In this document: one piece after another, positions 1 through 18,314 of the stretch
How the letters are laid out: every line of letters begins with the position of its first letter
How positions within the stretch are numbered: position 1 is the stretch's first letter
IMG/VR virus record: IMGVR_UViG_2526164632_000031
Source of the DNA: a virus
Taxonomy: Duplodnaviria > Heunggongvirae > Uroviricota > Caudoviricetes
Reading direction: 5' to 3' (one strand)
DNA length: 18,314 nt
The notes under the pieces: generated by a model
Databases searched by the model: none
What the model saw: the letters and a program-made list of their open reading frames with translations, nothing else
Told to the model about the DNA's origin: nothing
Program-made: the position numbers and the translations under genes

Positions 1-953
<953 letters not shown>

Positions 954-1027
954 GCACAGTTCAACGCATTACGTTGTAGATCGGTATTCTGGTCATTTGT
1001 TGATACGCGTACATAGCCAATAAGCAT
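954..1027 (-). pseudogene. Serine recombinase / DNA invertase (Pin/Gin-like) N-terminal fragment, disrupted by the IS
   Basis: Minus-strand ATG at 1027 preceded by GGGAGA RBS; translation MLIGYVRVSTNDQNTDLQRNALNCA matches the conserved N-terminus of Gin/Pin invertases (catalytic Ser in VRVST), then diverges into IS sequence and hits a stop at 938-940. Confidence 0.65.
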
Positions 1028-1084
1028 GGTAGGTCTCCCTGACAAAAGCAGGAATGATGCCATTTGCTCGTTATTTCTGCATTT

Positions 1085-1372
1085 TCATAAACGTTCCTTT
1101 CTCCAGATTTCTTGTGTGCGAAAAACACCTTCTGCATACATCAGGCGTAATTCTTCTTTGGTGTAATCGCTGGTTTTTACCCGCCCGTCGATTAAATCGT
1201 GGCATGAGCTACAGGCAATCGCTGCCTGCATATCGTGTGGTTTTGTCGCTGTTCCGCACGTCCCCGCCAGCCTGTAATGCGCCAGCACAGAAGTTTCGGG
1301 ATTGTGATTGCAGTAGCCAGGGATTCTGACCTGGCACATCTGGCCCCGCGCTGCTTTACGTAAACTCACCAT
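1085..1372 (-). CDS. Phage nin-region protein, DUF1364 / YbcO-like (Cys-rich, probable zinc-binding)
   Basis: 95-aa ORF, CQVRIPGYCNHNPETSVLAH ... ACSSCHD Cys pattern; size and motif fit the ~95-aa DUF1364 phage family. Confidence 0.6.
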   Translation of the reverse strand: MVSLRKAARGQMCQVRIPGYCNHNPETSVLAHYRLAGTCGTATKPHDMQAAIACSSCHDLIDGRVKTSDYTKEELRLMYAEGVFRTQEIWRKERL

Positions 1373-1971
1373 TACGCAAACTCCAGTAGCTGCGCGGCCA
1401 CATTTTCGACTTCCTCCGGAGAGGAAAATTTACGGAACAGGATCCAGTTCCACAGCACATTCAGTACAGATTTATAAACCTGCTGAAACTCGGTTTCGTC
1501 CATGTTCGCAAATGCGATAGATTTTGCCCTGCGCCCGCGGCTACCGTCTGGATAAATATGCTCGGTGTAAAATCCGGCCTGAATGGTTACCCACTCGCGG
1601 AAAGCCTCAAACGACTTTAGCAATGCCGTATCCCGGGTTCTGCGTGTCGCAACTGTATTCAGATATTGCTCTGCGGCTTCGCTCAGAGCTGGCGTATGTT
1701 CCCGACCTACTGATTCGCACAGGTACTCAACGAAGCCTGATACCAGTTCTCGTTCTCGAGGCGTGATCACCCCACCGCTCGGAGTCCAGTAATCGAATCC
1801 CAGTTGCAGGAGTTTGAAAAAACGCTTGTGAAATGCGTAGTTACGCACACGCTTAAAGTCTGCGTGTATCCACTCACCTATTTTGATTTGATGCAAAAAA
1901 TCGCAACTCTCCGGCGTCGCCGGGAGAAGTAATCCGGAAGAGGTTTGTTTGACCAGTTGTATATGCGCCAT
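1372..1971 (-). CDS. Phage nin-region protein, probably DUF1367 family
   Basis: 199-aa ORF tightly coupled to the downstream DUF1364 gene; size matches the ~200-aa DUF1367 prophage family; assignment from memory. Confidence 0.45.
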   Translation of the reverse strand: MAHIQLVKQTSSGLLLPATPESCDFLHQIKIGEWIHADFKRVRNYAFHKRFFKLLQLGFDYWTPSGGVITPRERELVSGFVEYLCESVGREHTPALSEAAEQYLNTVATRRTRDTALLKSFEAFREWVTIQAGFYTEHIYPDGSRGRRAKSIAFANMDETEFQQVYKSVLNVLWNWILFRKFSSPEEVENVAAQLLEFA

Positions 1972-2042
1972 CGTAGTTCTCCGCTGGCGCAGTAGAATGG
2001 GTGTTCAGCCCGTTATGTAGTATACCAGAATTAATGCCAATA

Positions 2043-2294
2043 CTAACATGATGCTCTGACTCGCAATTCATCCAGCAGTTTATCATTTCCCATAATGTCA
2101 CTAACCCTCATCGGTAAAAAAATTGCCTTTCGACCATTACGATACATCATTGATTTTGGGGTTTCAGGGAAGTAATCCATTTCGACTATAACTGACAGGT
2201 CATCACGACGTATGACTGCGTATTTGCTACTAAATAGTCTCTTTATTTTTTCCACGATGCCTCCAGGTTTATAAGTACAAACGGTTATATCCAC
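2043..2294 (-). CDS. Small hypothetical phage protein (positional equivalent of Qin rem)
   Basis: 83-aa ORF between hok and the DUF1367 gene, same strand; identity not verifiable. Confidence 0.4.
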   Translation of the reverse strand: MDITVCTYKPGGIVEKIKRLFSSKYAVIRRDDLSVIVEMDYFPETPKSMMYRNGRKAIFLPMRVSDIMGNDKLLDELRVRASC

Positions 2295-2444
2295 ATAGAG
2301 ACAAAAATATTAATCTGAAAAATATTTATTTCACGCCGTATATTTGATTGTTTAATGTGCAGGTACAATGACTTTTATTTTTTGTTGTGTATATAATCAA
2401 ATATATGGTTATTTTTCACCCTGCGCATTCAGCGCGCAACAAAA

Positions 2445-2462
2445 AACCCGCCGAAGCGGGTT
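2445..2462 (-). terminator. Rho-independent terminator downstream of hok
   Basis: Minus strand reads AACCCGC-TTCG-GCGGGTT followed by TTTTTGTTG; lies about 70 nt 3' of the hok stop. Confidence 0.6.
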
Positions 2463-2532
2463 AAGTGCGGGTGCGTTGAGGATGCCTGACACATCAGAGG
2501 TGGCGGGAGATTACTCTCCCGCCTAGTCACTC

Positions 2533-2688
2533 TTACTTCTCAGATTCGTAGTCCACGAAGACAGCAACCTCCGTCTGGCCGGTTCGGATTCGTACCTCGC
2601 AGAGGTCTTTCCTCGTTACCAGTGCCGTCACTATGACGGTTAAACAGATGACGATAAGGGCGATTAACATCGCCTTTTGCTGCTTCAT
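2533..2688 (-). CDS. hokD: Hok/Gef family type I toxin (HokD/RelF-like)
   Basis: Translation MKQQKAMLIALIVICLTVIVTALVTRKDLCEVRIRTGQTEVAVF... is a canonical Hok membrane peptide; the ORF track extends it in frame to 2745, but the conserved Hok start is the ATG at 2688. Confidence 0.85.
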   Translation of the reverse strand: MKQQKAMLIALIVICLTVIVTALVTRKDLCEVRIRTGQTEVAVFVDYESEK

Positions 2689-2900
2689 AGCCTGCTTCTC
2701 CTTGCCTTTCGGCACGTAAGAGGCTAACCTACATTTGTGAGACATAGATTGGGCCTCAGATTAATGTTAAGCGTCTTGTAGGACGCGTAATGTTAACTGG
2801 GGCTTTTCTCTATCTGCCTTTTGGTGTTCATGCCTGAGGCAGATAGCCTCAAGCACCCGCAGCAATTCTAACTATCCAATAGATCAATGCCAACTTCTTT
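2689..2900 (-). promoter_or_regulatory. Structured hok mRNA leader region (possible mok/sok-type control region)
   Basis: Several stable inverted repeats (2771-2787 GCGTC..GACGC; 2810-2846 CTATCTGCC..GGCAGATAG; 2834-2850) immediately 5' of hok on the minus strand. Confidence 0.35.
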
Positions 2901-3245
2901 TCCTGCAACATCTCTCATCATAAGTGACCAAAATTCATCCAATCAGCACAAAAGAAACATTTAAAGCGTGAATGCTACCGAACGTTCATTTCAATTACAT
3001 CGTTTTGATTTTTAACAGTTTTTACCTCAACAAATCAAATGGCATTAGCATTCATCATGGAAGAAAGACTGATAAAAATGATCATTTTCAATGACTTATG
3101 ATCACACCGGGTATTGCCAAGTCATTCCTTTTACGCCAGGATACCCACAAGTGAGTAGTCGAGGAGAGTTTGCCAATTTTTGCGATATAAATTTCAATGT
3201 CCGAAGAACCATTAATTGTTAATTGATTCTGTATAAGGTATTAAC

Positions 3246-4343
3246 ATGACAATTTCATATATTCCTATTCTGAAAGCGAAACGTTCTGAGTTATCAGCTT
3301 TATCGCAGCTATCCATTGAAAAGAAATCAAAAATTTTGCCATTACTCGAAATTGAACCAGTGCCAATTGACCCTGATTCAGGTATTGCCTTAAAGAGTTA
3401 TAACGAGACTCTTATAGAGTTCGGAAAGAAAGTCTCAAAATCTTGCTCAGATATGCAAGGTGTTTATATTGATGGATTATTAATTGAAGAGCATTTTATT
3501 TCTCCTGAAGATCATTACCCTATAATAAATGCGGTTAATCAAGTTAGAGATATGGGGATAAGAGTTATTCCTGTCAGTTCACCAACTCGCCCATCTAACT
3601 ATAAAGGAGCGATTGATGAATTAATGCAGAATGAAATATGCTTGAGATTAACCACGTTAGATCTGGTTAACCCACAATTAATAACGCATTACATTAATCA
3701 TCTGGGAATTCCTTTATCAAATATTGATATAATTATTGACTTAAGAGATGAGTTAACCGAGGATAAACTTAATTCCGGCGAACTATATACTTTGGCAATG
3801 GGATTGATAAACAATCTGGCGCACCTCAATGAATACAGAAAAGTGATTCTTTCTGGGGGTTCATTTCCTACAGATCTCAGTGATATTTCTGTTGGTCTAT
3901 ATTCTCAACCTCGAATCGAGTGGATTTTATGGCAGAGTTTAATGAATAGAAAAGAACTTGCCAGAAATGTGATTTATAGTGATTATGGAGTACAGCACCC
4001 CGACTTTAATAGGCTTTCGACGCGATTCCCTAGCGTATCTGCCAGCGTCAGATACTCTGGAGATAATGACTTTTGGGTATTTCGAGGAAGAGTAGCTAAT
4101 CGCTTTGGTTATGAACAATATGGTAAACATAGTGAGGATATTCTTGCTCATCGAGAATATTCAGGGCCTACATTCTGTGCGGGAGATAGAGACATAGAAT
4201 ATTATGCAAACGAGTATCAAGCCTACAAAGCCAATCCCTCTGGTAACTATAAATTTGGTAGCCCAGAGGTATGGCGTAGGATTGGGCAAAACCATCACAT
4301 AACTAAGGTTGTTGAGCAACTCGCCACTCTTTACGGGCTTTAA
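3246..4343 (+). CDS. Uncharacterized cargo protein with Beta-protein / sce7725-like N-terminus
   Basis: 365-aa ORF, AAGG RBS 8 nt upstream, AT-rich codon usage; N-terminus MTISYIPILKAKRSELSAL resembles the Y-[IV]-P-[IV]-L-K-x-K-x-x-E start I associate with the Beta_protein (PF14350) / sce7725 family. Confidence 0.8.
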   Translation: MTISYIPILKAKRSELSALSQLSIEKKSKILPLLEIEPVPIDPDSGIALKSYNETLIEFGKKVSKSCSDMQGVYIDGLLIEEHFISPEDHYPIINAVNQVRDMGIRVIPVSSPTRPSNYKGAIDELMQNEICLRLTTLDLVNPQLITHYINHLGIPLSNIDIIIDLRDELTEDKLNSGELYTLAMGLINNLAHLNEYRKVILSGGSFPTDLSDISVGLYSQPRIEWILWQSLMNRKELARNVIYSDYGVQHPDFNRLSTRFPSVSASVRYSGDNDFWVFRGRVANRFGYEQYGKHSEDILAHREYSGPTFCAGDRDIEYYANEYQAYKANPSGNYKFGSPEVWRRIGQNHHITKVVEQLATLYGL

Positions 4344-4881
4344 GTTTAACTCGAACAGCTTCACGAAGCTCGCCAACATCCATACTATTGGCGAGTTTTG
4401 ACCATAAGACGCGTTTAGGTTTATTTTTCAAATTCTGTAGCTCCCCTACATCACTTAATAGGGAAAGCAATTCATCTTTCCAAAGAAGCATTGTTAAGGA
4501 AAGTTTGTCCACTTGTGGATTCAACTTGCTAGTTCGAATTGTTTTTAAATGGATACCTTGCCGTGCACCTTGCGTAACTTGCTTTATCCCCCACCATGAT
4601 GGAACTATGCTTAAAGCATCATAAAGATGGCAATCAGAGACAACCAACGTTACTTTATCCATCACTGATGAGTAATGTTGCACCTGCGCTGGTAATCTGA
4701 GCAAGTTATCACTTTTGCTCTTCAACTCATAACCATGTATAAGCCCATTGATCACTGCTATATCAGCTCTGCTAGCCCCCAGATTCATCGTAAACTCATC
4801 AATGATTAGGGTGTCAGGATCTTTATGATGATCTCTCAAAATCTTGGCATGCACAGCCTTTCTTACATCAATGTCTCTCAT
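4303..4881 (-). CDS. Uncharacterized cargo protein with PD-(D/E)xK nuclease-like motif (sce7726-like)
   Basis: 192-aa ORF; LIIDEF ... ASRADIAVING ... HGYELKSKSD gives an acidic residue then D-x(n)-E-x-K spacing typical of restriction-endonuclease-fold nucleases. Confidence 0.8.
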   Translation of the reverse strand: MRDIDVRKAVHAKILRDHHKDPDTLIIDEFTMNLGASRADIAVINGLIHGYELKSKSDNLLRLPAQVQHYSSVMDKVTLVVSDCHLYDALSIVPSWWGIKQVTQGARQGIHLKTIRTSKLNPQVDKLSLTMLLWKDELLSLLSDVGELQNLKNKPKRVLWSKLANSMDVGELREAVRVKLKARKEWRVAQQP

Positions 4882-5152
4882 ACCATAGTTGCGCTTTCAT
4901 CGACTCTCTCAAGCCATGATTCTATATCATGGTTCGCATGAATGCCATTTGATATGACCAGTGGTTAAACATTGCACAGAAAAGTGGATGTGTATTTTAA
5001 CAAAAGCAATGACGGCTAACCATGTTGGTATGTCGATAAAATGTTTCAACGTAAGCATTATCTGTTCCGCCCTTTCGGGCGGCCTCCTGATGTTCTGAGG
5101 GTGCAGAAATCCCTCCGGTTAAGGATTAAATTTTTAACAGTGCTAAATTTAA

Positions 5153-5509
5153 TTATTCAGTTCTGGATTTTGTCACCCTGCGTATCCGTGCTTTCGCATT
5201 ACGCTCAATCTGAATTAGCTTTTCTATATTTTTTCGCCTTTCCTGTTCCTCCTGGCGCAATAGTTTTACATCATCTGCCAGTCTGGTTTCTCTTTTCGCC
5301 ACAGAGAGCATCCAGTCAAATGGCTCCACAACTGCACCGCAGATTTTACAGCGGACCTGACGCTCTTTTTCGTCAACCCGGACAGAAGCGTGATGGCAGT
5401 ATGGTCTTTCCGATGGCTCATAAAGAAAATTAACCTGATTACGTGGGTCATCCTCTTTTACCGGAAATAAAACAATATTACTTAACTCATCTTCTGGTTT
5501 TATTTCCAT
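5153..5509 (-). CDS. Hypothetical phage protein with putative zinc-ribbon (C-x-H-H ... C-K-I-C-G) and basic C-terminus
   Basis: ORF track starts at 5566, but the in-frame ATG at 5509 has a strong AAGGAGAGGAG RBS; 118 aa from that start. Confidence 0.6.
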   Translation of the reverse strand: MEIKPEDELSNIVLFPVKEDDPRNQVNFLYEPSERPYCHHASVRVDEKERQVRCKICGAVVEPFDWMLSVAKRETRLADDVKLLRQEEQERRKNIEKLIQIERNAKARIRRVTKSRTE

Positions 5510-5566
5510 GCTCCTCTCCTTTGATGCGAATGCCAGCGGCAATTGAAGCCTGATAGCTAATTTCAC

Positions 5567-6007
5567 TCACAGCACCACCTCCTGAAAACTCCCCTGATAA
5601 AACGCCAGCACTCGCTGCATAACCTCACTATTCCGGCACTCGCGACAGATTATGTTCTGTCGTCTGTTGTAACGACGTATTTCTCCGTCTGGTAATGACC
5701 AGATAAGGTCAGGATCAACCACAACCGGTTTCTTCACCTTTGCCCTTGATAGTTTTTTGCGGGCGTTTTGCCAGTCTTTACGCGCCTGCTCAGACGGGAA
5801 TAATCCGTAGCCAGAATTGTAAACATCACCACTGGCGACCAGTTCTCTGGCGAGAGTGCTTATGTAATACCTTGATGCACCGGTTTTAGCCTCCAGAGCC
5901 CGTAACGTCTCGCGACCGCTCAGACGTACAAGTTCAACAACCTGCCCTTTAATTTTTCCCGCTCTTCTGGTGTAAATACTTTTGCCATAGGTGCCTCCGG
6001 CAATCAC
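5567..6007 (-). CDS. Hypothetical phage protein
   Basis: 146-aa ORF beginning with GTG, overlapping the upstream gene stop by 4 nt (translational coupling); no internal ATG alternative. Confidence 0.5.
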
Positions 6008-6765
6008 TTTTCCGATGCAACACAGCGAGAAGAATCAGTAATCTGTCGAACAATATCCCGGTGCTTGTTCAGTTCCCGCAGCGCAGCACAGACTCGTTCC
6101 CACTTCTGGACATGACTTTTCGCCCGACGCAGTTCGCGGTTTGCCATATGCAGCGATGGTAAAACCAGGTCATCCGCTCGCGTTTCAGTAAACGATGGCA
6201 GCGACTGCACAATGTCCGCCACAGTTTCTGTTTTAATATCTTCCTGTGTTGCAGCCTCACGTACTGGTAACGCAACACCTGCGGGCTGAGGAAAGGCCTT
6301 ACCATCAGTTTCCGCTACCGATGCTGCTTTCGGCTCTGCTGGTAAATTATCGCCCGGTATGCAGTAACGAAATTTACCGCCCTGATTTACGCGAATCAGA
6401 CGACCTTTGCTGATTGCCATTGCCAGCGTTGAAGCCACTTTGCGTGATGTGGTACCAAACAATGTAGCCAGCTCATCAGCCGTTTGTGGTCCGCGTTGTT
6501 CAATCGTCGCGGTTAAATCGCACTCTGAGATTTTCGCTACTGTTGCTGTGGTGGTTTCTTCCGGCAGTTCTGCCTGCGCTGGCTGTTCCTGCTGAACGTT
6601 GTTATCAGCCACACGCCAGGTGTACGCGCTTTTATCAACAAAACCAGCCTTTTTCAGTTCCCATAGTTCGTTCAGCACTTCTTCACGACTGATATCAAGT
6701 CGCGCAGCCAGCTCTACCGACGTGGCTTTTCCCATTGCTTTCAGTGCGTCAAAAACAGTCTCCAT
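6004..6765 (-). CDS. Hypothetical phage protein with N-terminal winged-helix-like DNA-binding segment
   Basis: Start chosen at ATG 6765 ([13 protein letters not shown]..., GGGAGA RBS 8 nt upstream) rather than the ORF-track start 6816, which overlaps the DnaC-like gene; motif [27 protein letters not shown]. Confidence 0.55.
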
Positions 6766-6787
6766 TAAATTTTTCTCCCGGTAAAAA

Positions 6788-7534
6788 TTACTTCGCAATT
6801 CCTGGCTGGACGACATTCGGACGCCAGCTCTCCCAGTTAAAATTCACCCAACACCCGCCGTTCATGGTCATGCGATCCATAATCCTCTCGCCGAGCAATG
6901 TTTTCATGGCCTCATAGTTCAGGTTTGTCAGCATTCCCACGCTACGCATCGACGCTGTCCGTCGATCAATAATCTGGTGCAGTACCACCTGCTCGTTTTT
7001 CGTCTCGCGCTGAATGCCAATTTCATCAAGAACCAGCAGATCCACTTCGCACAGCTCCCGCAAAAATTTTTCGCCTGACTGCCCGTCGTCATAGCTGGCG
7101 TGCAGGGCGCTCATAACATCAGCCACGGTAACCACAATCACTGTCTGACCGTCTTTCAGCAGGCGATTCCCGATAGCTGCCGCTAAGTGATTCTTCCCGG
7201 TACCAGGTTTTCCGCTGAACGCAAAATTTGTACACCCGGTCATCAGTTCATCGGCGATGGATTTCGCCTGGCTTAACGCGTATCGCTGCCCTTCGTTCTG
7301 CACCTGGTAATTCGCAAACGAGCATTTGCGGTGCAACGGCTGGATGCCAGAGCGATTCAGGATTTTTTCCACCCGCAACTGACGATTCAGGCGGTTGATC
7401 TCCTCGCAACGTTTCTGGCCTTCAGCAAGTTGCCACTCGCGCCACTCCGCAACCGTTCTGAATGGGGCGGTTACATGTGGTGGGGTCAGTCTGCGGATAC
7501 GCTCCAGAACGCCGCCTGTCGCAATATTTTTCAT
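6788..7534 (-). CDS. DnaC-like replicative helicase loader (IstB-type AAA+ ATPase, YdaV-like)
   Basis: 248 aa; Walker [14 protein letters not shown] and Walker B LLVLDEIG; position downstream of O-like gene. Confidence 0.9.
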
Positions 7535-7540
7535 GGTCTG

Positions 7541-8335
7541 TTACCCCCTGAAGCCTGGCGGGATCGCACTGTCCGGCAACGAGACGGTGTTAACCTGTCG
7601 GAGCAACGTCTCAGGCCGAACACCTTTCGGTGCGAACAAGCCCTGGTATTCATTGGCGATGCTGTGTCGAATCACCTGCTCAGGTGTAAAACCCTGCTGA
7701 CGGAATTTTTCCAGTTCCCGTATCGCCCCGTTAGCGCCCTGCTCCGTTCGAATCGGTTTTCGCAATGCCTGTCTGAACCGGACCCACTCATGCCAGAGTG
7801 TTTCCGGCAACCAATCAGGCAGCTCAATAGCCTCCGGCTCGAATTTTTTAGACGCTCGTTTTTGGCGAGGGGGATTTAGGGGGAGATCAGTATTTAGATC
7901 TTCCTCTTCCTCTTCCTCTTCCTCTGGTAACGCTTTTTGATCCGTTTGTGTAACGCTGGCAGCGTTACCTTTTCGTTTCAGTTCGCGTATTTTTGTAACT
8001 CGCTCGTTTGTAACCGCCCGTTTTTTAGAGCTTTTTCCGTTATGACGTTCAAAGTTAGGTAGAGAAAGCCCAACGTCATTTTCGACCAGCCATCCAACCT
8101 GAATTAACGCATCAGCAAAACCAGCCATAAAAGTGATGCGATCTATTGCACTTTTTGTAACGCCGCGAGCGTTACAATCTGCATTACCGTCTATCATTTG
8201 TTGATCCGCCCATGCCCAGAAGCGAATAACCTTCCCTAATGCGGCATCTGGATCAATATTCAGAATCTCAGCAAGCCTGAATATTTCCGGCTTATCCGGC
8301 GTAATAACCTCGAGCTTTATCCAGTTTGAAGCCAT
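7541..8335 (-). CDS. Phage replication initiation protein (lambda O-like / YdaU-like) with poly-Glu linker
   Basis: 264 aa; lies directly upstream of the DnaC-like gene; contains palindromic iteron-like repeats within its coding sequence and an EEEEEEEE linker. Confidence 0.7.
   Translation of the reverse strand: MASNWIKLEVITPDKPEIFRLAEILNIDPDAALGKVIRFWAWADQQMIDGNADCNARGVTKSAIDRITFMAGFADALIQVGWLVENDVGLSLPNFERHNGKSSKKRAVTNERVTKIRELKRKGNAASVTQTDQKALPEEEEEEEEDLNTDLPLNPPRQKRASKKFEPEAIELPDWLPETLWHEWVRFRQALRKPIRTEQGANGAIRELEKFRQQGFTPEQVIRHSIANEYQGLFAPKGVRPETLLRQVNTVSLPDSAIPPGFRG
7901..7924. repeat. Hexanucleotide tandem repeat (TTCCTC)x4 encoding a poly-Glu run
   Basis: Four perfect tandem copies read directly in the sequence; encodes the EEEEEEEE stretch on the minus strand. 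Confidence 0.9.
7949..7969. repeat. Palindromic iteron-like site TGTAACGCT-GGC-AGCGTTAC (copy 1), with TTGTAAC half-sites nearby at 7994-8000 and 8008-8014
   Basis: Read directly; near-perfect 9+3+9 dyad. Confidence 0.8.
8165..8185. repeat. Palindromic iteron-like site TGTAACGC-CGCGA-GCGTTACA (copy 2)
   Basis: Read directly; 8-bp arms with 5-bp spacer. Confidence 0.8.
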
Positions 8336-8347
8336 TTGTTTTCACCT

Positions 8348-8368
8348 TGTAACGCTCGCAGCGTTACA
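8348..8368. repeat. Palindromic iteron-like site TGTAACGCT-CGC-AGCGTTACA (copy 3) in the intergenic region upstream of the O-like gene
   Basis: Read directly; perfect 9+3+9 dyad. Confidence 0.85.
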
Positions 8369-8412
8369 TTTAACTGATACCGAACAAAACAATCCGGCAC
8401 GATTAATTTCAA

Positions 8413-8835
8413 TCAATGCACTACGACAGAATCGCCGGGCGACCCACCACCGCTGAAATGTGCTTTCCGGTAAACGGCCTGGACTGCATCATCATGCGCA
8501 TCAATTGCCGTACTCAACGCTTCCTGCGCCGCCAGTAATGCACGGCGTTCCAGGGTATCGAAGATGCAGAGTCGGTGACGCAGCTCGCGCGGAAGAATTG
8601 CCAGAACCGCAGGGATCAGTTTCTGAATTTTTTCCCTTTGCGCTTTCGTTTCACCTTTCAACCAACGGTGATAGATATTCTGCTGATTGTTCCAGTCCTT
8701 GCCTGGTACAAGGGGCAATTCGCCGCCCCCCTGGCGCAGATATTCTTCAGTAATTGCGTTAGCGACCCACGCCTGCCCTTTTTCGGCTGCCAGGGCTAAC
8801 AACACTGATTCGATGTGCTCATGCCTGATTTTCAT
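8413..8835 (-). CDS. YdaT-like protein (CII-position gene of Rac-type immunity region)
   Basis: 140 aa, start overlaps the cro-like stop (ATGA); same size and position as Rac YdaT. Confidence 0.6.
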   Translation of the reverse strand: MKIRHEHIESVLLALAAEKGQAWVANAITEEYLRQGGGELPLVPGKDWNNQQNIYHRWLKGETKAQREKIQKLIPAVLAILPRELRHRLCIFDTLERRALLAAQEALSTAIDAHDDAVQAVYRKAHFSGGGSPGDSVVVH

Positions 8836-9074
8836 GAATCAACCGCTCCTATGCTGTTTTCGCTATGCTTACCGTCTGGGGGGAATACATCGTCAAGTCC
8901 ACAATGAGTGCCAAGCCGATTAAGGGTAGAAACAATTTTTCTGCACTCCTCTAGTCCAGGGGTACGAAAATTTGCTTCGTAATTTGCCAGTCGGCTTTGT
9001 ATCCACCCTAACTGAACAGCAAGTTGTCTTTGAGACAGCCCAAGCTGTTTTCGATATGTTGAAATTTTGTTCAT
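8832..9074 (-). CDS. Cro-like HTH regulator (XRE family; YdaS position)
   Basis: 80 aa; HTH LGLSQRQLAVQLGWIQSRLANYE; strong GGAGG RBS; divergent from the repressor gene. Confidence 0.8.
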   Translation of the reverse strand: MNKISTYRKQLGLSQRQLAVQLGWIQSRLANYEANFRTPGLEECRKIVSTLNRLGTHCGLDDVFPPDGKHSENSIGAVDS

Positions 9075-9170
9075 TGAAAACCTCCGATGACAATTTTAAA
9101 CACACCTTGTGTTATATGGTCAAGCTGTTTTGTGTTTTATATAAATCACGATTCGTGATACAAGGATGCA
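9075..9170. promoter_or_regulatory. Divergent promoter/operator region of the immunity switch
   Basis: 96-bp intergenic region between divergent HTH genes; perfect dyad ATCACGA-T-TCGTGAT at 9145-9159 and direct repeats TTGTGTT(T)TATAT at 9107-9117 and 9129-9142. Confidence 0.6.
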
Positions 9171-9590
9171 ATGGAAAAAGAAAACGAAAAAATTGCCGCT
9201 AGTAGGCTCAATGACAAAATTGCAATGCGTCTTAAAGAGCGCAGGCAGAAGCTTGGTTTATCTCAAGGAAAACTTGCTGAAATCTGCGGATGGACGCAAT
9301 CGCGTATAGGTAACTATGAGGCGGGCAGCAGAAATGTTGGAGTGCATGACGCTGTCGTATTGGGAAAGGCACTTGGCATATCTCCTCCTGAGCTCCTATT
9401 TGGAGAACAGGAATCTTCTGAATTGTGGTTAAATGAATCCCAACGAAAACTTCTTGAGTTGTTTAACCAGCTACCGGGCTCAGAACAACAACGAATGATT
9501 GAGCTATTTGAAGTCCGGCTAAAAGAAATCGATGAGTATGTAGAAAAATATTTGAGAGGCAGGCTTAAAGATAATCCCCCACCGGAGTAA
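9171..9590 (+). CDS. CI-like prophage repressor (XRE-family HTH; RacR position)
   Basis: 139 aa; HTH LGLSQGKLAEICGWTQSRIGNYE; AAGGA RBS; followed by an intrinsic terminator. Confidence 0.8.
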   Translation: MEKENEKIAASRLNDKIAMRLKERRQKLGLSQGKLAEICGWTQSRIGNYEAGSRNVGVHDAVVLGKALGISPPELLFGEQESSELWLNESQRKLLELFNQLPGSEQQRMIELFEVRLKEIDEYVEKYLRGRLKDNPPPE

Positions 9591-9620
9591 TGATCTTGCT
9601 ATCACAGTAATATGCCAATC

Positions 9621-9645
9621 AGCCCGCTATCAGCGGGCTTTTTTG
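9621..9645 (+). terminator. Rho-independent terminator after the repressor gene
   Basis: AGCCCGCT-ATC-AGCGGGCT hairpin followed by TTTTTTG. Confidence 0.75.
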
Positions 9646-9686
9646 TACCATCATCATATGACACTCACTACAAAACACATATCGTG

Positions 9687-9715
9687 TTGACATAAGAAAA
9701 CGCATTGTGTTTAAT
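9687..9715 (+). promoter_or_regulatory. Candidate sigma-70 promoter
   Basis: TTGACA (9687-9692), 17-bp spacer, TTTAAT (9710-9715). Confidence 0.4.
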
Positions 9716-9888
9716 AAGCATATCCAAACAACGCCCCACCAGAGAACGGCAGGACAATACCTCGAGTTATCCAGCCACTGAACAGGGCTAAGTAGCCAGC
9801 CTGAGGCATACGAACATGACGGCAGTTGTTGATTGATACAAAGCGCAGTAGATAAAACGTTCCGCCACCCGGCGTTAAGGGGAAAAAG

Positions 9889-10107
9889 ATGGTTGGTGAA
9901 GATCTGGTTGTTATTAACGGTCAATTGTGCAGCAAAGATGTGGCAGCCATGCTTATTAGCAAGGTTCTTCCAACTGTGCTGGATGTCATTGCAGAAAAAG
10001 TAAAGGCTGGTCGTCCAGACAAGGAAGTTGAAGAGGCGGCAAAAACAGTTGTTCATGCCGCTACAGAAGCAATTATTTTGAAGAGCCTAGTTTCGCCCAA
10101 GCCTTAA
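9889..10107 (+). CDS. Small hypothetical protein
   Basis: 72-aa ORF with GGGG..ATG RBS context; non-repetitive composition; no recognisable family. Confidence 0.4.
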   Translation: MVGEDLVVINGQLCSKDVAAMLISKVLPTVLDVIAEKVKAGRPDKEVEEAAKTVVHAATEAIILKSLVSPKP

Positions 10108-10267
10108 GTGAATCGGCGCTTTTTTTAGCATCACGTTCATTGAGTAGTGACAAAAACTCATTCTCAGCATTCTCGATTTCCGAGAAAAATTCTTGATGAG
10201 TTGTTTCTCGCTGCGATCTGATGCTGAAAGCTAAAGCAAGTAGCCAGGCTTTGTCTTTATTATCCAT
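10073..10267 (-). CDS. Small hypothetical protein (convergent with the 72-aa ORF)
   Basis: 64-aa ORF, helical-looking charged sequence, AAGG upstream; overlaps the 3' end of the plus-strand ORF by 35 bp. Confidence 0.35.
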   Translation of the reverse strand: MDNKDKAWLLALAFSIRSQRETTHQEFFSEIENAENEFLSLLNERDAKKSADSLKAWAKLGSSK

Positions 10268-10662
10268 CGGAATACCTTATTACTGGTTGTGTGAGAACTC
10301 CAGTATACCACCGAGCCTGAAGTGGTAAAAAGACAGGCGCACAACACGAAGGCGCATTTCCGGTATTCATAAAGAGTCGGTCTTGTCTGTTAAATTTAAA
10401 TGGTGGGAGTGCGCCTCCGGTTGTAAATAACGACATTGCTATGTGTAGTCTTTGGCGGCATCAGTTCTACTCCGTGGCTGCCCTGTCGCCCCTTTTTAAA
10501 GTGAATTTTGTGATGCGGTGAATGCGGCTAAGCGCACGCGGCACAGTTAAAAGCATCAGTGTTATGGGTGGATTATCCGGCGTTAATTGTTAACTGGTTA
10601 ACGTCACCTGGAGGCACCAGGCACCGCATCGACAAAATTCATTTGTAAAAATGGAGATAATT

Positions 10663-10884
10663 ATGATTGCTCATCACTTCGGAACTGATGAAATACCACG
10701 TCAGTGTGTGACCCCTGGCGATTATGTTCTTCATGAAGGTCGGACATATATCGCCTCGGCAAACAATATTAAAAAGCGAAAACTTTATATTCGTAGCCTG
10801 ACTACAAAAACATGCATTTCTGACTGCATGATTAAAGTCTTCCTCGGTCGTGATGGTTTACCTGTAAAGGCGGAGTCATGGTAA
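10663..10884 (+). CDS. kilR: KilR-like cell-division inhibitor
   Basis: 73 aa from the ATG at 10663 (GGAG RBS 6 nt upstream); size and position (upstream of ydaE-racC-recE) match Rac kilR. Confidence 0.65.
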
Positions 10885-11054
10885 TGACTAAGAAAATAAA
10901 ATGTGCTTATCACCTTTGCAATAAAGAAATTGAAGAAAGCAAAATCATTACAAGACCACTTCATTTCATGCGTGGAGTTATACCAACGACGGAAATGAAA
11001 AAATATTGTAGTGAAAGTTGTGCCGAAAAAGACCAGATGGCACACGAACTTTAA
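10884..11054 (+). CDS. YdaE-like small zinc-ribbon protein
   Basis: 56-aa ORF (below the ORF-track cutoff) starting at the ATG that overlaps the kilR stop (TAATG); CAYHLC ... CSESC Cys pairs. Confidence 0.55.
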   Translation: MTKKIKCAYHLCNKEIEESKIITRPLHFMRGVIPTTEMKKYCSESCAEKDQMAHEL

Positions 11055-11128
11055 TTAACTGACTATTCGAAACTGAATTTATGCCAGCAATGGCAGGGAT
11101 TCGCTCAACCTTAATTAAGGAGAAAAAC

Positions 11129-11404
11129 ATGATTACCAGTTATGAAGCCACTGTTGTAACTACTGATGACATTGTTCACGAGGTTAATCTGGAAGGAAAG
11201 CGTATTGGCTACGTGATTAAAACAGAAAATAAAGAAACCCCATTCACTGTGGTTGATATCGACGGTCCATCAGGCAACGTTAAAACACTTAACGAAGGCG
11301 TCAAAAAAATGTGCCTGGTGCATATCGGAAAGAATCTGCCCGCAGAAAAAAAAGCCGGATTTCTGGCAACTCTGATTGCAATGAAATTAAAAGGTGAAAT
11401 CTGA
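11129..11404 (+). CDS. racC: RacC-like protein
   Basis: 91 aa from the ATG at 11129 (AAGGAG RBS); MITSYEATVVTTDDIVHEV... matches my recollection of Rac RacC. Confidence 0.7.
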   Translation: MITSYEATVVTTDDIVHEVNLEGKRIGYVIKTENKETPFTVVDIDGPSGNVKTLNEGVKKMCLVHIGKNLPAEKKAGFLATLIAMKLKGEI

Positions 11405-11504
11405 AAGAAATAGCCTGCGTATGGCGCAGGCTATGAACAGTGTGTATCCGGCAAGATTATTCACTGAACAAACGAATTTTAATCTGAGTTGAGGTTAAAA
11501 AACA

Positions 11505-14500
11505 ATGAGCACCGATAAACAAGTTTACCCACTGTATTACGAAGCAAAAAATGACAAAGTAAGAAAACGTCTCGGTATTAAAGGCGGTTTTTACTGGGCT
11601 GAAGCGAAAAAATTATCCATTGCCATCTCCCGTGGTGCTGTTGCAATTGACGATGCTGGCTACGATGAAGATGACTTCAAAAAACCTGTTCGCGTCAATT
11701 TGCCCATTGTTGATGACCTCCCGCCAGAAGGCGTATTTGATACGGAATTCTGCAACCGTTACGAAAAAGGCGGGGAAGATGGCATCACAATGGTATTTAT
11801 CGCGCCCTCCCCCTCTGCGCAGGGCAAACCAGCCAGCACTGACAACACCAATGTTAATGGCGAAGACATGACGGAGATTGAGGAGAATATGCTACTTCCG
11901 ATTTCTGGCCAGGAGCTGCCCATTCGCTGGCTTGCTCAACACGGCAGCGAAAAACCAGTAACGCACGTTTCACGCGACGAACTCCAGGCATTACACATTG
12001 CACGGGCTGAAGAACTACCGGCTGTTACTGCCCTGGCTATTTCGCATAAAACCAGTCTGCTCGACTCGCTGGAGATTCGCGACCTCCACAAACTGGTTCG
12101 TGACACTGACAAAGTTTTCCCTAATCCTGGTAATTCAGACCTGGGACTAATAACTGCTTTTTTCGAAGCATACCTGGACGCTGACTACACTGATCGGGGT
12201 CTGCTGACAAAAGAGTGGATGAAAGGAAATCGTGTTTCACGCATCACCCGCACGGCTTCCGGTGCTAATGCTGGCGGTGGGAACAAAACCGATCGCAATC
12301 CGAATTTAGTACACACCCTCGACACACTGGATGTGGAGATTGCAGCAGCCACACTTCCGATGGATTTTAATATTTATGAAATTCCGGGCAGCGTTTATCG
12401 TCGCGCAAAAGAAGTAGTCCTGAACAAAGAAAGTCCGTTCAAAGAATGGTCCGCAGCACTTCGTGCAACCCCGGGTATTCTGGACTATTCCCGCGCCGCT
12501 ATTTTTGCACTTATCCGAAGCGCACACCCTGAATTTTATCACTACCCGGGACGCCTTCAGGGGTATATCAACGCCTATTTGACGGAAACTGATCACGAGA
12601 ACCCCAGCAAGGAAACTCTCACAGCTGCCCGGCATACGCCGGAAAAAGATATCCTGGAAGAAATTAACCGCGAGGTGGTTACTGAGCGTGAAACAGAAGA
12701 AGAAAAACCACAACCATCTGACGCAATGGCAGGTGAACAGGCAACAACTGAAACAATGGAACCGGATACAACTGAACATGGCCAGAACGCGCAGTCGCTG
12801 GATGCTCAGTCGCAGGTGAGTTCCGCTAACCAAGTAAAAGTCACCGCTGACGAAGTAAACAAAATTATGCAGGCAGCCAATATCAGCCAGCCTGACGCCG
12901 ATAAGTTACTTGCTGTATCGCGTGGTGAATTTGTTGAGGGGATTAGCGACCCTAATGATCCGAAATGGGTCAAGGGGATCCAGACTCGCGATTCTGTGAA
13001 CCAGAACCAGCATGAATCGGAACGGAACGACCAAAAAGCGGAACAAAACAGCCCAAATGCGTTACAAAACGAGCCAGAAACGAAACAATCCGAACCAGTA
13101 GCGCAACAGGAACCGGAAAAAGTCTTCACCGCCTGCGGTCAGAGCGGTGGCGGCAACTGCCCTGATTGTGGCGCGGTGATGGGCGACGCAACATACCAGG
13201 AAACATTCGATGAAGAGAATCAGGTTGAAGTTCAGGAAAATGATCCGGAGGAAATGGAAGGTGCTGAACATCCGCACAAGGAGAACGCTGGCAGCAATCC
13301 GCATTGCGATTGCAGTGATGAAGCTGGTGAAGCGACAGCACCTGTAGTAACTGAAATCATGTGGCCATCATATTTCGAGCCTGGCCGCTATGAAAACCTC
13401 CCGAACGAGGTTTATCACTCCGCCAACGGAATAAGCAGCACAATGCTGAAGGATGCCCGCATCAGCCTGATGTATTACCACGGACGGCACATTGCCGGAA
13501 CTATTCTGGGCGAGGAAAGTGATGCATTGCTGCGTGGGCGGATTATTCACAGCTATGTTCTGGAAACGGATAAATTCGCTGATGAGTATGCCATTCCGGT
13601 ACCGGTTCCTGAATATGTGGTTACTACTTCTAACGAACTGATCGCCATCATTAAAAAACACAATGCCAGTCTGCCAGCACTGATGACACCAGAGCAGATG
13701 AAAGAGTGGATCGAAAGCTACAACAGCACTCTTATACAGCCACTGTCGGTAAGTGCCGGGGCCGAAGAAACAGGCATCCTTTACGGTTCGCTTCCGGAGG
13801 AATTCCGGCGTATTCCTGAGGGGGAAAAACACACAGCATCAGCAATGAAAGCCTGTATTAAAGAATACAACGCAAGCCTCCCTCCTCTGCTGAAAGCCAG
13901 TGGAACACGGGAGCAGCTCCTGGAGCAAATTGAAACTGTAGATCCAGAACTGGCAAAAAAAGAACGTGCTAAATCTTTGCCTTACAACATCAGTGGCACA
14001 AAAGAGCAATTAACCGAAATCGCCCGGAAAATTCGCCCGGAACTGGTGACACTGGAGGACTGGCAAAAATGCCAGCAAGAAGAAAACGCCGGGAAAACGT
14101 TTATCAGTCCGGATATGTATGAACAGGCAAAAAATATTCACGCAGCACTGCAAAACAATACTGATGCAGCAAGGCTACTCAACCACCCGGATCGCAAATC
14201 TGAAATCAGCTATTTCGGGTTTGATGAAGAAACCGGGCTGGAAATCAGGGTCCGTCCTGATATCGAAATCCGGCTGCCATACGAAAGCATTTGCGCCGAC
14301 GTGAAGTCAGTCAGCCTCGGTTATGTGCGACAGGAACGACTGAAAGATCGCCTGCACCGTGAAATTATTGAGCGTGATTATCACCTCAGCGCAGCAATGT
14401 ATTGCGATGTGGCAAACCTGGACAAATTTTTCTGGATCTTCGTCAACAAAGATGCTGGCTATCACTGGGTGGCCGTCGTGGAAGCCTCGCAGGAACTCCT

Positions 14501-14648
14501 GGAACTTGGTCGACAGGAATATCGCCGGACGCTACGACAGATAAACGAAGCTCTGGAGACAAACAACTGGCCAGCACCGATTACCGAAAGTTATACCGAC
14601 GAATTAAACGACTTTGATCTTCGTCGTCTTGAAGCACTGAGCATCTGA
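11505..14648 (+). CDS. recE: Exodeoxyribonuclease VIII (RecE), long 1047-aa form
   Basis: Long stretches match RecE as I recall it (TNVNGEDMTEIEENMLLPISGQELPIRWLAQHGSEKPVTHVSRD..., GNRVSRITRTASGANAGGGN..., DPNDPKWVKGIQTRD); PD-(D/E)xK exonuclease domain expected at the C-terminus. Confidence 0.9.
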   Translation: MSTDKQVYPLYYEAKNDKVRKRLGIKGGFYWAEAKKLSIAISRGAVAIDDAGYDEDDFKKPVRVNLPIVDDLPPEGVFDTEFCNRYEKGGEDGITMVFIAPSPSAQGKPASTDNTNVNGEDMTEIEENMLLPISGQELPIRWLAQHGSEKPVTHVSRDELQALHIARAEELPAVTALAISHKTSLLDSLEIRDLHKLVRDTDKVFPNPGNSDLGLITAFFEAYLDADYTDRGLLTKEWMKGNRVSRITRTASGANAGGGNKTDRNPNLVHTLDTLDVEIAAATLPMDFNIYEIPGSVYRRAKEVVLNKESPFKEWSAALRATPGILDYSRAAIFALIRSAHPEFYHYPGRLQGYINAYLTETDHENPSKETLTAARHTPEKDILEEINREVVTERETEEEKPQPSDAMAGEQATTETMEPDTTEHGQNAQSLDAQSQVSSANQVKVTADEVNKIMQAANISQPDADKLLAVSRGEFVEGISDPNDPKWVKGIQTRDSVNQNQHESERNDQKAEQNSPNALQNEPETKQSEPVAQQEPEKVFTACGQSGGGNCPDCGAVMGDATYQETFDEENQVEVQENDPEEMEGAEHPHKENAGSNPHCDCSDEAGEATAPVVTEIMWPSYFEPGRYENLPNEVYHSANGISSTMLKDARISLMYYHGRHIAGTILGEESDALLRGRIIHSYVLETDKFADEYAIPVPVPEYVVTTSNELIAIIKKHNASLPALMTPEQMKEWIESYNSTLIQPLSVSAGAEETGILYGSLPEEFRRIPEGEKHTASAMKACIKEYNASLPPLLKASGTREQLLEQIETVDPELAKKERAKSLPYNISGTKEQLTEIARKIRPELVTLEDWQKCQQEENAGKTFISPDMYEQAKNIHAALQNNTDAARLLNHPDRKSEISYFGFDEETGLEIRVRPDIEIRLPYESICADVKSVSLGYVRQERLKDRLHREIIERDYHLSAAMYCDVANLDKFFWIFVNKDAGYHWVAVVEASQELLELGRQEYRRTLRQINEALETNNWPAPITESYTDELNDFDLRRLEALSI

Positions 14649-14659
14649 GGAAGGACACA

Positions 14660-15712
14660 ATGAACGAATTAACTCAACAAGAAAATATTAACTCTAATGT
14701 TGCGGTTTTCAGCCCTCAGTCCCTGGCTGCAATTCAGACATTTTCCCAGGTAATGGCTTCCGGCATGGCTACTGTACCGGAACACCTCCGGGGAAATCCA
14801 TCAGACTGCATGGCCATCACCATGCAGGCGATGCAGTGGCAAATGAACCCTTACGCAGTAGCTCAGAAAACTTTCGTTGTGAATGGTGTGCTCGGATATG
14901 AAGCGCAACTGGTTAATGCCGTAATCAGTACTCGTGGGCCGCTAACCGGGCGTATTGAATATGACTGGTTCGGGCCGTGGGAAAAAATTATCGGGAAATT
15001 TGAAATTAGGAAGAACGACAAGGGGAAAGAATATCGTGTACCTGGCTGGAAGCTGGCCGATGAAAACGGGATCGGAGTTCGCGTCCAGGCAACACTACGC
15101 GGAGAGAGCAAGCCACGCGTACTGGAGTTACTTCTGGCGCAGGCCAGAACACGTAACTCAACGTTATGGGCCGATGATCCTCGCCAGCAGCTTGCCTATC
15201 TGGCACTGAAACGCTGGGCGCGCCTTTATTGCCCTGAAGTGATTCTTGGAGTGTACACCCGGGACGAACTGGACGAACCACAGGAAAAAATCATTAATCC
15301 GGTTCAGGAACATAAAAATACATCCGCCTGCCGTGCGGAACGTGAAACAACAATTATTGAGCAGGATGCCGGGGAAAACTGGATCAGTGCTTTCCGTGAA
15401 CGTATTGAGCAGGCACAAAGCACCGGAGAAACAACATCACTTCGCCAGGAAGTGGAAGATCATAAAAATACTCTTGGCGCTCTCTACACAGAACTTAAAG
15501 GAAAAGTGGTTCAGCGTCATCACCGTCTCAATGCTATTGCCCGTATTGAGACGATGATAAATGACCTGCCTTCATCAGGTGATCCAGAAGCAGAACAAAA
15601 ATTTATTGCTCTGGAAAATACGCTGAATGCTGCACGACCACATCTGGGAGAATTATATGAGGCGTATAAAACGACACTGACAGATATGAAACCAGAATAT
15701 ATCGGCTCCTGA
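14660..15712 (+). CDS. RecT/Redbeta-family single-strand annealing protein
   Basis: 350 aa, 12 nt after recE with GAGGA RBS; segment WADDPRQQLAYLALKRWARLYCPEVILGVYTRDELDE aligns by eye with lambda Redbeta PWQSHPKRMLRHKAMIQCARLAFGFAGIYDKDEAE. Confidence 0.7.
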   Translation: MNELTQQENINSNVAVFSPQSLAAIQTFSQVMASGMATVPEHLRGNPSDCMAITMQAMQWQMNPYAVAQKTFVVNGVLGYEAQLVNAVISTRGPLTGRIEYDWFGPWEKIIGKFEIRKNDKGKEYRVPGWKLADENGIGVRVQATLRGESKPRVLELLLAQARTRNSTLWADDPRQQLAYLALKRWARLYCPEVILGVYTRDELDEPQEKIINPVQEHKNTSACRAERETTIIEQDAGENWISAFRERIEQAQSTGETTSLRQEVEDHKNTLGALYTELKGKVVQRHHRLNAIARIETMINDLPSSGDPEAEQKFIALENTLNAARPHLGELYEAYKTTLTDMKPEYIGS

Positions 15713-15775
15713 TATTTACTATGGCGGTGTAGCCTCACCGCCATAACAAAACTTTATTTTATGAGAGAAAAGACA

Positions 15776-15970
15776 ATGCGGTATGAAAAAGTCAAACCAT
15801 GTCCGTTTTGTGGTTGTCCATCAGTAACGGTGAAAGCCATTTCAGGATATTACCGCGCAAAGTGTAACGGATGCGAATCCCGAACCGGCTATAGTGGAAG
15901 TGAAAAAGAAGCACTCGAAAGATGGAATAAACGAACTACTGGAAATAATAATGGAGGTGTTCATGTATAA
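15776..15970 (+). CDS. ralR: Lar-family restriction alleviation protein (RalR-like)
   Basis: 64 aa from ATG 15776; MRYEKVKPCPFCGCPSVTVKAISGYYRAKCNGCESRTGY zinc-finger typical of Lar/RalR. Confidence 0.8.
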   Translation: MRYEKVKPCPFCGCPSVTVKAISGYYRAKCNGCESRTGYSGSEKEALERWNKRTTGNNNGGVHV

Positions 15971-16151
15971 AATTACTGCCACTATTGAAAAGGAAGGTGG
16001 CACTCCTACTAACTGGACAAGATATTCAAAATCTAAATTAACGAAATCAGAATGCGAAAAAATGCTCTCAGGGAAAAAAGAAGCAGGCGTTTCCAGAGAG
16101 CAGAAAGTAAAGCTGATAAATTTTAATTGCGAGAAACTTCTGTCCTCGTGA
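15963..16151 (+). CDS. YdaC-like small protein
   Basis: 62 aa from ATG 15963 (GGAGGTG RBS); position between ralR and xis as in Rac. Confidence 0.5.
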   Translation: MYKITATIEKEGGTPTNWTRYSKSKLTKSECEKMLSGKKEAGVSREQKVKLINFNCEKLLSS

Positions 16152-16251
16152 GTTGCATTATATACAAATTAGAACTTCATAGCTGATTATTAAAAATCAA
16201 CCACATCCGCCAGTATTCTGTATATTTACTGGCGGTCATATCGTAAGAGGT

Positions 16252-16539
16252 ATGGCAATGAATCTTGTGACACTCAAAACGTGGGGAAAACTCAGATATC
16301 CGGATAACCCACCATCAATATCAACGCTGAGACGATGGGCAAGGAATGGAAACATTTATCCTGCACCTGAACTACACGGGAGGAGTTACAGGGTGGTTCC
16401 GGAGGCTTTCTATATCAACCCAAATAAGGTTGATACCGATATAACACACCATCAGCCTAATGGGCGACAAGGGAGAGACAGTCCGTTACTGGAGAAGTTA
16501 AAACATGCAGCGGAAAAAATACGATCCCAATTTGCCTAA
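16252..16539 (+). CDS. xis: Excisionase (lambda Xis-like)
   Basis: 95 aa; 3' end overlaps the int start as in lambda; LKTWGKLRYPDNPPSISTLRRWARNGNIYPAPELHGRSYRV resembles the Xis winged-helix. Confidence 0.75.
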   Translation: MAMNLVTLKTWGKLRYPDNPPSISTLRRWARNGNIYPAPELHGRSYRVVPEAFYINPNKVDTDITHHQPNGRQGRDSPLLEKLKHAAEKIRSQFA

Positions 16540-17581
16540 AAACTTAACATATCGAAGGAGGGACAAAGCATATTACTGGCGCAACCCTCTGACGAAAGAA
16601 GAATTTACACTAGGTAAAATTTCAAGAAGAGATGCAGTAGCGCAGGCAATTGAAGCAAATCATTATATATACAAAAACTACTCTCCTGCTGCCTTAATTG
16701 AAAAGCTTAAAGGGTTCGACTCATTTACTATGGCAGACTGGATTGAACGTTACAAAACGATTCTTATAAGGAGAAAAGTGTCCAGAAATACTTATAAAAT
16801 TCGGGTAAATCAACTGGAGACAATAAAAGAAAAATTGGGAGAGATTTTACTGACAGAAATAACCACTCGCCATATTGCCGAGTTTCTTGATTTGTGGATT
16901 GAAGGAGGGAAAAACACAATGGCAGGATCAATGCGTTCTGTGTTGTCTGATATGTTTCGTGAGGCCATTGTTGAAGGACGTATATCTCAAAATCCAGTAA
17001 CACCAACAAGAGCACCGAAAATAGTAGTTACAAGAGAACGACTGAAACTAAAGACATACAACTGCATCAGGGAGGCAGCAGATCAACTTCCGGCATGGTT
17101 CCCATTAGCTATGGATTTAGCCCTTGTAACAGGACAACGTCGCGAAGACATAACGAATATGCGGTTTAGTGATATTTATGATGATCGTCTCCACATCAGG
17201 CAAATTAAGACAGGAATGATGATTGCTATCCCCCTGTCACTCAGCCTTCCTGTCGCTGGTCTACGGCTTGGTACAGTAGTTGAACAGTGCCGCCTGGTAA
17301 GCCGGGGAGATTATCTAATCAGTGCCGGGATTAGAAAAAACAGCCCTGACGGCAGCATTCACCCGGATGGCCTGACAAAAAAATTTGTCGCAGCCAGAAA
17401 ATTAACAGGTATCCAGTTCAGTGAAAACCCACCAACTTTTCACGAGATCAGAAGTCTGGCTGGACGATTGTACAAAGAAACATGTGGAGAAGAATTTGCT
17501 CAGCGTCTACTTGGCCACACATCGGAGAAGACAACAAAAATGTACCTTGATGAGAGAGAAAAAACGTACGTACTGCTCTGA
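16505..17581 (+). CDS. int: Lambda-family tyrosine integrase
   Basis: 358 aa; C-terminal catalytic region [11 protein letters not shown] ... [16 protein letters not shown] with the conserved His and catalytic Tyr. Confidence 0.95.
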
Positions 17582-17895
17582 TTTTAACGTAAATGGATTG
17601 TTAAATGTATTTTGGTTGTGATATAACCAAAAAAGACCGGAATACAGAAATTCGAGTAAATTTCGGGGAATTTCGGGGAGACGTTTACAACTGATTGATT
17701 TTAAATACAATTAAAAAAGACCGAATACGATTCCTGTATTCGGTCCAGGGAAATGGCTCTTGGGAGAGAGCCGTGCGCTAAAAGTTGGCATTAATGCAGG
17801 CTTAGTTGCCTTGCCCTTTAAGAATAGATGACGACGCCAGGTTTTCCAGTTTGCGTGCAAAATGGTCAATAAAAAGCGTGGTGGTCATCAGCTGA
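17582..17895. other. Prophage/host junction region containing the int-proximal attachment site (core not identified)
   Basis: Non-coding; direct repeats AAAAAAGACCG(G)AATAC at 17629-17645 and 17713-17728; tandem AATTTCGGGG x2 at 17659-17678. Confidence 0.4.
17713..17745 (-). terminator. Hairpin plus T-tract (minus-strand orientation)
   Basis: GACCGAATAC-GATTCCT-GTATTCGGTC (10-bp stem) preceded on the plus strand by AAAAAA, i.e. followed by TTTTTT on the minus strand. Confidence 0.4.
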
Positions 17896-17901
17896 AATGT
17901 T

Positions 17902-17943
17902 AAAAACCGCCCGTTCTGGTGAAAGAACTGAGGCGGTTTTTTT
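17902..17943 (-). terminator. Bidirectional intrinsic terminator downstream of yebY
   Basis: Imperfect GC-rich hairpin CCGCCCGTTC..GAACTGAGGCGG flanked by AAAAA on one side and TTTTTTT on the other. Confidence 0.6.
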
Positions 17944-17972
17944 ATTGGAAATCAAAAGGCTATTTTAGGTAA

Positions 17973-18314
17973 TTAACAGAGTTTTTCAGCTCGTTCTATA
18001 AACGGTGCCAGACTCATTTTTTCGCCGGGATTGTTAGGATCATCAATCTGAATCACCGAAATGGGTTGGGCTTTAGTCTTCCCACTGGCAACTTCCTTTT
18101 GTGCGATATCGTTTAAAGGATACTGCACGAGGGTACTTGGGTTGATGACATACAAAGCATTACCCGGTCGGCAAGTCAGCATCACCTCTTCGCGATTAAA
18201 CGCCCATTTGTCTTTACCCACTTCAAAACGGCTGACGGTAATCACCTGCGGTGCAGCCAGCGCCGCTGCAGAACTGGTGAGTAACAGAAACGCCAGAATA
18301 CTTTTTTTCATCAT
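17973..18314 (-). CDS. yebY: Host periplasmic protein YebY (DUF2511), signal peptide present
   Basis: 113-aa ORF starting exactly at the window edge; N-terminal signal peptide [20 protein letters not shown]; recognised as E. coli YebY. Confidence 0.7.

Follow-up and report, generated by a model that had tools for sequence, protein, structure and literature searches.

The hok toxin gene of the viral sequence IMGVR_UViG_2526164632_000031 raises the question of how such a gene is controlled when relBE are not beside it. In K-12 the homologous hokD (relF) stands behind relE in the prophage Qin. [quoted passage not shown] We refer to the whole stretch of DNA that was analyzed, 18,314 nucleotides, as the window. 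Judged by its sequence, the region 2438-2893 of the window is a complete hok/mok/sok cassette of the hokW/hokD lineage, and we are highly confident that it is a member of the hok/sok family of type I toxin-antitoxin systems. This kind of cassette is already known. It is a textbook hok/mok/sok arrangement and not a discovery.

Setting and Identity of the hok Locus

The window is a Rac-like lambdoid prophage, as indicated by Rfam matches to RalA, DicF, and RyeA/SdsR and by a 100% match to two E. coli chromosomes. Strains such as FDAARGOS_1059 and O111:H2 12A equal the window at 100% identity across 2400-3300. In the Rfam scan, RalA, the antitoxin of the Rac ralR/ralA type I system, is found at 15969-16147 on the minus strand (223.8 bits), DicF at 10440-10491 on the plus strand (55.3 bits), and the overlapping RyeA/SraC and SdsR/RyeB at 17709-17852, on both strands, near the right end. 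The left end of the window contains an IS21-type IstB ATPase gene (105-887, plus strand; Pfam E = 8e−112). Beside the IstB gene is a short ORF (938-1063, minus strand) that begins MLIGYVRVSTNDQ, which we take to resemble the N-terminus of a serine recombinase and which may be a truncated gene. The hok cassette lies in the early region of the prophage, flanked by a beta/sce7726 gene pair on one side and by the DUF1367/YbcO genes on the other. Directly downstream of hok is an 83-aa ORF (2043-2294, minus strand), at the position held by rem in K-12 Qin and in Rac-SA53. We rejected this ORF as a homolog of K-12 Rem because there is no similarity between them. It has no Pfam or NCBIfam match, and RefSeq places a shorter 70-aa hypothetical protein at the same site.

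A preliminary description of this DNA had reported a hok toxin locus with an intact reading frame, and the frame is indeed intact. Hok is encoded by 51 codons at 2533-2688 on the minus strand, with a Shine-Dalgarno sequence, AAGGAG, at 2703-2698. The protein matches Pfam HOK_GEF (E = 4.3e−23; 81 bits; cut-off 22). Its identity is 100% to HokW and 92% to K-12 HokD. No PADLOC model matches Hok, and the NCBIfam Hok models give scores under their cut-offs, so that the assignment is based on Pfam and on direct identity.

The ORF list also contains a 70-codon ORF at 2533-2745 (minus strand) that is in frame with hok and consists of MSHKCRLASYVPKGKEKQA followed by Hok. This is mok, and its geometry equals that of the annotated mokW of 933W, mok of Rac-SA53, and mokC of K-12. 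The mok frame reads across the hok start, an arrangement in which translation of hok is probably coupled to that of mok. An in-frame mok might be regarded as an oddity. We rejected this idea, as mokW, mokC, the Rac-SA53 mok, and one R1-type plasmid copy are likewise in frame. In some other hok copies, a one-base shift puts mok out of frame.

The Tyr47 codon of hok lies within the sequence CUACGAA (2546-2552, minus strand), which is predicted to form a 7-nt loop on a weak 4-bp stem. CUACGAA contains TACG, the motif edited by TadA. In hokC, hokD, and hokE, such editing by TadA changes the corresponding Tyr codon to Cys (PMC5630033). K-12 hokD has UUACGAA at its Tyr47 site.

A covariance-model search had been named beforehand as the check that could overturn the hok/sok reading, and it was positive. 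In the Rfam scan of the whole window, RF01794 ("sok antitoxin") matches over the full length of the model (1-157) at 2858-2683, with 121.7 bits (E = 9e−28) compared with a gathering score of 59. Because this match lies on the hok strand and stops at the hok AUG, the model in effect describes the leader of the hok mRNA. The claim that relBE are absent also stands. Searches of the whole window with relB and relE (tblastn) gave a best E-value of 2 or worse, and hok is not part of a relBE-hokD operon. The gene upstream of it is a divergent gene of the beta family.

The hok Promoter, mRNA, and RNA Pairings

A consensus scan places the hok promoter at 2865-2893 on the minus strand. It consists of a −35 hexamer TTGGCA (2893-2888), a 17-nt spacer, and a −10 hexamer TAGAAT (2870-2865). 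With 10/12 consensus matches, it is the best of three promoter-like sites in 2300-3400. A −10 of the TAGAAT/TATAAT/TATGAT type ends 6 nt before the conserved 5′ end GGGUGCUUGAGG, and this spacing is common to the window, 933W, Rac-SA53, K-12 hokC, hokB, the R1-type plasmid locus, and many IMG/VR copies. Based on this conserved spacing, transcription of hok probably starts at about 2858.

The conserved cassette begins at 2870, which is the first base of the −10, and the −35 is supplied by the adjoining upstream DNA. The −35 varies by context: it is TTGGCA in the window (where the promoter scores 10/12), TTGGCG in other contexts, and TTTGCG in 933W. Since the −35 is taken from flanking DNA, the strength of the hok promoter may depend on the context of insertion.

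The full-length hok mRNA, taken from the start of the Rfam model at about 2858 to the T-run of the terminator, would be about 421 nt long (2438-2858, minus strand). Folding of the stretch 2858-2441 gave z = −7.8. The tac box GGGUGCUUGAGG forms the 5′ end of the mRNA (2847-2858, minus strand), and the fbi box CCUCAACGCACCC lies near its 3′ end (2469-2481, minus strand), complementary to tac except for a bulged C. This tac-fbi pairing is part of the minimum-energy fold of the full-length mRNA, and the energy of the duplex is −21.5 kcal/mol. When the boxes of the window, hokB, and R1 are compared, the cognate tac-fbi duplexes are the most stable. In the window, 933W, and R1 alike, the distance from the 5′ end to fbi is 374-378 nt. 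The IMG/VR copies all have the same tac box, which is in part a selection effect, since the motif was required when the copies were trimmed.

The tac box has an alternative partner, the ucb box AAGCCCC (2799-2805, minus strand). When the 5′ 60 nt are folded alone, they give a tac-ucb stem of −26.8 kcal/mol that corresponds to helix 1 of the Rfam consensus. For the whole 3′-trimmed RNA, a local 5′ hairpin takes the place of the tac-ucb stem in the minimum-energy fold, so that refolding to tac-ucb is partly supported.

Three further hairpins are found on the minus strand. The antisense-target hairpin of the hok mRNA (2753-2803) is predicted in all folds, and its complement is the terminator hairpin of Sok. 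It is 16 nt longer in the window than in the Rfam consensus. The 3′ stem-loop (2502-2523), seen both as an inverted repeat and in the fold, has a perfect 9-bp stem (2502-2510/2515-2523). The intrinsic terminator (2438-2462) consists of a hairpin (2462-2445) followed by a T-run and is the 3′ limit of the conserved cassette. The preliminary description had drawn attention to both 3′ hairpins and to strong inverted repeats in the leader. We recovered all of these, the leader repeats at 2799-2819/2837-2857 and 2831-2840/2846-2855 and in the long hairpin at about 2753-2803. It had also suggested that the leader be compared with tac, ucb, and fbi elements, and all three boxes were identified as described above.

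A Predicted Sok Antisense RNA

A candidate plus-strand promoter for a short antisense RNA, which had been suggested as something to look for, emerged at 2702-2730 from alignment with homologs. It has a −35 hexamer TTGCCT (2702-2707), a 17-nt spacer, and a −10 hexamer TAACCT (2725-2730). These hexamers align with TTGCGC/TATCCT of the R1-type locus, TTGCCT/TAACCT of 933W, and TTGACC of hokC, and also with hokB. The match to consensus is too weak for the consensus promoter scanner, and the site fell below its detection. Mutation of the homologous −10 element abolished expression of sokW (Takada et al., 2021; PMC8621323).

The Sok RNA would be about 71 nt long (2737 to ~2807, plus strand), as transferred from the annotated sokW (AF125520, 58664-58734). 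Annotated sokW and K-12 sokC each begin 8 nt inside mok. In the predicted Sok, the 5′ tail would be single-stranded and cover the mok start, followed by a long hairpin and by the U-rich tail GGGGCUUUU. The hairpin folds with z = −5.75. The positions of the Sok start and promoter are those expected from homology and spacing, and expression of the RNA is a prediction. To the question of whether a sok-like antisense RNA exists, the sequence answers yes, in the form of a putative plus-strand Sok gene homologous to sokW and sokC.

The hok promoter has 10/12 consensus matches, compared with 7/12 for the sok promoter. In the textbook picture of hok/sok, the sok promoter is strong and the hok promoter is weak. 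Thus, the promoters of the window appear to be the reverse of that picture.

Conservation of the Cassette and Alleles of the Sok Tail

We collected 103 copies from IMG/VR with a search pattern covering both the sok promoter and the hairpin. Together with the window, these gave 94 distinct sequences. Canonical pairs make up 98.9% of the tac-fbi positions in the 94 copies, and the sole common change in fbi is the bulged base, which is C or U. In the 5′ hairpin, 98.2% of pairs are canonical, with double changes from A-U to G-C and from C-G to U-A. The value is 99.5% for the antisense-target hairpin, part of which was fixed by the search pattern, and 96% for the 3′ hairpin, where compensatory changes (G-C to A-U) are found.

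Several K-12 chromosomal hok loci are inactive, and the window locus might be a relic of the same type, with decayed regulation and a toxin that is never made. Damaged copies do occur. In strain 2014C-3655 an IS3 is inserted in the hok leader (L008, 3109-4271), equivalent to about window position 2723. Strain LD91 (L011, ~750-1157) has an IS end after the 3′ hairpin, at the same point as IS186 in K-12 hokC, strain NWU_3 has a damaged hok Shine-Dalgarno sequence and a damaged fbi, and K-12 hokD is cut off on its 5′ side. In addition, chromosomal hok loci tested earlier mediated no post-segregational killing, as cited in a preprint (bioRxiv 10.1101/2025.08.07.668861). Against a relic, the window cassette has no IS element or truncation. 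All of its boxes are intact, tac and fbi are fully complementary, and the toxin is identical to the experimentally active HokW. Furthermore, its mok/Sok-tail allele is the second most common among the 94 distinct copies. We therefore regard decay of the window copy as very unlikely and treat the locus as a complete hok/mok/sok cassette.

One part of the cassette is variable. Across the 94 distinct cassettes, the highest entropy, 0.5-0.9 bits, is found over the mok start and mok codons 2-5, the 5′ recognition tail of Sok. The remaining mRNA is mostly at 0.0-0.3 bits, with about 0.5 near the 3′ hairpin. Because the search pattern kept the flanks of the Sok-tail block constant, the contrast in entropy with the flanks is overstated. 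Within the block of about 20 nt at 2753-2734 (minus strand), the prophage hok cassettes fall into about six discrete, multiply substituted allele classes. The corresponding N-termini of Mok are MLYTRR, MSHKCR (the window), MLDTCR, MLNTCR (HokW and hokC), MNGKSR, and MRHIE. We tentatively suggest that these classes may be specificity groups that prevent cross-repression among the several hok/sok copies in a cell, an idea that we hold to be possible and rather doubtful. If true, each prophage would keep its own independent addiction or lysis switch. On whether copies within one genome differ in class, the single same-genome pair of IMG/VR contigs (L050 and L084) is uninformative, as both have the same Sok-tail allele.

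The AT-Rich Spacer and the beta/sce7726 Pair

The preliminary description gave the locus about 500 bp of AT-rich, highly structured upstream sequence. The AT-rich part of this claim holds for 2894-3245, a stretch of 352 bp with 34.7% GC, compared with 45.6% for the whole window. The claim of one structured AT-rich block does not hold, and neither does a leader of about 500 bp. With transcription starting at about 2858, the hok leader would be 170 nt long (2689-2858). It has 48% GC and folds with z = −3.9. In the spacer at 2894-3245, we found no excess of folding over shuffled sequence (z = +1.14 and +0.90 for the two strands), and a structured leader or small RNA at this location was rejected on these values. 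An Rfam E-value scan of 2250-3350 returned RF01794 alone above threshold, with no sub-threshold match wholly inside the spacer. Weak matches to rsmX, a snoRNA, and P9 were discarded, as they are far under their gathering scores and overlap known hok hairpins. The absence of ORFs of at least 60 aa upstream was as reported, the largest in 2746-3245 being 43, 40, and 36 aa. The spacer has no annotation in any of the listed genomes.

Among 5426 E. coli genomes, the spacer is present in 93 genomes and 94 places, equal to the numbers for the beta/sce7726 pair (3246-4881). The GC contents of the beta gene (37%) and the sce7726 gene (41%) are similar to that of the spacer. The equal counts, the similar GC, and the lack of folding and of Rfam matches indicate that the spacer lies outside the hok locus and belongs to the neighboring beta/sce7726 cassette. 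We propose that it has no role in the hok RNA. That the whole of the roughly 500 bp up to 3245 is a long structured leader or regulatory region, replacing relBE and controlling the toxin, is very unlikely: the region is AT-rich with no ORF of at least 60 aa, and the −35 hexamer of the hok promoter does sit in non-cassette DNA, but the −10 is conserved 6 nt before the 5′ end in all homologs, homology to other hok loci ends at 2870, and 2894-3245 has no excess folding, no Rfam match wholly inside it, and the genome counts of the beta/sce7726 pair.

The spacer presumably holds the promoter of the beta/sce7726 pair. Consensus and relaxed scans for a beta-gene promoter in the spacer gave one plus-strand candidate with 8/12 matches (3073-3102), which is unconvincing. 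The beta gene (3246-4343, plus strand) encodes a Beta_protein (Pfam PF14350, E = 8e−52) and matches the PADLOC model PD-Lambda-2_C (E = 3e−41). The sce7726-family gene (4303-4881, minus strand) is matched by NCBIfam (E = 2e−56) and by the PADLOC model "cll" (E = 2e−28). The two form a convergent, overlapping, AT-rich pair that adjoins hok and points away from it. From these model matches, the pair looks like anti-phage defense cargo of the prophage. The spacer should be credited to this pair, whose genes match anti-phage defense protein models.

Proposed Mechanism

The mechanism of the window copy can be inferred from the R1 paradigm and from the work on hokW. For the hokW/sokW locus, whose toxin is identical, 3′ processing, cutting of the Sok-hok duplex by RNase III, and killing upon Sok decay have been shown (PMC8621323). 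Gerdes and co-workers reportedly worked out the 3′ processing, the decay of Sok, the mok-hok coupling, and the killing at the membrane in R1. By analogy, the hok promoter (2893-2865) would drive the 421-nt mRNA, and its 5′ tac would pair with the 3′ fbi to give a closed mRNA that is neither translated nor bound by Sok. Slow 3′ trimming would strip fbi, and the 5′ end would refold into the tac-ucb form, exposing the mok start and the antisense-target hairpin. The short-lived Sok (plus strand, ~2737-2807) would pair with the exposed region and block translation of mok and, through coupling, that of hok as well. The Sok-hok duplex would then be cut by RNase III. Once Sok is no longer replenished, Mok and Hok would be made. 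Loss of the prophage or a shut-off of transcription could be the trigger, and DNA damage with prophage induction, as shown for hokW, could be a further one. Hok would enter the inner membrane, and the cell would be killed or lysed. Biologically, the window copy might serve to retain the prophage, to assist lysis upon induction, or to abort infection.

Comparison with Known hok/sok Systems

The closest system with experimental data is hokW/mokW/sokW of 933W and Sakai Sp5 (AF125520). HokW arrests growth, and sokW, expressed from its own promoter, represses hokW, partly with a need for RNase III and Hfq (Takada et al., 2021; PMC8621323). Treatment with mitomycin C reduces sokW and increases HokW, and release of Sp5 phage falls by half when the hokW/sokW locus is deleted (PMC8621323). 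Besides the identical Hok, the 933W and window DNAs are 94.4% identical over window positions 2870-2459. Both have the 70-codon in-frame mok and the same sok promoter hexamers, hairpin, tac, and fbi. The two differ in the block at the mok start that specifies the Sok 5′ tail, with Mok beginning MLNTCR in 933W and MSHKCR in the window, and in the −35 of hok, TTTGCG in 933W and TTGGCA in the window. The 933W sequence also diverges right after fbi, with no terminator hairpin there, and its cassette has a different position in the phage genome and different neighboring genes.

Rac-SA53 (KU052037) resembles the window in its neighborhood. It has the sce7726-type gene, the beta gene, the spacer, mok/hok, DUF1367 (irsA), ybcO, and Q. 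Its DNA is 96% identical over 92% of a 901-nt query from the window, and both mok and hok are annotated. Unlike the window, its Hok has a C-terminus of the K-12 HokD type (…EIAVFTVYEPEE), and its mok/Sok-tail allele is MLDTCR.

The hokC (gef)/mokC/sokC locus and the R1 hok/sok (parB) locus share the order of elements and the in-frame mok with the window. The −10 is likewise placed 6 nt before the 5′ end, sokC starts 8 nt inside mok, and the tac-fbi pairing is kept with lineage-specific compensatory changes. These sequences are more distant from the window, and HokW and R1 Hok have 44% identity (PMC8621323). K-12 hokC is interrupted by IS186, and the window cassette has no such insertion.

K-12 hokD, in the prophage Qin, keeps the Shine-Dalgarno sequence, the 3′ hairpin, fbi, the terminator, and the toxin gene. 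It shares only 2702-2438 with the window. The alignment stops 14 nt upstream of the hok ATG, and beyond this point K-12 has the end of relE. K-12 hokD is therefore without the hok promoter, tac, ucb, the mok start, and the sok promoter and RNA, all of which the window has. The preliminary description had taken the K-12 relBEF operon as the standard against which the window lacks genes. The distribution of the cassette does not agree with this. The block from the −10 hexamer to the terminator (2870-2438), which is the block usually shared, has a match in 4720/5426 complete E. coli genomes, with a median of 2 matching places per genome and up to 10, and the full cassette is annotated in 933W and Rac-SA53. 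In an evenly spaced listing of E. coli matches, the cut-down K-12 form was the sole best match in 8/60 records. Since K-12 hokD retains no more than 2702-2438, joined to relE on its upstream side, it is normal for such a locus to be without relBE. In RefSeq, genomes of this kind have only the toxin ORF annotated, frequently as hokD, and the mapping of mok, sok, tac, and fbi supplies what the annotation lacks. The picture is thus corrected: the complete form is that of the prophage cassette, and K-12 relBE-hokD is a derivative of it that was cut on the 5′ side.

Follow-up and report, generated by a model that had tools for sequence, protein, structure and literature searches.

Phage P4 carries the genes gop and beta on the plus strand and the gene cII, convergent to them, on the minus strand; at NCBI the product of P4 cII is named 'sce7726 family protein'. 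The gop-beta-cII module protects against lambda and P1 (Rousset et al., PMC9122126). Gop is toxic without beta, i.e. the P4 Beta protein suppresses the toxicity of Gop (Ghisotti 1990, as cited in PMC9122126), and a phage accessory gene, orf184, triggers the cell death caused by gop-beta-cII (Silas et al., bioRxiv 10.1101/2023.04.06.535777). The text of the latter study does not give the gene-level roles from its suppressor screen. The activity or the triggered death has been reported only for the P4 and ECOR59 loci, all of which include gop (PMC9122126; bioRxiv 10.1101/2023.04.06.535777). The system is called gop_beta_cll in PADLOC and Rst_gop_beta_cll in DefenseFinder, and a 2024 survey preprint describes Rst_gop_beta_cll as genes of unknown function that occur in Proteobacteria only. 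No mechanism has been assigned to P4 beta and cII since 1990, and both families are entered in PHROGs as 'unknown function'. In the literature on sce7726, gop-beta-cII and PF26915 we found neither a mechanism nor a test of the bare pair, i.e. of beta and cII/sce7726 alone.

The second described system is PD-lambda-2. Its component A is HigB-like and neutralizes component B, a fusion of Xre and peptidase parts with a toxic effect of its own (Vassallo et al. 2022, PMC9519451). Component C, described as 'related to a P4 phage antitoxin', is not required for neutralization but is required against lambda-vir (PMC9519451).

Here we analyse a stretch of 18,314 nucleotides from a virus of the class Caudoviricetes (IMG/VR record IMGVR_UViG_2526164632_000031), which we call the window. 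It carries a beta-family gene and a convergent sce7726 gene as a two-gene insert in a prophage.

The insert and its prophage

Positions 1090-18314 of the window match a prophage of E. coli FDAARGOS_1059 with 99.96% identity; this prophage has recET, kilR, ralR and ydaT and is integrated beside yebY. The nuclease gene is identical in the sequenced phage Rac-SA53, where the two genes are annotated as 'beta' and 'CII phage-like protein'. The left end of the prophage is cut by an IS.

The variable cargo segment occupies positions 2867..5066 (~2.2 kb), with the hok/sok locus on one side and the conserved backbone of the replication genes on the other. These bounds were set at the points where flank homology to four related prophages without the insert (L003-L006, which have both flanks in common with the window) breaks: the backbone homology stops at 2866-2870 and restarts at 5055-5068. 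The GC content is 0.382 over positions 2851-5150 versus 0.476 in the left flank and 0.499 in the right flank, with local minima of 0.32-0.35 within the 5' half of the gene at 3246-4343. The two convergent genes of 365 and 192 codons that the preliminary description had placed in an AT-rich segment are thus found as described. To the left of the cargo lie the hok ORF (2533-2745, minus strand) and the sok RNA (2683-2858, Rfam score 121.7 bits); sok, which is outside the cargo, was the sole match in an Rfam search of the cargo. In K-12 Qin the relB-relE genes lie directly upstream of hokD, i.e. at the position equivalent to that of the cargo, and the earlier assignment of the insert to the relBE slot was therefore correct.

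The AT-rich region upstream of the beta gene (2867..3245, plus strand) contains only ORFs of 40 and 43 aa. Neither has a PHROG match or is conserved in relatives, so that we see no third gene in this region, and its nucleotide sequence shows no conservation among relatives. In the region upstream of the sce7726 gene (4882..5066, minus strand) a consensus scan placed a promoter-like site at 4948-4919 (ATGGCA-18-TAGAAT). Relatives in the Enterobacterales repeatedly have a TGCTATA box, similar to an extended -10 element, ~60-70 nt before sce7726; the evidence is weak. The consensus scan gave no promoter-like site for beta, and the number of promoter and terminator sites in the segment was not above that in shuffled sequences.

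The nuclease-like protein

The gene at 4303..4881 (minus strand) encodes a 192-aa protein of the sce7726 / P4-cII family, with a predicted PD-(D/E)xK nuclease domain and a C-terminal helical region. The NCBIfam profile NF033832 (sce7726) matches it with 191.1 bits against a cutoff of 70, and residues 1-184 of the protein correspond to positions 1-183 of the 184 in the profile. The PADLOC 'cll' model matches the protein at 2.4e-28, and precomputed Pfam assignments place the 99%-identical cluster P0001 and all other homologues in PF26915 (Phage_P4_cII).

By structure comparison the 192-aa protein has the restriction-endonuclease-like (PD-(D/E)xK) fold. The four residues E29, D40, E52 and K54 do not vary across 39 sequences, P4 cII among them, nor across 76 independent sequences. 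The PD-(D/E)xK motif pointed out in the preliminary description therefore agrees with both conservation and fold, and the protein is predicted to be a PD-(D/E)xK nuclease. No solved structure and no nuclease family of the Pfam library used was matched by its sequence. The nearest structural neighbour is the uncharacterized protein 3dnx (SPO1766), which we take to be a member of the MmcB-like repair family; a kinship of this sort would point to DNA repair rather than to immunity.

In comparison to 3dnx/SPO1766, NucS/EndoMS, type II restriction enzymes, Can2 and Cap4, the 192-aa protein has a C-terminal helical region of its own. Moreover, unlike effectors of the Can2/Cap4 type it has no CARF/SAVED-type sensor domain, so any control must come from a partner. 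At 50% identity the family as a whole falls into 5,409 clusters (3,363 of them at E <= 1e-10), nearly all of which are stand-alone proteins of ~190-210 aa, and no domain fusion hinting at a function was seen in the top 150 representatives.

The Beta protein

The gene at 3246..4343 (plus strand) encodes a 365-aa protein, annotated at NCBI as 'beta family protein', whose homologues include P4 Beta and component C of PD-lambda-2. Pfam PF14350 (Beta_protein) matches it with 177.3 bits against a cutoff of 27 (E 7.7e-52; residues 5-356 on profile positions 1-341 of 342), and the PADLOC model PD-Lambda-2_C (PDLC03983) with an E value of 2.8e-41 (residues 4-362 on profile positions 6-354 of 374). The PADLOC 'beta' model matches the N-terminus only (E 2.8e-4), from which we conclude that this Beta belongs to a different subfamily from P4 Beta. 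Membership in the sce7725 family (NCBIfam NF033831) was rejected, as the score was 12.2 bits against a cutoff of 60 and the match was confined to the N-terminal 35 residues. In other words, the family assignments anticipated in the preliminary description were right for PF14350 and for sce7726, both of which match over the full length, and wrong for sce7725. The window thus resembles the NCBIfam sce7725/sce7726 gene pair in having a full-length sce7726 member and a partner from the Beta_protein family, and differs from it in that the partner is below the sce7725 cutoff. NCBIfam gives no function with either name.

The predicted structure of Beta is a TIM barrel of the (beta/alpha)8 type, in which the strands have conserved polar residues at their C-terminal ends. 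Of the invariant or near-invariant residues, D76, R134, D165 and D246 form the C-terminal ends of consecutive strands in this model, R223 follows directly after a strand, and Y270 stands one residue before the end of another strand. The invariant residues make up an enzyme-like set of Asp, Arg, Tyr and His. The active sites of TIM barrels are located at the C-terminal ends of the strands. Since the conserved residues of Beta sit in the same place, the model suggests an enzyme or a ligand binder rather than a passive antitoxin. No solved structure related to the Beta_protein family was detected by sequence. We also considered an identity with the tRNA/DNA-guanine transglycosylases (TGT, DpdA), which are marked by a zinc-binding Cys/His site and a sequence signature, and rejected it: there is no cysteine in the invariant or near-invariant columns and no match to the TGT Pfam family. 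The similarity of Beta to TGT structures was no better than that to unrelated TIM barrels.

Comparison with the characterized systems

The Beta proteins of P4 and of the window are 23% identical over the full length, and P4 cII is 28% identical to the 192-aa protein over residues 22-183, with the invariant E...D...ExK residues in common. Both loci have beta on the plus strand and cII convergent to it on the minus strand, and in both cases the genes are non-essential cargo of a mobile element. P4 cII extends at its C-terminus by ~80 aa that are missing from the homologue in the window, and the 3' ends of P4 beta and cII are separated by a 27-nt gap with an annotated terminator, whereas those in the window overlap by 41 nt. 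There is no gop in the window, where the best tblastn match of P4 Gop has an E value of 0.87.

As regards PD-lambda-2, component C is a full-length match to the 365-aa protein. Neither A nor B was found in the window; the best E values in tblastn searches with A-like and B-like proteins were 0.064 and 0.42, respectively. While PD-lambda-2 was published without a sce7726 gene, the window has this gene and lacks A and B.

The preliminary description knew of no experimental characterization of the pair as a defence system. Relatives of the pair have, however, been characterized: gop-beta-cII is a validated system (PMC9122126), and component C of another one is matched at E 2.8e-41 (PMC9519451). 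The suggestion of a candidate defence role in the preliminary description gains from the same observation, since the homologues sit in these two validated systems. The novelty of the locus has to be narrowed in consequence: PADLOC models of characterized systems do match the proteins, and the families and their relatives already have names. These PADLOC models are of single components, and the two genes alone would probably fit none of its system definitions. What is new here is the two-gene form itself, which is without gop, A and B, i.e. without the described toxin genes.

The convergent pair is the conserved unit

One genome per species was scanned with the nuclease profile, by which ~450 genomes from many phyla were matched, and 80 loci were analysed. 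A beta-family gene lies immediately downstream of the nuclease gene, in convergent orientation, at 77 of these 80 loci; two of the three loci without a convergent pair are cut by contig ends. The 3' coding ends overlap in 75 of the 77 pairs, with a median of -53 nt and a range of -167 to +39. The 41-nt overlap in the window (4303..4343), the limits of which are set by the two stop codons, has the same length (-41) in the closest relatives. In the opposite direction, the search set out from beta genes of viral contigs, with a pattern biased toward the Beta subfamily of the window: all 25 loci with an intact beta had a convergent nuclease gene, and in 24 of them the two genes overlapped. Moreover, the divergence of Beta is correlated with that of the sce7726 protein (Mantel r 0.83; none of 2000 permutations gave a value as high).

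A gop homologue was found at none of the 80 genomic loci. Across phyla the bare pair is met more often than any other architecture, and the closest relatives of the window pair, in Enterobacterales, are bare pairs as well, with unrelated neighbours. This shows that the pair of beta and cII/sce7726, and not gop, is the unit conserved across phyla.

At 13 of the 80 loci, in diverse phyla, a PD-Lambda-2_B gene (E 1.5e-157) precedes beta on the same strand, and a PD-Lambda-2_A/HigB gene is also present at nine of these. At all 13 loci beta is followed by a convergent sce7726 gene, as in the window, so that the natural layout of PD-lambda-2 often appears to be A-B-C plus a convergent sce7726. The published PD-lambda-2 clone reaches only ~396 bp past gene C, which is too short for an intact sce7726; as this clone apparently defends without it, the nuclease may be dispensable in PD-lambda-2. 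We regard the pair as the minimal core of a family of modules that includes P4 gop-beta-cII and PD-lambda-2.

No intrinsic terminator was found between beta and sce7726 in the scan of the window. Because the convergent 3' ends overlap, neither gene can be transcribed to its end without entering the other, and a control of the two genes by mutual antisense transcription or by collision is possible.

Natural disruptions of beta

Two strains, PEC209 and PEC240, carry an IS1 insertion in beta, at positions that correspond to ~3705-3712 and ~3831-3838 of the window, respectively. As the two elements sit at different positions and point in opposite directions, the insertions arose independently of each other. 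Both strains keep an identical sce7726 protein (WP_001204666.1), with an upstream region that is ~99% identical. Of the reverse case, i.e. a disrupted nuclease beside an intact beta, there was no example in the 60 carrier genomes listed. Given the sizes of the two genes as targets, two insertions in beta do not amount to a significant bias.

The presence of a split beta together with an intact sce7726 gene in viable cells argues against both an essential antitoxin and a protective modification enzyme. The first of these would be expected if the cassette were a toxin-antitoxin or addiction module, in which a constitutively toxic sce7726 protein would be held in check by Beta and the prophage would be stabilized. 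Such a module would agree with the suppression of Gop toxicity by P4 Beta that is cited from Ghisotti 1990 in PMC9122126, with the link that Vassallo et al. draw between their Beta homologue and a 'P4 phage antitoxin' (PMC9519451), and with the place of the cassette, which adjoins hok/sok in the slot of Qin relBE. We nevertheless think it distinctly unlikely, given the two independent disruptions of beta beside an intact and identical sce7726 gene. Furthermore, beta and sce7726 are convergent and hence not co-transcribed, a 365-aa TIM barrel with invariant residues of catalytic type is unlike the known antitoxins, and PD-lambda-2 C is dispensable for the neutralization of the toxin (PMC9519451).

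A protective modification enzyme would belong to an arrangement akin to restriction-modification, with Beta modifying the nucleic acid of the host (compare the base exchange by DpdA/TGT) and the sce7726 protein cutting unmodified DNA. The viable strains with a split beta speak against a protective modifier, and we rate this arrangement as very unlikely. The IS1 cases fit instead a nuclease that is inactive until it is switched on; this is indirect evidence from two strains, in which sce7726 may have been silenced.

Proposed function

The homologous validated systems and the genomic setting lead us to infer a function in defence. With a little more than even confidence, we propose that the cassette is a prophage-borne anti-phage defence module with a nuclease effector. 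A counterpoint to the proposal is that the described toxic component of both validated relatives (Gop and PD-lambda-2 B, respectively) is absent here.

The division of labour within the pair is a more tentative part of the proposal. The sce7726/cII protein would be the PD-(D/E)xK nuclease effector, kept inactive in uninfected lysogens, and the TIM barrel of Beta would be the partner that senses the infection or that activates or controls the nuclease. The published behaviour of PD-lambda-2 C, which is needed in defence and not in toxin neutralization, fits a Beta protein that acts as a sensor or activator. The outcome would be abortive infection or superinfection exclusion, and gop and the HigB/Xre-peptidase genes would be lineage-specific additions to the beta/cII core.

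One can go further and regard beta and sce7726 as an autonomous and ancient two-component immune pathway, to which gop and the HigB/Xre-peptidase genes were added later as further effectors. Beta would then make, destroy or sense a nucleotide or nucleic-acid signal by which its dedicated nuclease is switched on. We consider this extension doubtful; if it were true, the hierarchy in the literature, i.e. a gop/beta toxin-antitoxin with an accessory cII, would be reversed.

The proposed defence module would combine an enzyme-like TIM barrel with a PD-(D/E)xK nuclease from a very large family. In the two-gene form, without gop or PD-lambda-2 A and B, it would probably be missed by the current defence finders, so that estimates of defence repertoires would be too low to that extent.

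Distribution and mobility

The full cassette is found in 93 of 5426 complete E. coli genomes, the right-hand backbone edge in 2384. The slot is a variable position of Rac-SA53-like prophages, and prophages with the same flanks carry other genes there: XF1762 with hypotheticals, HNH with DUF4014, or one to two small hypotheticals. These numbers, together with the other content of the slot in relatives, bear out the earlier view of a horizontally acquired, variable cargo rather than a fixed part of the phage backbone. In other E. coli prophages a variant of the pair with 54% identity lies elsewhere, in the moron slot that separates the Rz lysis gene from the terminase gene Nu1. We see the segment as a two-gene cassette that is complete in itself and moves horizontally.

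Among the 93 E. coli copies, 92 are at least 99% identical. This has a bearing on whether the pair could be a non-functional remnant, i.e. a decaying piece of a former three- or four-gene system, as might be thought from the lack of the gop and HigB/Xre-peptidase genes of the characterized relatives and from the IS that cuts the left end of the prophage. Besides the near identity of the copies, both ORFs are full length with respect to the family profiles and keep all residues of catalytic type, and the bare pair is, as said above, the architecture met most often across phyla. Decay of this kind is hardly credible.

Many of the E. coli carriers are STEC strains of the serogroups O111, O121, O26 and O103, and the cassette also occurs on an LT-II and pertussis-like-toxin converting phage. 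In E. coli it is carried by Rac-type prophages, which are widespread among STEC lineages, and its presence in pathogens could shape superinfection and the outcome of phage therapy. Outside E. coli the pair was found in phages of Gordonia, Mycolicibacterium and Myxococcus, on plasmids from numerous genera, and, away from any phage context, in the chromosomal islands of many phyla.

This distribution bears on the alternative that the two genes serve the phage itself, in the form of a nuclease for DNA repair, recombination or lysogeny control with an accessory enzyme, in the manner of the nin-region nucleases of lambdoid phages. The putative kinship of the 192-aa protein with a repair family through 3dnx would be in its favour. 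Such a function is unlikely, however, as the cassette is present or absent in prophages that are otherwise near-identical, as in many phyla the pair resides away from any phage, on plasmids or in chromosomal islands, and as its homologues are components of two validated defence systems.

The enrichment of the neighbourhoods in defence genes, as in a defence island, is only moderate and mixed, and we give this context little weight. Integrases, resolvases and IS elements are abundant near the pair, housekeeping genes occur as well, and some defence genes lie nearby, i.e. S subunits of Type I restriction-modification systems, mad5, PDC-S15 and PDC-M63A.

Association of sce7726 with PD-lambda-2-type loci

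A convergent, overlapping gene for the predicted nuclease sce7726 follows the beta gene (gene C) in 13 PD-lambda-2-type loci from diverse phyla (comparison loci L024, L042, L046, L048, L051, L056, L062, L063, L078, L080, L081, L084 and L086; the region lies at about 5000-8300 in each). Gene B precedes beta in all 13 loci, and in 9 of the 13 gene A does so as well. The published definition of PD-lambda-2 comprises three genes and leaves sce7726 out, as does the clone of that system, which ends about 396 bp past gene C. In the NDM-1 Acinetobacter plasmids pAC1633-1 and pAC1530, the transposon Tn125 is flanked by immA/irrE and sce7726 (bioRxiv 10.1101/2020.10.08.331108). These flanks would fit an insertion of Tn125 into a PD-lambda-2-like locus, perhaps within the beta gene of that locus.

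We note two other loci in the comparison set. L015, from Xenorhabdus koppenhoeferi (5001-8409), has a sce7726 gene but no detectable beta-family ORF in the ~2.8 kb downstream; it is the sole sce7726 locus in which this is the case despite ample downstream sequence, and this copy may have decayed or been rearranged. L074, labelled Nocardiopsis yanglingensis, matches several Stenotrophomonas loci (it was compared with L061, L065, L068, L072 and L076) in both gene order and coordinates, which suggests that the Nocardiopsis assembly is contaminated or that the locus was transferred very recently.

Boundaries of the cargo and of the prophage

The left cargo junction lies at most 10 nt from the end of a hok/sok locus (2533-2858, minus strand). 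This type I toxin-antitoxin locus is intact and consists of a hok-family ORF (2533-2745, minus strand) and the sok antisense RNA (2683-2858; Rfam RF01794, 121.7 bits). Exactly at the right junction there is a GC-rich perfect hairpin, CCGCCCTTTCGGGCGG (5066-5085), and it is at this site, at 5055-5068, that homology to all four cargo-less relatives restarts. The hairpin may be a terminator of the prophage backbone or a recombination joint that delimits the slot.

An extended -10-like box, TGCTATA(A/T), was found about 60-70 nt 5' of the sce7726 start, within 4919-4960 of the window and at equivalent sites in L007-L013. The box is repeated across the Enterobacterales relatives, whereas the remaining sequence upstream of sce7726 is not conserved among them. 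The box may be the cassette's own promoter.

The first ~1.09 kb of the window (1-1089) is non-prophage sequence, with an ORF for an IstB-like ATPase of the IS21 family (105-887, plus strand) and a short N-terminal fragment (938-1063, minus strand) that begins MLIGYVRVSTNDQ and resembles a serine recombinase/invertase. The related E. coli FDAARGOS_1059 prophage matches the window from 1090 onward only, and at the matching point it runs on into DUF1133, lysis and structural genes. In the source strain, an IS seems to have cut the prophage, which may therefore be cryptic.

Other carriers in E. coli

Among E. coli genomes, STEC strains of serogroups O111, O121, O26 and O103 are frequent carriers of the cassette. 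A second variant of the bare pair occurs in other lambdoid prophages (L087, 3134-4763; L088; L089). Its nuclease has 206 aa and is 54% identical to that of the window, and its moron slot is a different one, between the Rz lysis gene and the terminase gene Nu1.

The same cassette is also found in Escherichia phage Rac-SA53 (L091, KU052037; regions of note 8070-10636 and 13787-17949), with 98.5% DNA identity over window 2468-5046 and an identical sce7726 protein. An IS1 insertion is located about 165 bp upstream of its sce7726 start. Rac-SA53 also codes for LT-IIa enterotoxin and a pertussis-like toxin.

Follow-up and report, generated by a model that had tools for sequence, protein, structure and literature searches.

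An 18,314-nt window (the whole stretch of DNA that was analysed) from a Rac-like prophage of E. coli carries a gene for a 192-aa homologue of the cII protein of satellite phage P4. This protein very probably has the fold of restriction-enzyme-like nucleases, and its gene is arranged tail to tail with a gene for a beta-family protein. We propose that the two genes form a fixed module in which a P4 cII-family nuclease, together with beta, would act as anti-phage cargo of the prophage, and we give this explanation as a whole a probability of about 0.7. P4 cII has been without a molecular function since 1990, and the mechanisms of the validated gop-beta-cII and PD-lambda-2 defence systems have yet to be explained. 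The positions of all features are listed in Table 1.

Table 1. Features of the window discussed in the text, with strand and basis of assignment.
Feature	Position	Strand	Basis or remark
Gene, 192-aa sce7726 / Phage_P4_cII family protein	4303..4881	-	ORF list, translation, NF033832 profile match
N-terminal PD-(D/E)xK-fold domain, residues ~1-119	4525..4881	-	predicted fold
C-terminal helical, mildly basic extension, residues 120-192	4306..4524	-	model and composition
Codons of invariant putative active-site residues, E29 to Y70	4672..4797	-	residue conservation
E29	4797-4795	-	codon read directly
D40	4764-4762	-	codon read directly
E52	4728-4726	-	codon read directly
K54	4722-4720	-	codon read directly
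Q66	4686-4684	-	computed from frame
Y70	4674-4672	-	computed from frame
Partner gene, 365-aa Beta_protein family (P4 beta / PD-Lambda-2_C-like), predicted TIM barrel	3246..4343	+	profile matches, model
3'-end overlap of the convergent genes, 41 nt	4303..4343	.	gene coordinates
Promoter-like site ATGGCA-18-TAGAAT, upstream of sce7726 gene	4919..4948	-	consensus scan, 9/12 matches; weak candidate
Variable cargo slot holding the beta/sce7726 pair	2895..5066	.	blastn against phage vB_EcoS-666R9; GC
hok/mok ORF	2533-2745	-	annotation; beside cargo slot
sok antisense RNA	2683-2858	region listed as 2533-2858 (-)	Rfam RF01794, 121.7 bits
DicF sRNA, in immunity region	10440-10491	+	RNA annotation
ralR toxin ORF	15761-15970	+	annotation
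RalA antisense sRNA	15969-16147	-	RF02694, 223.8 bits
SraC/RyeA - SdsR/RyeB sRNA pair, just outside integrase gene	17709-17852		marks chromosomal edge of prophage

Gene and family assignment

According to the ORF list and translation, the gene is read on the minus strand from 4881 to 4303 and consists of 192 codons and a stop (ATG at 4881-4879, stop codon at 4305-4303). The sequence-only reading that had first described this frame did not state its strand; the frame itself is real, and the strings singled out in it are present in the translation at residues 25-30 (LIIDEF), 36-46 (ASRADIAVING) and 49-58 (HGYELKSKSD). A plus-strand reading of the same interval was rejected because that frame is full of stops. 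The promoter and terminator scan of positions 2700-5200, from which the promoter-like site in Table 1 was taken, gave no more sites than shuffled sequence, and no terminator was found in it between the beta and sce7726 genes.

The protein matches NCBIfam NF033832 (sce7726 family) with 191.1 bits (E-value: 1.7e-56; cut-off: 70 bits), and this match is full-length, with residues 1-184 aligned to positions 1-183 of the 184-position profile. It is also matched by the PADLOC model "cll" (E-value: 2.4e-28), which is the model of P4 cII (P4 cII scores 376 bits against it), and in a direct comparison it has 28% identity with P4 cII over 162 residues (E-value: 2e-17). Among the 120 homologues listed, all 120 have a precomputed match to Pfam PF26915 (Phage_P4_cII), including one that is 99% identical to the protein studied here. 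Pfam scans of the 192-aa protein (no match) and of 36 homologues at E-values up to 10 (no relevant family) were run with a copy of the database that apparently lacks PF26915. The RefSeq label of an identical gene is "sce7726 family protein", and homologues in some database records bear the labels "cII" and "regulatory protein". Judged from its sequence, the protein is a full-length sce7726 member and a homologue of P4 cII, and the NCBIfam sce7726 family corresponds to PF26915.

In a profile search (E ≤ 1e-3), the family comprises 5407 representatives of clusters at 50% identity. Its members are found in Proteobacteria, Myxococcota, Acidobacteriota, Firmicutes, Actinobacteria, Chloroflexota, candidate-phyla bacteria and phages. 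A search of the literature on sce7726 and on PF14350 and the beta family returned mentions in genome announcements only, the other papers being irrelevant ones on TGF-beta and amyloid.

Predicted fold

An AlphaFold2 model of the protein was computed with 36 homologues (mean pLDDT 93.5, pTM 0.88). The modelled order of helices (H) and strands (E) is H3-20, E25-32, E37-44, E48-54, H63-73 and E76-82, which is the alpha-beta-beta-beta-alpha-beta core of the PD-(D/E)xK superfamily; this is followed by a helix at residues 83-92, two further strands and four C-terminal helices. The four helices make up residues 120-192, a part of the protein with a pI of 9.9 and 14 K+R versus 9 D+E residues, so that an earlier description of the C-terminal part as basic and helical holds modestly.

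The sequence-only reading had proposed a PD-(D/E)xK nuclease and had named, among other checks, a profile-profile search and a structural model compared with known folds. In the second of these, the core order is present in the model, but the Foldseek evidence is weaker, with no match in the PDB at an E-value of 1e-3 or better, the top two matches being SfsA (probability 0.96-0.97) with weak E-values. Two family alignments used as HMM queries against PDB sequences gave nothing meaningful, and HMM-versus-sequence searches of the Pfam copy and PDB sequences established no profile-level link to a curated PD-(D/E)xK family. This absence does not count against membership of the superfamily, given that the profile-profile search had already been published for P4 cII: its HHpred matches are PF06319 MmcB-like (99.76%, E-value: 2.1e-17) and then, in order, AHJR-like, NucS, DpnII-MboI, PDDEXK_9/_3/_10, RecU and HSDR_N (Rousset et al. 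2022, Table S3). Both 3dnx/DUF1052 and SfsA are catalogued as PD-(D/E)XK families. The core order of the model and the published HHpred result for a family member support the proposal, and the 192-aa protein very probably has a restriction-enzyme-like nuclease fold, for which the nearest solved structure is the MmcB-like 3dnx, followed by NucS. The fold claim is not new, since it is already on record for the family.

Putative active site

Conservation was assessed in 75 distinct family members from many phyla, P4 cII included. E29, D40, N45, G46, E52, K54, S55, D58, R62, Q66 and G98 are identical in 75/75 of these proteins, and Y70 is kept in 73/75. In the model, D40 is placed on strand 2 (residues 37-44) and E52-x-K54 on strand 3 (residues 48-54), as is characteristic of the superfamily, while Q66xxxY70 sits on the helix after strand 3. 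Based on the modelled hairpin register (loops 33-36 and 45-47), we infer that E29, D40 and E52 would be opposite each other across three adjacent strands, with K54 on the same face. We take the order of the motif set (E29, D40, E52-x-K54, Q66xxxY70) to resemble that of RecB-type nucleases.

A D...ExK string by itself often arises by chance and proves nothing; in this protein the motif stands above chance because its residues are invariant in all 75 homologues across phyla. This invariance of the acidic and lysine residues makes metal-dependent cleavage of nucleic-acid phosphodiester bonds the most likely activity of the protein, and we think it probable that it is catalytically active, a real enzyme. 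No published nuclease assay for any sce7726-family member was found in a literature search. The fold assignment, together with the invariant site, opens the way to tests with the point mutants D40A, E52A and K54A.

The convergent beta gene

The partner gene encodes a 365-aa protein that matches Beta_protein PF14350 (E-value: 7.7e-52) and PD-Lambda-2_C (E-values: 2.8e-41 and 6.8e-38) and is 23% identical to P4 beta. It is modelled as a TIM barrel (pLDDT 91.5) and has many invariant charged residues. As the structure search returned generic TIM-barrel matches only, no specific enzymology can be assigned to beta.

The arrangement of the two genes was compared in 81 loci (the window and 80 genome loci retrieved by a search with the family alignment). 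The beta gene is convergent to the sce7726 gene in 78 of the 81, and in 76 of these 78 the 3' ends overlap (median 53 nt among the overlapping loci). Contig ends truncate two of the three loci without a convergent beta gene. The third, from Xenorhabdus koppenhoeferi (L011, 6001-7000), is uncut and has no beta gene; in it, the sce7726 gene is followed by a same-strand ORF with a protein-kinase-like HRDLKPANIL motif. The identity matrices of beta and sce7726 proteins correlate (Mantel r 0.77, a value reached by 0 of 999 permutations), which shows joint inheritance and not necessarily physical contact.

The region upstream of beta is variable. Nothing is present there in the closest enterobacterial relatives of the window, a HigB-like gene and an HTH-M78 peptidase gene (PD-Lambda-2_A and _B) are present in 14/77 loci, and HTH-S24 peptidases, an FRG/PDC-S15 protein or coiled-coil proteins are encoded elsewhere. 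A homologue of P4 gop was found in none of the 77 related loci. The 14 PD-lambda-2-type loci with a cII-like gene are L020, L037, L041, L043, L045, L047, L057, L058, L073, L075, L076, L079, L081 and L082. When loci were instead sampled via homologues of PD-Lambda-2_B, a convergent, overlapping Phage_P4_cII gene was present in 5/5 loci with B and beta; in these five (L088-L092, about 3700-7000 each), the cII-like gene overlaps beta by 49-50 nt. PD-lambda-2-type loci have a fourth gene, a convergent Phage_P4_cII/sce7726 gene, that is outside the published three-gene definition.

Prophage setting

The window is a Rac-like lambdoid E. coli prophage with recE/recT, kilR, ralR, ydaT/ydaV, hok/sok and an integrase gene. 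The beta/sce7726 pair is located in a slot with the hok/sok region on one side and replication-side genes on the other; between the same flanks, phage vB_EcoS-666R9 has different genes (blastn). The GC content of the slot is 0.378 versus 0.456 for the window. We regard the pair as a low-GC moron that occupies a variable slot of the prophage. The pair region is identical in several complete genomes, and at least 80% of window positions 2700-5200 is present in 93 of 5426 complete E. coli genomes. The hok/mok ORF and sok constitute a type I toxin-antitoxin module adjoining the cargo slot. A second type I pair of the prophage is ralR/RalA, in which RalR is an endodeoxyribonuclease toxin.

Comparison with known systems

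The gop-beta-cII system of P4, named "Rst_gop_beta_cll" in DefenseFinder/PADLOC, protects against lambda and P1 when cloned as three genes. Gop is toxic without beta, which acts as its antidote, and a phage accessory gene triggers cell death via the system. We found no paper in which cII is given a role, and the genes are among those of unknown function in a recent survey. The window has two features of this system, a cII-family gene and a convergent beta gene. Homology between P4 cII and the 192-aa protein extends across the nuclease domain and through most of the helical tail, and all of the invariant residues are common to the two; each is encoded convergently to a beta-family gene and is carried as non-essential cargo by a temperate mobile element. 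There are also clear differences. P4 cII is longer (264 aa versus 192 aa) and has an extra C-terminal region. P4 beta and cII do not overlap and have a terminator between them, whereas the overlap of the pair in the window is 41 nt long. The element that carries this pair is a Rac-like lambdoid prophage and not the P4 hotspot. Finally, gop is located upstream of beta in P4 and is absent from the window, where tblastn with P4 gop gave nothing below an E-value of 0.87; there is no ORF of at least 50 aa on the beta strand in 2689-3245, and no co-oriented ORF precedes beta.

PD-lambda-2 consists of a HigB-like protein (A), an HTH-M78 peptidase (B) and a beta-family protein (C); B is toxic, A neutralises B, and C is needed for defence (Vassallo et al. 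2022). Its published definition contains these three genes and no cII-like gene. The beta protein of the window corresponds to component C (PD-Lambda-2_C), but A and B are missing from the window, as tblastn with sequences from related loci gave nothing below an E-value of 0.37. Without gop and without HigB/PD-lambda-2B, the window falls under neither system definition.

Two structural relatives of the nuclease domain are also distinct from the 192-aa protein. MmcB-like/DUF1052 proteins (PF06319; 3dnx) lack a beta partner and the C-terminal helical tail and have other genomic neighbours reported, and the sce7726 family is considered separate from them because no match was obtained in the Pfam copy or among PDB sequences. 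NucS/EndoMS has an N-terminal DNA-binding domain that is missing from the protein of the window. No sequence-level match was obtained to NucS/EndoMS or to RecB-type minimal nucleases.

The copy in the window is a new copy of a known, mechanistically unexplained module and is ordinary in itself; its one practical value is that, as a minimal form without gop, it allows the core to be tested alone. More useful leads are the conserved architecture of the beta-cII core and its occurrence in PD-lambda-2-type loci. That the nuclease is found tail to tail with beta across phyla, and also in PD-lambda-2-type loci, suggests that the published systems share a core, one which current system definitions may split or miss.

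Proposed function and alternatives

In the explanation that we favour, a PD-(D/E)xK domain of ~120 residues with a basic helical tail of ~70 residues would cleave nucleic-acid phosphodiester bonds in a metal-dependent manner, probably as a DNA endonuclease. The protein would be one half of a fixed two-gene module with the convergent TIM-barrel protein beta and would be controlled by beta or act together with it, and the convergent 3' overlap may couple expression of the two genes. Encoded by the prophage, the module would defend against other phages through superinfection exclusion or abortive infection. Defence is considered the most likely role because the beta and cII core is found in both P4 gop-beta-cII and PD-lambda-2-type loci. 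By analogy with these systems, and in view of its place as prophage cargo, we rate the chance that the gop-less pair itself has a defence or exclusion function as about even.

Which protein of the module would do the damage is a separate question. The sequence-only reading had called the 192-aa protein the likely effector of the cargo pair, which goes further than is established, since the toxic component of the relatives is Gop in P4 and the HTH-peptidase PD-lambda-2B in PD-lambda-2. The nuclease is the only effector-type protein in the minimal form of the module, but in the larger relatives toxicity maps elsewhere, and we name it as the effector tentatively, at somewhat less than even chances.

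The strongest alternative is that the protein is an active nuclease with an accessory or regulatory role and not the killer; it might, for example, process nucleic acid so as to sense infection or to tune expression of the beta operon, with beta, alone or with upstream partners, providing the defence. This is consistent with the mapping of toxicity to gop and to PD-lambda-2B, with the requirement for beta in PD-lambda-2 defence, and with the "regulatory protein" label of some homologues; conservation of the 3' overlap points to transcriptional or antisense control of each gene by the other. The extent of the PD-lambda-2 clone points in the same direction: it ends 396 bp past the beta gene, the end of the system, and only these 396 bp beyond beta are left for another gene. 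Should the usual convergent cII-like gene be present in ECOR42, its promoter and active-site half would be missing from the clone; with the gene cut in this way, PD-lambda-2 defence would not need cII. However, there is no other toxin candidate in the two-gene form of the window or in its closest relatives, and a complete nuclease site kept across phyla is an obvious effector candidate. We regard an accessory role as unlikely, although it is better placed than the alternatives that follow.

The pair could also be a toxin-antitoxin addiction module, in which the nuclease is the toxin and beta the antidote, and whose main effect is to stabilise the prophage, without phage defence. The two-gene cassette does adjoin another addiction module (hok/sok), beta is an antidote in P4, and the pair is carried by mobile elements in many phyla. 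Typical type II toxin-antitoxin genes, however, are co-transcribed and encode a small, labile antitoxin, whereas here the genes are convergent and the partner is a 365-aa TIM barrel; moreover, both tested relatives give phage protection. This makes simple addiction improbable. Slightly less probable still is a restriction-modification-like or nucleotide-modifying pair, in which beta would chemically modify DNA or a nucleotide and the PD-(D/E)xK protein would cleave nucleic acid according to whether the mark is lacking or present. Least probable of all is a non-catalytic regulator that uses the fold for DNA binding alone: non-catalytic PD-(D/E)xK proteins exist, DNA binding is among the listed roles of the superfamily, the C-terminal tail is basic and helical, and the historical name "cII" of a lysogeny-related P4 gene and the "cII" and "regulatory protein" labels in database records would fit, but inactivated members usually lose the acidic and lysine residues, and E29, D40, E52 and K54 are invariant in 75/75 proteins.

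Returning to the defence module of nuclease and beta, a broader form of it can be put forward as speculation, and one that we think doubtful. Beta and cII might be a self-sufficient, two-gene immune core across many phyla, consisting of a TIM-barrel enzyme and an MmcB/NucS-like nuclease with a regulatory 3' overlap, to which gop, HigB and an HTH-M78 peptidase, an HTH-S24 peptidase or an FRG protein would be attached. P4 gop-beta-cII and PD-lambda-2 would then belong to one larger system family, so far unrecognised as such, whose common output would be the overlooked nuclease; beta might be the writer or the reader of a nucleic-acid modification.

Further copies of the pair

In GenBank, the two genes of phage Rac-SA53 are already annotated as "beta" and "CII phage-like protein", and copies of IS1 are inserted beside the pair in this phage (L084, 4449-5214). 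In E. coli PEC209, IS1 is located within the matched region and beta is annotated as two pieces, which suggests that the insertion splits beta. A second gop-less beta/cII pair (L085, 3134-4763; L086; L087) is carried by another E. coli lambdoid prophage in another moron slot, with the lysis cassette on one side and the Nu1 terminase gene on the other, and its nuclease is 54% identical to that of the window.

Follow-up and report, generated by a model that had tools for sequence, protein, structure and literature searches.

Two genes of a lambdoid prophage, one encoding a protein of the Beta family and the other a nuclease-like protein of the sce7726/P4-cII family, converge and overlap at their 3' ends, and the same arrangement is maintained in very distant bacteria. 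Both genes are located in a stretch of 18,314 nucleotides from a virus of the Caudoviricetes (IMG/VR record IMGVR_UViG_2526164632_000031), which is called the window in its entirety. The interpretation favored here, which is tentative and should be considered possible rather than probable, is that the pair constitutes a minimal, self-contained and mobile anti-phage module, in which Beta would act as an enzyme-like sensor, licensing factor or regulator and the sce7726 protein as the nuclease effector. Defence by the two-gene version, the roles of sensor and executor and the regulatory role of the overlap are what we infer from the observations presented below.

The beta gene occupies positions 3246..4343 on the plus strand, starts with an ATG and encodes a protein of 365 aa (RefSeq WP_000156212.1, 'beta family protein'). 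Its size and its N-terminal residues, MTISYIPILKAKRSELSALSQL, are exactly those given in a preliminary description made from the sequence alone, in which this N-terminus had been related to the Beta_protein/sce7725 family. The Pfam family PF14350 Beta_protein is matched with an E-value of 7.7e-52 (177.3 bits for a cutoff of 27) between residues 5-356 of the protein and positions 1-341 of the 342 of the profile. The resemblance is therefore far above chance, and it extends over the whole protein and not over the N-terminus alone. The opposite outcome, a lack of any Beta_protein or sce7725 match combined with homology to a housekeeping or phage structural family, did not occur. The sce7725 half of the proposal has to be abandoned, since NCBIfam NF033831 reaches only 12.2 bits (E 0.1) for a cutoff of 60, over residues 5-39 alone, a stretch of 35 residues at the start of the protein; ten diverse relatives of Beta likewise all match PF14350 and all miss NF033831. 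No other Pfam family was matched by the ORF, and no NCBIfam model at its cutoff. PHROG 9159, of unknown function, is matched with an E-value of 4.8e-144, and in the GenBank entry of phage Rac-SA53 the pair carries the notes 'beta' and 'CII phage-like protein'. The Beta protein itself is an already known and annotated member of a named family. In public data this family comprises 4380 clusters at 50% identity (E 1e-3 or better), and the 150 best-scoring representatives of these clusters stand alone, with lengths of 340-421 aa. Literature searches yielded no mechanistic study of Beta proteins, and for sce7725, sce7726 and PF14350 they yielded genome-announcement mentions alone.

The AlphaFold model of Beta (pLDDT 92.6) is a (beta/alpha)8 TIM barrel; no sequence match of the protein to any solved protein and no close solved relative of the model were found. 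Among 226 diverse members of the family, the most conserved positions are Y5, P7, E15, P32, D76, P109, R134, D165, F207-P208, R223, D246-Y247, Y270, G338, W343 and H350-H351, the conservation of the N-terminal Y-x-P-x-L-K, D76, R134, D165, D246, W343 and H351 ranging from 88 to 100%. The Beta of the window, a single-domain stand-alone protein, possesses all of these latter residues. In the model, strands 73-76, 160-165 and 243-246 bear D76, D165 and D246 at their C-terminal ends, and R134 lies within strand 131-135. The active sites of TIM barrels are located on the face of the barrel formed by the C-terminal strand ends. Because these near-invariant aspartates are placed at strand ends and are accompanied by R134 and H351 in an active-site-like disposition, the model suggests that Beta is an enzyme. 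The absence of standard or catalytic motifs reported in the preliminary description thus holds for textbook motifs, but not for this set of conserved residues. The TIM-barrel enzymes acting on nucleic acids or phosphoesters, such as DpdA/TGT and the GDPD/PLD-type phosphodiesterases, have in common with Beta the overall fold and the acidic residues at the C-terminal strand ends; the structural matches of Beta to DpdA/TGT are no better than those to dozens of unrelated TIM barrels.

The partner gene, on the minus strand at 4303..4881, encodes 192 aa (RefSeq WP_001204666.1, 'sce7726 family protein'). It had been perceived from the letters alone as a nuclease-like neighbor, a view which is confirmed by its full-length membership in NCBIfam NF033832 sce7726 (E 1.7e-56, 191.1 bits for a cutoff of 70). 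It also matches the PADLOC model of the P4 'cll' protein (97.7 bits, 2.4e-28), and its close homologs all carry a precomputed PF26915 Phage_P4_cII assignment. The predicted fold contains the alpha-beta-beta-beta-alpha-beta core of the PD-(D/E)xK superfamily together with its E...D...(D/E)xK residues. The region upstream of the gene, 4882..5066 on the minus strand, includes a promoter-like site, ATGGCA-18-TAGAAT, at 4948..4919. By itself, the promoter scan of this region is not above chance; in six enterobacterial contexts that cannot otherwise be aligned, an extended -10-like element, TGnTATA, is kept 40-90 nt before the start of sce7726, and in the window this element coincides with the promoter-like site.

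The two coding sequences share 41 nt (4303..4343), and both stop codons lie inside this overlap. No significant RNA hairpin or terminator could be detected in it (z -1.0 and -0.3), in contrast with P4. Of 80 sources examined, 78 have an sce7726-like ORF that runs convergently into the 3' end of Beta; the shared stretch measures 23-140 nt, most often 50 nt. These sources are the window itself and 79 loci, namely the E. coli reference L001 and 78 loci fetched from one-genome-per-species contigs with a Beta alignment; the two unpaired cases are contigs that stop at or within the Beta gene. The length of the overlap, which is set by the stop codons alone whatever start codons are chosen, equals 2 mod 3 in 77 of the 78 genome cases, the sole exception being an overlap of 37 nt (L008). 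The antisense codon register is consequently fixed, with position 1 facing position 1 and position 2 facing position 3. The viral contigs of IMG/VR, scanned independently, yielded 59 Beta loci, 54 of them with a convergent partner and all 54 with an overlap of 2 mod 3; the others correspond to three contigs with too little downstream sequence, one truncated Beta and one odd case. The co-occurrence of Beta homologs with a PD-(D/E)xK-type neighbor, which the preliminary description had put forward as a check, is strict in both collections. Two of the viral contigs are exceptions to the pairing: in L124 the truncated Beta gene stops at ~208 aa and the 4 kb present downstream are devoid of sce7726, and another locus among L091-L149 shows a same-strand sce7726 match 1258 nt away.

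The hosts of the pair belong to more than ten phyla and include Enterobacterales, Aeromonas, Bacillota, Bacteroidota, Patescibacteria, Nitrospirota, Acidobacteriota, Planctomycetota, Chloroflexota, Myxococcota and Gemmatimonadota, with Beta identities down to ~25%. The overlap encodes at the same time the C-terminal helix of Beta (..NHH[IL]T..Q[IL]ANL) and the C-terminal ..WR.. tail of sce7726. Among six enterobacterial relatives, the identity at third codon positions is 0.42-0.46 outside the overlap; inside it, the values rise to 0.70 for the frame of Beta and 0.89 for that of sce7726, an increase which, over 13 sites only, would fit dual coding. A 3' overlap with a nuclease gene that is kept in a fixed register across phyla appears to be undescribed in the accessible literature.

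The pair is carried by a low-GC accessory cassette, or moron, of 2.2 kb (2871..5066), delimited by comparison with phage vB_EcoS-640R1. In this phage the flanks align at 92-93% identity and the 2871-5066 segment is swapped for an unrelated cargo of 1.1 kb. The GC content of the cassette is 0.378 vs 0.508 for the flank, and among 5426 complete E. coli genomes the whole segment is found in 93 and the flanks in 4182. The replacement in a relative, the low GC content and this restricted presence identify the segment as an accessory moron cassette. Its left end, 2871..3245 on the plus strand from the vB_EcoS-640R1 boundary, is an untranslated region 5' of beta in which the beta promoter is presumed to lie. 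Between hok/sok and beta, no gop-like ORF is present on the plus strand, where ORFs of 25-43 aa alone are found, and no element upstream of beta is conserved across relatives apart from an RBS-like AGGA. A third conserved gene was looked for in loci of the window type and none was found. Starting at position 1090 and up to its last nucleotide, the window shares 99.8% identity with a Rac-like lambdoid prophage carried by E. coli O55:H7 DEC5E, in which the pair sits between the hokD/sok locus and replication-side genes. The former is the known type I toxin-antitoxin locus of Rac-like prophages, hokD/mok with sok (2533-2858, minus strand; hok ORF 2533-2745, Rfam sok 2683-2858).

Several other features were noted in the window. 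Next to the cassette, the ORF 5153-5566 on the minus strand corresponds to PHROG 1621 and has a weak zinc-ribbon match; its RefSeq version is shorter, 118 aa. Small RNA loci comprise DicF (10440-10491, plus strand), the RalA antitoxin RNA opposite ralR (15969-16147, minus strand) and SraC/RyeA with SdsR/RyeB (17709-17852, both strands), just past the integrase gene at 16505-17581. Upstream of position 1090 the window departs from DEC5E, which is consistent with an IS21 insertion, and an IS21 IstB helper ATPase is encoded at 105-887 on the plus strand (Pfam 7.7e-112). The PADLOC model PDLC02630 'DrmD' also matches this IstB ORF from end to end (4.9e-96, 260 positions). PDLC02630 appears to model IstB, and false DISARM calls are possible.

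Two characterized anti-phage systems contain relatives of the proteins of the pair. [quoted passage not shown] Cell death by gop-beta-cII is triggered by the phage gene orf184 (Silas et al., bioRxiv 10.1101/2023.04.06.535777). In P4, gop and beta are on the plus strand and cII on the minus strand, so that beta and cII are convergent like the genes of the window, and in both cases the genes are carried by a mobile element, at a variable hotspot. The proteins are distant homologs (hhalign 96.9% for beta and 98.6% for cII): P4 beta keeps Y5, P7, E15, D76, R134, D165, D246, W343 and H351 of the window Beta, and P4 cII keeps the E..D..ExK residues of its partner, although it is longer (264 aa against 192) owing to an extra C-terminal extension. 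The PADLOC 'beta' model specific to P4 recognizes the N-terminus of the window Beta alone (17.8 bits). The PADLOC gop model, which does match P4 gop, recognizes none of ten scanned ORFs of the window, a set that leaves aside the ORFs of 25-43 aa; the window thus contains the convergent beta and cII of this system and lacks its upstream gop. A further difference resides in the junction of the two genes, which overlap in the window and have their stops 27 nt apart in P4, with a strong hairpin and U-run annotated as the cII terminator. A mutation of this P4 terminator is reported to impair the expression of beta.

The second system, PD-lambda-2, combines a HigB-like component A, an Xre-HTH/IrrE-peptidase B and a Beta-like component C; it is anti-phage and was classed as TA-like, and its component C is dispensable for toxin neutralization, yet needed for defence (Vassallo 2022, PMC9519451). 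The PADLOC model of PD-Lambda-2_C, PDLC03983, covers the whole of the window Beta (139.8 bits, E 2.8e-41), which scores like the bona fide members of this component (2.8e-41 vs 5.2e-41). No PADLOC PD-Lambda-2_A or _B was detected in the ORFs near the window Beta, which has no upstream gene on the same strand. The E. coli PD-lambda-2-type operon presents the reverse situation, with A, B and C but without sce7726, whereas the window has the C-like protein and sce7726 without A and B. The pairing is indeed not universal, as this operon (AREA_C483) has a Beta and no sce7726-like ORF in any frame. This observation in AREA_C483 discards the idea, derived from the coordinates of Vassallo et al., that the published PD-lambda-2 clone truncates a convergent sce7726. 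With regard to the sce7725/sce7726 pairs defined by NF033831 and NF033832, the window partner is a full member and Beta shares with sce7725 the N-terminal Y-x-P-x-L-K-x-K motif while remaining below the cutoff of that model. A stand-alone two-gene architecture, apart from gop-beta-cII and PD-lambda-2, appears to be undescribed in the accessible literature.

A survey of the paired loci reveals what precedes Beta in other genomes. In about 42 of 78 loci, PD-Lambda-2_A and _B, assigned with PADLOC's own models (4e-37 and 9e-143), lie directly 5' of Beta, which is followed by the convergent overlapping cll-like gene. In 28 of the 78 paired sources, the window included, neither PD-lambda-2 A/B nor a PIN-like protein is found upstream; several of these possess other unclassified upstream ORFs, so that bare pairs number at most 28. 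Clear two-gene versions at moron sites are provided by a second E. coli prophage type, in which the overlap is 59 nt and the pair lies between lysis genes and the terminase Nu1, and by the Gordonia temperate phage Powerball, in which 89 nt are shared by gp33 (Beta) and gp32, neighbors of the integrase and of a HicAB pair. Powerball gp32, annotated 'exonuclease', is sce7726-like (hhalign 100%, 40% identity). The modules found upstream vary (A/B, an Xre-peptidase with a PIN-like protein, or none of these), and Beta and the convergent sce7726 are thus a conserved core to which different upstream modules are attached.

Additional observations were made on these upstream genes. Outside E. coli, most PD-lambda-2-like operons, whose A, B and C were assigned with the PADLOC models, possess as a fourth gene a cII/sce7726 gene that converges on Beta and overlaps it (L016-L077, for instance L025 4468-7645); this gene is absent from the three-component system described by Vassallo et al. 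In about 9-12 loci, an Xre/IrrE-peptidase and a PIN-like protein of ~205 aa immediately precede Beta, and sce7726 is convergent here as well (L039, L048, L053, L054, L072, L074, L076 and L078); the PIN-like protein has no Pfam or PADLOC match. In E. coli AREA_C483 (L090, 2398-6947), HigB, ImmA/IrrE and a Beta of 377 aa are accompanied by a convergent DUF6119 gene encoding 549 aa, which begins to face them 264 nt downstream and might take the place of sce7726 as partner. HigB and IrrE pairs without Beta also exist, as plasmid matches. The Xre/IrrE peptidases of the PD-lambda-2B type (P0317-P0436; homologs of L037 586-1821) are ~65% identical among Patescibacteria, anammox Planctomycetota and Gammaproteobacteria and form more than 7000 clusters at an E-value of 1e-20 or better; this unusual conservation across phyla suggests a recent and wide horizontal spread. 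For the E. coli PD-lambda-2B homolog, the matches listed from an index of 5.8 billion proteins are environmental sequences alone.

The two proteins of the pair have diverged together, but at different rates. Their divergences correlate (Spearman 0.68), and the median pairwise identity is 29.3% for Beta vs 39.5% for sce7726, the latter being higher in 91.5% of 2850 pairs; a faster divergence of Beta is expected of a phage-facing component. In E. coli PEC209 (L084, 2047-4458), beta is split by an IS1 element that leaves a C-terminal fragment of 214 aa, and sce7726 is intact and identical, with the same protein accession. Beta is therefore not an indispensable antidote to the nuclease. A cluster of Beta fragments (P0035) has 215 aa and 123 member sequences; close in size to the PEC209 fragment, it may represent the same type of disrupted allele, which would then be common or persisting.

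The favored reading of the pair as an anti-phage module is founded on the homology of Beta and sce7726 to parts of two validated systems, on their strict pairing in genomes and viral contigs, on the mobile accessory nature of the cassette, on a nuclease partner with intact catalytic signature and fold next to a Beta whose enzyme-like invariant residues are borne by a confident TIM barrel, and on the recurrence of Beta with partners that vary from gop in P4 to HigB and the Xre-peptidase in PD-lambda-2 and sce7726 in the window, as well as on the faster divergence of Beta and on PEC209, which shows that Beta is not simply an antidote. According to this reading, Beta, an enzyme-like TIM barrel whose Asp-rich pocket (D76, D165, D246) is completed by R134 and H351, would be the phage-sensing or licensing component, in agreement with the sensor or regulatory partner imagined in the preliminary description, and the sce7726/cII-family PD-(D/E)xK protein would be the effector, cutting DNA once licensed. 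Because the convergent transcripts have their last 41 nt in common and no terminator, the two mRNAs would be complementary at their 3' ends, and neither gene could be cleanly deleted or moved alone; the overlap may thus couple both the expression and the inheritance of the two genes. A broader version of this proposal, for which the odds are rather poor, would see in the pair an ancient autonomous immune module, in which Beta represents a new class of enzymatic TIM-barrel phage sensors or signal generators that has been combined with distinct effectors in three or more architectures (stand-alone, P4 gop-beta-cII and PD-lambda-2-like), the fixed-register overlap being an antisense and co-inheritance device and no frozen accident.

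Other explanations must be weighed against this defence module. Overlapping 3' ends that bind both genes together, in a cassette adjoining another toxin-antitoxin locus, hokD/sok, evoke an addiction system in which sce7726 would be a constitutively toxic nuclease and Beta its antitoxin, as P4 beta is for Gop, so that the prophage would be stabilized and infection perhaps aborted upon depletion of Beta. The toxicity of Gop without beta (PMC9122126) and the TA-like classification of PD-lambda-2 by Vassallo et al. go in the same direction. Such a role is nonetheless unlikely: PEC209 retains sce7726 with a split beta, a disrupted state which the P0035 fragments hint may persist, component C of PD-lambda-2 is not needed to neutralize the toxin, and a conserved enzyme-like barrel of 365 aa would be unusual as a simple binding antitoxin. 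PEC209 also weighs on a restriction-modification-like scheme, in which Beta would modify DNA by a base exchange of the DpdA/TGT type and sce7726 would be the cognate nuclease sparing the modified self, as this strain keeps its 'restriction' gene intact and tolerates being deprived of the 'modifier'. The resemblance to DpdA/TGT on which this scheme draws is not distinctive among TIM barrels and is accompanied by no sequence match to a solved protein; moreover, Beta defends without sce7726 in the E. coli PD-lambda-2-type operons, which renders the scheme very improbable.

It is just as doubtful that the pair serves the phage life cycle itself, for example by assisting regulation or recombination in lambdoid and P4-like elements. 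The name cII originates from a plaque phenotype of P4, some records label the homologs 'regulatory protein', the cassette is inserted between the replication and nin regions of the prophage, and Beta loci are present on the 59 IMG/VR viral contigs. The P4 genes are however non-essential as described, related phages carry an unrelated cargo in place of the cassette, and two relatives have demonstrated anti-phage phenotypes. Most relatives, in addition, are found with TA-like HigB/Xre-peptidase genes and in non-phage contexts (CPR bacteria, Acidobacteriota, Planctomycetota and others). PEC209, the PD-lambda-2 operons with Beta only and the replaceability of the cassette thus make these explanations less consistent with the data than the anti-phage module.

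The Beta family is very large; it is needed in the validated PD-lambda-2 system and provides a gene member of P4 gop-beta-cII. The window offers its simplest version, a Beta and one nuclease in 2.2 kb, and with it a convenient test bed for the substrate of the Asp-rich pocket, the function of the nuclease as effector and the reasons why a register-fixed overlap is kept across more than ten phyla. The comparison also suggests that the current definitions of defence finders (gop with beta and cII; PD-lambda-2 A with B and C) overlook the stand-alone pair as well as the convergent gene that most PD-lambda-2-like operons carry as their fourth. The main value of this pair is to give the simplest handle on the biochemistry of a widespread, defence-associated family of TIM-barrel proteins.

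Follow-up and report, generated by a model that had tools for sequence, protein, structure and literature searches.

The 41-nt segment shared by the 3' ends of two convergent prophage genes is very probably, as the best explanation of the locus as a whole, the inherited dual-coding junction of a mobile two-gene cassette. That the layout is inherited and that both frames are coding we regard as virtually certain at the least. The window, an 18,314-nt stretch of viral DNA, corresponds to the early/immunity arm of a lambdoid prophage of the Rac-like kind. Within it, a plus-strand ORF at 3246-4343 (365 aa) ends in a TAA stop at 4341-4343 and a minus-strand ORF at 4303-4881 (192 aa) in a TAG stop, read from 4305 to 4303, so that the two meet tail to tail. 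The overlap is independent of start-codon choice because these two stop codons alone set its limits. A sequence-only reading of the window had placed a 41-bp overlap of convergent genes at 4303-4343 and had described the 3' coding ends as complementary; the coordinates are right, in agreement with RefSeq and GenBank annotation, and the convergent ORFs do share that segment. The same gene pair with the 41-nt overlap is annotated in E. coli FDAARGOS_1059 (RefSeq/PGAP), and both genes and the overlap are likewise annotated in phage Rac-SA53 (GenBank), whose record describes them as 'beta' and 'CII phage-like protein'. The cassette and its surroundings comprise the following features.

2859..3245, plus strand: non-coding stretch between the hok/sok locus and the beta start, with no ORF longer than 43 aa
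3246..4343, plus strand: Beta-family gene, 365 aa (Pfam PF14350), predicted TIM barrel with a long C-terminal helix
4303..4343, both strands: 41-nt overlap, covering beta codons 354-365 plus stop and sce7726 codons 181-192 plus stop
4303..4881, minus strand: sce7726/phage-P4-cII-like gene, 192 aa (NCBIfam NF033832), predicted PD-(D/E)xK nuclease-like N-terminal domain and helical C-terminal part
about 4317..4344, both strands: conserved dual-coding core, Beta Q(L/I)(A/S)(S/N/T)L opposite sce7726 L-K-x-R-x-x-W-R
4364..4400, plus strand: hairpin followed by UUUU, inside the sce7726 coding region and 21 nt beyond the beta stop (z -2.6 when 4290-4420 is folded as RNA)
4919..4948, minus strand: weak promoter-like site ahead of the sce7726 start at 4881 (9 of 12 positions matching in a consensus scan)

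The two ORFs are genuine genes, each with a full-length family match above cutoff (Pfam, NCBIfam). The plus-strand product matches Pfam Beta_protein PF14350 (E 8e-52, 177.3 bits against a cutoff of 27) over residues 5-356, corresponding to model positions 1-341 of 342. It also matches the PADLOC PD-Lambda-2_C models over their full length (E 2.8e-41 and 6.8e-38) and the PADLOC P4 'beta' model weakly (E 3e-4); P4 beta itself aligns over the full length by BLASTP with 23% identity (E 5e-9). The AlphaFold2 model (pLDDT 92.5) shows a TIM barrel ending in a long helix at residues 340-362, and fold searches with it returned generic TIM-barrel matches only, with no specific structural relative. Our literature search found no paper mentioning PF14350, and its one match to 'beta family protein' was discarded as an unrelated 2TM-beta protein.

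The minus-strand product matches NCBIfam sce7726_fam NF033832 (E 2e-56, 191.1 bits against a cutoff of 70) over residues 1-184 and model positions 1-183 of 184, and the PADLOC 'cll' model with E 2e-28. It is 28% identical to P4 cII (BLASTP, E 2e-17), which itself scores 151 bits on sce7726_fam, and its close homologs bear the precomputed Pfam label PF26915 Phage_P4_cII. Four residues of the E...D...(D/E)xK type (E29, D40, E52 and K54) are invariant across 24 homologs. With the AlphaFold2 model (pLDDT 93.7), the best Foldseek matches are the nucleases SfsA (E 0.01), NucS and Can2, all of them weak (E 0.01-0.2, TM about 0.3); a search of the PDB found no sequence relative. The family holds about 5,400 representatives at 50% identity, and the literature search found sce7725/sce7726 only within genome-annotation lists.

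The gene arrangement proves to be remarkably constant. In a genome survey with the sce7726 profile, one genome per species, the best 80 of 398 matches were inspected; these loci span Gamma-, Alpha- and Betaproteobacteria, Myxococcota, Acidobacteriota, Bacillota, Chloroflexota and Patescibacteria, as well as Gastranaerophilales, Gemmatimonadota, Armatimonadota and Desulfobacterota. A Beta homolog adjoins the sce7726 gene in 77 of these best 80 loci; of the remaining three, two are cut off by a contig edge. Convergence holds for all 77 pairs, 75 of which have overlapping 3' ends, and each of the 60 Beta partners scanned matches Pfam Beta_protein. A second scan, of viral contigs (best 80 of 140 matches inspected) and extra loci, found a Beta partner in 82 of 83 loci, all convergent and 81 overlapping. 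Pooled, the surveys give 161 Beta/sce7726 pairs from more than ten phyla, every one convergent and 155 overlapping; clustered at 90% identity they form 70 clusters, 67 of them overlapping. The sole seeming exception to convergence is a locus (L108) in which beta is disrupted and its 3' fragment is still convergent.

Conservation is limited to the two ORFs, since the regions upstream of beta cannot be aligned between genera. PD-lambda-2 A/B genes neighbour 16 of the best 80 loci, and beyond that subset the clustering of neighbours showed no third conserved gene shared by window-type loci. In a third sample, seeded by PD-lambda-2B-like peptidases, the order HigB, M78 peptidase and Beta on one strand, facing P4_cII with a 50-nt overlap, recurs at five of five places. 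Standalone copies of the pair exist elsewhere too: a lambdoid prophage has one in a different slot, with the lysis genes on one side and Nu1 on the other, an integrase-flanked island of E. coli contains one, and so does Paenibacillus. One PD-lambda-2-type copy sits within a type I restriction-modification island. Other branches of the sce7726 family show other layouts, and Beta-partnered pairs more distant than the matches inspected might depart from the pattern as well.

The sequence-only reading had considered that the two proteins might belong to the sce7725/sce7726 families, whose pairs are usually co-directional, and that a convergent pair would in that case be unusual. The suggested assignment stands for the minus-strand gene, by its sce7726_fam match, and fails for the plus-strand gene, which is a Beta protein (PF14350) with no NCBIfam match at E<=0.01, sce7725_fam NF033831 included. 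That model is matched by only two of the 60 scanned Beta partners, and weakly (best E 1.5e-4). Co-direction does hold for the sce7725/sce7726 branch: on plasmids of Moraxella, Rhizobium and Shinella, sce7726, sce7725 and a RES NAD+ phosphorylase gene follow one another on one strand in three of three loci. At least two architectures therefore exist within the sce7726 superfamily, that of the window being the Beta type. In this type, with 161 of 161 pairs convergent, 155 overlapping and the P4 archetype convergent too, the label of unusual does not hold. The comparison of orientation among homologous pairs that the same reading proposed returns the same convergent layout throughout; on this sampling the arrangement is ordinary for the Beta/cII-like branch, while being unusually deep for a bacterial convergent overlap.

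Annotated long convergent overlaps frequently reflect a misannotated 3' end (124 of 178 among those above 60 bp; PMC2478687), and one might therefore suspect a local accident or an annotation artefact, in which a stop codon was lost in this E. coli lineage or one of the ORFs is no gene. We consider this extremely improbable. Both ORFs have the full-length, above-threshold family matches described above, both C-termini align with homologs up to their last conserved residues, and stops, unlike starts, are unambiguous. Frame and register are repeated in 67 of the 70 sequence clusters, from many phyla, and the loci are not assembly duplicates, as identity among them falls to about 40% for sce7726 and about 20-30% for Beta. 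As homologous pairs of many phyla repeat this layout, in frame and register alike, the overlap is, on this comparative evidence, no chance extension.

The junction is conserved in register as well as in orientation. All 155 overlap lengths equal 2 modulo 3, so the relative frame is constant. As register anchors we used the codons of sce7726 Trp186 (4324-4326) and of the invariant Beta His351 (4296-4298), whose spacing is exactly 28 nt in 71 of 81 anchored pairs. Exceptions arise by whole-codon insertion, of 39 nt in a Klebsiella/Pectobacterium group, 24 nt in Sorangium and 3 nt in two Alphaproteobacteria, and the overlap is wholly lost in three cases, namely P4, the locus L014 and the frameshifted locus L013. 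Tandem duplication as the means of de-overlapping in the Klebsiella group was considered and rejected, the adjacent 39-nt segments being dissimilar (no more than 14 of 39 positions match). Overlaps are between 11 and 167 nt long, with a minimum of 20 nt in the fixed-register group, approximately what the two conserved cores need.

A conserved Beta C-terminal helix motif, N-H-H-(L/I)-T-x-V-V-x-Q-(L/I)-(A/S)-(S/N)-L, and the conserved sce7726 C-terminal motif L-K-x-R-x-x-W-R have nt ~4317-4344, the core, in common. Codon position 1 faces position 1, 2 faces 3 and 3 faces 2 ('phase 1'). The TGG codon of the tryptophan dictates xCC|Axx on the opposite strand, where Beta has A/S/T and then S/N/T; sce7726 Arg187 must be CGA or AGA given L/I/V at Beta position 359. 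The Beta stop codon is the complement of the invariant Lys181 codon plus the Leu180 codon, and the wobble base of Leu180 determines whether Beta ends there or runs on. Third-position information roughly doubles in beta (0.99 bit in the core vs 0.46 upstream) and rises about 11-fold in sce7726 (0.91 vs 0.08 bit), and this wobble constraint is confined to the core. Purifying selection therefore acts on both frames.

Convergent overlaps make up about 7% of all prokaryotic overlaps (PMC2478687). The window junction resembles known examples in being tail-to-tail, in its reliable, stop-defined ends and in its phase 1 arrangement, reported as the commonest for convergent overlaps longer than 4 nt (Rogozin 2002; Palleja 2008, PMC2478687). 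It differs from the long convergent overlaps reported there in that real ones are conserved mostly among very close species (PMC2478687), whereas here frame and register are kept across more than ten phyla.

We propose that the cassette joins a TIM-barrel Beta to a PD-(D/E)xK nuclease-like sce7726/P4-cII protein, each of which would be read inward from its own outer flank. The Beta C-terminal helix and the partner's L-K-x-R-x-x-W-R occupy the two strands of one ~25-nt segment. The constancy of the register across phyla would follow from this, since a change in the core affects both proteins and an indel that shifts the frame would cost one of them its C-terminus; overlap length (41 nt here) would vary because the next stop codon alone sets how far a tail runs past the core. 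Whole-codon or spacer insertions have undone the junction in rare cases only (P4; the Klebsiella/Pectobacterium group; Sorangium). The layout shows that recombination cannot separate the two genes. As there is no room for an intergenic terminator, each transcript would have to end inside the other gene, and polymerase collision and complementary 3' ends would be unavoidable whenever both promoters fire.

The sequence-only reading had pointed to mutual regulation by transcriptional interference or RNA duplex formation. On that view the overlap would itself be a selected cis-antisense device, in which convergent transcription and 3'-end pairing set reciprocal or dampened expression, by analogy with type I toxin-antitoxin pairs or convergent restriction-modification genes. 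Convergence is universal in the Beta/cII-like branch, even in lineages without overlap, and the terminator scan finds no terminator-like site near the overlap on either strand, so that read-through into the partner gene is expected. Relatives of the pair moreover act like dosage-sensitive toxin-antitoxin or abortive-infection systems (PMC9122126, PMC9519451, bioRxiv 10.1101/2023.04.06.535777).

At the RNA level, a search for a conserved RNA element or bidirectional terminator with RNAalifold, over 61 register-aligned windows, yielded no consensus pairs on either strand, and the overlap has no Rfam match. The hairpin at 4364..4400 could act as a weak terminator for the beta transcript, as judged from its predicted fold; it was missed by the terminator scan and is not conserved among the 61 homologous windows. 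A second local hairpin in the RNA fold, at 4306-4361, is not conserved either. The absence of conserved structure argues against the cis-antisense device, as do the drift in overlap length down to a minimum that the conserved protein cores alone require and the fact that P4, with a 27-nt gap and an annotated terminator, still defends (PMC9122126). Two sets of codon constraints, furthermore, fully account for the sequence conservation in the overlap.

Selection of the overlap as such a device is accordingly possible and on the doubtful side, and we are similarly hesitant about the broader idea that regulation, and not mere lock-in, is what maintains it. The RNA-level results, the drift in overlap length and the overlap-free, active P4 favour evolutionary lock-in over selection for the overlap itself. 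Pure lock-in nevertheless fails to explain why convergence persists without overlap in P4 and L014, so selection on convergent transcription may still play a part.

The prophage arm carries int, xis, ralR/RalA, recT, a recE-like gene, DicF, cI-like and cro-like repressor genes, ydaT, replication genes, DUF1627, DUF977 and a zinc-ribbon ORF; the cassette is next in order, and hok/sok, DUF1367 and YbcO lie after it. The prophage also carries two other toxin modules, hok/sok and ralR/RalA. GC content is 35-41% across the cargo region and cassette vs about 50% in the flanks, and the locus is present in 93 of 5,426 complete E. coli genomes. A promoter for beta is presumably located within 2859..3245, where a consensus scan found no plus-strand promoter-like site; promoter-like sites in the region are no more numerous than in shuffled sequences. 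No gop homolog was found in the window, P4 Gop giving a best tblastn E of 1.1 and 2750-3245 containing no ORF longer than 43 aa. Searches next to beta for ORFs of PD-lambda-2 component A (HigB-like) or B (Xre HTH plus M78 peptidase), and near the pair for a RES gene, were likewise negative. PADLOC calls no system from the Beta and sce7726 genes alone.

Judged by homology and context, the likeliest identity of the cassette is an anti-phage or abortive-infection module carried by the prophage; its activity is predicted, and we lean modestly towards a defence-related role. The gop-beta-cII locus of P4 protects against lambda and P1, and P4 lacks the overlap yet defends (PMC9122126); killing by gop-beta-cII is triggered by a phage accessory gene (bioRxiv 10.1101/2023.04.06.535777). 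The pair could instead be a simple toxin-antitoxin addiction module, with the sce7726 protein as toxin and Beta as antitoxin, that stabilises the prophage rather than defending against phage. P4 Gop is toxic without Beta (Ghisotti 1990, via PMC9122126), Vassallo et al. termed Beta 'a P4 phage antitoxin' (PMC9519451), and addiction would be in keeping with the hok/sok and ralR/RalA modules already in this prophage. The Beta-like protein PD-lambda-2C, however, is needed for defence and dispensable for toxin neutralisation (PMC9519451). In E. coli strain PEC209 beta is broken up by an IS1 insertion, yet the sce7726 gene there is identical and uninterrupted, and two further loci, L108 and L012, keep sce7726 with beta disrupted or missing; these cases weaken the simple toxin-antitoxin model. 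We therefore rate the addiction module as quite improbable.

What looked odd in the window can thus be recognised as a Beta/cII-like cassette without gop, borne by the prophage as cargo. It is of a known kind in a new form, standalone and overlapping as well as gop-less. The main result is how deeply and how exactly the dual-coding junction has been conserved, together with the implication that a fourth gene of PD-lambda-2-type systems has been overlooked. The pair, a clean example delimited by stop codons, is well suited to studying the constraints that dual coding places on two proteins. Defence catalogues call gop-beta-cII and PD-lambda-2 only with their accessory genes, so the standalone two-gene core is missed, and they leave the convergent cII-like gene out of PD-lambda-2. 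A bolder proposal is that the pair is an autonomous, very widespread two-gene immune module, the true core of both gop-beta-cII and PD-lambda-2, in which obligatory head-on, overlapping transcription serves as the control that ties the level of a nuclease-like effector to that of its TIM-barrel partner. We think this unlikely. If true, PD-lambda-2 would be a four-gene system with an overlooked convergent fourth gene, and the junction a counterpart, with proteins on both sides, of the antisense control known from type I toxin-antitoxin pairs, kept across more than ten phyla. Whether head-on transcription tunes a defence module is directly testable, as overlapping and separated (P4-type) versions both exist in nature.

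Among known systems, the sce7726-sce7725-RES operons share with the window a sce7726-family protein (hhalign probability 97.7% against the window's family). Their sce7725 and the Beta proteins have a common N-terminal motif, Y-x-P-I-x-K-x-K-x-x-E, a weak likeness with an hhalign probability of 56% over 37 columns. The operons differ in being co-directional and in including a RES gene, whereas the window pair is convergent and has none; their sce7726 proteins are about 288 aa long against 192 aa here, and the window's partner, unlike theirs, has no sce7725_fam match.

In their geometry, the 3'-overlapping cis-antisense toxin-antitoxin pairs of B. subtilis, txpA/RatA and bsrG/SR4, come close to the window pair, being convergent, with complementary 3' ends, and lying in prophage or cargo regions. 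One partner in each is a non-coding RNA, and RNA pairing has been shown to control the toxin. The window pair, by contrast, encodes two conserved proteins, and RNA-level control of it is hypothetical.

P4 gop-beta-cII shares more with the window: homologous Beta and cII/sce7726 proteins, convergent genes and the status of non-essential cargo of a mobile element. In P4, gop and beta lie on the plus strand and cII on the minus strand; gop is upstream of beta and co-transcribed with it, whereas the window is without gop. P4 cII bears a 78-aa C-terminal extension that the window's sce7726 protein does not have, and its gene is separated from beta by 27 nt with an annotated terminator, while the window genes overlap. 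The host elements also differ, a P4 satellite as opposed to a Rac-like lambdoid prophage, and protein identity is only 23-28%.

The window Beta is closer to the PD-Lambda-2_C models (E 3e-41) than to the P4 'beta' model (E 3e-4). Components A and B, which lie directly upstream of beta in other PD-lambda-2-type loci, are absent from the window. The published system consists of three co-directional genes, with the cII-like gene unlisted (PMC9519451), and in the published ECOR42 clone only 396 nt follow the Beta stop, which could not accommodate a whole cII-like gene. In PD-lambda-2-type loci elsewhere, a convergent, overlapping cII-like gene adjoins component C, as it does in the window. From this homology and context, the pair is most likely the gop-less mobile core common to P4 gop-beta-cII and PD-lambda-2-type loci.

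The pair formed by beta and the convergent sce7726/P4-cII-like gene also occurs bare, as two genes only, in several other settings. In other lambdoid prophages it lies between the Rz lysis genes on one side and the terminase gene Nu1 on the other (locus L084:3134-4763; 59-nt overlap), in E. coli it sits in an island flanked by an integrase (L167:5001-6639; 41-nt overlap), and it is found again in Paenibacillus (L168:5001-6624; 32-nt overlap). Because the bare pair occupies several different sites, these loci suggest that the cassette is an independently mobile unit. A scaffold of the actinomycete Nocardiopsis yanglingensis (L070) carries a cassette near-identical to those of Stenotrophomonas (L061, L068 and L072), which indicates either very recent transfer or assembly contamination.

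The two genes are not always retained together. In E. coli PEC209 (NZ_CM168015.1; L178:2047-4458), an IS1A insertion splits beta while the sce7726 gene is identical and intact (WP_001204666.1), so this strain tolerates the nuclease-like gene although its partner is disrupted. In Xenorhabdus koppenhoeferi (L012/L124) the sce7726 gene is present and beta is absent altogether. The beta copy of Xenorhabdus vietnamensis (L013:1733-2752) has its conserved H-L-T-x-V-V-x-Q-L motif in a different frame; its C-terminus appears to be frameshifted, and this copy is probably decaying.

Several other features are present in the window:

105-887, plus strand, IS21-type IstB-like ATPase ORF at the left edge (Pfam IstB_IS21, E 8e-112)
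2533-2858, hok/mok with sok (Rfam 122 bits)
10440-10491, copy of the DicF sRNA, in the same prophage arm
15761-16147, ralR (69 aa; plus strand) with the RalA sRNA (minus strand; Rfam 224 bits)
17709-17852, SraC/RyeA and SdsR/RyeB sRNA pair

Since the IstB-like ORF takes the place of the DUF1133/Q-like and late genes of the reference prophage L001, the prophage was probably disrupted at this edge by an IS element. The SraC/RyeA-SdsR/RyeB pair, just beyond the integrase gene (16505-17581), shows where the prophage is attached and the flanking host DNA lies. The toxin modules ralR/RalA and hok/mok-sok, both of the classical antisense-controlled kind, share the prophage arm with the cassette.

A distinct, recurrent operon consists of three co-directional genes, in the order sce7726 (~288 aa), sce7725 (~306 aa) and a RES-family NAD+ phosphorylase, and looks like a putative toxin or defence module. 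Its copies lie on Moraxella, Rhizobium and Shinella plasmids:

L171:2309-5147
L174:2312-5142
L175:2282-5148

The PD-lambda-2B-like protein (HTH and M78 peptidase) is strikingly conserved: the best 120 matches (P0317-P0436) share 63-75% identity with the L076 query and include proteins from Patescibacteria, Scalindua and unclassified MAGs. It has more than 7,000 matches at E<=1e-20, a number that suggests intense horizontal spread. When PD-lambda-2B homologs were used as the sampling seed, a cII-like gene stood beside the Beta-like component C in five of five places. In loci of this type (L076:3043-6291 and L182-L186, e.g. L183:3702-6879) it is convergent with component C, overlaps it by 50 nt, and accompanies matches to all three PADLOC components (A, 4e-34; B, 3e-140; C, 6e-39). 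The published PD-lambda-2 clone from strain ECOR42 extends only 396 nt beyond the Beta stop, where a complete cII-like copy would not fit. PD-lambda-2 is defined in the literature as three genes without a cII-like gene, whereas the sampled PD-lambda-2-type loci have one.

Follow-up and report, generated by a model that had tools for sequence, protein, structure and literature searches.

Palindromic half-site clusters and a polypurine tract in and before the initiator gene of a Rac-like prophage: a candidate replication origin

Genes, initiator protein and repeats at the locus

The DNA studied here is a stretch of 18,314 nucleotides (18.3 kb), called the window throughout, whose source is an E. 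coli Rac-like prophage. Strain FDAARGOS_1059 is 100% identical to it over positions 7400-9200. Among 5,426 complete E. coli genomes, about 1,500 have a full or partial match to this region, and in 631 the match covers at least 80% of the query. The genes around the repeats are the following.

9171-9590, plus strand: gene of a DicA-like repressor, in the immunity region
8832-9074, minus strand: Cro-like HTH gene, upstream of ydaT
8413-8835, minus strand: ydaT, upstream of the initiator gene
7541-8335, minus strand: replication initiator gene, 264 aa, PHROG 2509 'replication initiation protein'
6788-7534, minus strand: ydaV, DnaC-like helicase loader, directly downstream of the initiator gene (Pfam IstB_IS21, 1e-19; NCBIfam PRK12377, 3.5e-153; PHROG 50)

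A DUF1627 gene follows ydaV on the minus strand, and RecE/RecT, an integrase and an IS21 IstB are encoded elsewhere in the window. Some Rac prophages have been reported to be replication-defective (PMC11014345).

The initiator matches PHROG 2509 over its full length (E 1e-90, residues 1-264 on profile positions 1-277), and PHROG 678 ('O-like') aligns only with aa 101-238. In Pfam no family was found at E ≤ 0.01, and the protein belongs neither to the lambda O family (Phage_rep_O) nor to the YdaU family. The name 'O-like', which the first-pass annotation had given to this gene, thus describes its role and position only. The pLDDT of the AF2 model is 65 overall and exceeds 85 in the N-domain core. 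Along the chain the model shows an N-domain of helices and a beta-hairpin (aa ~10-92), then a basic helix (103-119), the linker, which is disordered (123-162), and a C-domain that is again helical (178-248). Fold searches returned weak, generic winged-helix matches only, and in Foldseek structures of RepA_N-type initiators appeared solely among the insignificant matches, with no significant similarity to Rep proteins. Judged from the model, the N-domain can be called winged-helix-like. The family defined by this N-domain comprises 3,748 representatives of 50%-identity clusters (E ≤ 1e-10); relatives of the initiator in phages are found in TL-2011b, Xanthomonas CP2 and Pseudomonas PAN70, with epsilon15 being more distant.

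The sequence GTAACGC-N5-GCGTTAC (GTAACGCNNNNNGCGTTAC) occurs in three exact copies in the window (7950-7968, 8157-8175 and 8349-8367), where 0.03 copies are expected by chance and none of 200 shuffles reached three. No further copy was found in the 18.3 kb, even with up to 2 mismatches permitted. Including the outer T/A the copies form 21-mers at 7949-7969 (in which the final base is C, not A), 8156-8176 and 8348-8368. Three such palindromes had been noticed in the first-pass annotation, with correct positions for the first and the third and a position for the second (8165-8185) that is 9 nt too high. Its placing of two copies within the gene and one in front of the start agrees with the ORF at 7541-8335, as copies 1 and 2 (8157-8175 and 7950-7968) are inside this ORF and copy 3 lies in the gap of 77 bp between the ydaT stop (8413) and the initiator start codon. 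The signals are listed in the direction of initiator transcription; sites 1 to 3 are palindromes and have no assigned strand.

8349-8367, no strand: site 3, GTAACGC-TCGCA-GCGTTAC, between ydaT and the initiator gene, beginning 32 nt upstream of the ATG
8181-8187, minus strand: GTAATGC, an additional, degenerate left half-site lying 12 nt upstream of site 1 (coding strand)
8157-8175, no strand: site 1, in the N-domain coding sequence, encoding C-N-A-R-G-V-T in the low-confidence loop aa 47-60
7993-8014, minus strand: two weak half-sites GTTACA, encoding V-T in 'RAVTNERVTK'
7950-7968, no strand: site 2, GTAACGCTG-G-CAGCGTTAC, in the coding sequence of the interdomain linker, encoding G-N-A-A-S-V-T
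7926-7934, minus strand: outer right half-site AGCGTTACC (coding strand), encoding A-L-P, the final half-site ahead of the purine tract
7899-7925, minus strand: polypurine tract AGAGGAAGAGGAAGAGGAAGAGGAAGA (coding strand), 27 nt, encoding Glu8, variable in length

Each cluster is made of one full palindrome and one or two half-sites, and the clusters are spaced 192 and 207 bp apart. The end of site 3 adjoins the Shine-Dalgarno sequence AAGGTG. Sites 1 and 2 map to low-confidence segments of the AF2 model, namely the loop aa 47-60 and the linker. This loop tolerates 12-nt insertions which add a half-site, and the half-site GTAATGC at 8181-8187 is a four-codon insertion of this kind ('DGNA DCNA'). 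The TTGTAAC half-sites reported earlier at 7994-8014 are present, with TGTAAC at 7994-7999 and 8009-8014, although they are weak and confined to Enterobacterales in the sequences inspected: one of the positions in 7993-8014 reads CGTTAC in several Enterobacterales and none was seen outside them, as judged by eye and uncounted. The extra half-site that is conserved is the one at 7926-7934, where GGTAACGCT, not listed in the first-pass annotation, is a better half-site than the TTGTAAC pair.

The repeat (TTCCTC)x4 at 7901-7924, for which a coding capacity of eight consecutive Glu had been noted, indeed encodes the peptide PEEEEEEEED; it sits within a pyrimidine run of 27 nt (7899-7925) and reads (GAGGAA)4 on the coding strand. 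The GC content of the purine tract is about 45%, the lowest value in a 40-nt stretch near the candidate origin is 35% (8020-8059), and no strongly AT-rich element is present. When the sites were scored as intrinsic terminators (GC-rich hairpin followed by a U run), only site 2 looked terminator-like, on the plus (antisense) strand, which is one case against 1.4 expected. A simple consensus scan detected no sigma-70-like promoter in 8336-8412, where site 3 sits, and Rfam gave no relevant match. A 'loop inversion' at site 2 (spacer TGCCA versus TGGCA) was considered and dropped, because the two spacers differ by the one central base of a 9+1+9 palindrome and a point substitution is here indistinguishable from an inversion.

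Conservation in close and distant relatives

All three palindromes are kept in five E. coli and phage relatives, with length differences of 6 or 12 nt in the stretch that encodes the Glu run. For a larger alignment of near-identical sequences the IMG/VR loci were combined with the window and two close genome loci, giving 66 unique sequences. None of the eight third-codon positions that fall in the arms of sites 1 and 2 varies among these sequences, compared to 9 of 15 columns in the spacers and 20 of 123 third positions elsewhere. Constant arms with drifting surroundings are what the first-pass annotation had proposed to look for in homologues. It had also suspected that the Glu run varies among strains, and 80 near-identical IMG/VR prophages carry runs of 3, 4, 5, 6, 8, 12 or 14 Glu.

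The Rac prophage of K-12 shares with the window the gene order (repressor, Cro-like gene, ydaT, initiator, ydaV), and its ydaT and ydaV are about 90% identical to those of the window at the DNA level. However, the K-12 YdaU protein is aligned by BLASTP with the initiator only over aa 141-264 (81% identity), the N-terminal 140 residues being unrelated and belonging in K-12 to the YdaU family. The ydaT-initiator junction also differs. No GTAACGC palindrome is found in K-12 Rac, whose ydaU gene has repeats of its own, TTSAACAYC, in analogous locations: of the five copies the linker-coding part holds three and the N-domain part two. Because K-12 Rac shares ydaT, the C-terminal half and ydaV with the window but differs in both the N-domain and the repeats, the palindromes travel with the N-terminal module, as is the case for the classical O/ori modules of lambdoid phages.

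In order to look at more distant homologues, one genome per species was scanned, which yielded 80 loci at 42-72% amino acid identity and two at 99%. They come from Enterobacterales, Pseudomonas, Burkholderiales, Planctomycetota and Verrucomicrobiota including Akkermansia. No gene but that of the initiator is shared by all loci; downstream of it stands a DnaC-like or lambda-P-like gene or one that encodes DnaB, DUF3268 or DUF1064. The position of the core motif (TAACGC-N5-GCGTTA, at most 1 mismatch) was determined in 72 distinct loci comprising 232 kb. It falls between +100 and +199 in 60 loci, between +300 and +399 in 59, and between -100 and -1 in 10. Outside these three bins no core motif occurs in the 72 loci, and the histogram of half-sites agrees with this. 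Exact copies among the upstream sites lie at -32 to -44, and those of the ten loci that were identified are Enterobacterales; in one Pantoea locus (L098) site 3 is a duplicate, of about 40 nt, of the site-1 cluster. Two to four half-sites (TAACG / CGTTA) make up a cluster in this family, in a register of 11-12 nt and typically in the order → → ← ←, and Enterobacterales homologues have a perfect second TAACG, in the 12-nt register, at the position of GTAATGC (8181-8187). The distance between sites 1 and 2 is 189-245 bp with modes at 207 and 219, and no clear helical phasing of this distance was found in the family.

The codons used within the arms were compared with the background use of the same codons, with these results.

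Site 1, Gly as GGT: 45/46, background 26%
Site 1, Asn as AAC: 46/46, background 68%
Site 1, Ala as GCT: 38/46, background 22%
Site 1, Val as GTT: 44/46, background 32%
Site 2, Asn as AAC: 46/46, background 60%
Site 2, Val as GTT: 46/46, background 29%
Outer half-site, Ala-Leu as GCG TTA: 42/43 genes, background for TTA 10%

The loci had been fetched with two peptide patterns, one of which contains 'GN'; therefore the amino acid conservation at site 1 is partly an effect of ascertainment, whereas the choice of codons and site 2 are unaffected. The linker palindrome is moreover translated in two distinct codon phases, depending on the lineage. By these comparisons the palindromes are under strong selection at the DNA level, with conservation across phyla at synonymous sites. 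Since one arm sequence is kept at all positions and in all phyla, recognition would be by sequence and not by the shape of a hairpin.

The purine tract shows the same kind of constraint. A (GAAGAG)n or (GAGGAA)n tract sets in 2-3 nt behind the last CGTTA in 36 of the 72 loci, and in 46 of 72 the tract exceeds every other purine or pyrimidine run of the locus (about 3.3 kb) in length. Its translation is EEEEEE, EKRRE or REEKRRE according to the lineage, and Arg within it is encoded by AGA in 67 of 70 codons, compared to 7% elsewhere in the same genes. The first-pass annotation had described the hexanucleotide repeat as abutting the cluster, which is correct, although the repeat is more than a neighbour, being itself a conserved polypurine element. 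The (GAGGAA)4 of the window is an instance of this element, and the poly-Glu run is therefore better seen as the imprint of a DNA signal than as just a slippery linker.

Four lineages carry a variant palindrome, and in three of them both intragenic sites have switched (positions counted from the start).

Phage Raharianne (L170): GTAGACG-N6-CGTCTAC at +153 and +368
L124: GTTGCGCTC-C-GAGCGCAAC at +145 and +334
L161: GTCACGC / GCGTGAC at +154 and +370
L123: GTCACGC-N5-GCGTGAC at +148 only, with no perfect copy found at site 2

At those places the variant lineages encode other peptides, for example VDGxAST or GCAPSAT. Still another type is found in epsilon15 and phiPSA1, which have two clusters of TCCGC/GCGGA half-sites in an 11-nt register, followed in phiPSA1 by CCAGAGAAGAGA. 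All 61 genes of the TAACG type have T/S at residue 109 and V at residue 113 of the initiator, two positions on one face of its basic helix. The four genes with variant palindromes have G/K, A/K, A/M and K/Q there, a covariation that rests on three to four independent lineages.

The origin reading and its alternatives

Taken together, the palindromes, the flanking half-sites and the polypurine tract probably constitute a cis-acting replication origin located within the 5' half of the initiator gene and just upstream of it. The palindromes are very likely to be the binding sites of the initiator itself, a conclusion drawn from comparison of the homologues and backed indirectly by the joint exchange of N-domain and repeats in K-12 Rac and by the covariation of residues 109 and 113 with the half-sites. 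In such an origin, dimers or tetramers of the initiator would contact the half-sites in their 11-12-bp register by means of the winged-helix N-domain and the basic helix, and bridging of clusters about 190-230 bp apart would give a nucleoprotein complex that resembles the lambda O-some. The resulting strain could open DNA close by, in the polypurine tract (7899-7925) or in the stretch of 35% GC (8020-8059), and the C-terminal domain, common to this protein and K-12 YdaU, would then recruit the complex of the DnaC-like YdaV with DnaB. We consider the tract 7899-7925 a candidate unwinding or helicase-entry element. Site 3 may belong to the origin as a third site, may serve autoregulation, or may do both. 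The poly-Glu linker as well as the 'conserved' GNAxxVT peptides would be translations of DNA signals. The reading offered in the first-pass annotation, of iterons in and before an initiator gene, is thus supported by comparative evidence at the sequence level. Neither such an origin nor this initiator family was found described in the literature searched, and in the phage records which we opened no origin or iterons are annotated at these initiator genes.

Binding of the initiator would fit equally well if the palindromes were operators serving autoregulation only, by a roadblock to or repression of the initiator-loader operon, with the origin lying elsewhere. Site 3 is directly upstream of the Shine-Dalgarno sequence and the start codon, and the Rep proteins of iteron plasmids autorepress via inverted repeats, which provides a precedent. 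However, no sigma-70-like promoter was detected over site 3, and the upstream site was seen in Enterobacterales only among the loci identified, the conserved part being the two intragenic clusters and the purine tract. As the 18-kb window moreover contains no other cluster of the motif and the layout parallels the proven lambda ori, we regard autoregulation as the only function of the sites as unlikely. A regulator other than the initiator, be it one from the immunity region (YdaT/CII-like, Cro-like or the DicA-like repressor) or a host factor, would fit the position of the sites just downstream of the immunity genes, and a sequence similar to the YdaT box is indeed near (8399-8416). Rac YdaT was found by footprinting to bind ATGATT-N6-AATCAA (PMC11879457), a box unrelated to GTAACGC, and the two sequences that resemble it (8825-8842 and 8399-8416) are away from the palindromes. 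Because the published box differs (PMC11879457) and K-12 Rac has a near-identical ydaT and none of the palindromes, YdaT was rejected as their binder. For any regulator of this kind it is also difficult that the flanking genes are wholly different in other hosts while the sites persist, that these hosts span several phyla, and that the lineage-specific switches of the sites follow residues of the initiator; operators of another regulator are accordingly very unlikely.

Equally little weight can be given to a function of the palindromes as hairpins in the mRNA, acting on stability, processing, translational pausing or control of the start region. A hairpin is predicted for site 3 in the leader, where a region of 96 nt folds with z = -3.1 and the stem stops 1 nt ahead of the Shine-Dalgarno sequence. 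Hairpins of this sort would, however, hardly need an arm sequence common to all sites within a genome and across phyla; independent compensatory changes are not seen, as both sites change in concert, and additional unpaired half-sites in the 11-12-nt register are conserved. Rfam likewise gave no match, so that the hairpin reading seems most improbable to us. Finally, the peptide GNAxxVT is conserved at two places in the protein, and the palindromes might on that account be a by-product of a repeated peptide which the protein requires, or a coincidence. This is contradicted by the codon data, since synonymous positions are fixed far beyond codon bias, and also by the linker copy being read in two frames, by the different peptides in the lineages with variant palindromes, and by the location of both sites in low-confidence loop and linker segments. 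We give it practically no chance of being right.

Within the preferred reading of an origin inside the initiator gene, a more far-reaching role of the purine tract can be imagined, which we put forward as a speculation that is rather improbable as it stands. The tract could be the opening or priming element of an undescribed origin class spanning several phyla. Purine-rich RNA from transcription of the initiator gene would form an unusually stable R-loop beside the initiator complex and provide single-stranded DNA or a primer for helicase loading, and the low-complexity linker, whether acidic or basic, would be the mere translation of the tract.

The intragenic origin gives a concrete candidate for a very common type of E. 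coli/Shigella prophage, and likewise for an initiator family of thousands of members without a Pfam match. It would also be a case of overlapping codes, in which needs of the DNA, and not protein function, fix the seemingly invariant residues (G50, N51, A52, V59 and T60, together with the motif A-L-P) and the linker of poly-Glu or EEKRRE; this calls for caution when function is deduced from protein conservation. Natural specificity variants (TAACGC, TCACGC, TTGCGC, TAGACG and TCCGC) go along with changes of residues 109 and 113. This points to a simple recognition code, which, if true, could serve the design of orthogonal phage or plasmid origins. The purine tract with its variable length is a built-in polymorphic marker and may tune origin function.

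Comparison with known replication origins

Iteron plasmids such as pPS10, F and R6K resemble the locus in having an initiator of the winged-helix type, half-sites in direct and inverted arrangement, and an inverted repeat near the gene start that is possibly autoregulatory. They differ by their tandem direct iterons of 17-22 bp, as the window has no such array and no promoter was detected over the upstream palindrome, and its sites are within coding sequence. To the proteins of PHROG 2509 or the epsilon15 type, often annotated as 'primosomal protein I', the initiator matches in full length, and the bipartite clusters of half-sites recur in its phage relatives; more distant members differ in their half-sites (TCCGC, TAGACG).

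The similarity to lambda, which the first-pass annotation had pointed out, is good with respect to a linker-encoded cluster followed by a purine-rich tract, although the clusters here are dispersed, about 200 bp apart, and form no tandem array. In both systems the origin, here the candidate one, is within the initiator gene at the flexible interdomain linker (site-2 cluster 7926-7968, linker aa 123-162), the sites are dyad-symmetric and about 19 bp long, and the gene of the helicase loader is directly downstream (ydaV, 6788-7534). The annotated lambda ori in the O linker has iterons followed by ACAAAAGAAAAAAGAAAAGA, purine-rich on the coding strand, and the order in the window is the same. As in lambda, the N-terminal half would set origin specificity and the C-terminal half would pair with the helicase loader from the neighbouring gene, and N- and C-modules recombine between phages, as seen when the window is compared with K-12 Rac. 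On the other hand, lambda has four tandem iterons and this family has two or three clusters about 190-230 bp apart, of which, in the window, one is in the coding sequence of the presumed DNA-binding domain and one upstream of the gene. The tract is a (GAR)n polypurine element here and A+T-rich in lambda, the loader is of the DnaC type in place of P, and the N-domain of the initiator has no detectable homology to lambda O. By analogy, the candidate origin thus appears to resemble lambda ori/O in its way of working, with an initiator outside the protein families of lambda O and K-12 YdaU.

Palindrome spacers and the upstream third site

Among near-identical prophages the 5-nt spacers between the palindrome arms are hypervariable, as 9 of their 15 columns vary versus 16% of third-codon positions, and the spacer of site 2 alone occurs in at least eight variants.

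Palindrome spacers (window coordinates), compared with prophages L008-L089
7957-7961, site 2, inside the initiator gene
8164-8168, site 1, inside the initiator gene
8356-8360, site 3, between ydaT and the initiator gene

This hypervariability could reflect a mutational hotspot in a hairpin loop, or simply the lack of any constraint. The initiators themselves are truncated or fused in some of these prophages, with lengths of 210, 212-224 or 376-378 aa (L088, L089 and several of L008-L087), and in P0017 and P0060 the N-domain is fused to DUF1627. All three palindromes are still kept in L088 and L089 (Shigella flexneri and E. coli ECMA0423).

In Pantoea sp. BAV 3049 (L098) the upstream palindrome cluster is an exact duplicate, about 40 nt long, of the intragenic site-1 cluster. 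This duplication shows a route by which the third site can arise.

Duplicated clusters in L098, relative to the initiator start
~55 to 15 nt upstream, upstream cluster
~+145 to +185, intragenic site-1 cluster

YdaT box matches, module junction and IstB gene

The published Rac YdaT box is ATGATT-N6-AATCAA (PMC11879457). The window carries the known copy at the ydaT start (8825-8842) and also ACGATT-AATTTC-AATCAA at 8399-8416, which differs from the published box by one mismatch. This second copy overlaps the ydaT stop codon, and palindrome 3 follows about 30 bp downstream of it; K-12 Rac is devoid of the copy. Initiator expression in the window may be regulated by YdaT.

Directly downstream of the purine tract two GATC (Dam) sites lie 12 nt apart (7885-7888 and 7897-7900), at the module junction where similarity to K-12 Rac resumes; an identical pair is present in K-12. 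A gene for an IstB ATPase of the IS21 type (105-887; Pfam E 8e-112) lies at the window's left end and indicates an IS insertion within or beside the prophage.

Repeats in related initiator genes

The initiators of epsilon15 and phiPSA1 are distant family members (33% identity). Both genes contain two clusters of TCCGC/GCGGA half-sites, ordered → → ← ← in an 11-nt register, and in phiPSA1 the second is followed by CCAGAGAAGAGA. These clusters look like the same bipartite design as in the window, with another specificity.

Repeats inside related genes
L168 1254-1305 and 1533-1573, TCCGC/GCGGA clusters, epsilon15
L171 1245-1306 and 1555-1595, TCCGC/GCGGA clusters, phiPSA1
L001 2056-2112, 2260-2271 and 2345-2356, TTSAACAYCWG copies, K-12 ydaU

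In K-12 ydaU (E. coli DH1 Rac) the repeat TTSAACAYCWG occurs five times: three copies fall where the linker is encoded and two where the N-domain is. All five are candidate iterons of oriJ, the origin of K-12 Rac. Their layout parallels that of the palindromes in the window.

Follow-up and report, generated by a model that had tools for sequence, protein, structure and literature searches.

What lies between the repressor gene and kilR in a Rac-like lambdoid prophage of E. coli, and which part of it is exchangeable cargo? In K-12 Rac the equivalent interval does hold ydaG, ydaF and sieB, as the first-pass annotation of this DNA had stated, together with the annotated sRNA kilS, whereas in the window (the whole stretch of 18,314 nucleotides analysed here) a sieB-sized ORF is indeed absent from it. 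That annotation had taken everything from the repressor terminator to kilR as a second variable slot, in which a promoter, two convergent small ORFs and some 380 nt of non-coding DNA might form a further accessory element. Comparison with related prophages, among them a RefSeq-annotated O55:H7 locus 99.8% identical to the window locus, whose annotation also fixes the start of kilR, divides the interval otherwise: it is probably the start of the early-left operon, composed of three modules for control, cargo and killer control (Table 1). The stretch is mostly ordinary, consisting of an early-left promoter, a swappable slot, an sRNA of known type and a structured leader before kilR; the sRNA appears to be a further member of the DicF/KilS family, in which only the shuffling of seed and hairpin and the RprA-like seed are mildly new.

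Table 1. Features from the repressor terminator to kilR, in window coordinates.
Feature	Position	Strand	Basis or remark
Intrinsic terminator of repressor gene	9621..9646	+	Stem 9621-9639, then T run; 8 pairs, 6 GC (terminator scan)
Two operator-like palindromes, AACAC-N5-GTGTT	9674-9688 (exact), 9697-9711 (one mismatch)		Overlap the -35 hexamer and the spacer/-10
Early-left (pL-like) sigma-70 promoter, TTGACA-17-TTTAAT	9687..9715	+	Alone in window
Early-left operon leader, about 170 nt	9716..9888	+	Ends in invariant GTTCCGCCACCCGGCGTTAAGGGG box (9861-9884)
orf72, first early-left gene in this cargo variant	9889..10107	+	72 aa; predicted beta-hairpin and two helices
orf64, antisense cargo gene	10073..10267	-	64 aa; position and orientation as sieB in Rac; helical (predicted)
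Promoter-like site for orf64, TTTACC-16-TGgTATACT, extended -10	10302..10329	-	Promoter scan
DicF/KilS-family sRNA, 95 nt	10403..10497	+	Long form, from homology to K-12 KilS ends
sRNA 5' half, KilS-type, RprA-like single-stranded stretch	10425-10453	+	Homology
sRNA 3' half, DicF-type hairpin	10454-10460 paired with 10484-10490; U run 10493-10497	+	Terminator-like site (scan)
Structured kilR leader, STnc100-like	10511..10631	+	Covariation; hypervariable centre
Long-range closing helix of kilR leader	10511-10520 paired with 10622-10631	+	RNAalifold
Hairpins of kilR leader	10524-10528/10534-10539, 10579-10589/10595-10605, 10607-10611/10617-10621	+	RNAalifold
kilR (FtsZ inhibitor), gene served by leader	10663..10884	+	NCBIfam PRK11354, 160.9 bits; phrog_294 Kil

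The control module (9621-9888) would comprise the repressor terminator, which directly follows the gene of a 139-aa HTH repressor (9171-9590), a pL-like promoter and a conserved leader of 170 nt. The promoter that had been noted is present as TTGACA-N17-TTTAAT, found once in the window against 0.01 expected from shuffles, and it aligns with TTGACA-17-TATAGT at the equivalent place in K-12 Rac. Its -10 hexamer lacks the usual A at position 2, which counts against it and is the reason why a simple promoter scan missed it. The exact form of the palindrome overlapping it occurs only twice in the 18.3 kb, here and at 9099-9113 between the repressor and the divergent cro-like gene, and a version with two mismatches lies at 9145-9159. 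This layout, observed directly, is that of a lambdoid pL/OL, in which the promoter adjoins the repressor gene and its operators are common to the pR/pRM region. On these sequence grounds it is the early-left (pL-like) promoter of the prophage rather than a cargo promoter, so that its assignment to an accessory element gives way to a repressor-controlled promoter common to Rac and bearing the operator palindrome of the immunity region; in the lysogen, the adjacent HTH repressor would shut it via these operators. No N-like ORF was found downstream of pL. The leader is 97-99% identical among prophages with differing cargo and alignable with Rac and Salmonella, its last 24 nt being kept also in Qin, Escherichia sp. 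E4385 and Klebsiella, and its terminal GTTCCGCCACCCGGCGTTAAGGGG box provides the ribosome-binding site for whichever ORF stands first.

To the right of the leader, comparison of the sequences delimits a short and exchangeable cargo slot (about 9886-10280) with conserved flanks, and its variability is seen directly. Prophages with an identical repressor carry at this place ydaF alone, ydaF with a YmfI-like gene, or ydaG-ydaF-sieB. At least four cargo variants stand between the same flanks, which is the presence/absence pattern among near-identical prophages by which a moron is recognized. The proposed variable slot is therefore real and lies between conserved flanks, but it is short and excludes both the promoter and the 380-nt stretch.

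In the window this slot holds the two convergent ORFs already described, overlapping by 35 nt, and both have the marks of genes for real small proteins. The 72-aa product belongs to phrog_23495 (E 3.6e-50) and has homologues of 71-72 aa in Salmonella, Klebsiella and Raoultella, while the 64-aa product belongs to phrog_22868 (E 5.3e-47), and the O157:H7 slot contains a weak relative (E 4e-4). Coding constraint is observed in both, with dN/dS of about 0.18-0.45 and an excess of third-position changes in orf72, and dN/dS of 0.14-0.57 in orf64; between window and Klebsiella, the substitutions in the pair by codon position are 15/10/37 and 25/18/36. The two are kept together, with a 64-aa orf64 and a 35-nt overlap, in E4385, Klebsiella michiganensis, Salmonella and a Klebsiella phage, and thus lengths and overlap are fixed and dN/dS is below 1 across Escherichia, Salmonella and Klebsiella. 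Searches of Pfam, NCBIfam and PADLOC gave no match to either ORF and no defence family, and PHROGs offered only families without annotated function. AlphaFold models reached a pLDDT of 79.8 for orf72 and 74.8 for orf64, the latter predicted to be soluble and helical; their fold matches are generic helical hairpins, and fold searches of orf72 against PDB and BFVD and of orf64 against BFVD returned none at E <= 0.001. Identity of orf72 with YdfC, which also has 72 aa, was considered and rejected, as the two share no similarity.

It is proposed that orf72 is read from pL and would therefore be made on induction, and that transcription of orf64 starts at an extended -10 promoter of its own on the opposite strand. 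The promoter-like site of orf64 lies within a nearly invariant stretch of 60 nt (about 10275-10335); its TATACT/TATGCT and TG are kept in E4385, Klebsiella and Salmonella, and the stretch is kept too in the prophage L094, in which it is followed by a different antisense gene, of the YmfI family. With a promoter of its own and in the place of Rac sieB, orf64 is probably expressed in the lysogen. No convincing terminator was seen on its 3' side, where the scan gave just a weak minus-strand hairpin (9756-9732), and a local structure search for a terminator between the convergent ORFs gave weak structures only (-6.5 to -7 kcal/mol).

Several readings of the slot have to be weighed against this one. 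That it is a decayed remnant of ydaG-ydaF-sieB, with sieB broken by frameshifts, had been allowed for from the beginning and is favoured by position alone; yet tblastn with SieB, YdaF, YdaG, YdfA, YdfB and YdfC gave nothing above noise (best E 0.14-0.5, search space 1 kb), blastn gave no match, so that SieB similarity, intact or decayed, is lacking, and orf72 and orf64 have intact homologues elsewhere. At the sensitivity used this reading is refuted, and its probability is close to nil. It is also improbable that the two ORFs are no genes at all, serving as spacer or as an RNA-level device of convergent transcription and antisense control: they are very short and without known domains, and conservation within the pair is highest in the 35-nt overlap, but both frames are intact, with exactly 72 and 64 codons, in three genera, third codon positions vary most with dN/dS below 1, and the AlphaFold models fold with moderate confidence. 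In another reading, orf64, alone or with orf72, might be a functional replacement of sieB, namely an exclusion or defence moron expressed in the lysogen. Its position and orientation equal those of sieB, its own extended -10 promoter-like site is conserved, and cargo is exchanged between otherwise identical prophages. On the other hand, orf64 resembles neither SieB nor any family of PADLOC, Pfam or NCBIfam, its product is predicted to be soluble and helical whereas SieB is membrane-bound, a clear terminator is absent after it, and its constant company with orf72 suggests a paired function over a lone exclusion gene. We hold this replacement to be a tentative possibility, and prefer to regard the slot as exchangeable cargo that here carries a pair of real small genes.

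The remaining 380 nt (10268-10650) are without a credible ORF, as had been read from the letters, the sole ORF being one of 58 aa on the minus strand (10260-10436) with no family match, and they are GC-rich (GC 0.485-0.49 over 10300-10600 against 0.40-0.44 nearby). Their description as variable cargo did not hold. They belong to the conserved right flank, with homologous intergenic regions in Rac (between sieB and kilR) and in Qin (between dicF and dicB), and about 10280-10662 is, as far as homology can tell, a conserved killer-control module of orf64 promoter-like site, sRNA and structured leader. A non-coding RNA had been suspected here and is present, belonging to a known family rather than to a new accessory element: Rfam DicF (RF00039) matches 10440-10491 over its full length with 55.3 bits and E 4e-11, passing the gathering score of 48, and in the genomes listed RefSeq carries no annotation under it despite this passing match. 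The sRNA aligns three-way with KilS (b4833) and DicF (b1574), and the K-12 annotations of kilS and dicF lie at syntenic places. It resembles DicF in its GC-rich 3' hairpin followed by U5, a Rho-independent terminator, but the xylR/pykA seed of DicF, UUUCUGGUGAC, is replaced by the KilS-type UAUGUGUAGUC; it resembles KilS in its location within the kilR 5' UTR and in its 5' end region, the window aligning almost unchanged to Rac over 10340-10450, but its DicF-type hairpin differs from the KilS terminator hairpin, …CUUGAAGUUCGGCUGAUGUCCGCC. The full hybrid occurs in 86 of 5426 complete E. coli genomes and the KilS 5' part in 1493. Within the family of 141 copies, seeds, hairpins and downstream killer genes are mixed and each copy ends in a GC stem and U run; constancy is limited to the outer GGCGG/CCGCC stem and the U run, whereas the stems and loops inside are exchanged wholesale, a pattern suggesting that it is the terminator alone that counts in many copies. 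E. coli and Salmonella copies have the single-stranded seed in common but differ in their hairpins. Moreover, a Klebsiella relative keeps cargo pair and leader and lacks the sRNA, which is therefore dispensable for the module.

KilS has been seen on northern blots and in Hfq RIL-seq (Bar et al. 2021, PMC8175672), and the window RNA would likewise be an Hfq-type sRNA, made from KilS's own start site, whose promoter is weak by consensus, or cut from the pL transcript, and ending at its own intrinsic terminator. Pairing of its DicF-type 3' part with the ftsZ ribosome-binding site is predicted and could lower FtsZ synthesis. The computed pairing reaches -32.7 kcal/mol (as good in 0 of 300 shuffles) against -27.9 for K-12 DicF and -25.0 for KilS, by a segment-level simple duplex calculation that leaves accessibility out, and includes nine contiguous pairs, CCUGUCGCC (10482-10490) with GGCGACAGG of ftsZ. 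Most of the pairing region falls inside the terminator hairpin, as it does in DicF, whose 3' end is used for ftsZ (PMC5069750). The KilS-type 5' part would bear a separate, RprA-like seed: it is identical to RprA nt 51-79 at 27 of 30 positions, a local match that in Rfam (RF00034) scores 30.1 bits (E 0.34), far below the gathering score of 70, and membership in the RprA family was rejected on this ground. Against the initiation regions of orf64, orf72 and kilR the seed paired no better than shuffled seeds did. In the literature covered, with subscription papers lying outside it, no earlier report of a resemblance between KilS and RprA was found.

Conservation of structure, which had been suggested as a check on this stretch, is borne out by the leader downstream of the sRNA. 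RNAalifold on 23 distinct leader sequences gave 34 pairs with 98.7% of cells paired, and two-sided changes are seen in 11 pairs (shuffles give 2.0 +/- 1.1, with 11 attained in 0 of 500), a covariation contributed mostly by a few divergent sequences from Klebsiella, Salmonella and Rac-type loci; when the partners are slid, at most two pairs change on both sides. With Rfam STnc100 (RF02076) the leader scores 44.5 bits, just below the gathering score of 47, and related loci score 31.9-46.2 bits. Transcripts reading through the sRNA terminator would run into this leader and then kilR, which links the two so that an RNA and a protein inhibitor of FtsZ would come as a single unit, held at a low level by termination ahead of kilR.

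Two further readings concern the sRNA. The DicF-like element might act in cis only, as a terminator or attenuator that holds toxic kilR off together with the leader, the released RNA being a by-product without trans targets. The narrow constancy among the 141 copies and the Klebsiella locus that retains the leader without the element fit this, and termination factors are known to keep kilR down, its silencing in K-12 going through NusG/Rho (PMC5793797). However, DicF and KilS, its K-12 relatives, are both RNAs that bind Hfq and whose partners have been mapped (PMC5069750, PMC8175672), E. coli and Salmonella copies agree in the seed but not in the hairpin, and the predicted ftsZ complementarity is kept and slightly better than that of DicF, so we consider it rather unlikely. 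Equally doubtful is the bolder idea that the sRNA is a modular chimera, whose RprA-like seed taps or competes with the envelope-stress RprA regulon and whose hairpin is of the anti-ftsZ DicF type, lambdoid prophages more generally shuffling seeds, hairpins and killer genes as cassettes round a fixed leader. The assignment of the sRNA to the DicF/KilS family, which we prefer, has consequences for EHEC. A near-identical O157:H7 copy, that of strain 2571, on which the link to the named copies rests, would count among the "DicF copies" reported there (DicF biology is treated in PMC5069750), and since such a hybrid is counted as DicF with its seed swapped, these copies are probably not equivalent: in this one the ftsZ-pairing part is kept and, by the duplex calculation, slightly improved, while the metabolic-target seed is exchanged for a KilS/RprA-like one. 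RNA and protein inhibitors of FtsZ would travel as one module with the conserved structured leader, and this gives a search for the NusG/Rho control of kilR a concrete starting point. The slot with its shared antisense promoter offers a clean place for testing lysogen-expressed functions, for which the orf72/orf64 pair, conserved in three genera, is a candidate.

The locus can be set beside five known systems. In Rac, lambda and P22, sieB is an exclusion gene expressed in the lysogen, lying antisense to the early-left operon or within it; orf64 shares its position and orientation, with the promoter region on that side partly conserved, but it is unrelated in sequence, much smaller, without predicted membrane location and always accompanied by orf72. 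STnc100, a structured RNA associated with prophages, is present in many copies in EHEC. The window aligns with its model end to end over 10481-10670, and the closing helix and the CCUGG-AGGCA-CCAGG hairpin are common to both, whereas the match is sub-threshold and the element is a kilR 5' UTR here, STnc100 being a free-standing sRNA gene. RprA is a core-genome sRNA, unlike the prophage-borne RNA of the window, which lacks the RprA 5' hairpin and rpoS-pairing core; what it shares with processed RprA is a single-stranded AUUGCU(G/A)UGUGUAGUCUUUG directly before the terminator hairpin. This processed form (last 47 nt) has been described (PMC9262595), and STnc100 and its relative PasD have been described as prophage markers (10.64898/2026.05.13.724894, PMC5331693). 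With KilS of K-12 Rac, the sRNA shares its locus, about 95% of its first 64 nt (in K-12 genomes) and an identical sequence upstream of the mapped 5' end, the difference being the DicF-type terminator hairpin. With DicF of the Qin dicBF operon it shares its place in the early-left operon, where a DicA-like repressor and small ORFs precede it and a cell-division inhibitor gene follows, so that the order repressor, pL, ORFs, sRNA and kilR parallels dicA, ydfABC, dicF and dicB, as well as the 3' hairpin type, U tail, ftsZ-complementary stretch and downstream leader; it differs from DicF in its KilS-type 5' part, in upstream ORFs unrelated to ydfABC, and in the killer gene downstream, which is kilR here and dicB in Qin.

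The interval 9647-10662 is an ordinary, if neatly modular, part of a Rac-like prophage. At least 80% of its 1016 nt is present in 27 of 5426 complete E. coli genomes, with best chromosome matches of 99.8% identity in O55:H7, O111:H2 and others, and some part is matched in 4624. At the O55:H7 locus RefSeq lists ydaT and an HTH gene (divergent), the HTH repressor, two hypothetical proteins (orf72 and orf64), kilR, ydaE, recE, recT, ralR, xis and int, and the first-pass annotation was therefore correct in placing the interval between the repressor terminator and kilR. In K-12 Rac it holds ydaG, ydaF and sieB, as had been stated, and also an annotated sRNA gene, kilS. Elsewhere in the window, Rfam matches the RalA and sok antitoxin RNAs and, at the far end, SraC/RyeA with SdsR/RyeB.

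Positions of features in the window
Feature	Position	Strand	Remark
AACAC-N5-GTGTT, exact	9099-9113		divergent region, repressor/cro-like gene
AACAC-N5-GTGTT, exact	9674-9688		overlaps promoter -35 hexamer
Promoter TTGACA-N17-TTTAAT	9687-9715
AACAC-N5-GTGTT, one mismatch	9697-9711		between -35 and -10 hexamers
Terminator-like hairpin	9732-9756	-	weak U tract
GTTCCGCCACCCGGCGTTAAGGGG	9861-9884		last 24 nt of promoter leader
orf72	9889-10107	+	72 aa
orf64	10073-10267	-	64 aa
Conserved non-coding stretch	10275-10335		60 nt
orf64 promoter-like site, TTTACC-16-TGgTATACT	10329-10302	-
Predicted DicF/KilS-family sRNA	10403-10497	+	95 nt
Full-length DicF match	10440-10491		Rfam
Qin DicF-type hairpin	10454-10490
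Structured kilR leader	10511-10631
Rfam matches RalA, sok and SraC/RyeA with SdsR/RyeB (in this order)	15969-16147 (-), 2683-2858 (-), 17709-17852		Rfam

The proposed sigma-70-like promoter is indeed present, in one copy in the window (0.01 matches expected by chance). It had been listed among the contents of a variable slot, a reading that gives way because immunity-region palindromes and the alignment with Rac make it, judged by its sequence, the early-left promoter (pL) and not cargo. The 15-bp palindrome has exactly two perfect copies in 18.3 kb, K-12 Rac has an aligning TTGACA-17-TATAGT at the equivalent site, and the 170-nt leader downstream is common to the window and Rac; we infer that the promoter is under repressor control. 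The terminator-like hairpin inside this conserved leader could stop antisense (orf64/sieB-type) transcripts short of the promoter and repressor gene. The leader's last 24 nt are found even in Qin, there preceding ydfA; they stand immediately 5′ of the first early-left ORF whichever it is (orf72, ydaG or ydfA), are kept in Escherichia, Salmonella and Klebsiella, and could act as a recombination joint, as a fixed cassette for translation initiation or as an RNA element.

The interval had been described as a variable slot, and it is variable, with several cargo sets, but the slot is shorter than proposed. Among IMG/VR contigs whose repressor is 99-100% identical, the left flank (9588-9885) is 97-99% and the right flank (about 10280/10316-10665) 85-95% identical, and the cargo is a ydaF-like gene alone (L077), ydaF with a 67-aa ORF and an antisense YmfI-family gene (L094), or the orf72/orf64 pair (L116). 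Given this differing cargo between conserved flanks, exchange takes place between about 9886 and about 10280. A contig whose repressor is 64% identical (L050) carries ydaG-ydaF-sieB, as in K-12 Rac, and retains the right flank and a leader portion matching window 9719-9893, and O157:H7 strain 2571 has a different group of genes in its slot, one of them a 59-aa antisense ORF with weak similarity to orf64 (E 4e-4). The alternative that the slot is a decayed sieB remnant is ruled out at the sensitivity of tblastn and blastn, since the window's slot shows no trace of sieB, and none of ydaF, ydaG or ydfABC.

Both annotated ORFs were found at their coordinates with the 35-nt overlap, and they are real, linked genes without assigned function, none having come from any library searched. 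Proteins homologous to orf72, 71-72 aa long and 66-97% identical, are present in Escherichia, Salmonella, Klebsiella and Raoultella. For orf64 the databases gave fewer homologues, but at each locus inspected (Escherichia sp. E4385, K. michiganensis, S. enterica and Klebsiella phage ST405-OXA48phi1.2) it adjoins orf72, with lengths and tail-to-tail overlap unchanged. Third codon positions take most substitutions (15/10/37 by codon position in orf72 and 25/18/36 in orf64, window versus Klebsiella), with dN/dS of 0.14-0.57. Predicted models give a beta-hairpin plus two helices for orf72 (pLDDT 79.8) and a helical hairpin for orf64 (pLDDT 74.8). The proposed reading is that orf72 would be the first induction-expressed gene and orf64 would occupy a lysogen-expressed antisense cargo position.

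The 60-nt stretch upstream of orf64 that holds its promoter-like site hardly changes between E. coli and Klebsiella, although amino-acid identity of the flanking ORFs drops to 42-70%; it is kept also where a different antisense gene follows. All four genera-level variants retain the TG and -10 elements of the site, and the stretch includes a hairpin, ACCAC-N10-GTGGT. Its conservation exceeds what a promoter alone would explain.

The region 10268-10650 is non-coding as annotated, its sole ORF being a 58-aa minus-strand frame without family match, and its GC is somewhat above the surroundings. A non-coding RNA had been guessed here with no family named, and Rfam gives a full-length DicF match at 55.3 bits (threshold 48), marking a putative DicF/KilS-family sRNA. 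In a three-way alignment, 10290-10450 corresponds to the Rac sieB-kilR spacer, including the entire KilS 5′ part and the bases preceding its mapped 5′ end, the hairpin is of the Qin DicF type, and the sequence downstream is common to Rac and Qin. The sRNA's predicted extent follows homology to the KilS ends, and processing as in DicF would give a form with its 5′ end near 10440. Northern blotting and Hfq RIL-seq have confirmed KilS, which is probably transcribed from a start site of its own (PMC8175672). RNase E releases DicF from an operon transcript; this RNA has its 3′ end at a terminator or RNase III site and binds Hfq, its 3′ part targeting ftsZ and its 5′ part xylR and pykA (PMC5069750). 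Predicted pairing of the window sRNA 3′ part with the ftsZ initiation region, including GGCGACAGG with CCUGUCGCC, reaches -32.7 kcal/mol (K-12 DicF -27.9, KilS -25.0), a value attained by none of 300 shuffles. The K-12 MG1655 reference record carries a kilS annotation; among the 86 carriers of the window's sRNA, no listed genome has a RefSeq feature under it, although it lies above the Rfam DicF gathering score.

An invariant 23-mer just past the sRNA terminator retrieved at least 137 further loci (at least 120 IMG/VR stretches and 17 in GTDB genomes). Among the matches listed, together with loci from outside this search, 141 copies show various combinations of seed (at least three types), hairpin (at least four types) and killer gene (dicB or kilR), all hairpin variants folding into a GC stem with a U run. 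The KilS-seed/DicF-hairpin combination is a minority among the matches listed, with six classified copies, four then followed by kilR, including the window and the near-identical O55:H7 locus; it is full length in 86 of the 5426 E. coli genomes, the KilS 5′ part occurring in 1493. A near-identical O157:H7 copy is likewise above the DicF threshold and therefore among the EHEC DicF copies of Rfam-based work (PMC5331693, PMC7873438). In some copies a Rha/isrK/C4 module is inserted ahead of the killer gene; an isrK-like RNA, a C4-like antisense RNA and a Rha-family gene lie between sRNA/leader and kilR in O157:H7 strain 2571 (L144, 2817-3630) and several IMG/VR loci (e.g., L005, L033, L063). A long "MLNVAIEN..." ORF there overruns the RNA genes, and its start is for that reason probably mis-set. 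In K. michiganensis (L147, about 3380-3450) the sRNA is cleanly absent, and the orf72/orf64 pair, antisense promoter stretch and structured leader are kept before a Lambda_Kil gene.

RprA nt 51-79, which form the single-stranded head of the processed, active RNA of 47 nt (PMC9262595), are identical at 27/30 positions to the single-stranded part of KilS-type sRNAs (window 10425-10453; K-12 Rac kilS). A Salmonella prophage copy (L148, about 3545-3617) carries a 20/20 core of this stretch on a different hairpin. The searchable literature yielded no mention of the resemblance.

For the kilR leader the predicted fold is a closed multi-helix domain with a hypervariable centre (34 pairs, 98.7% paired across 23 distinct sequences). 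The covariance analysis suggested for 10268-10650 supports it, with 11 pairs changed on both sides versus 2.0 ± 1.1 in shuffles (0 of 500 reaching 11) and at most two after shifting partners by 1-3 columns; most of the double changes trace to the Klebsiella, Salmonella and Rac-type sequences. Counting 72 nt from the annotated K-12 dicF start, the reported RNase III-generated DicF 3′ end (PMC5069750) appears to coincide with the 5′ foot of the closing helix. Silencing of kilR acts through NusG/Rho (PMC5793797), and the untranslated sRNA-plus-leader segment is an obvious candidate place for it.

Compared with known systems, promoter, palindromes and leader are arranged as in the lambdoid pL/OL region, and the antisense cargo position of orf64 is like that of sieB. 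The sRNA 5′ part differs from DicF in that the DicF 5′ seed is absent, and the Rfam STnc100 model aligns end to end with the leader at 44.5 bits, just missing its threshold of 47. The most informative content of the interval, the DicF/KilS-family sRNA with the structured kilR leader, is of a known kind.
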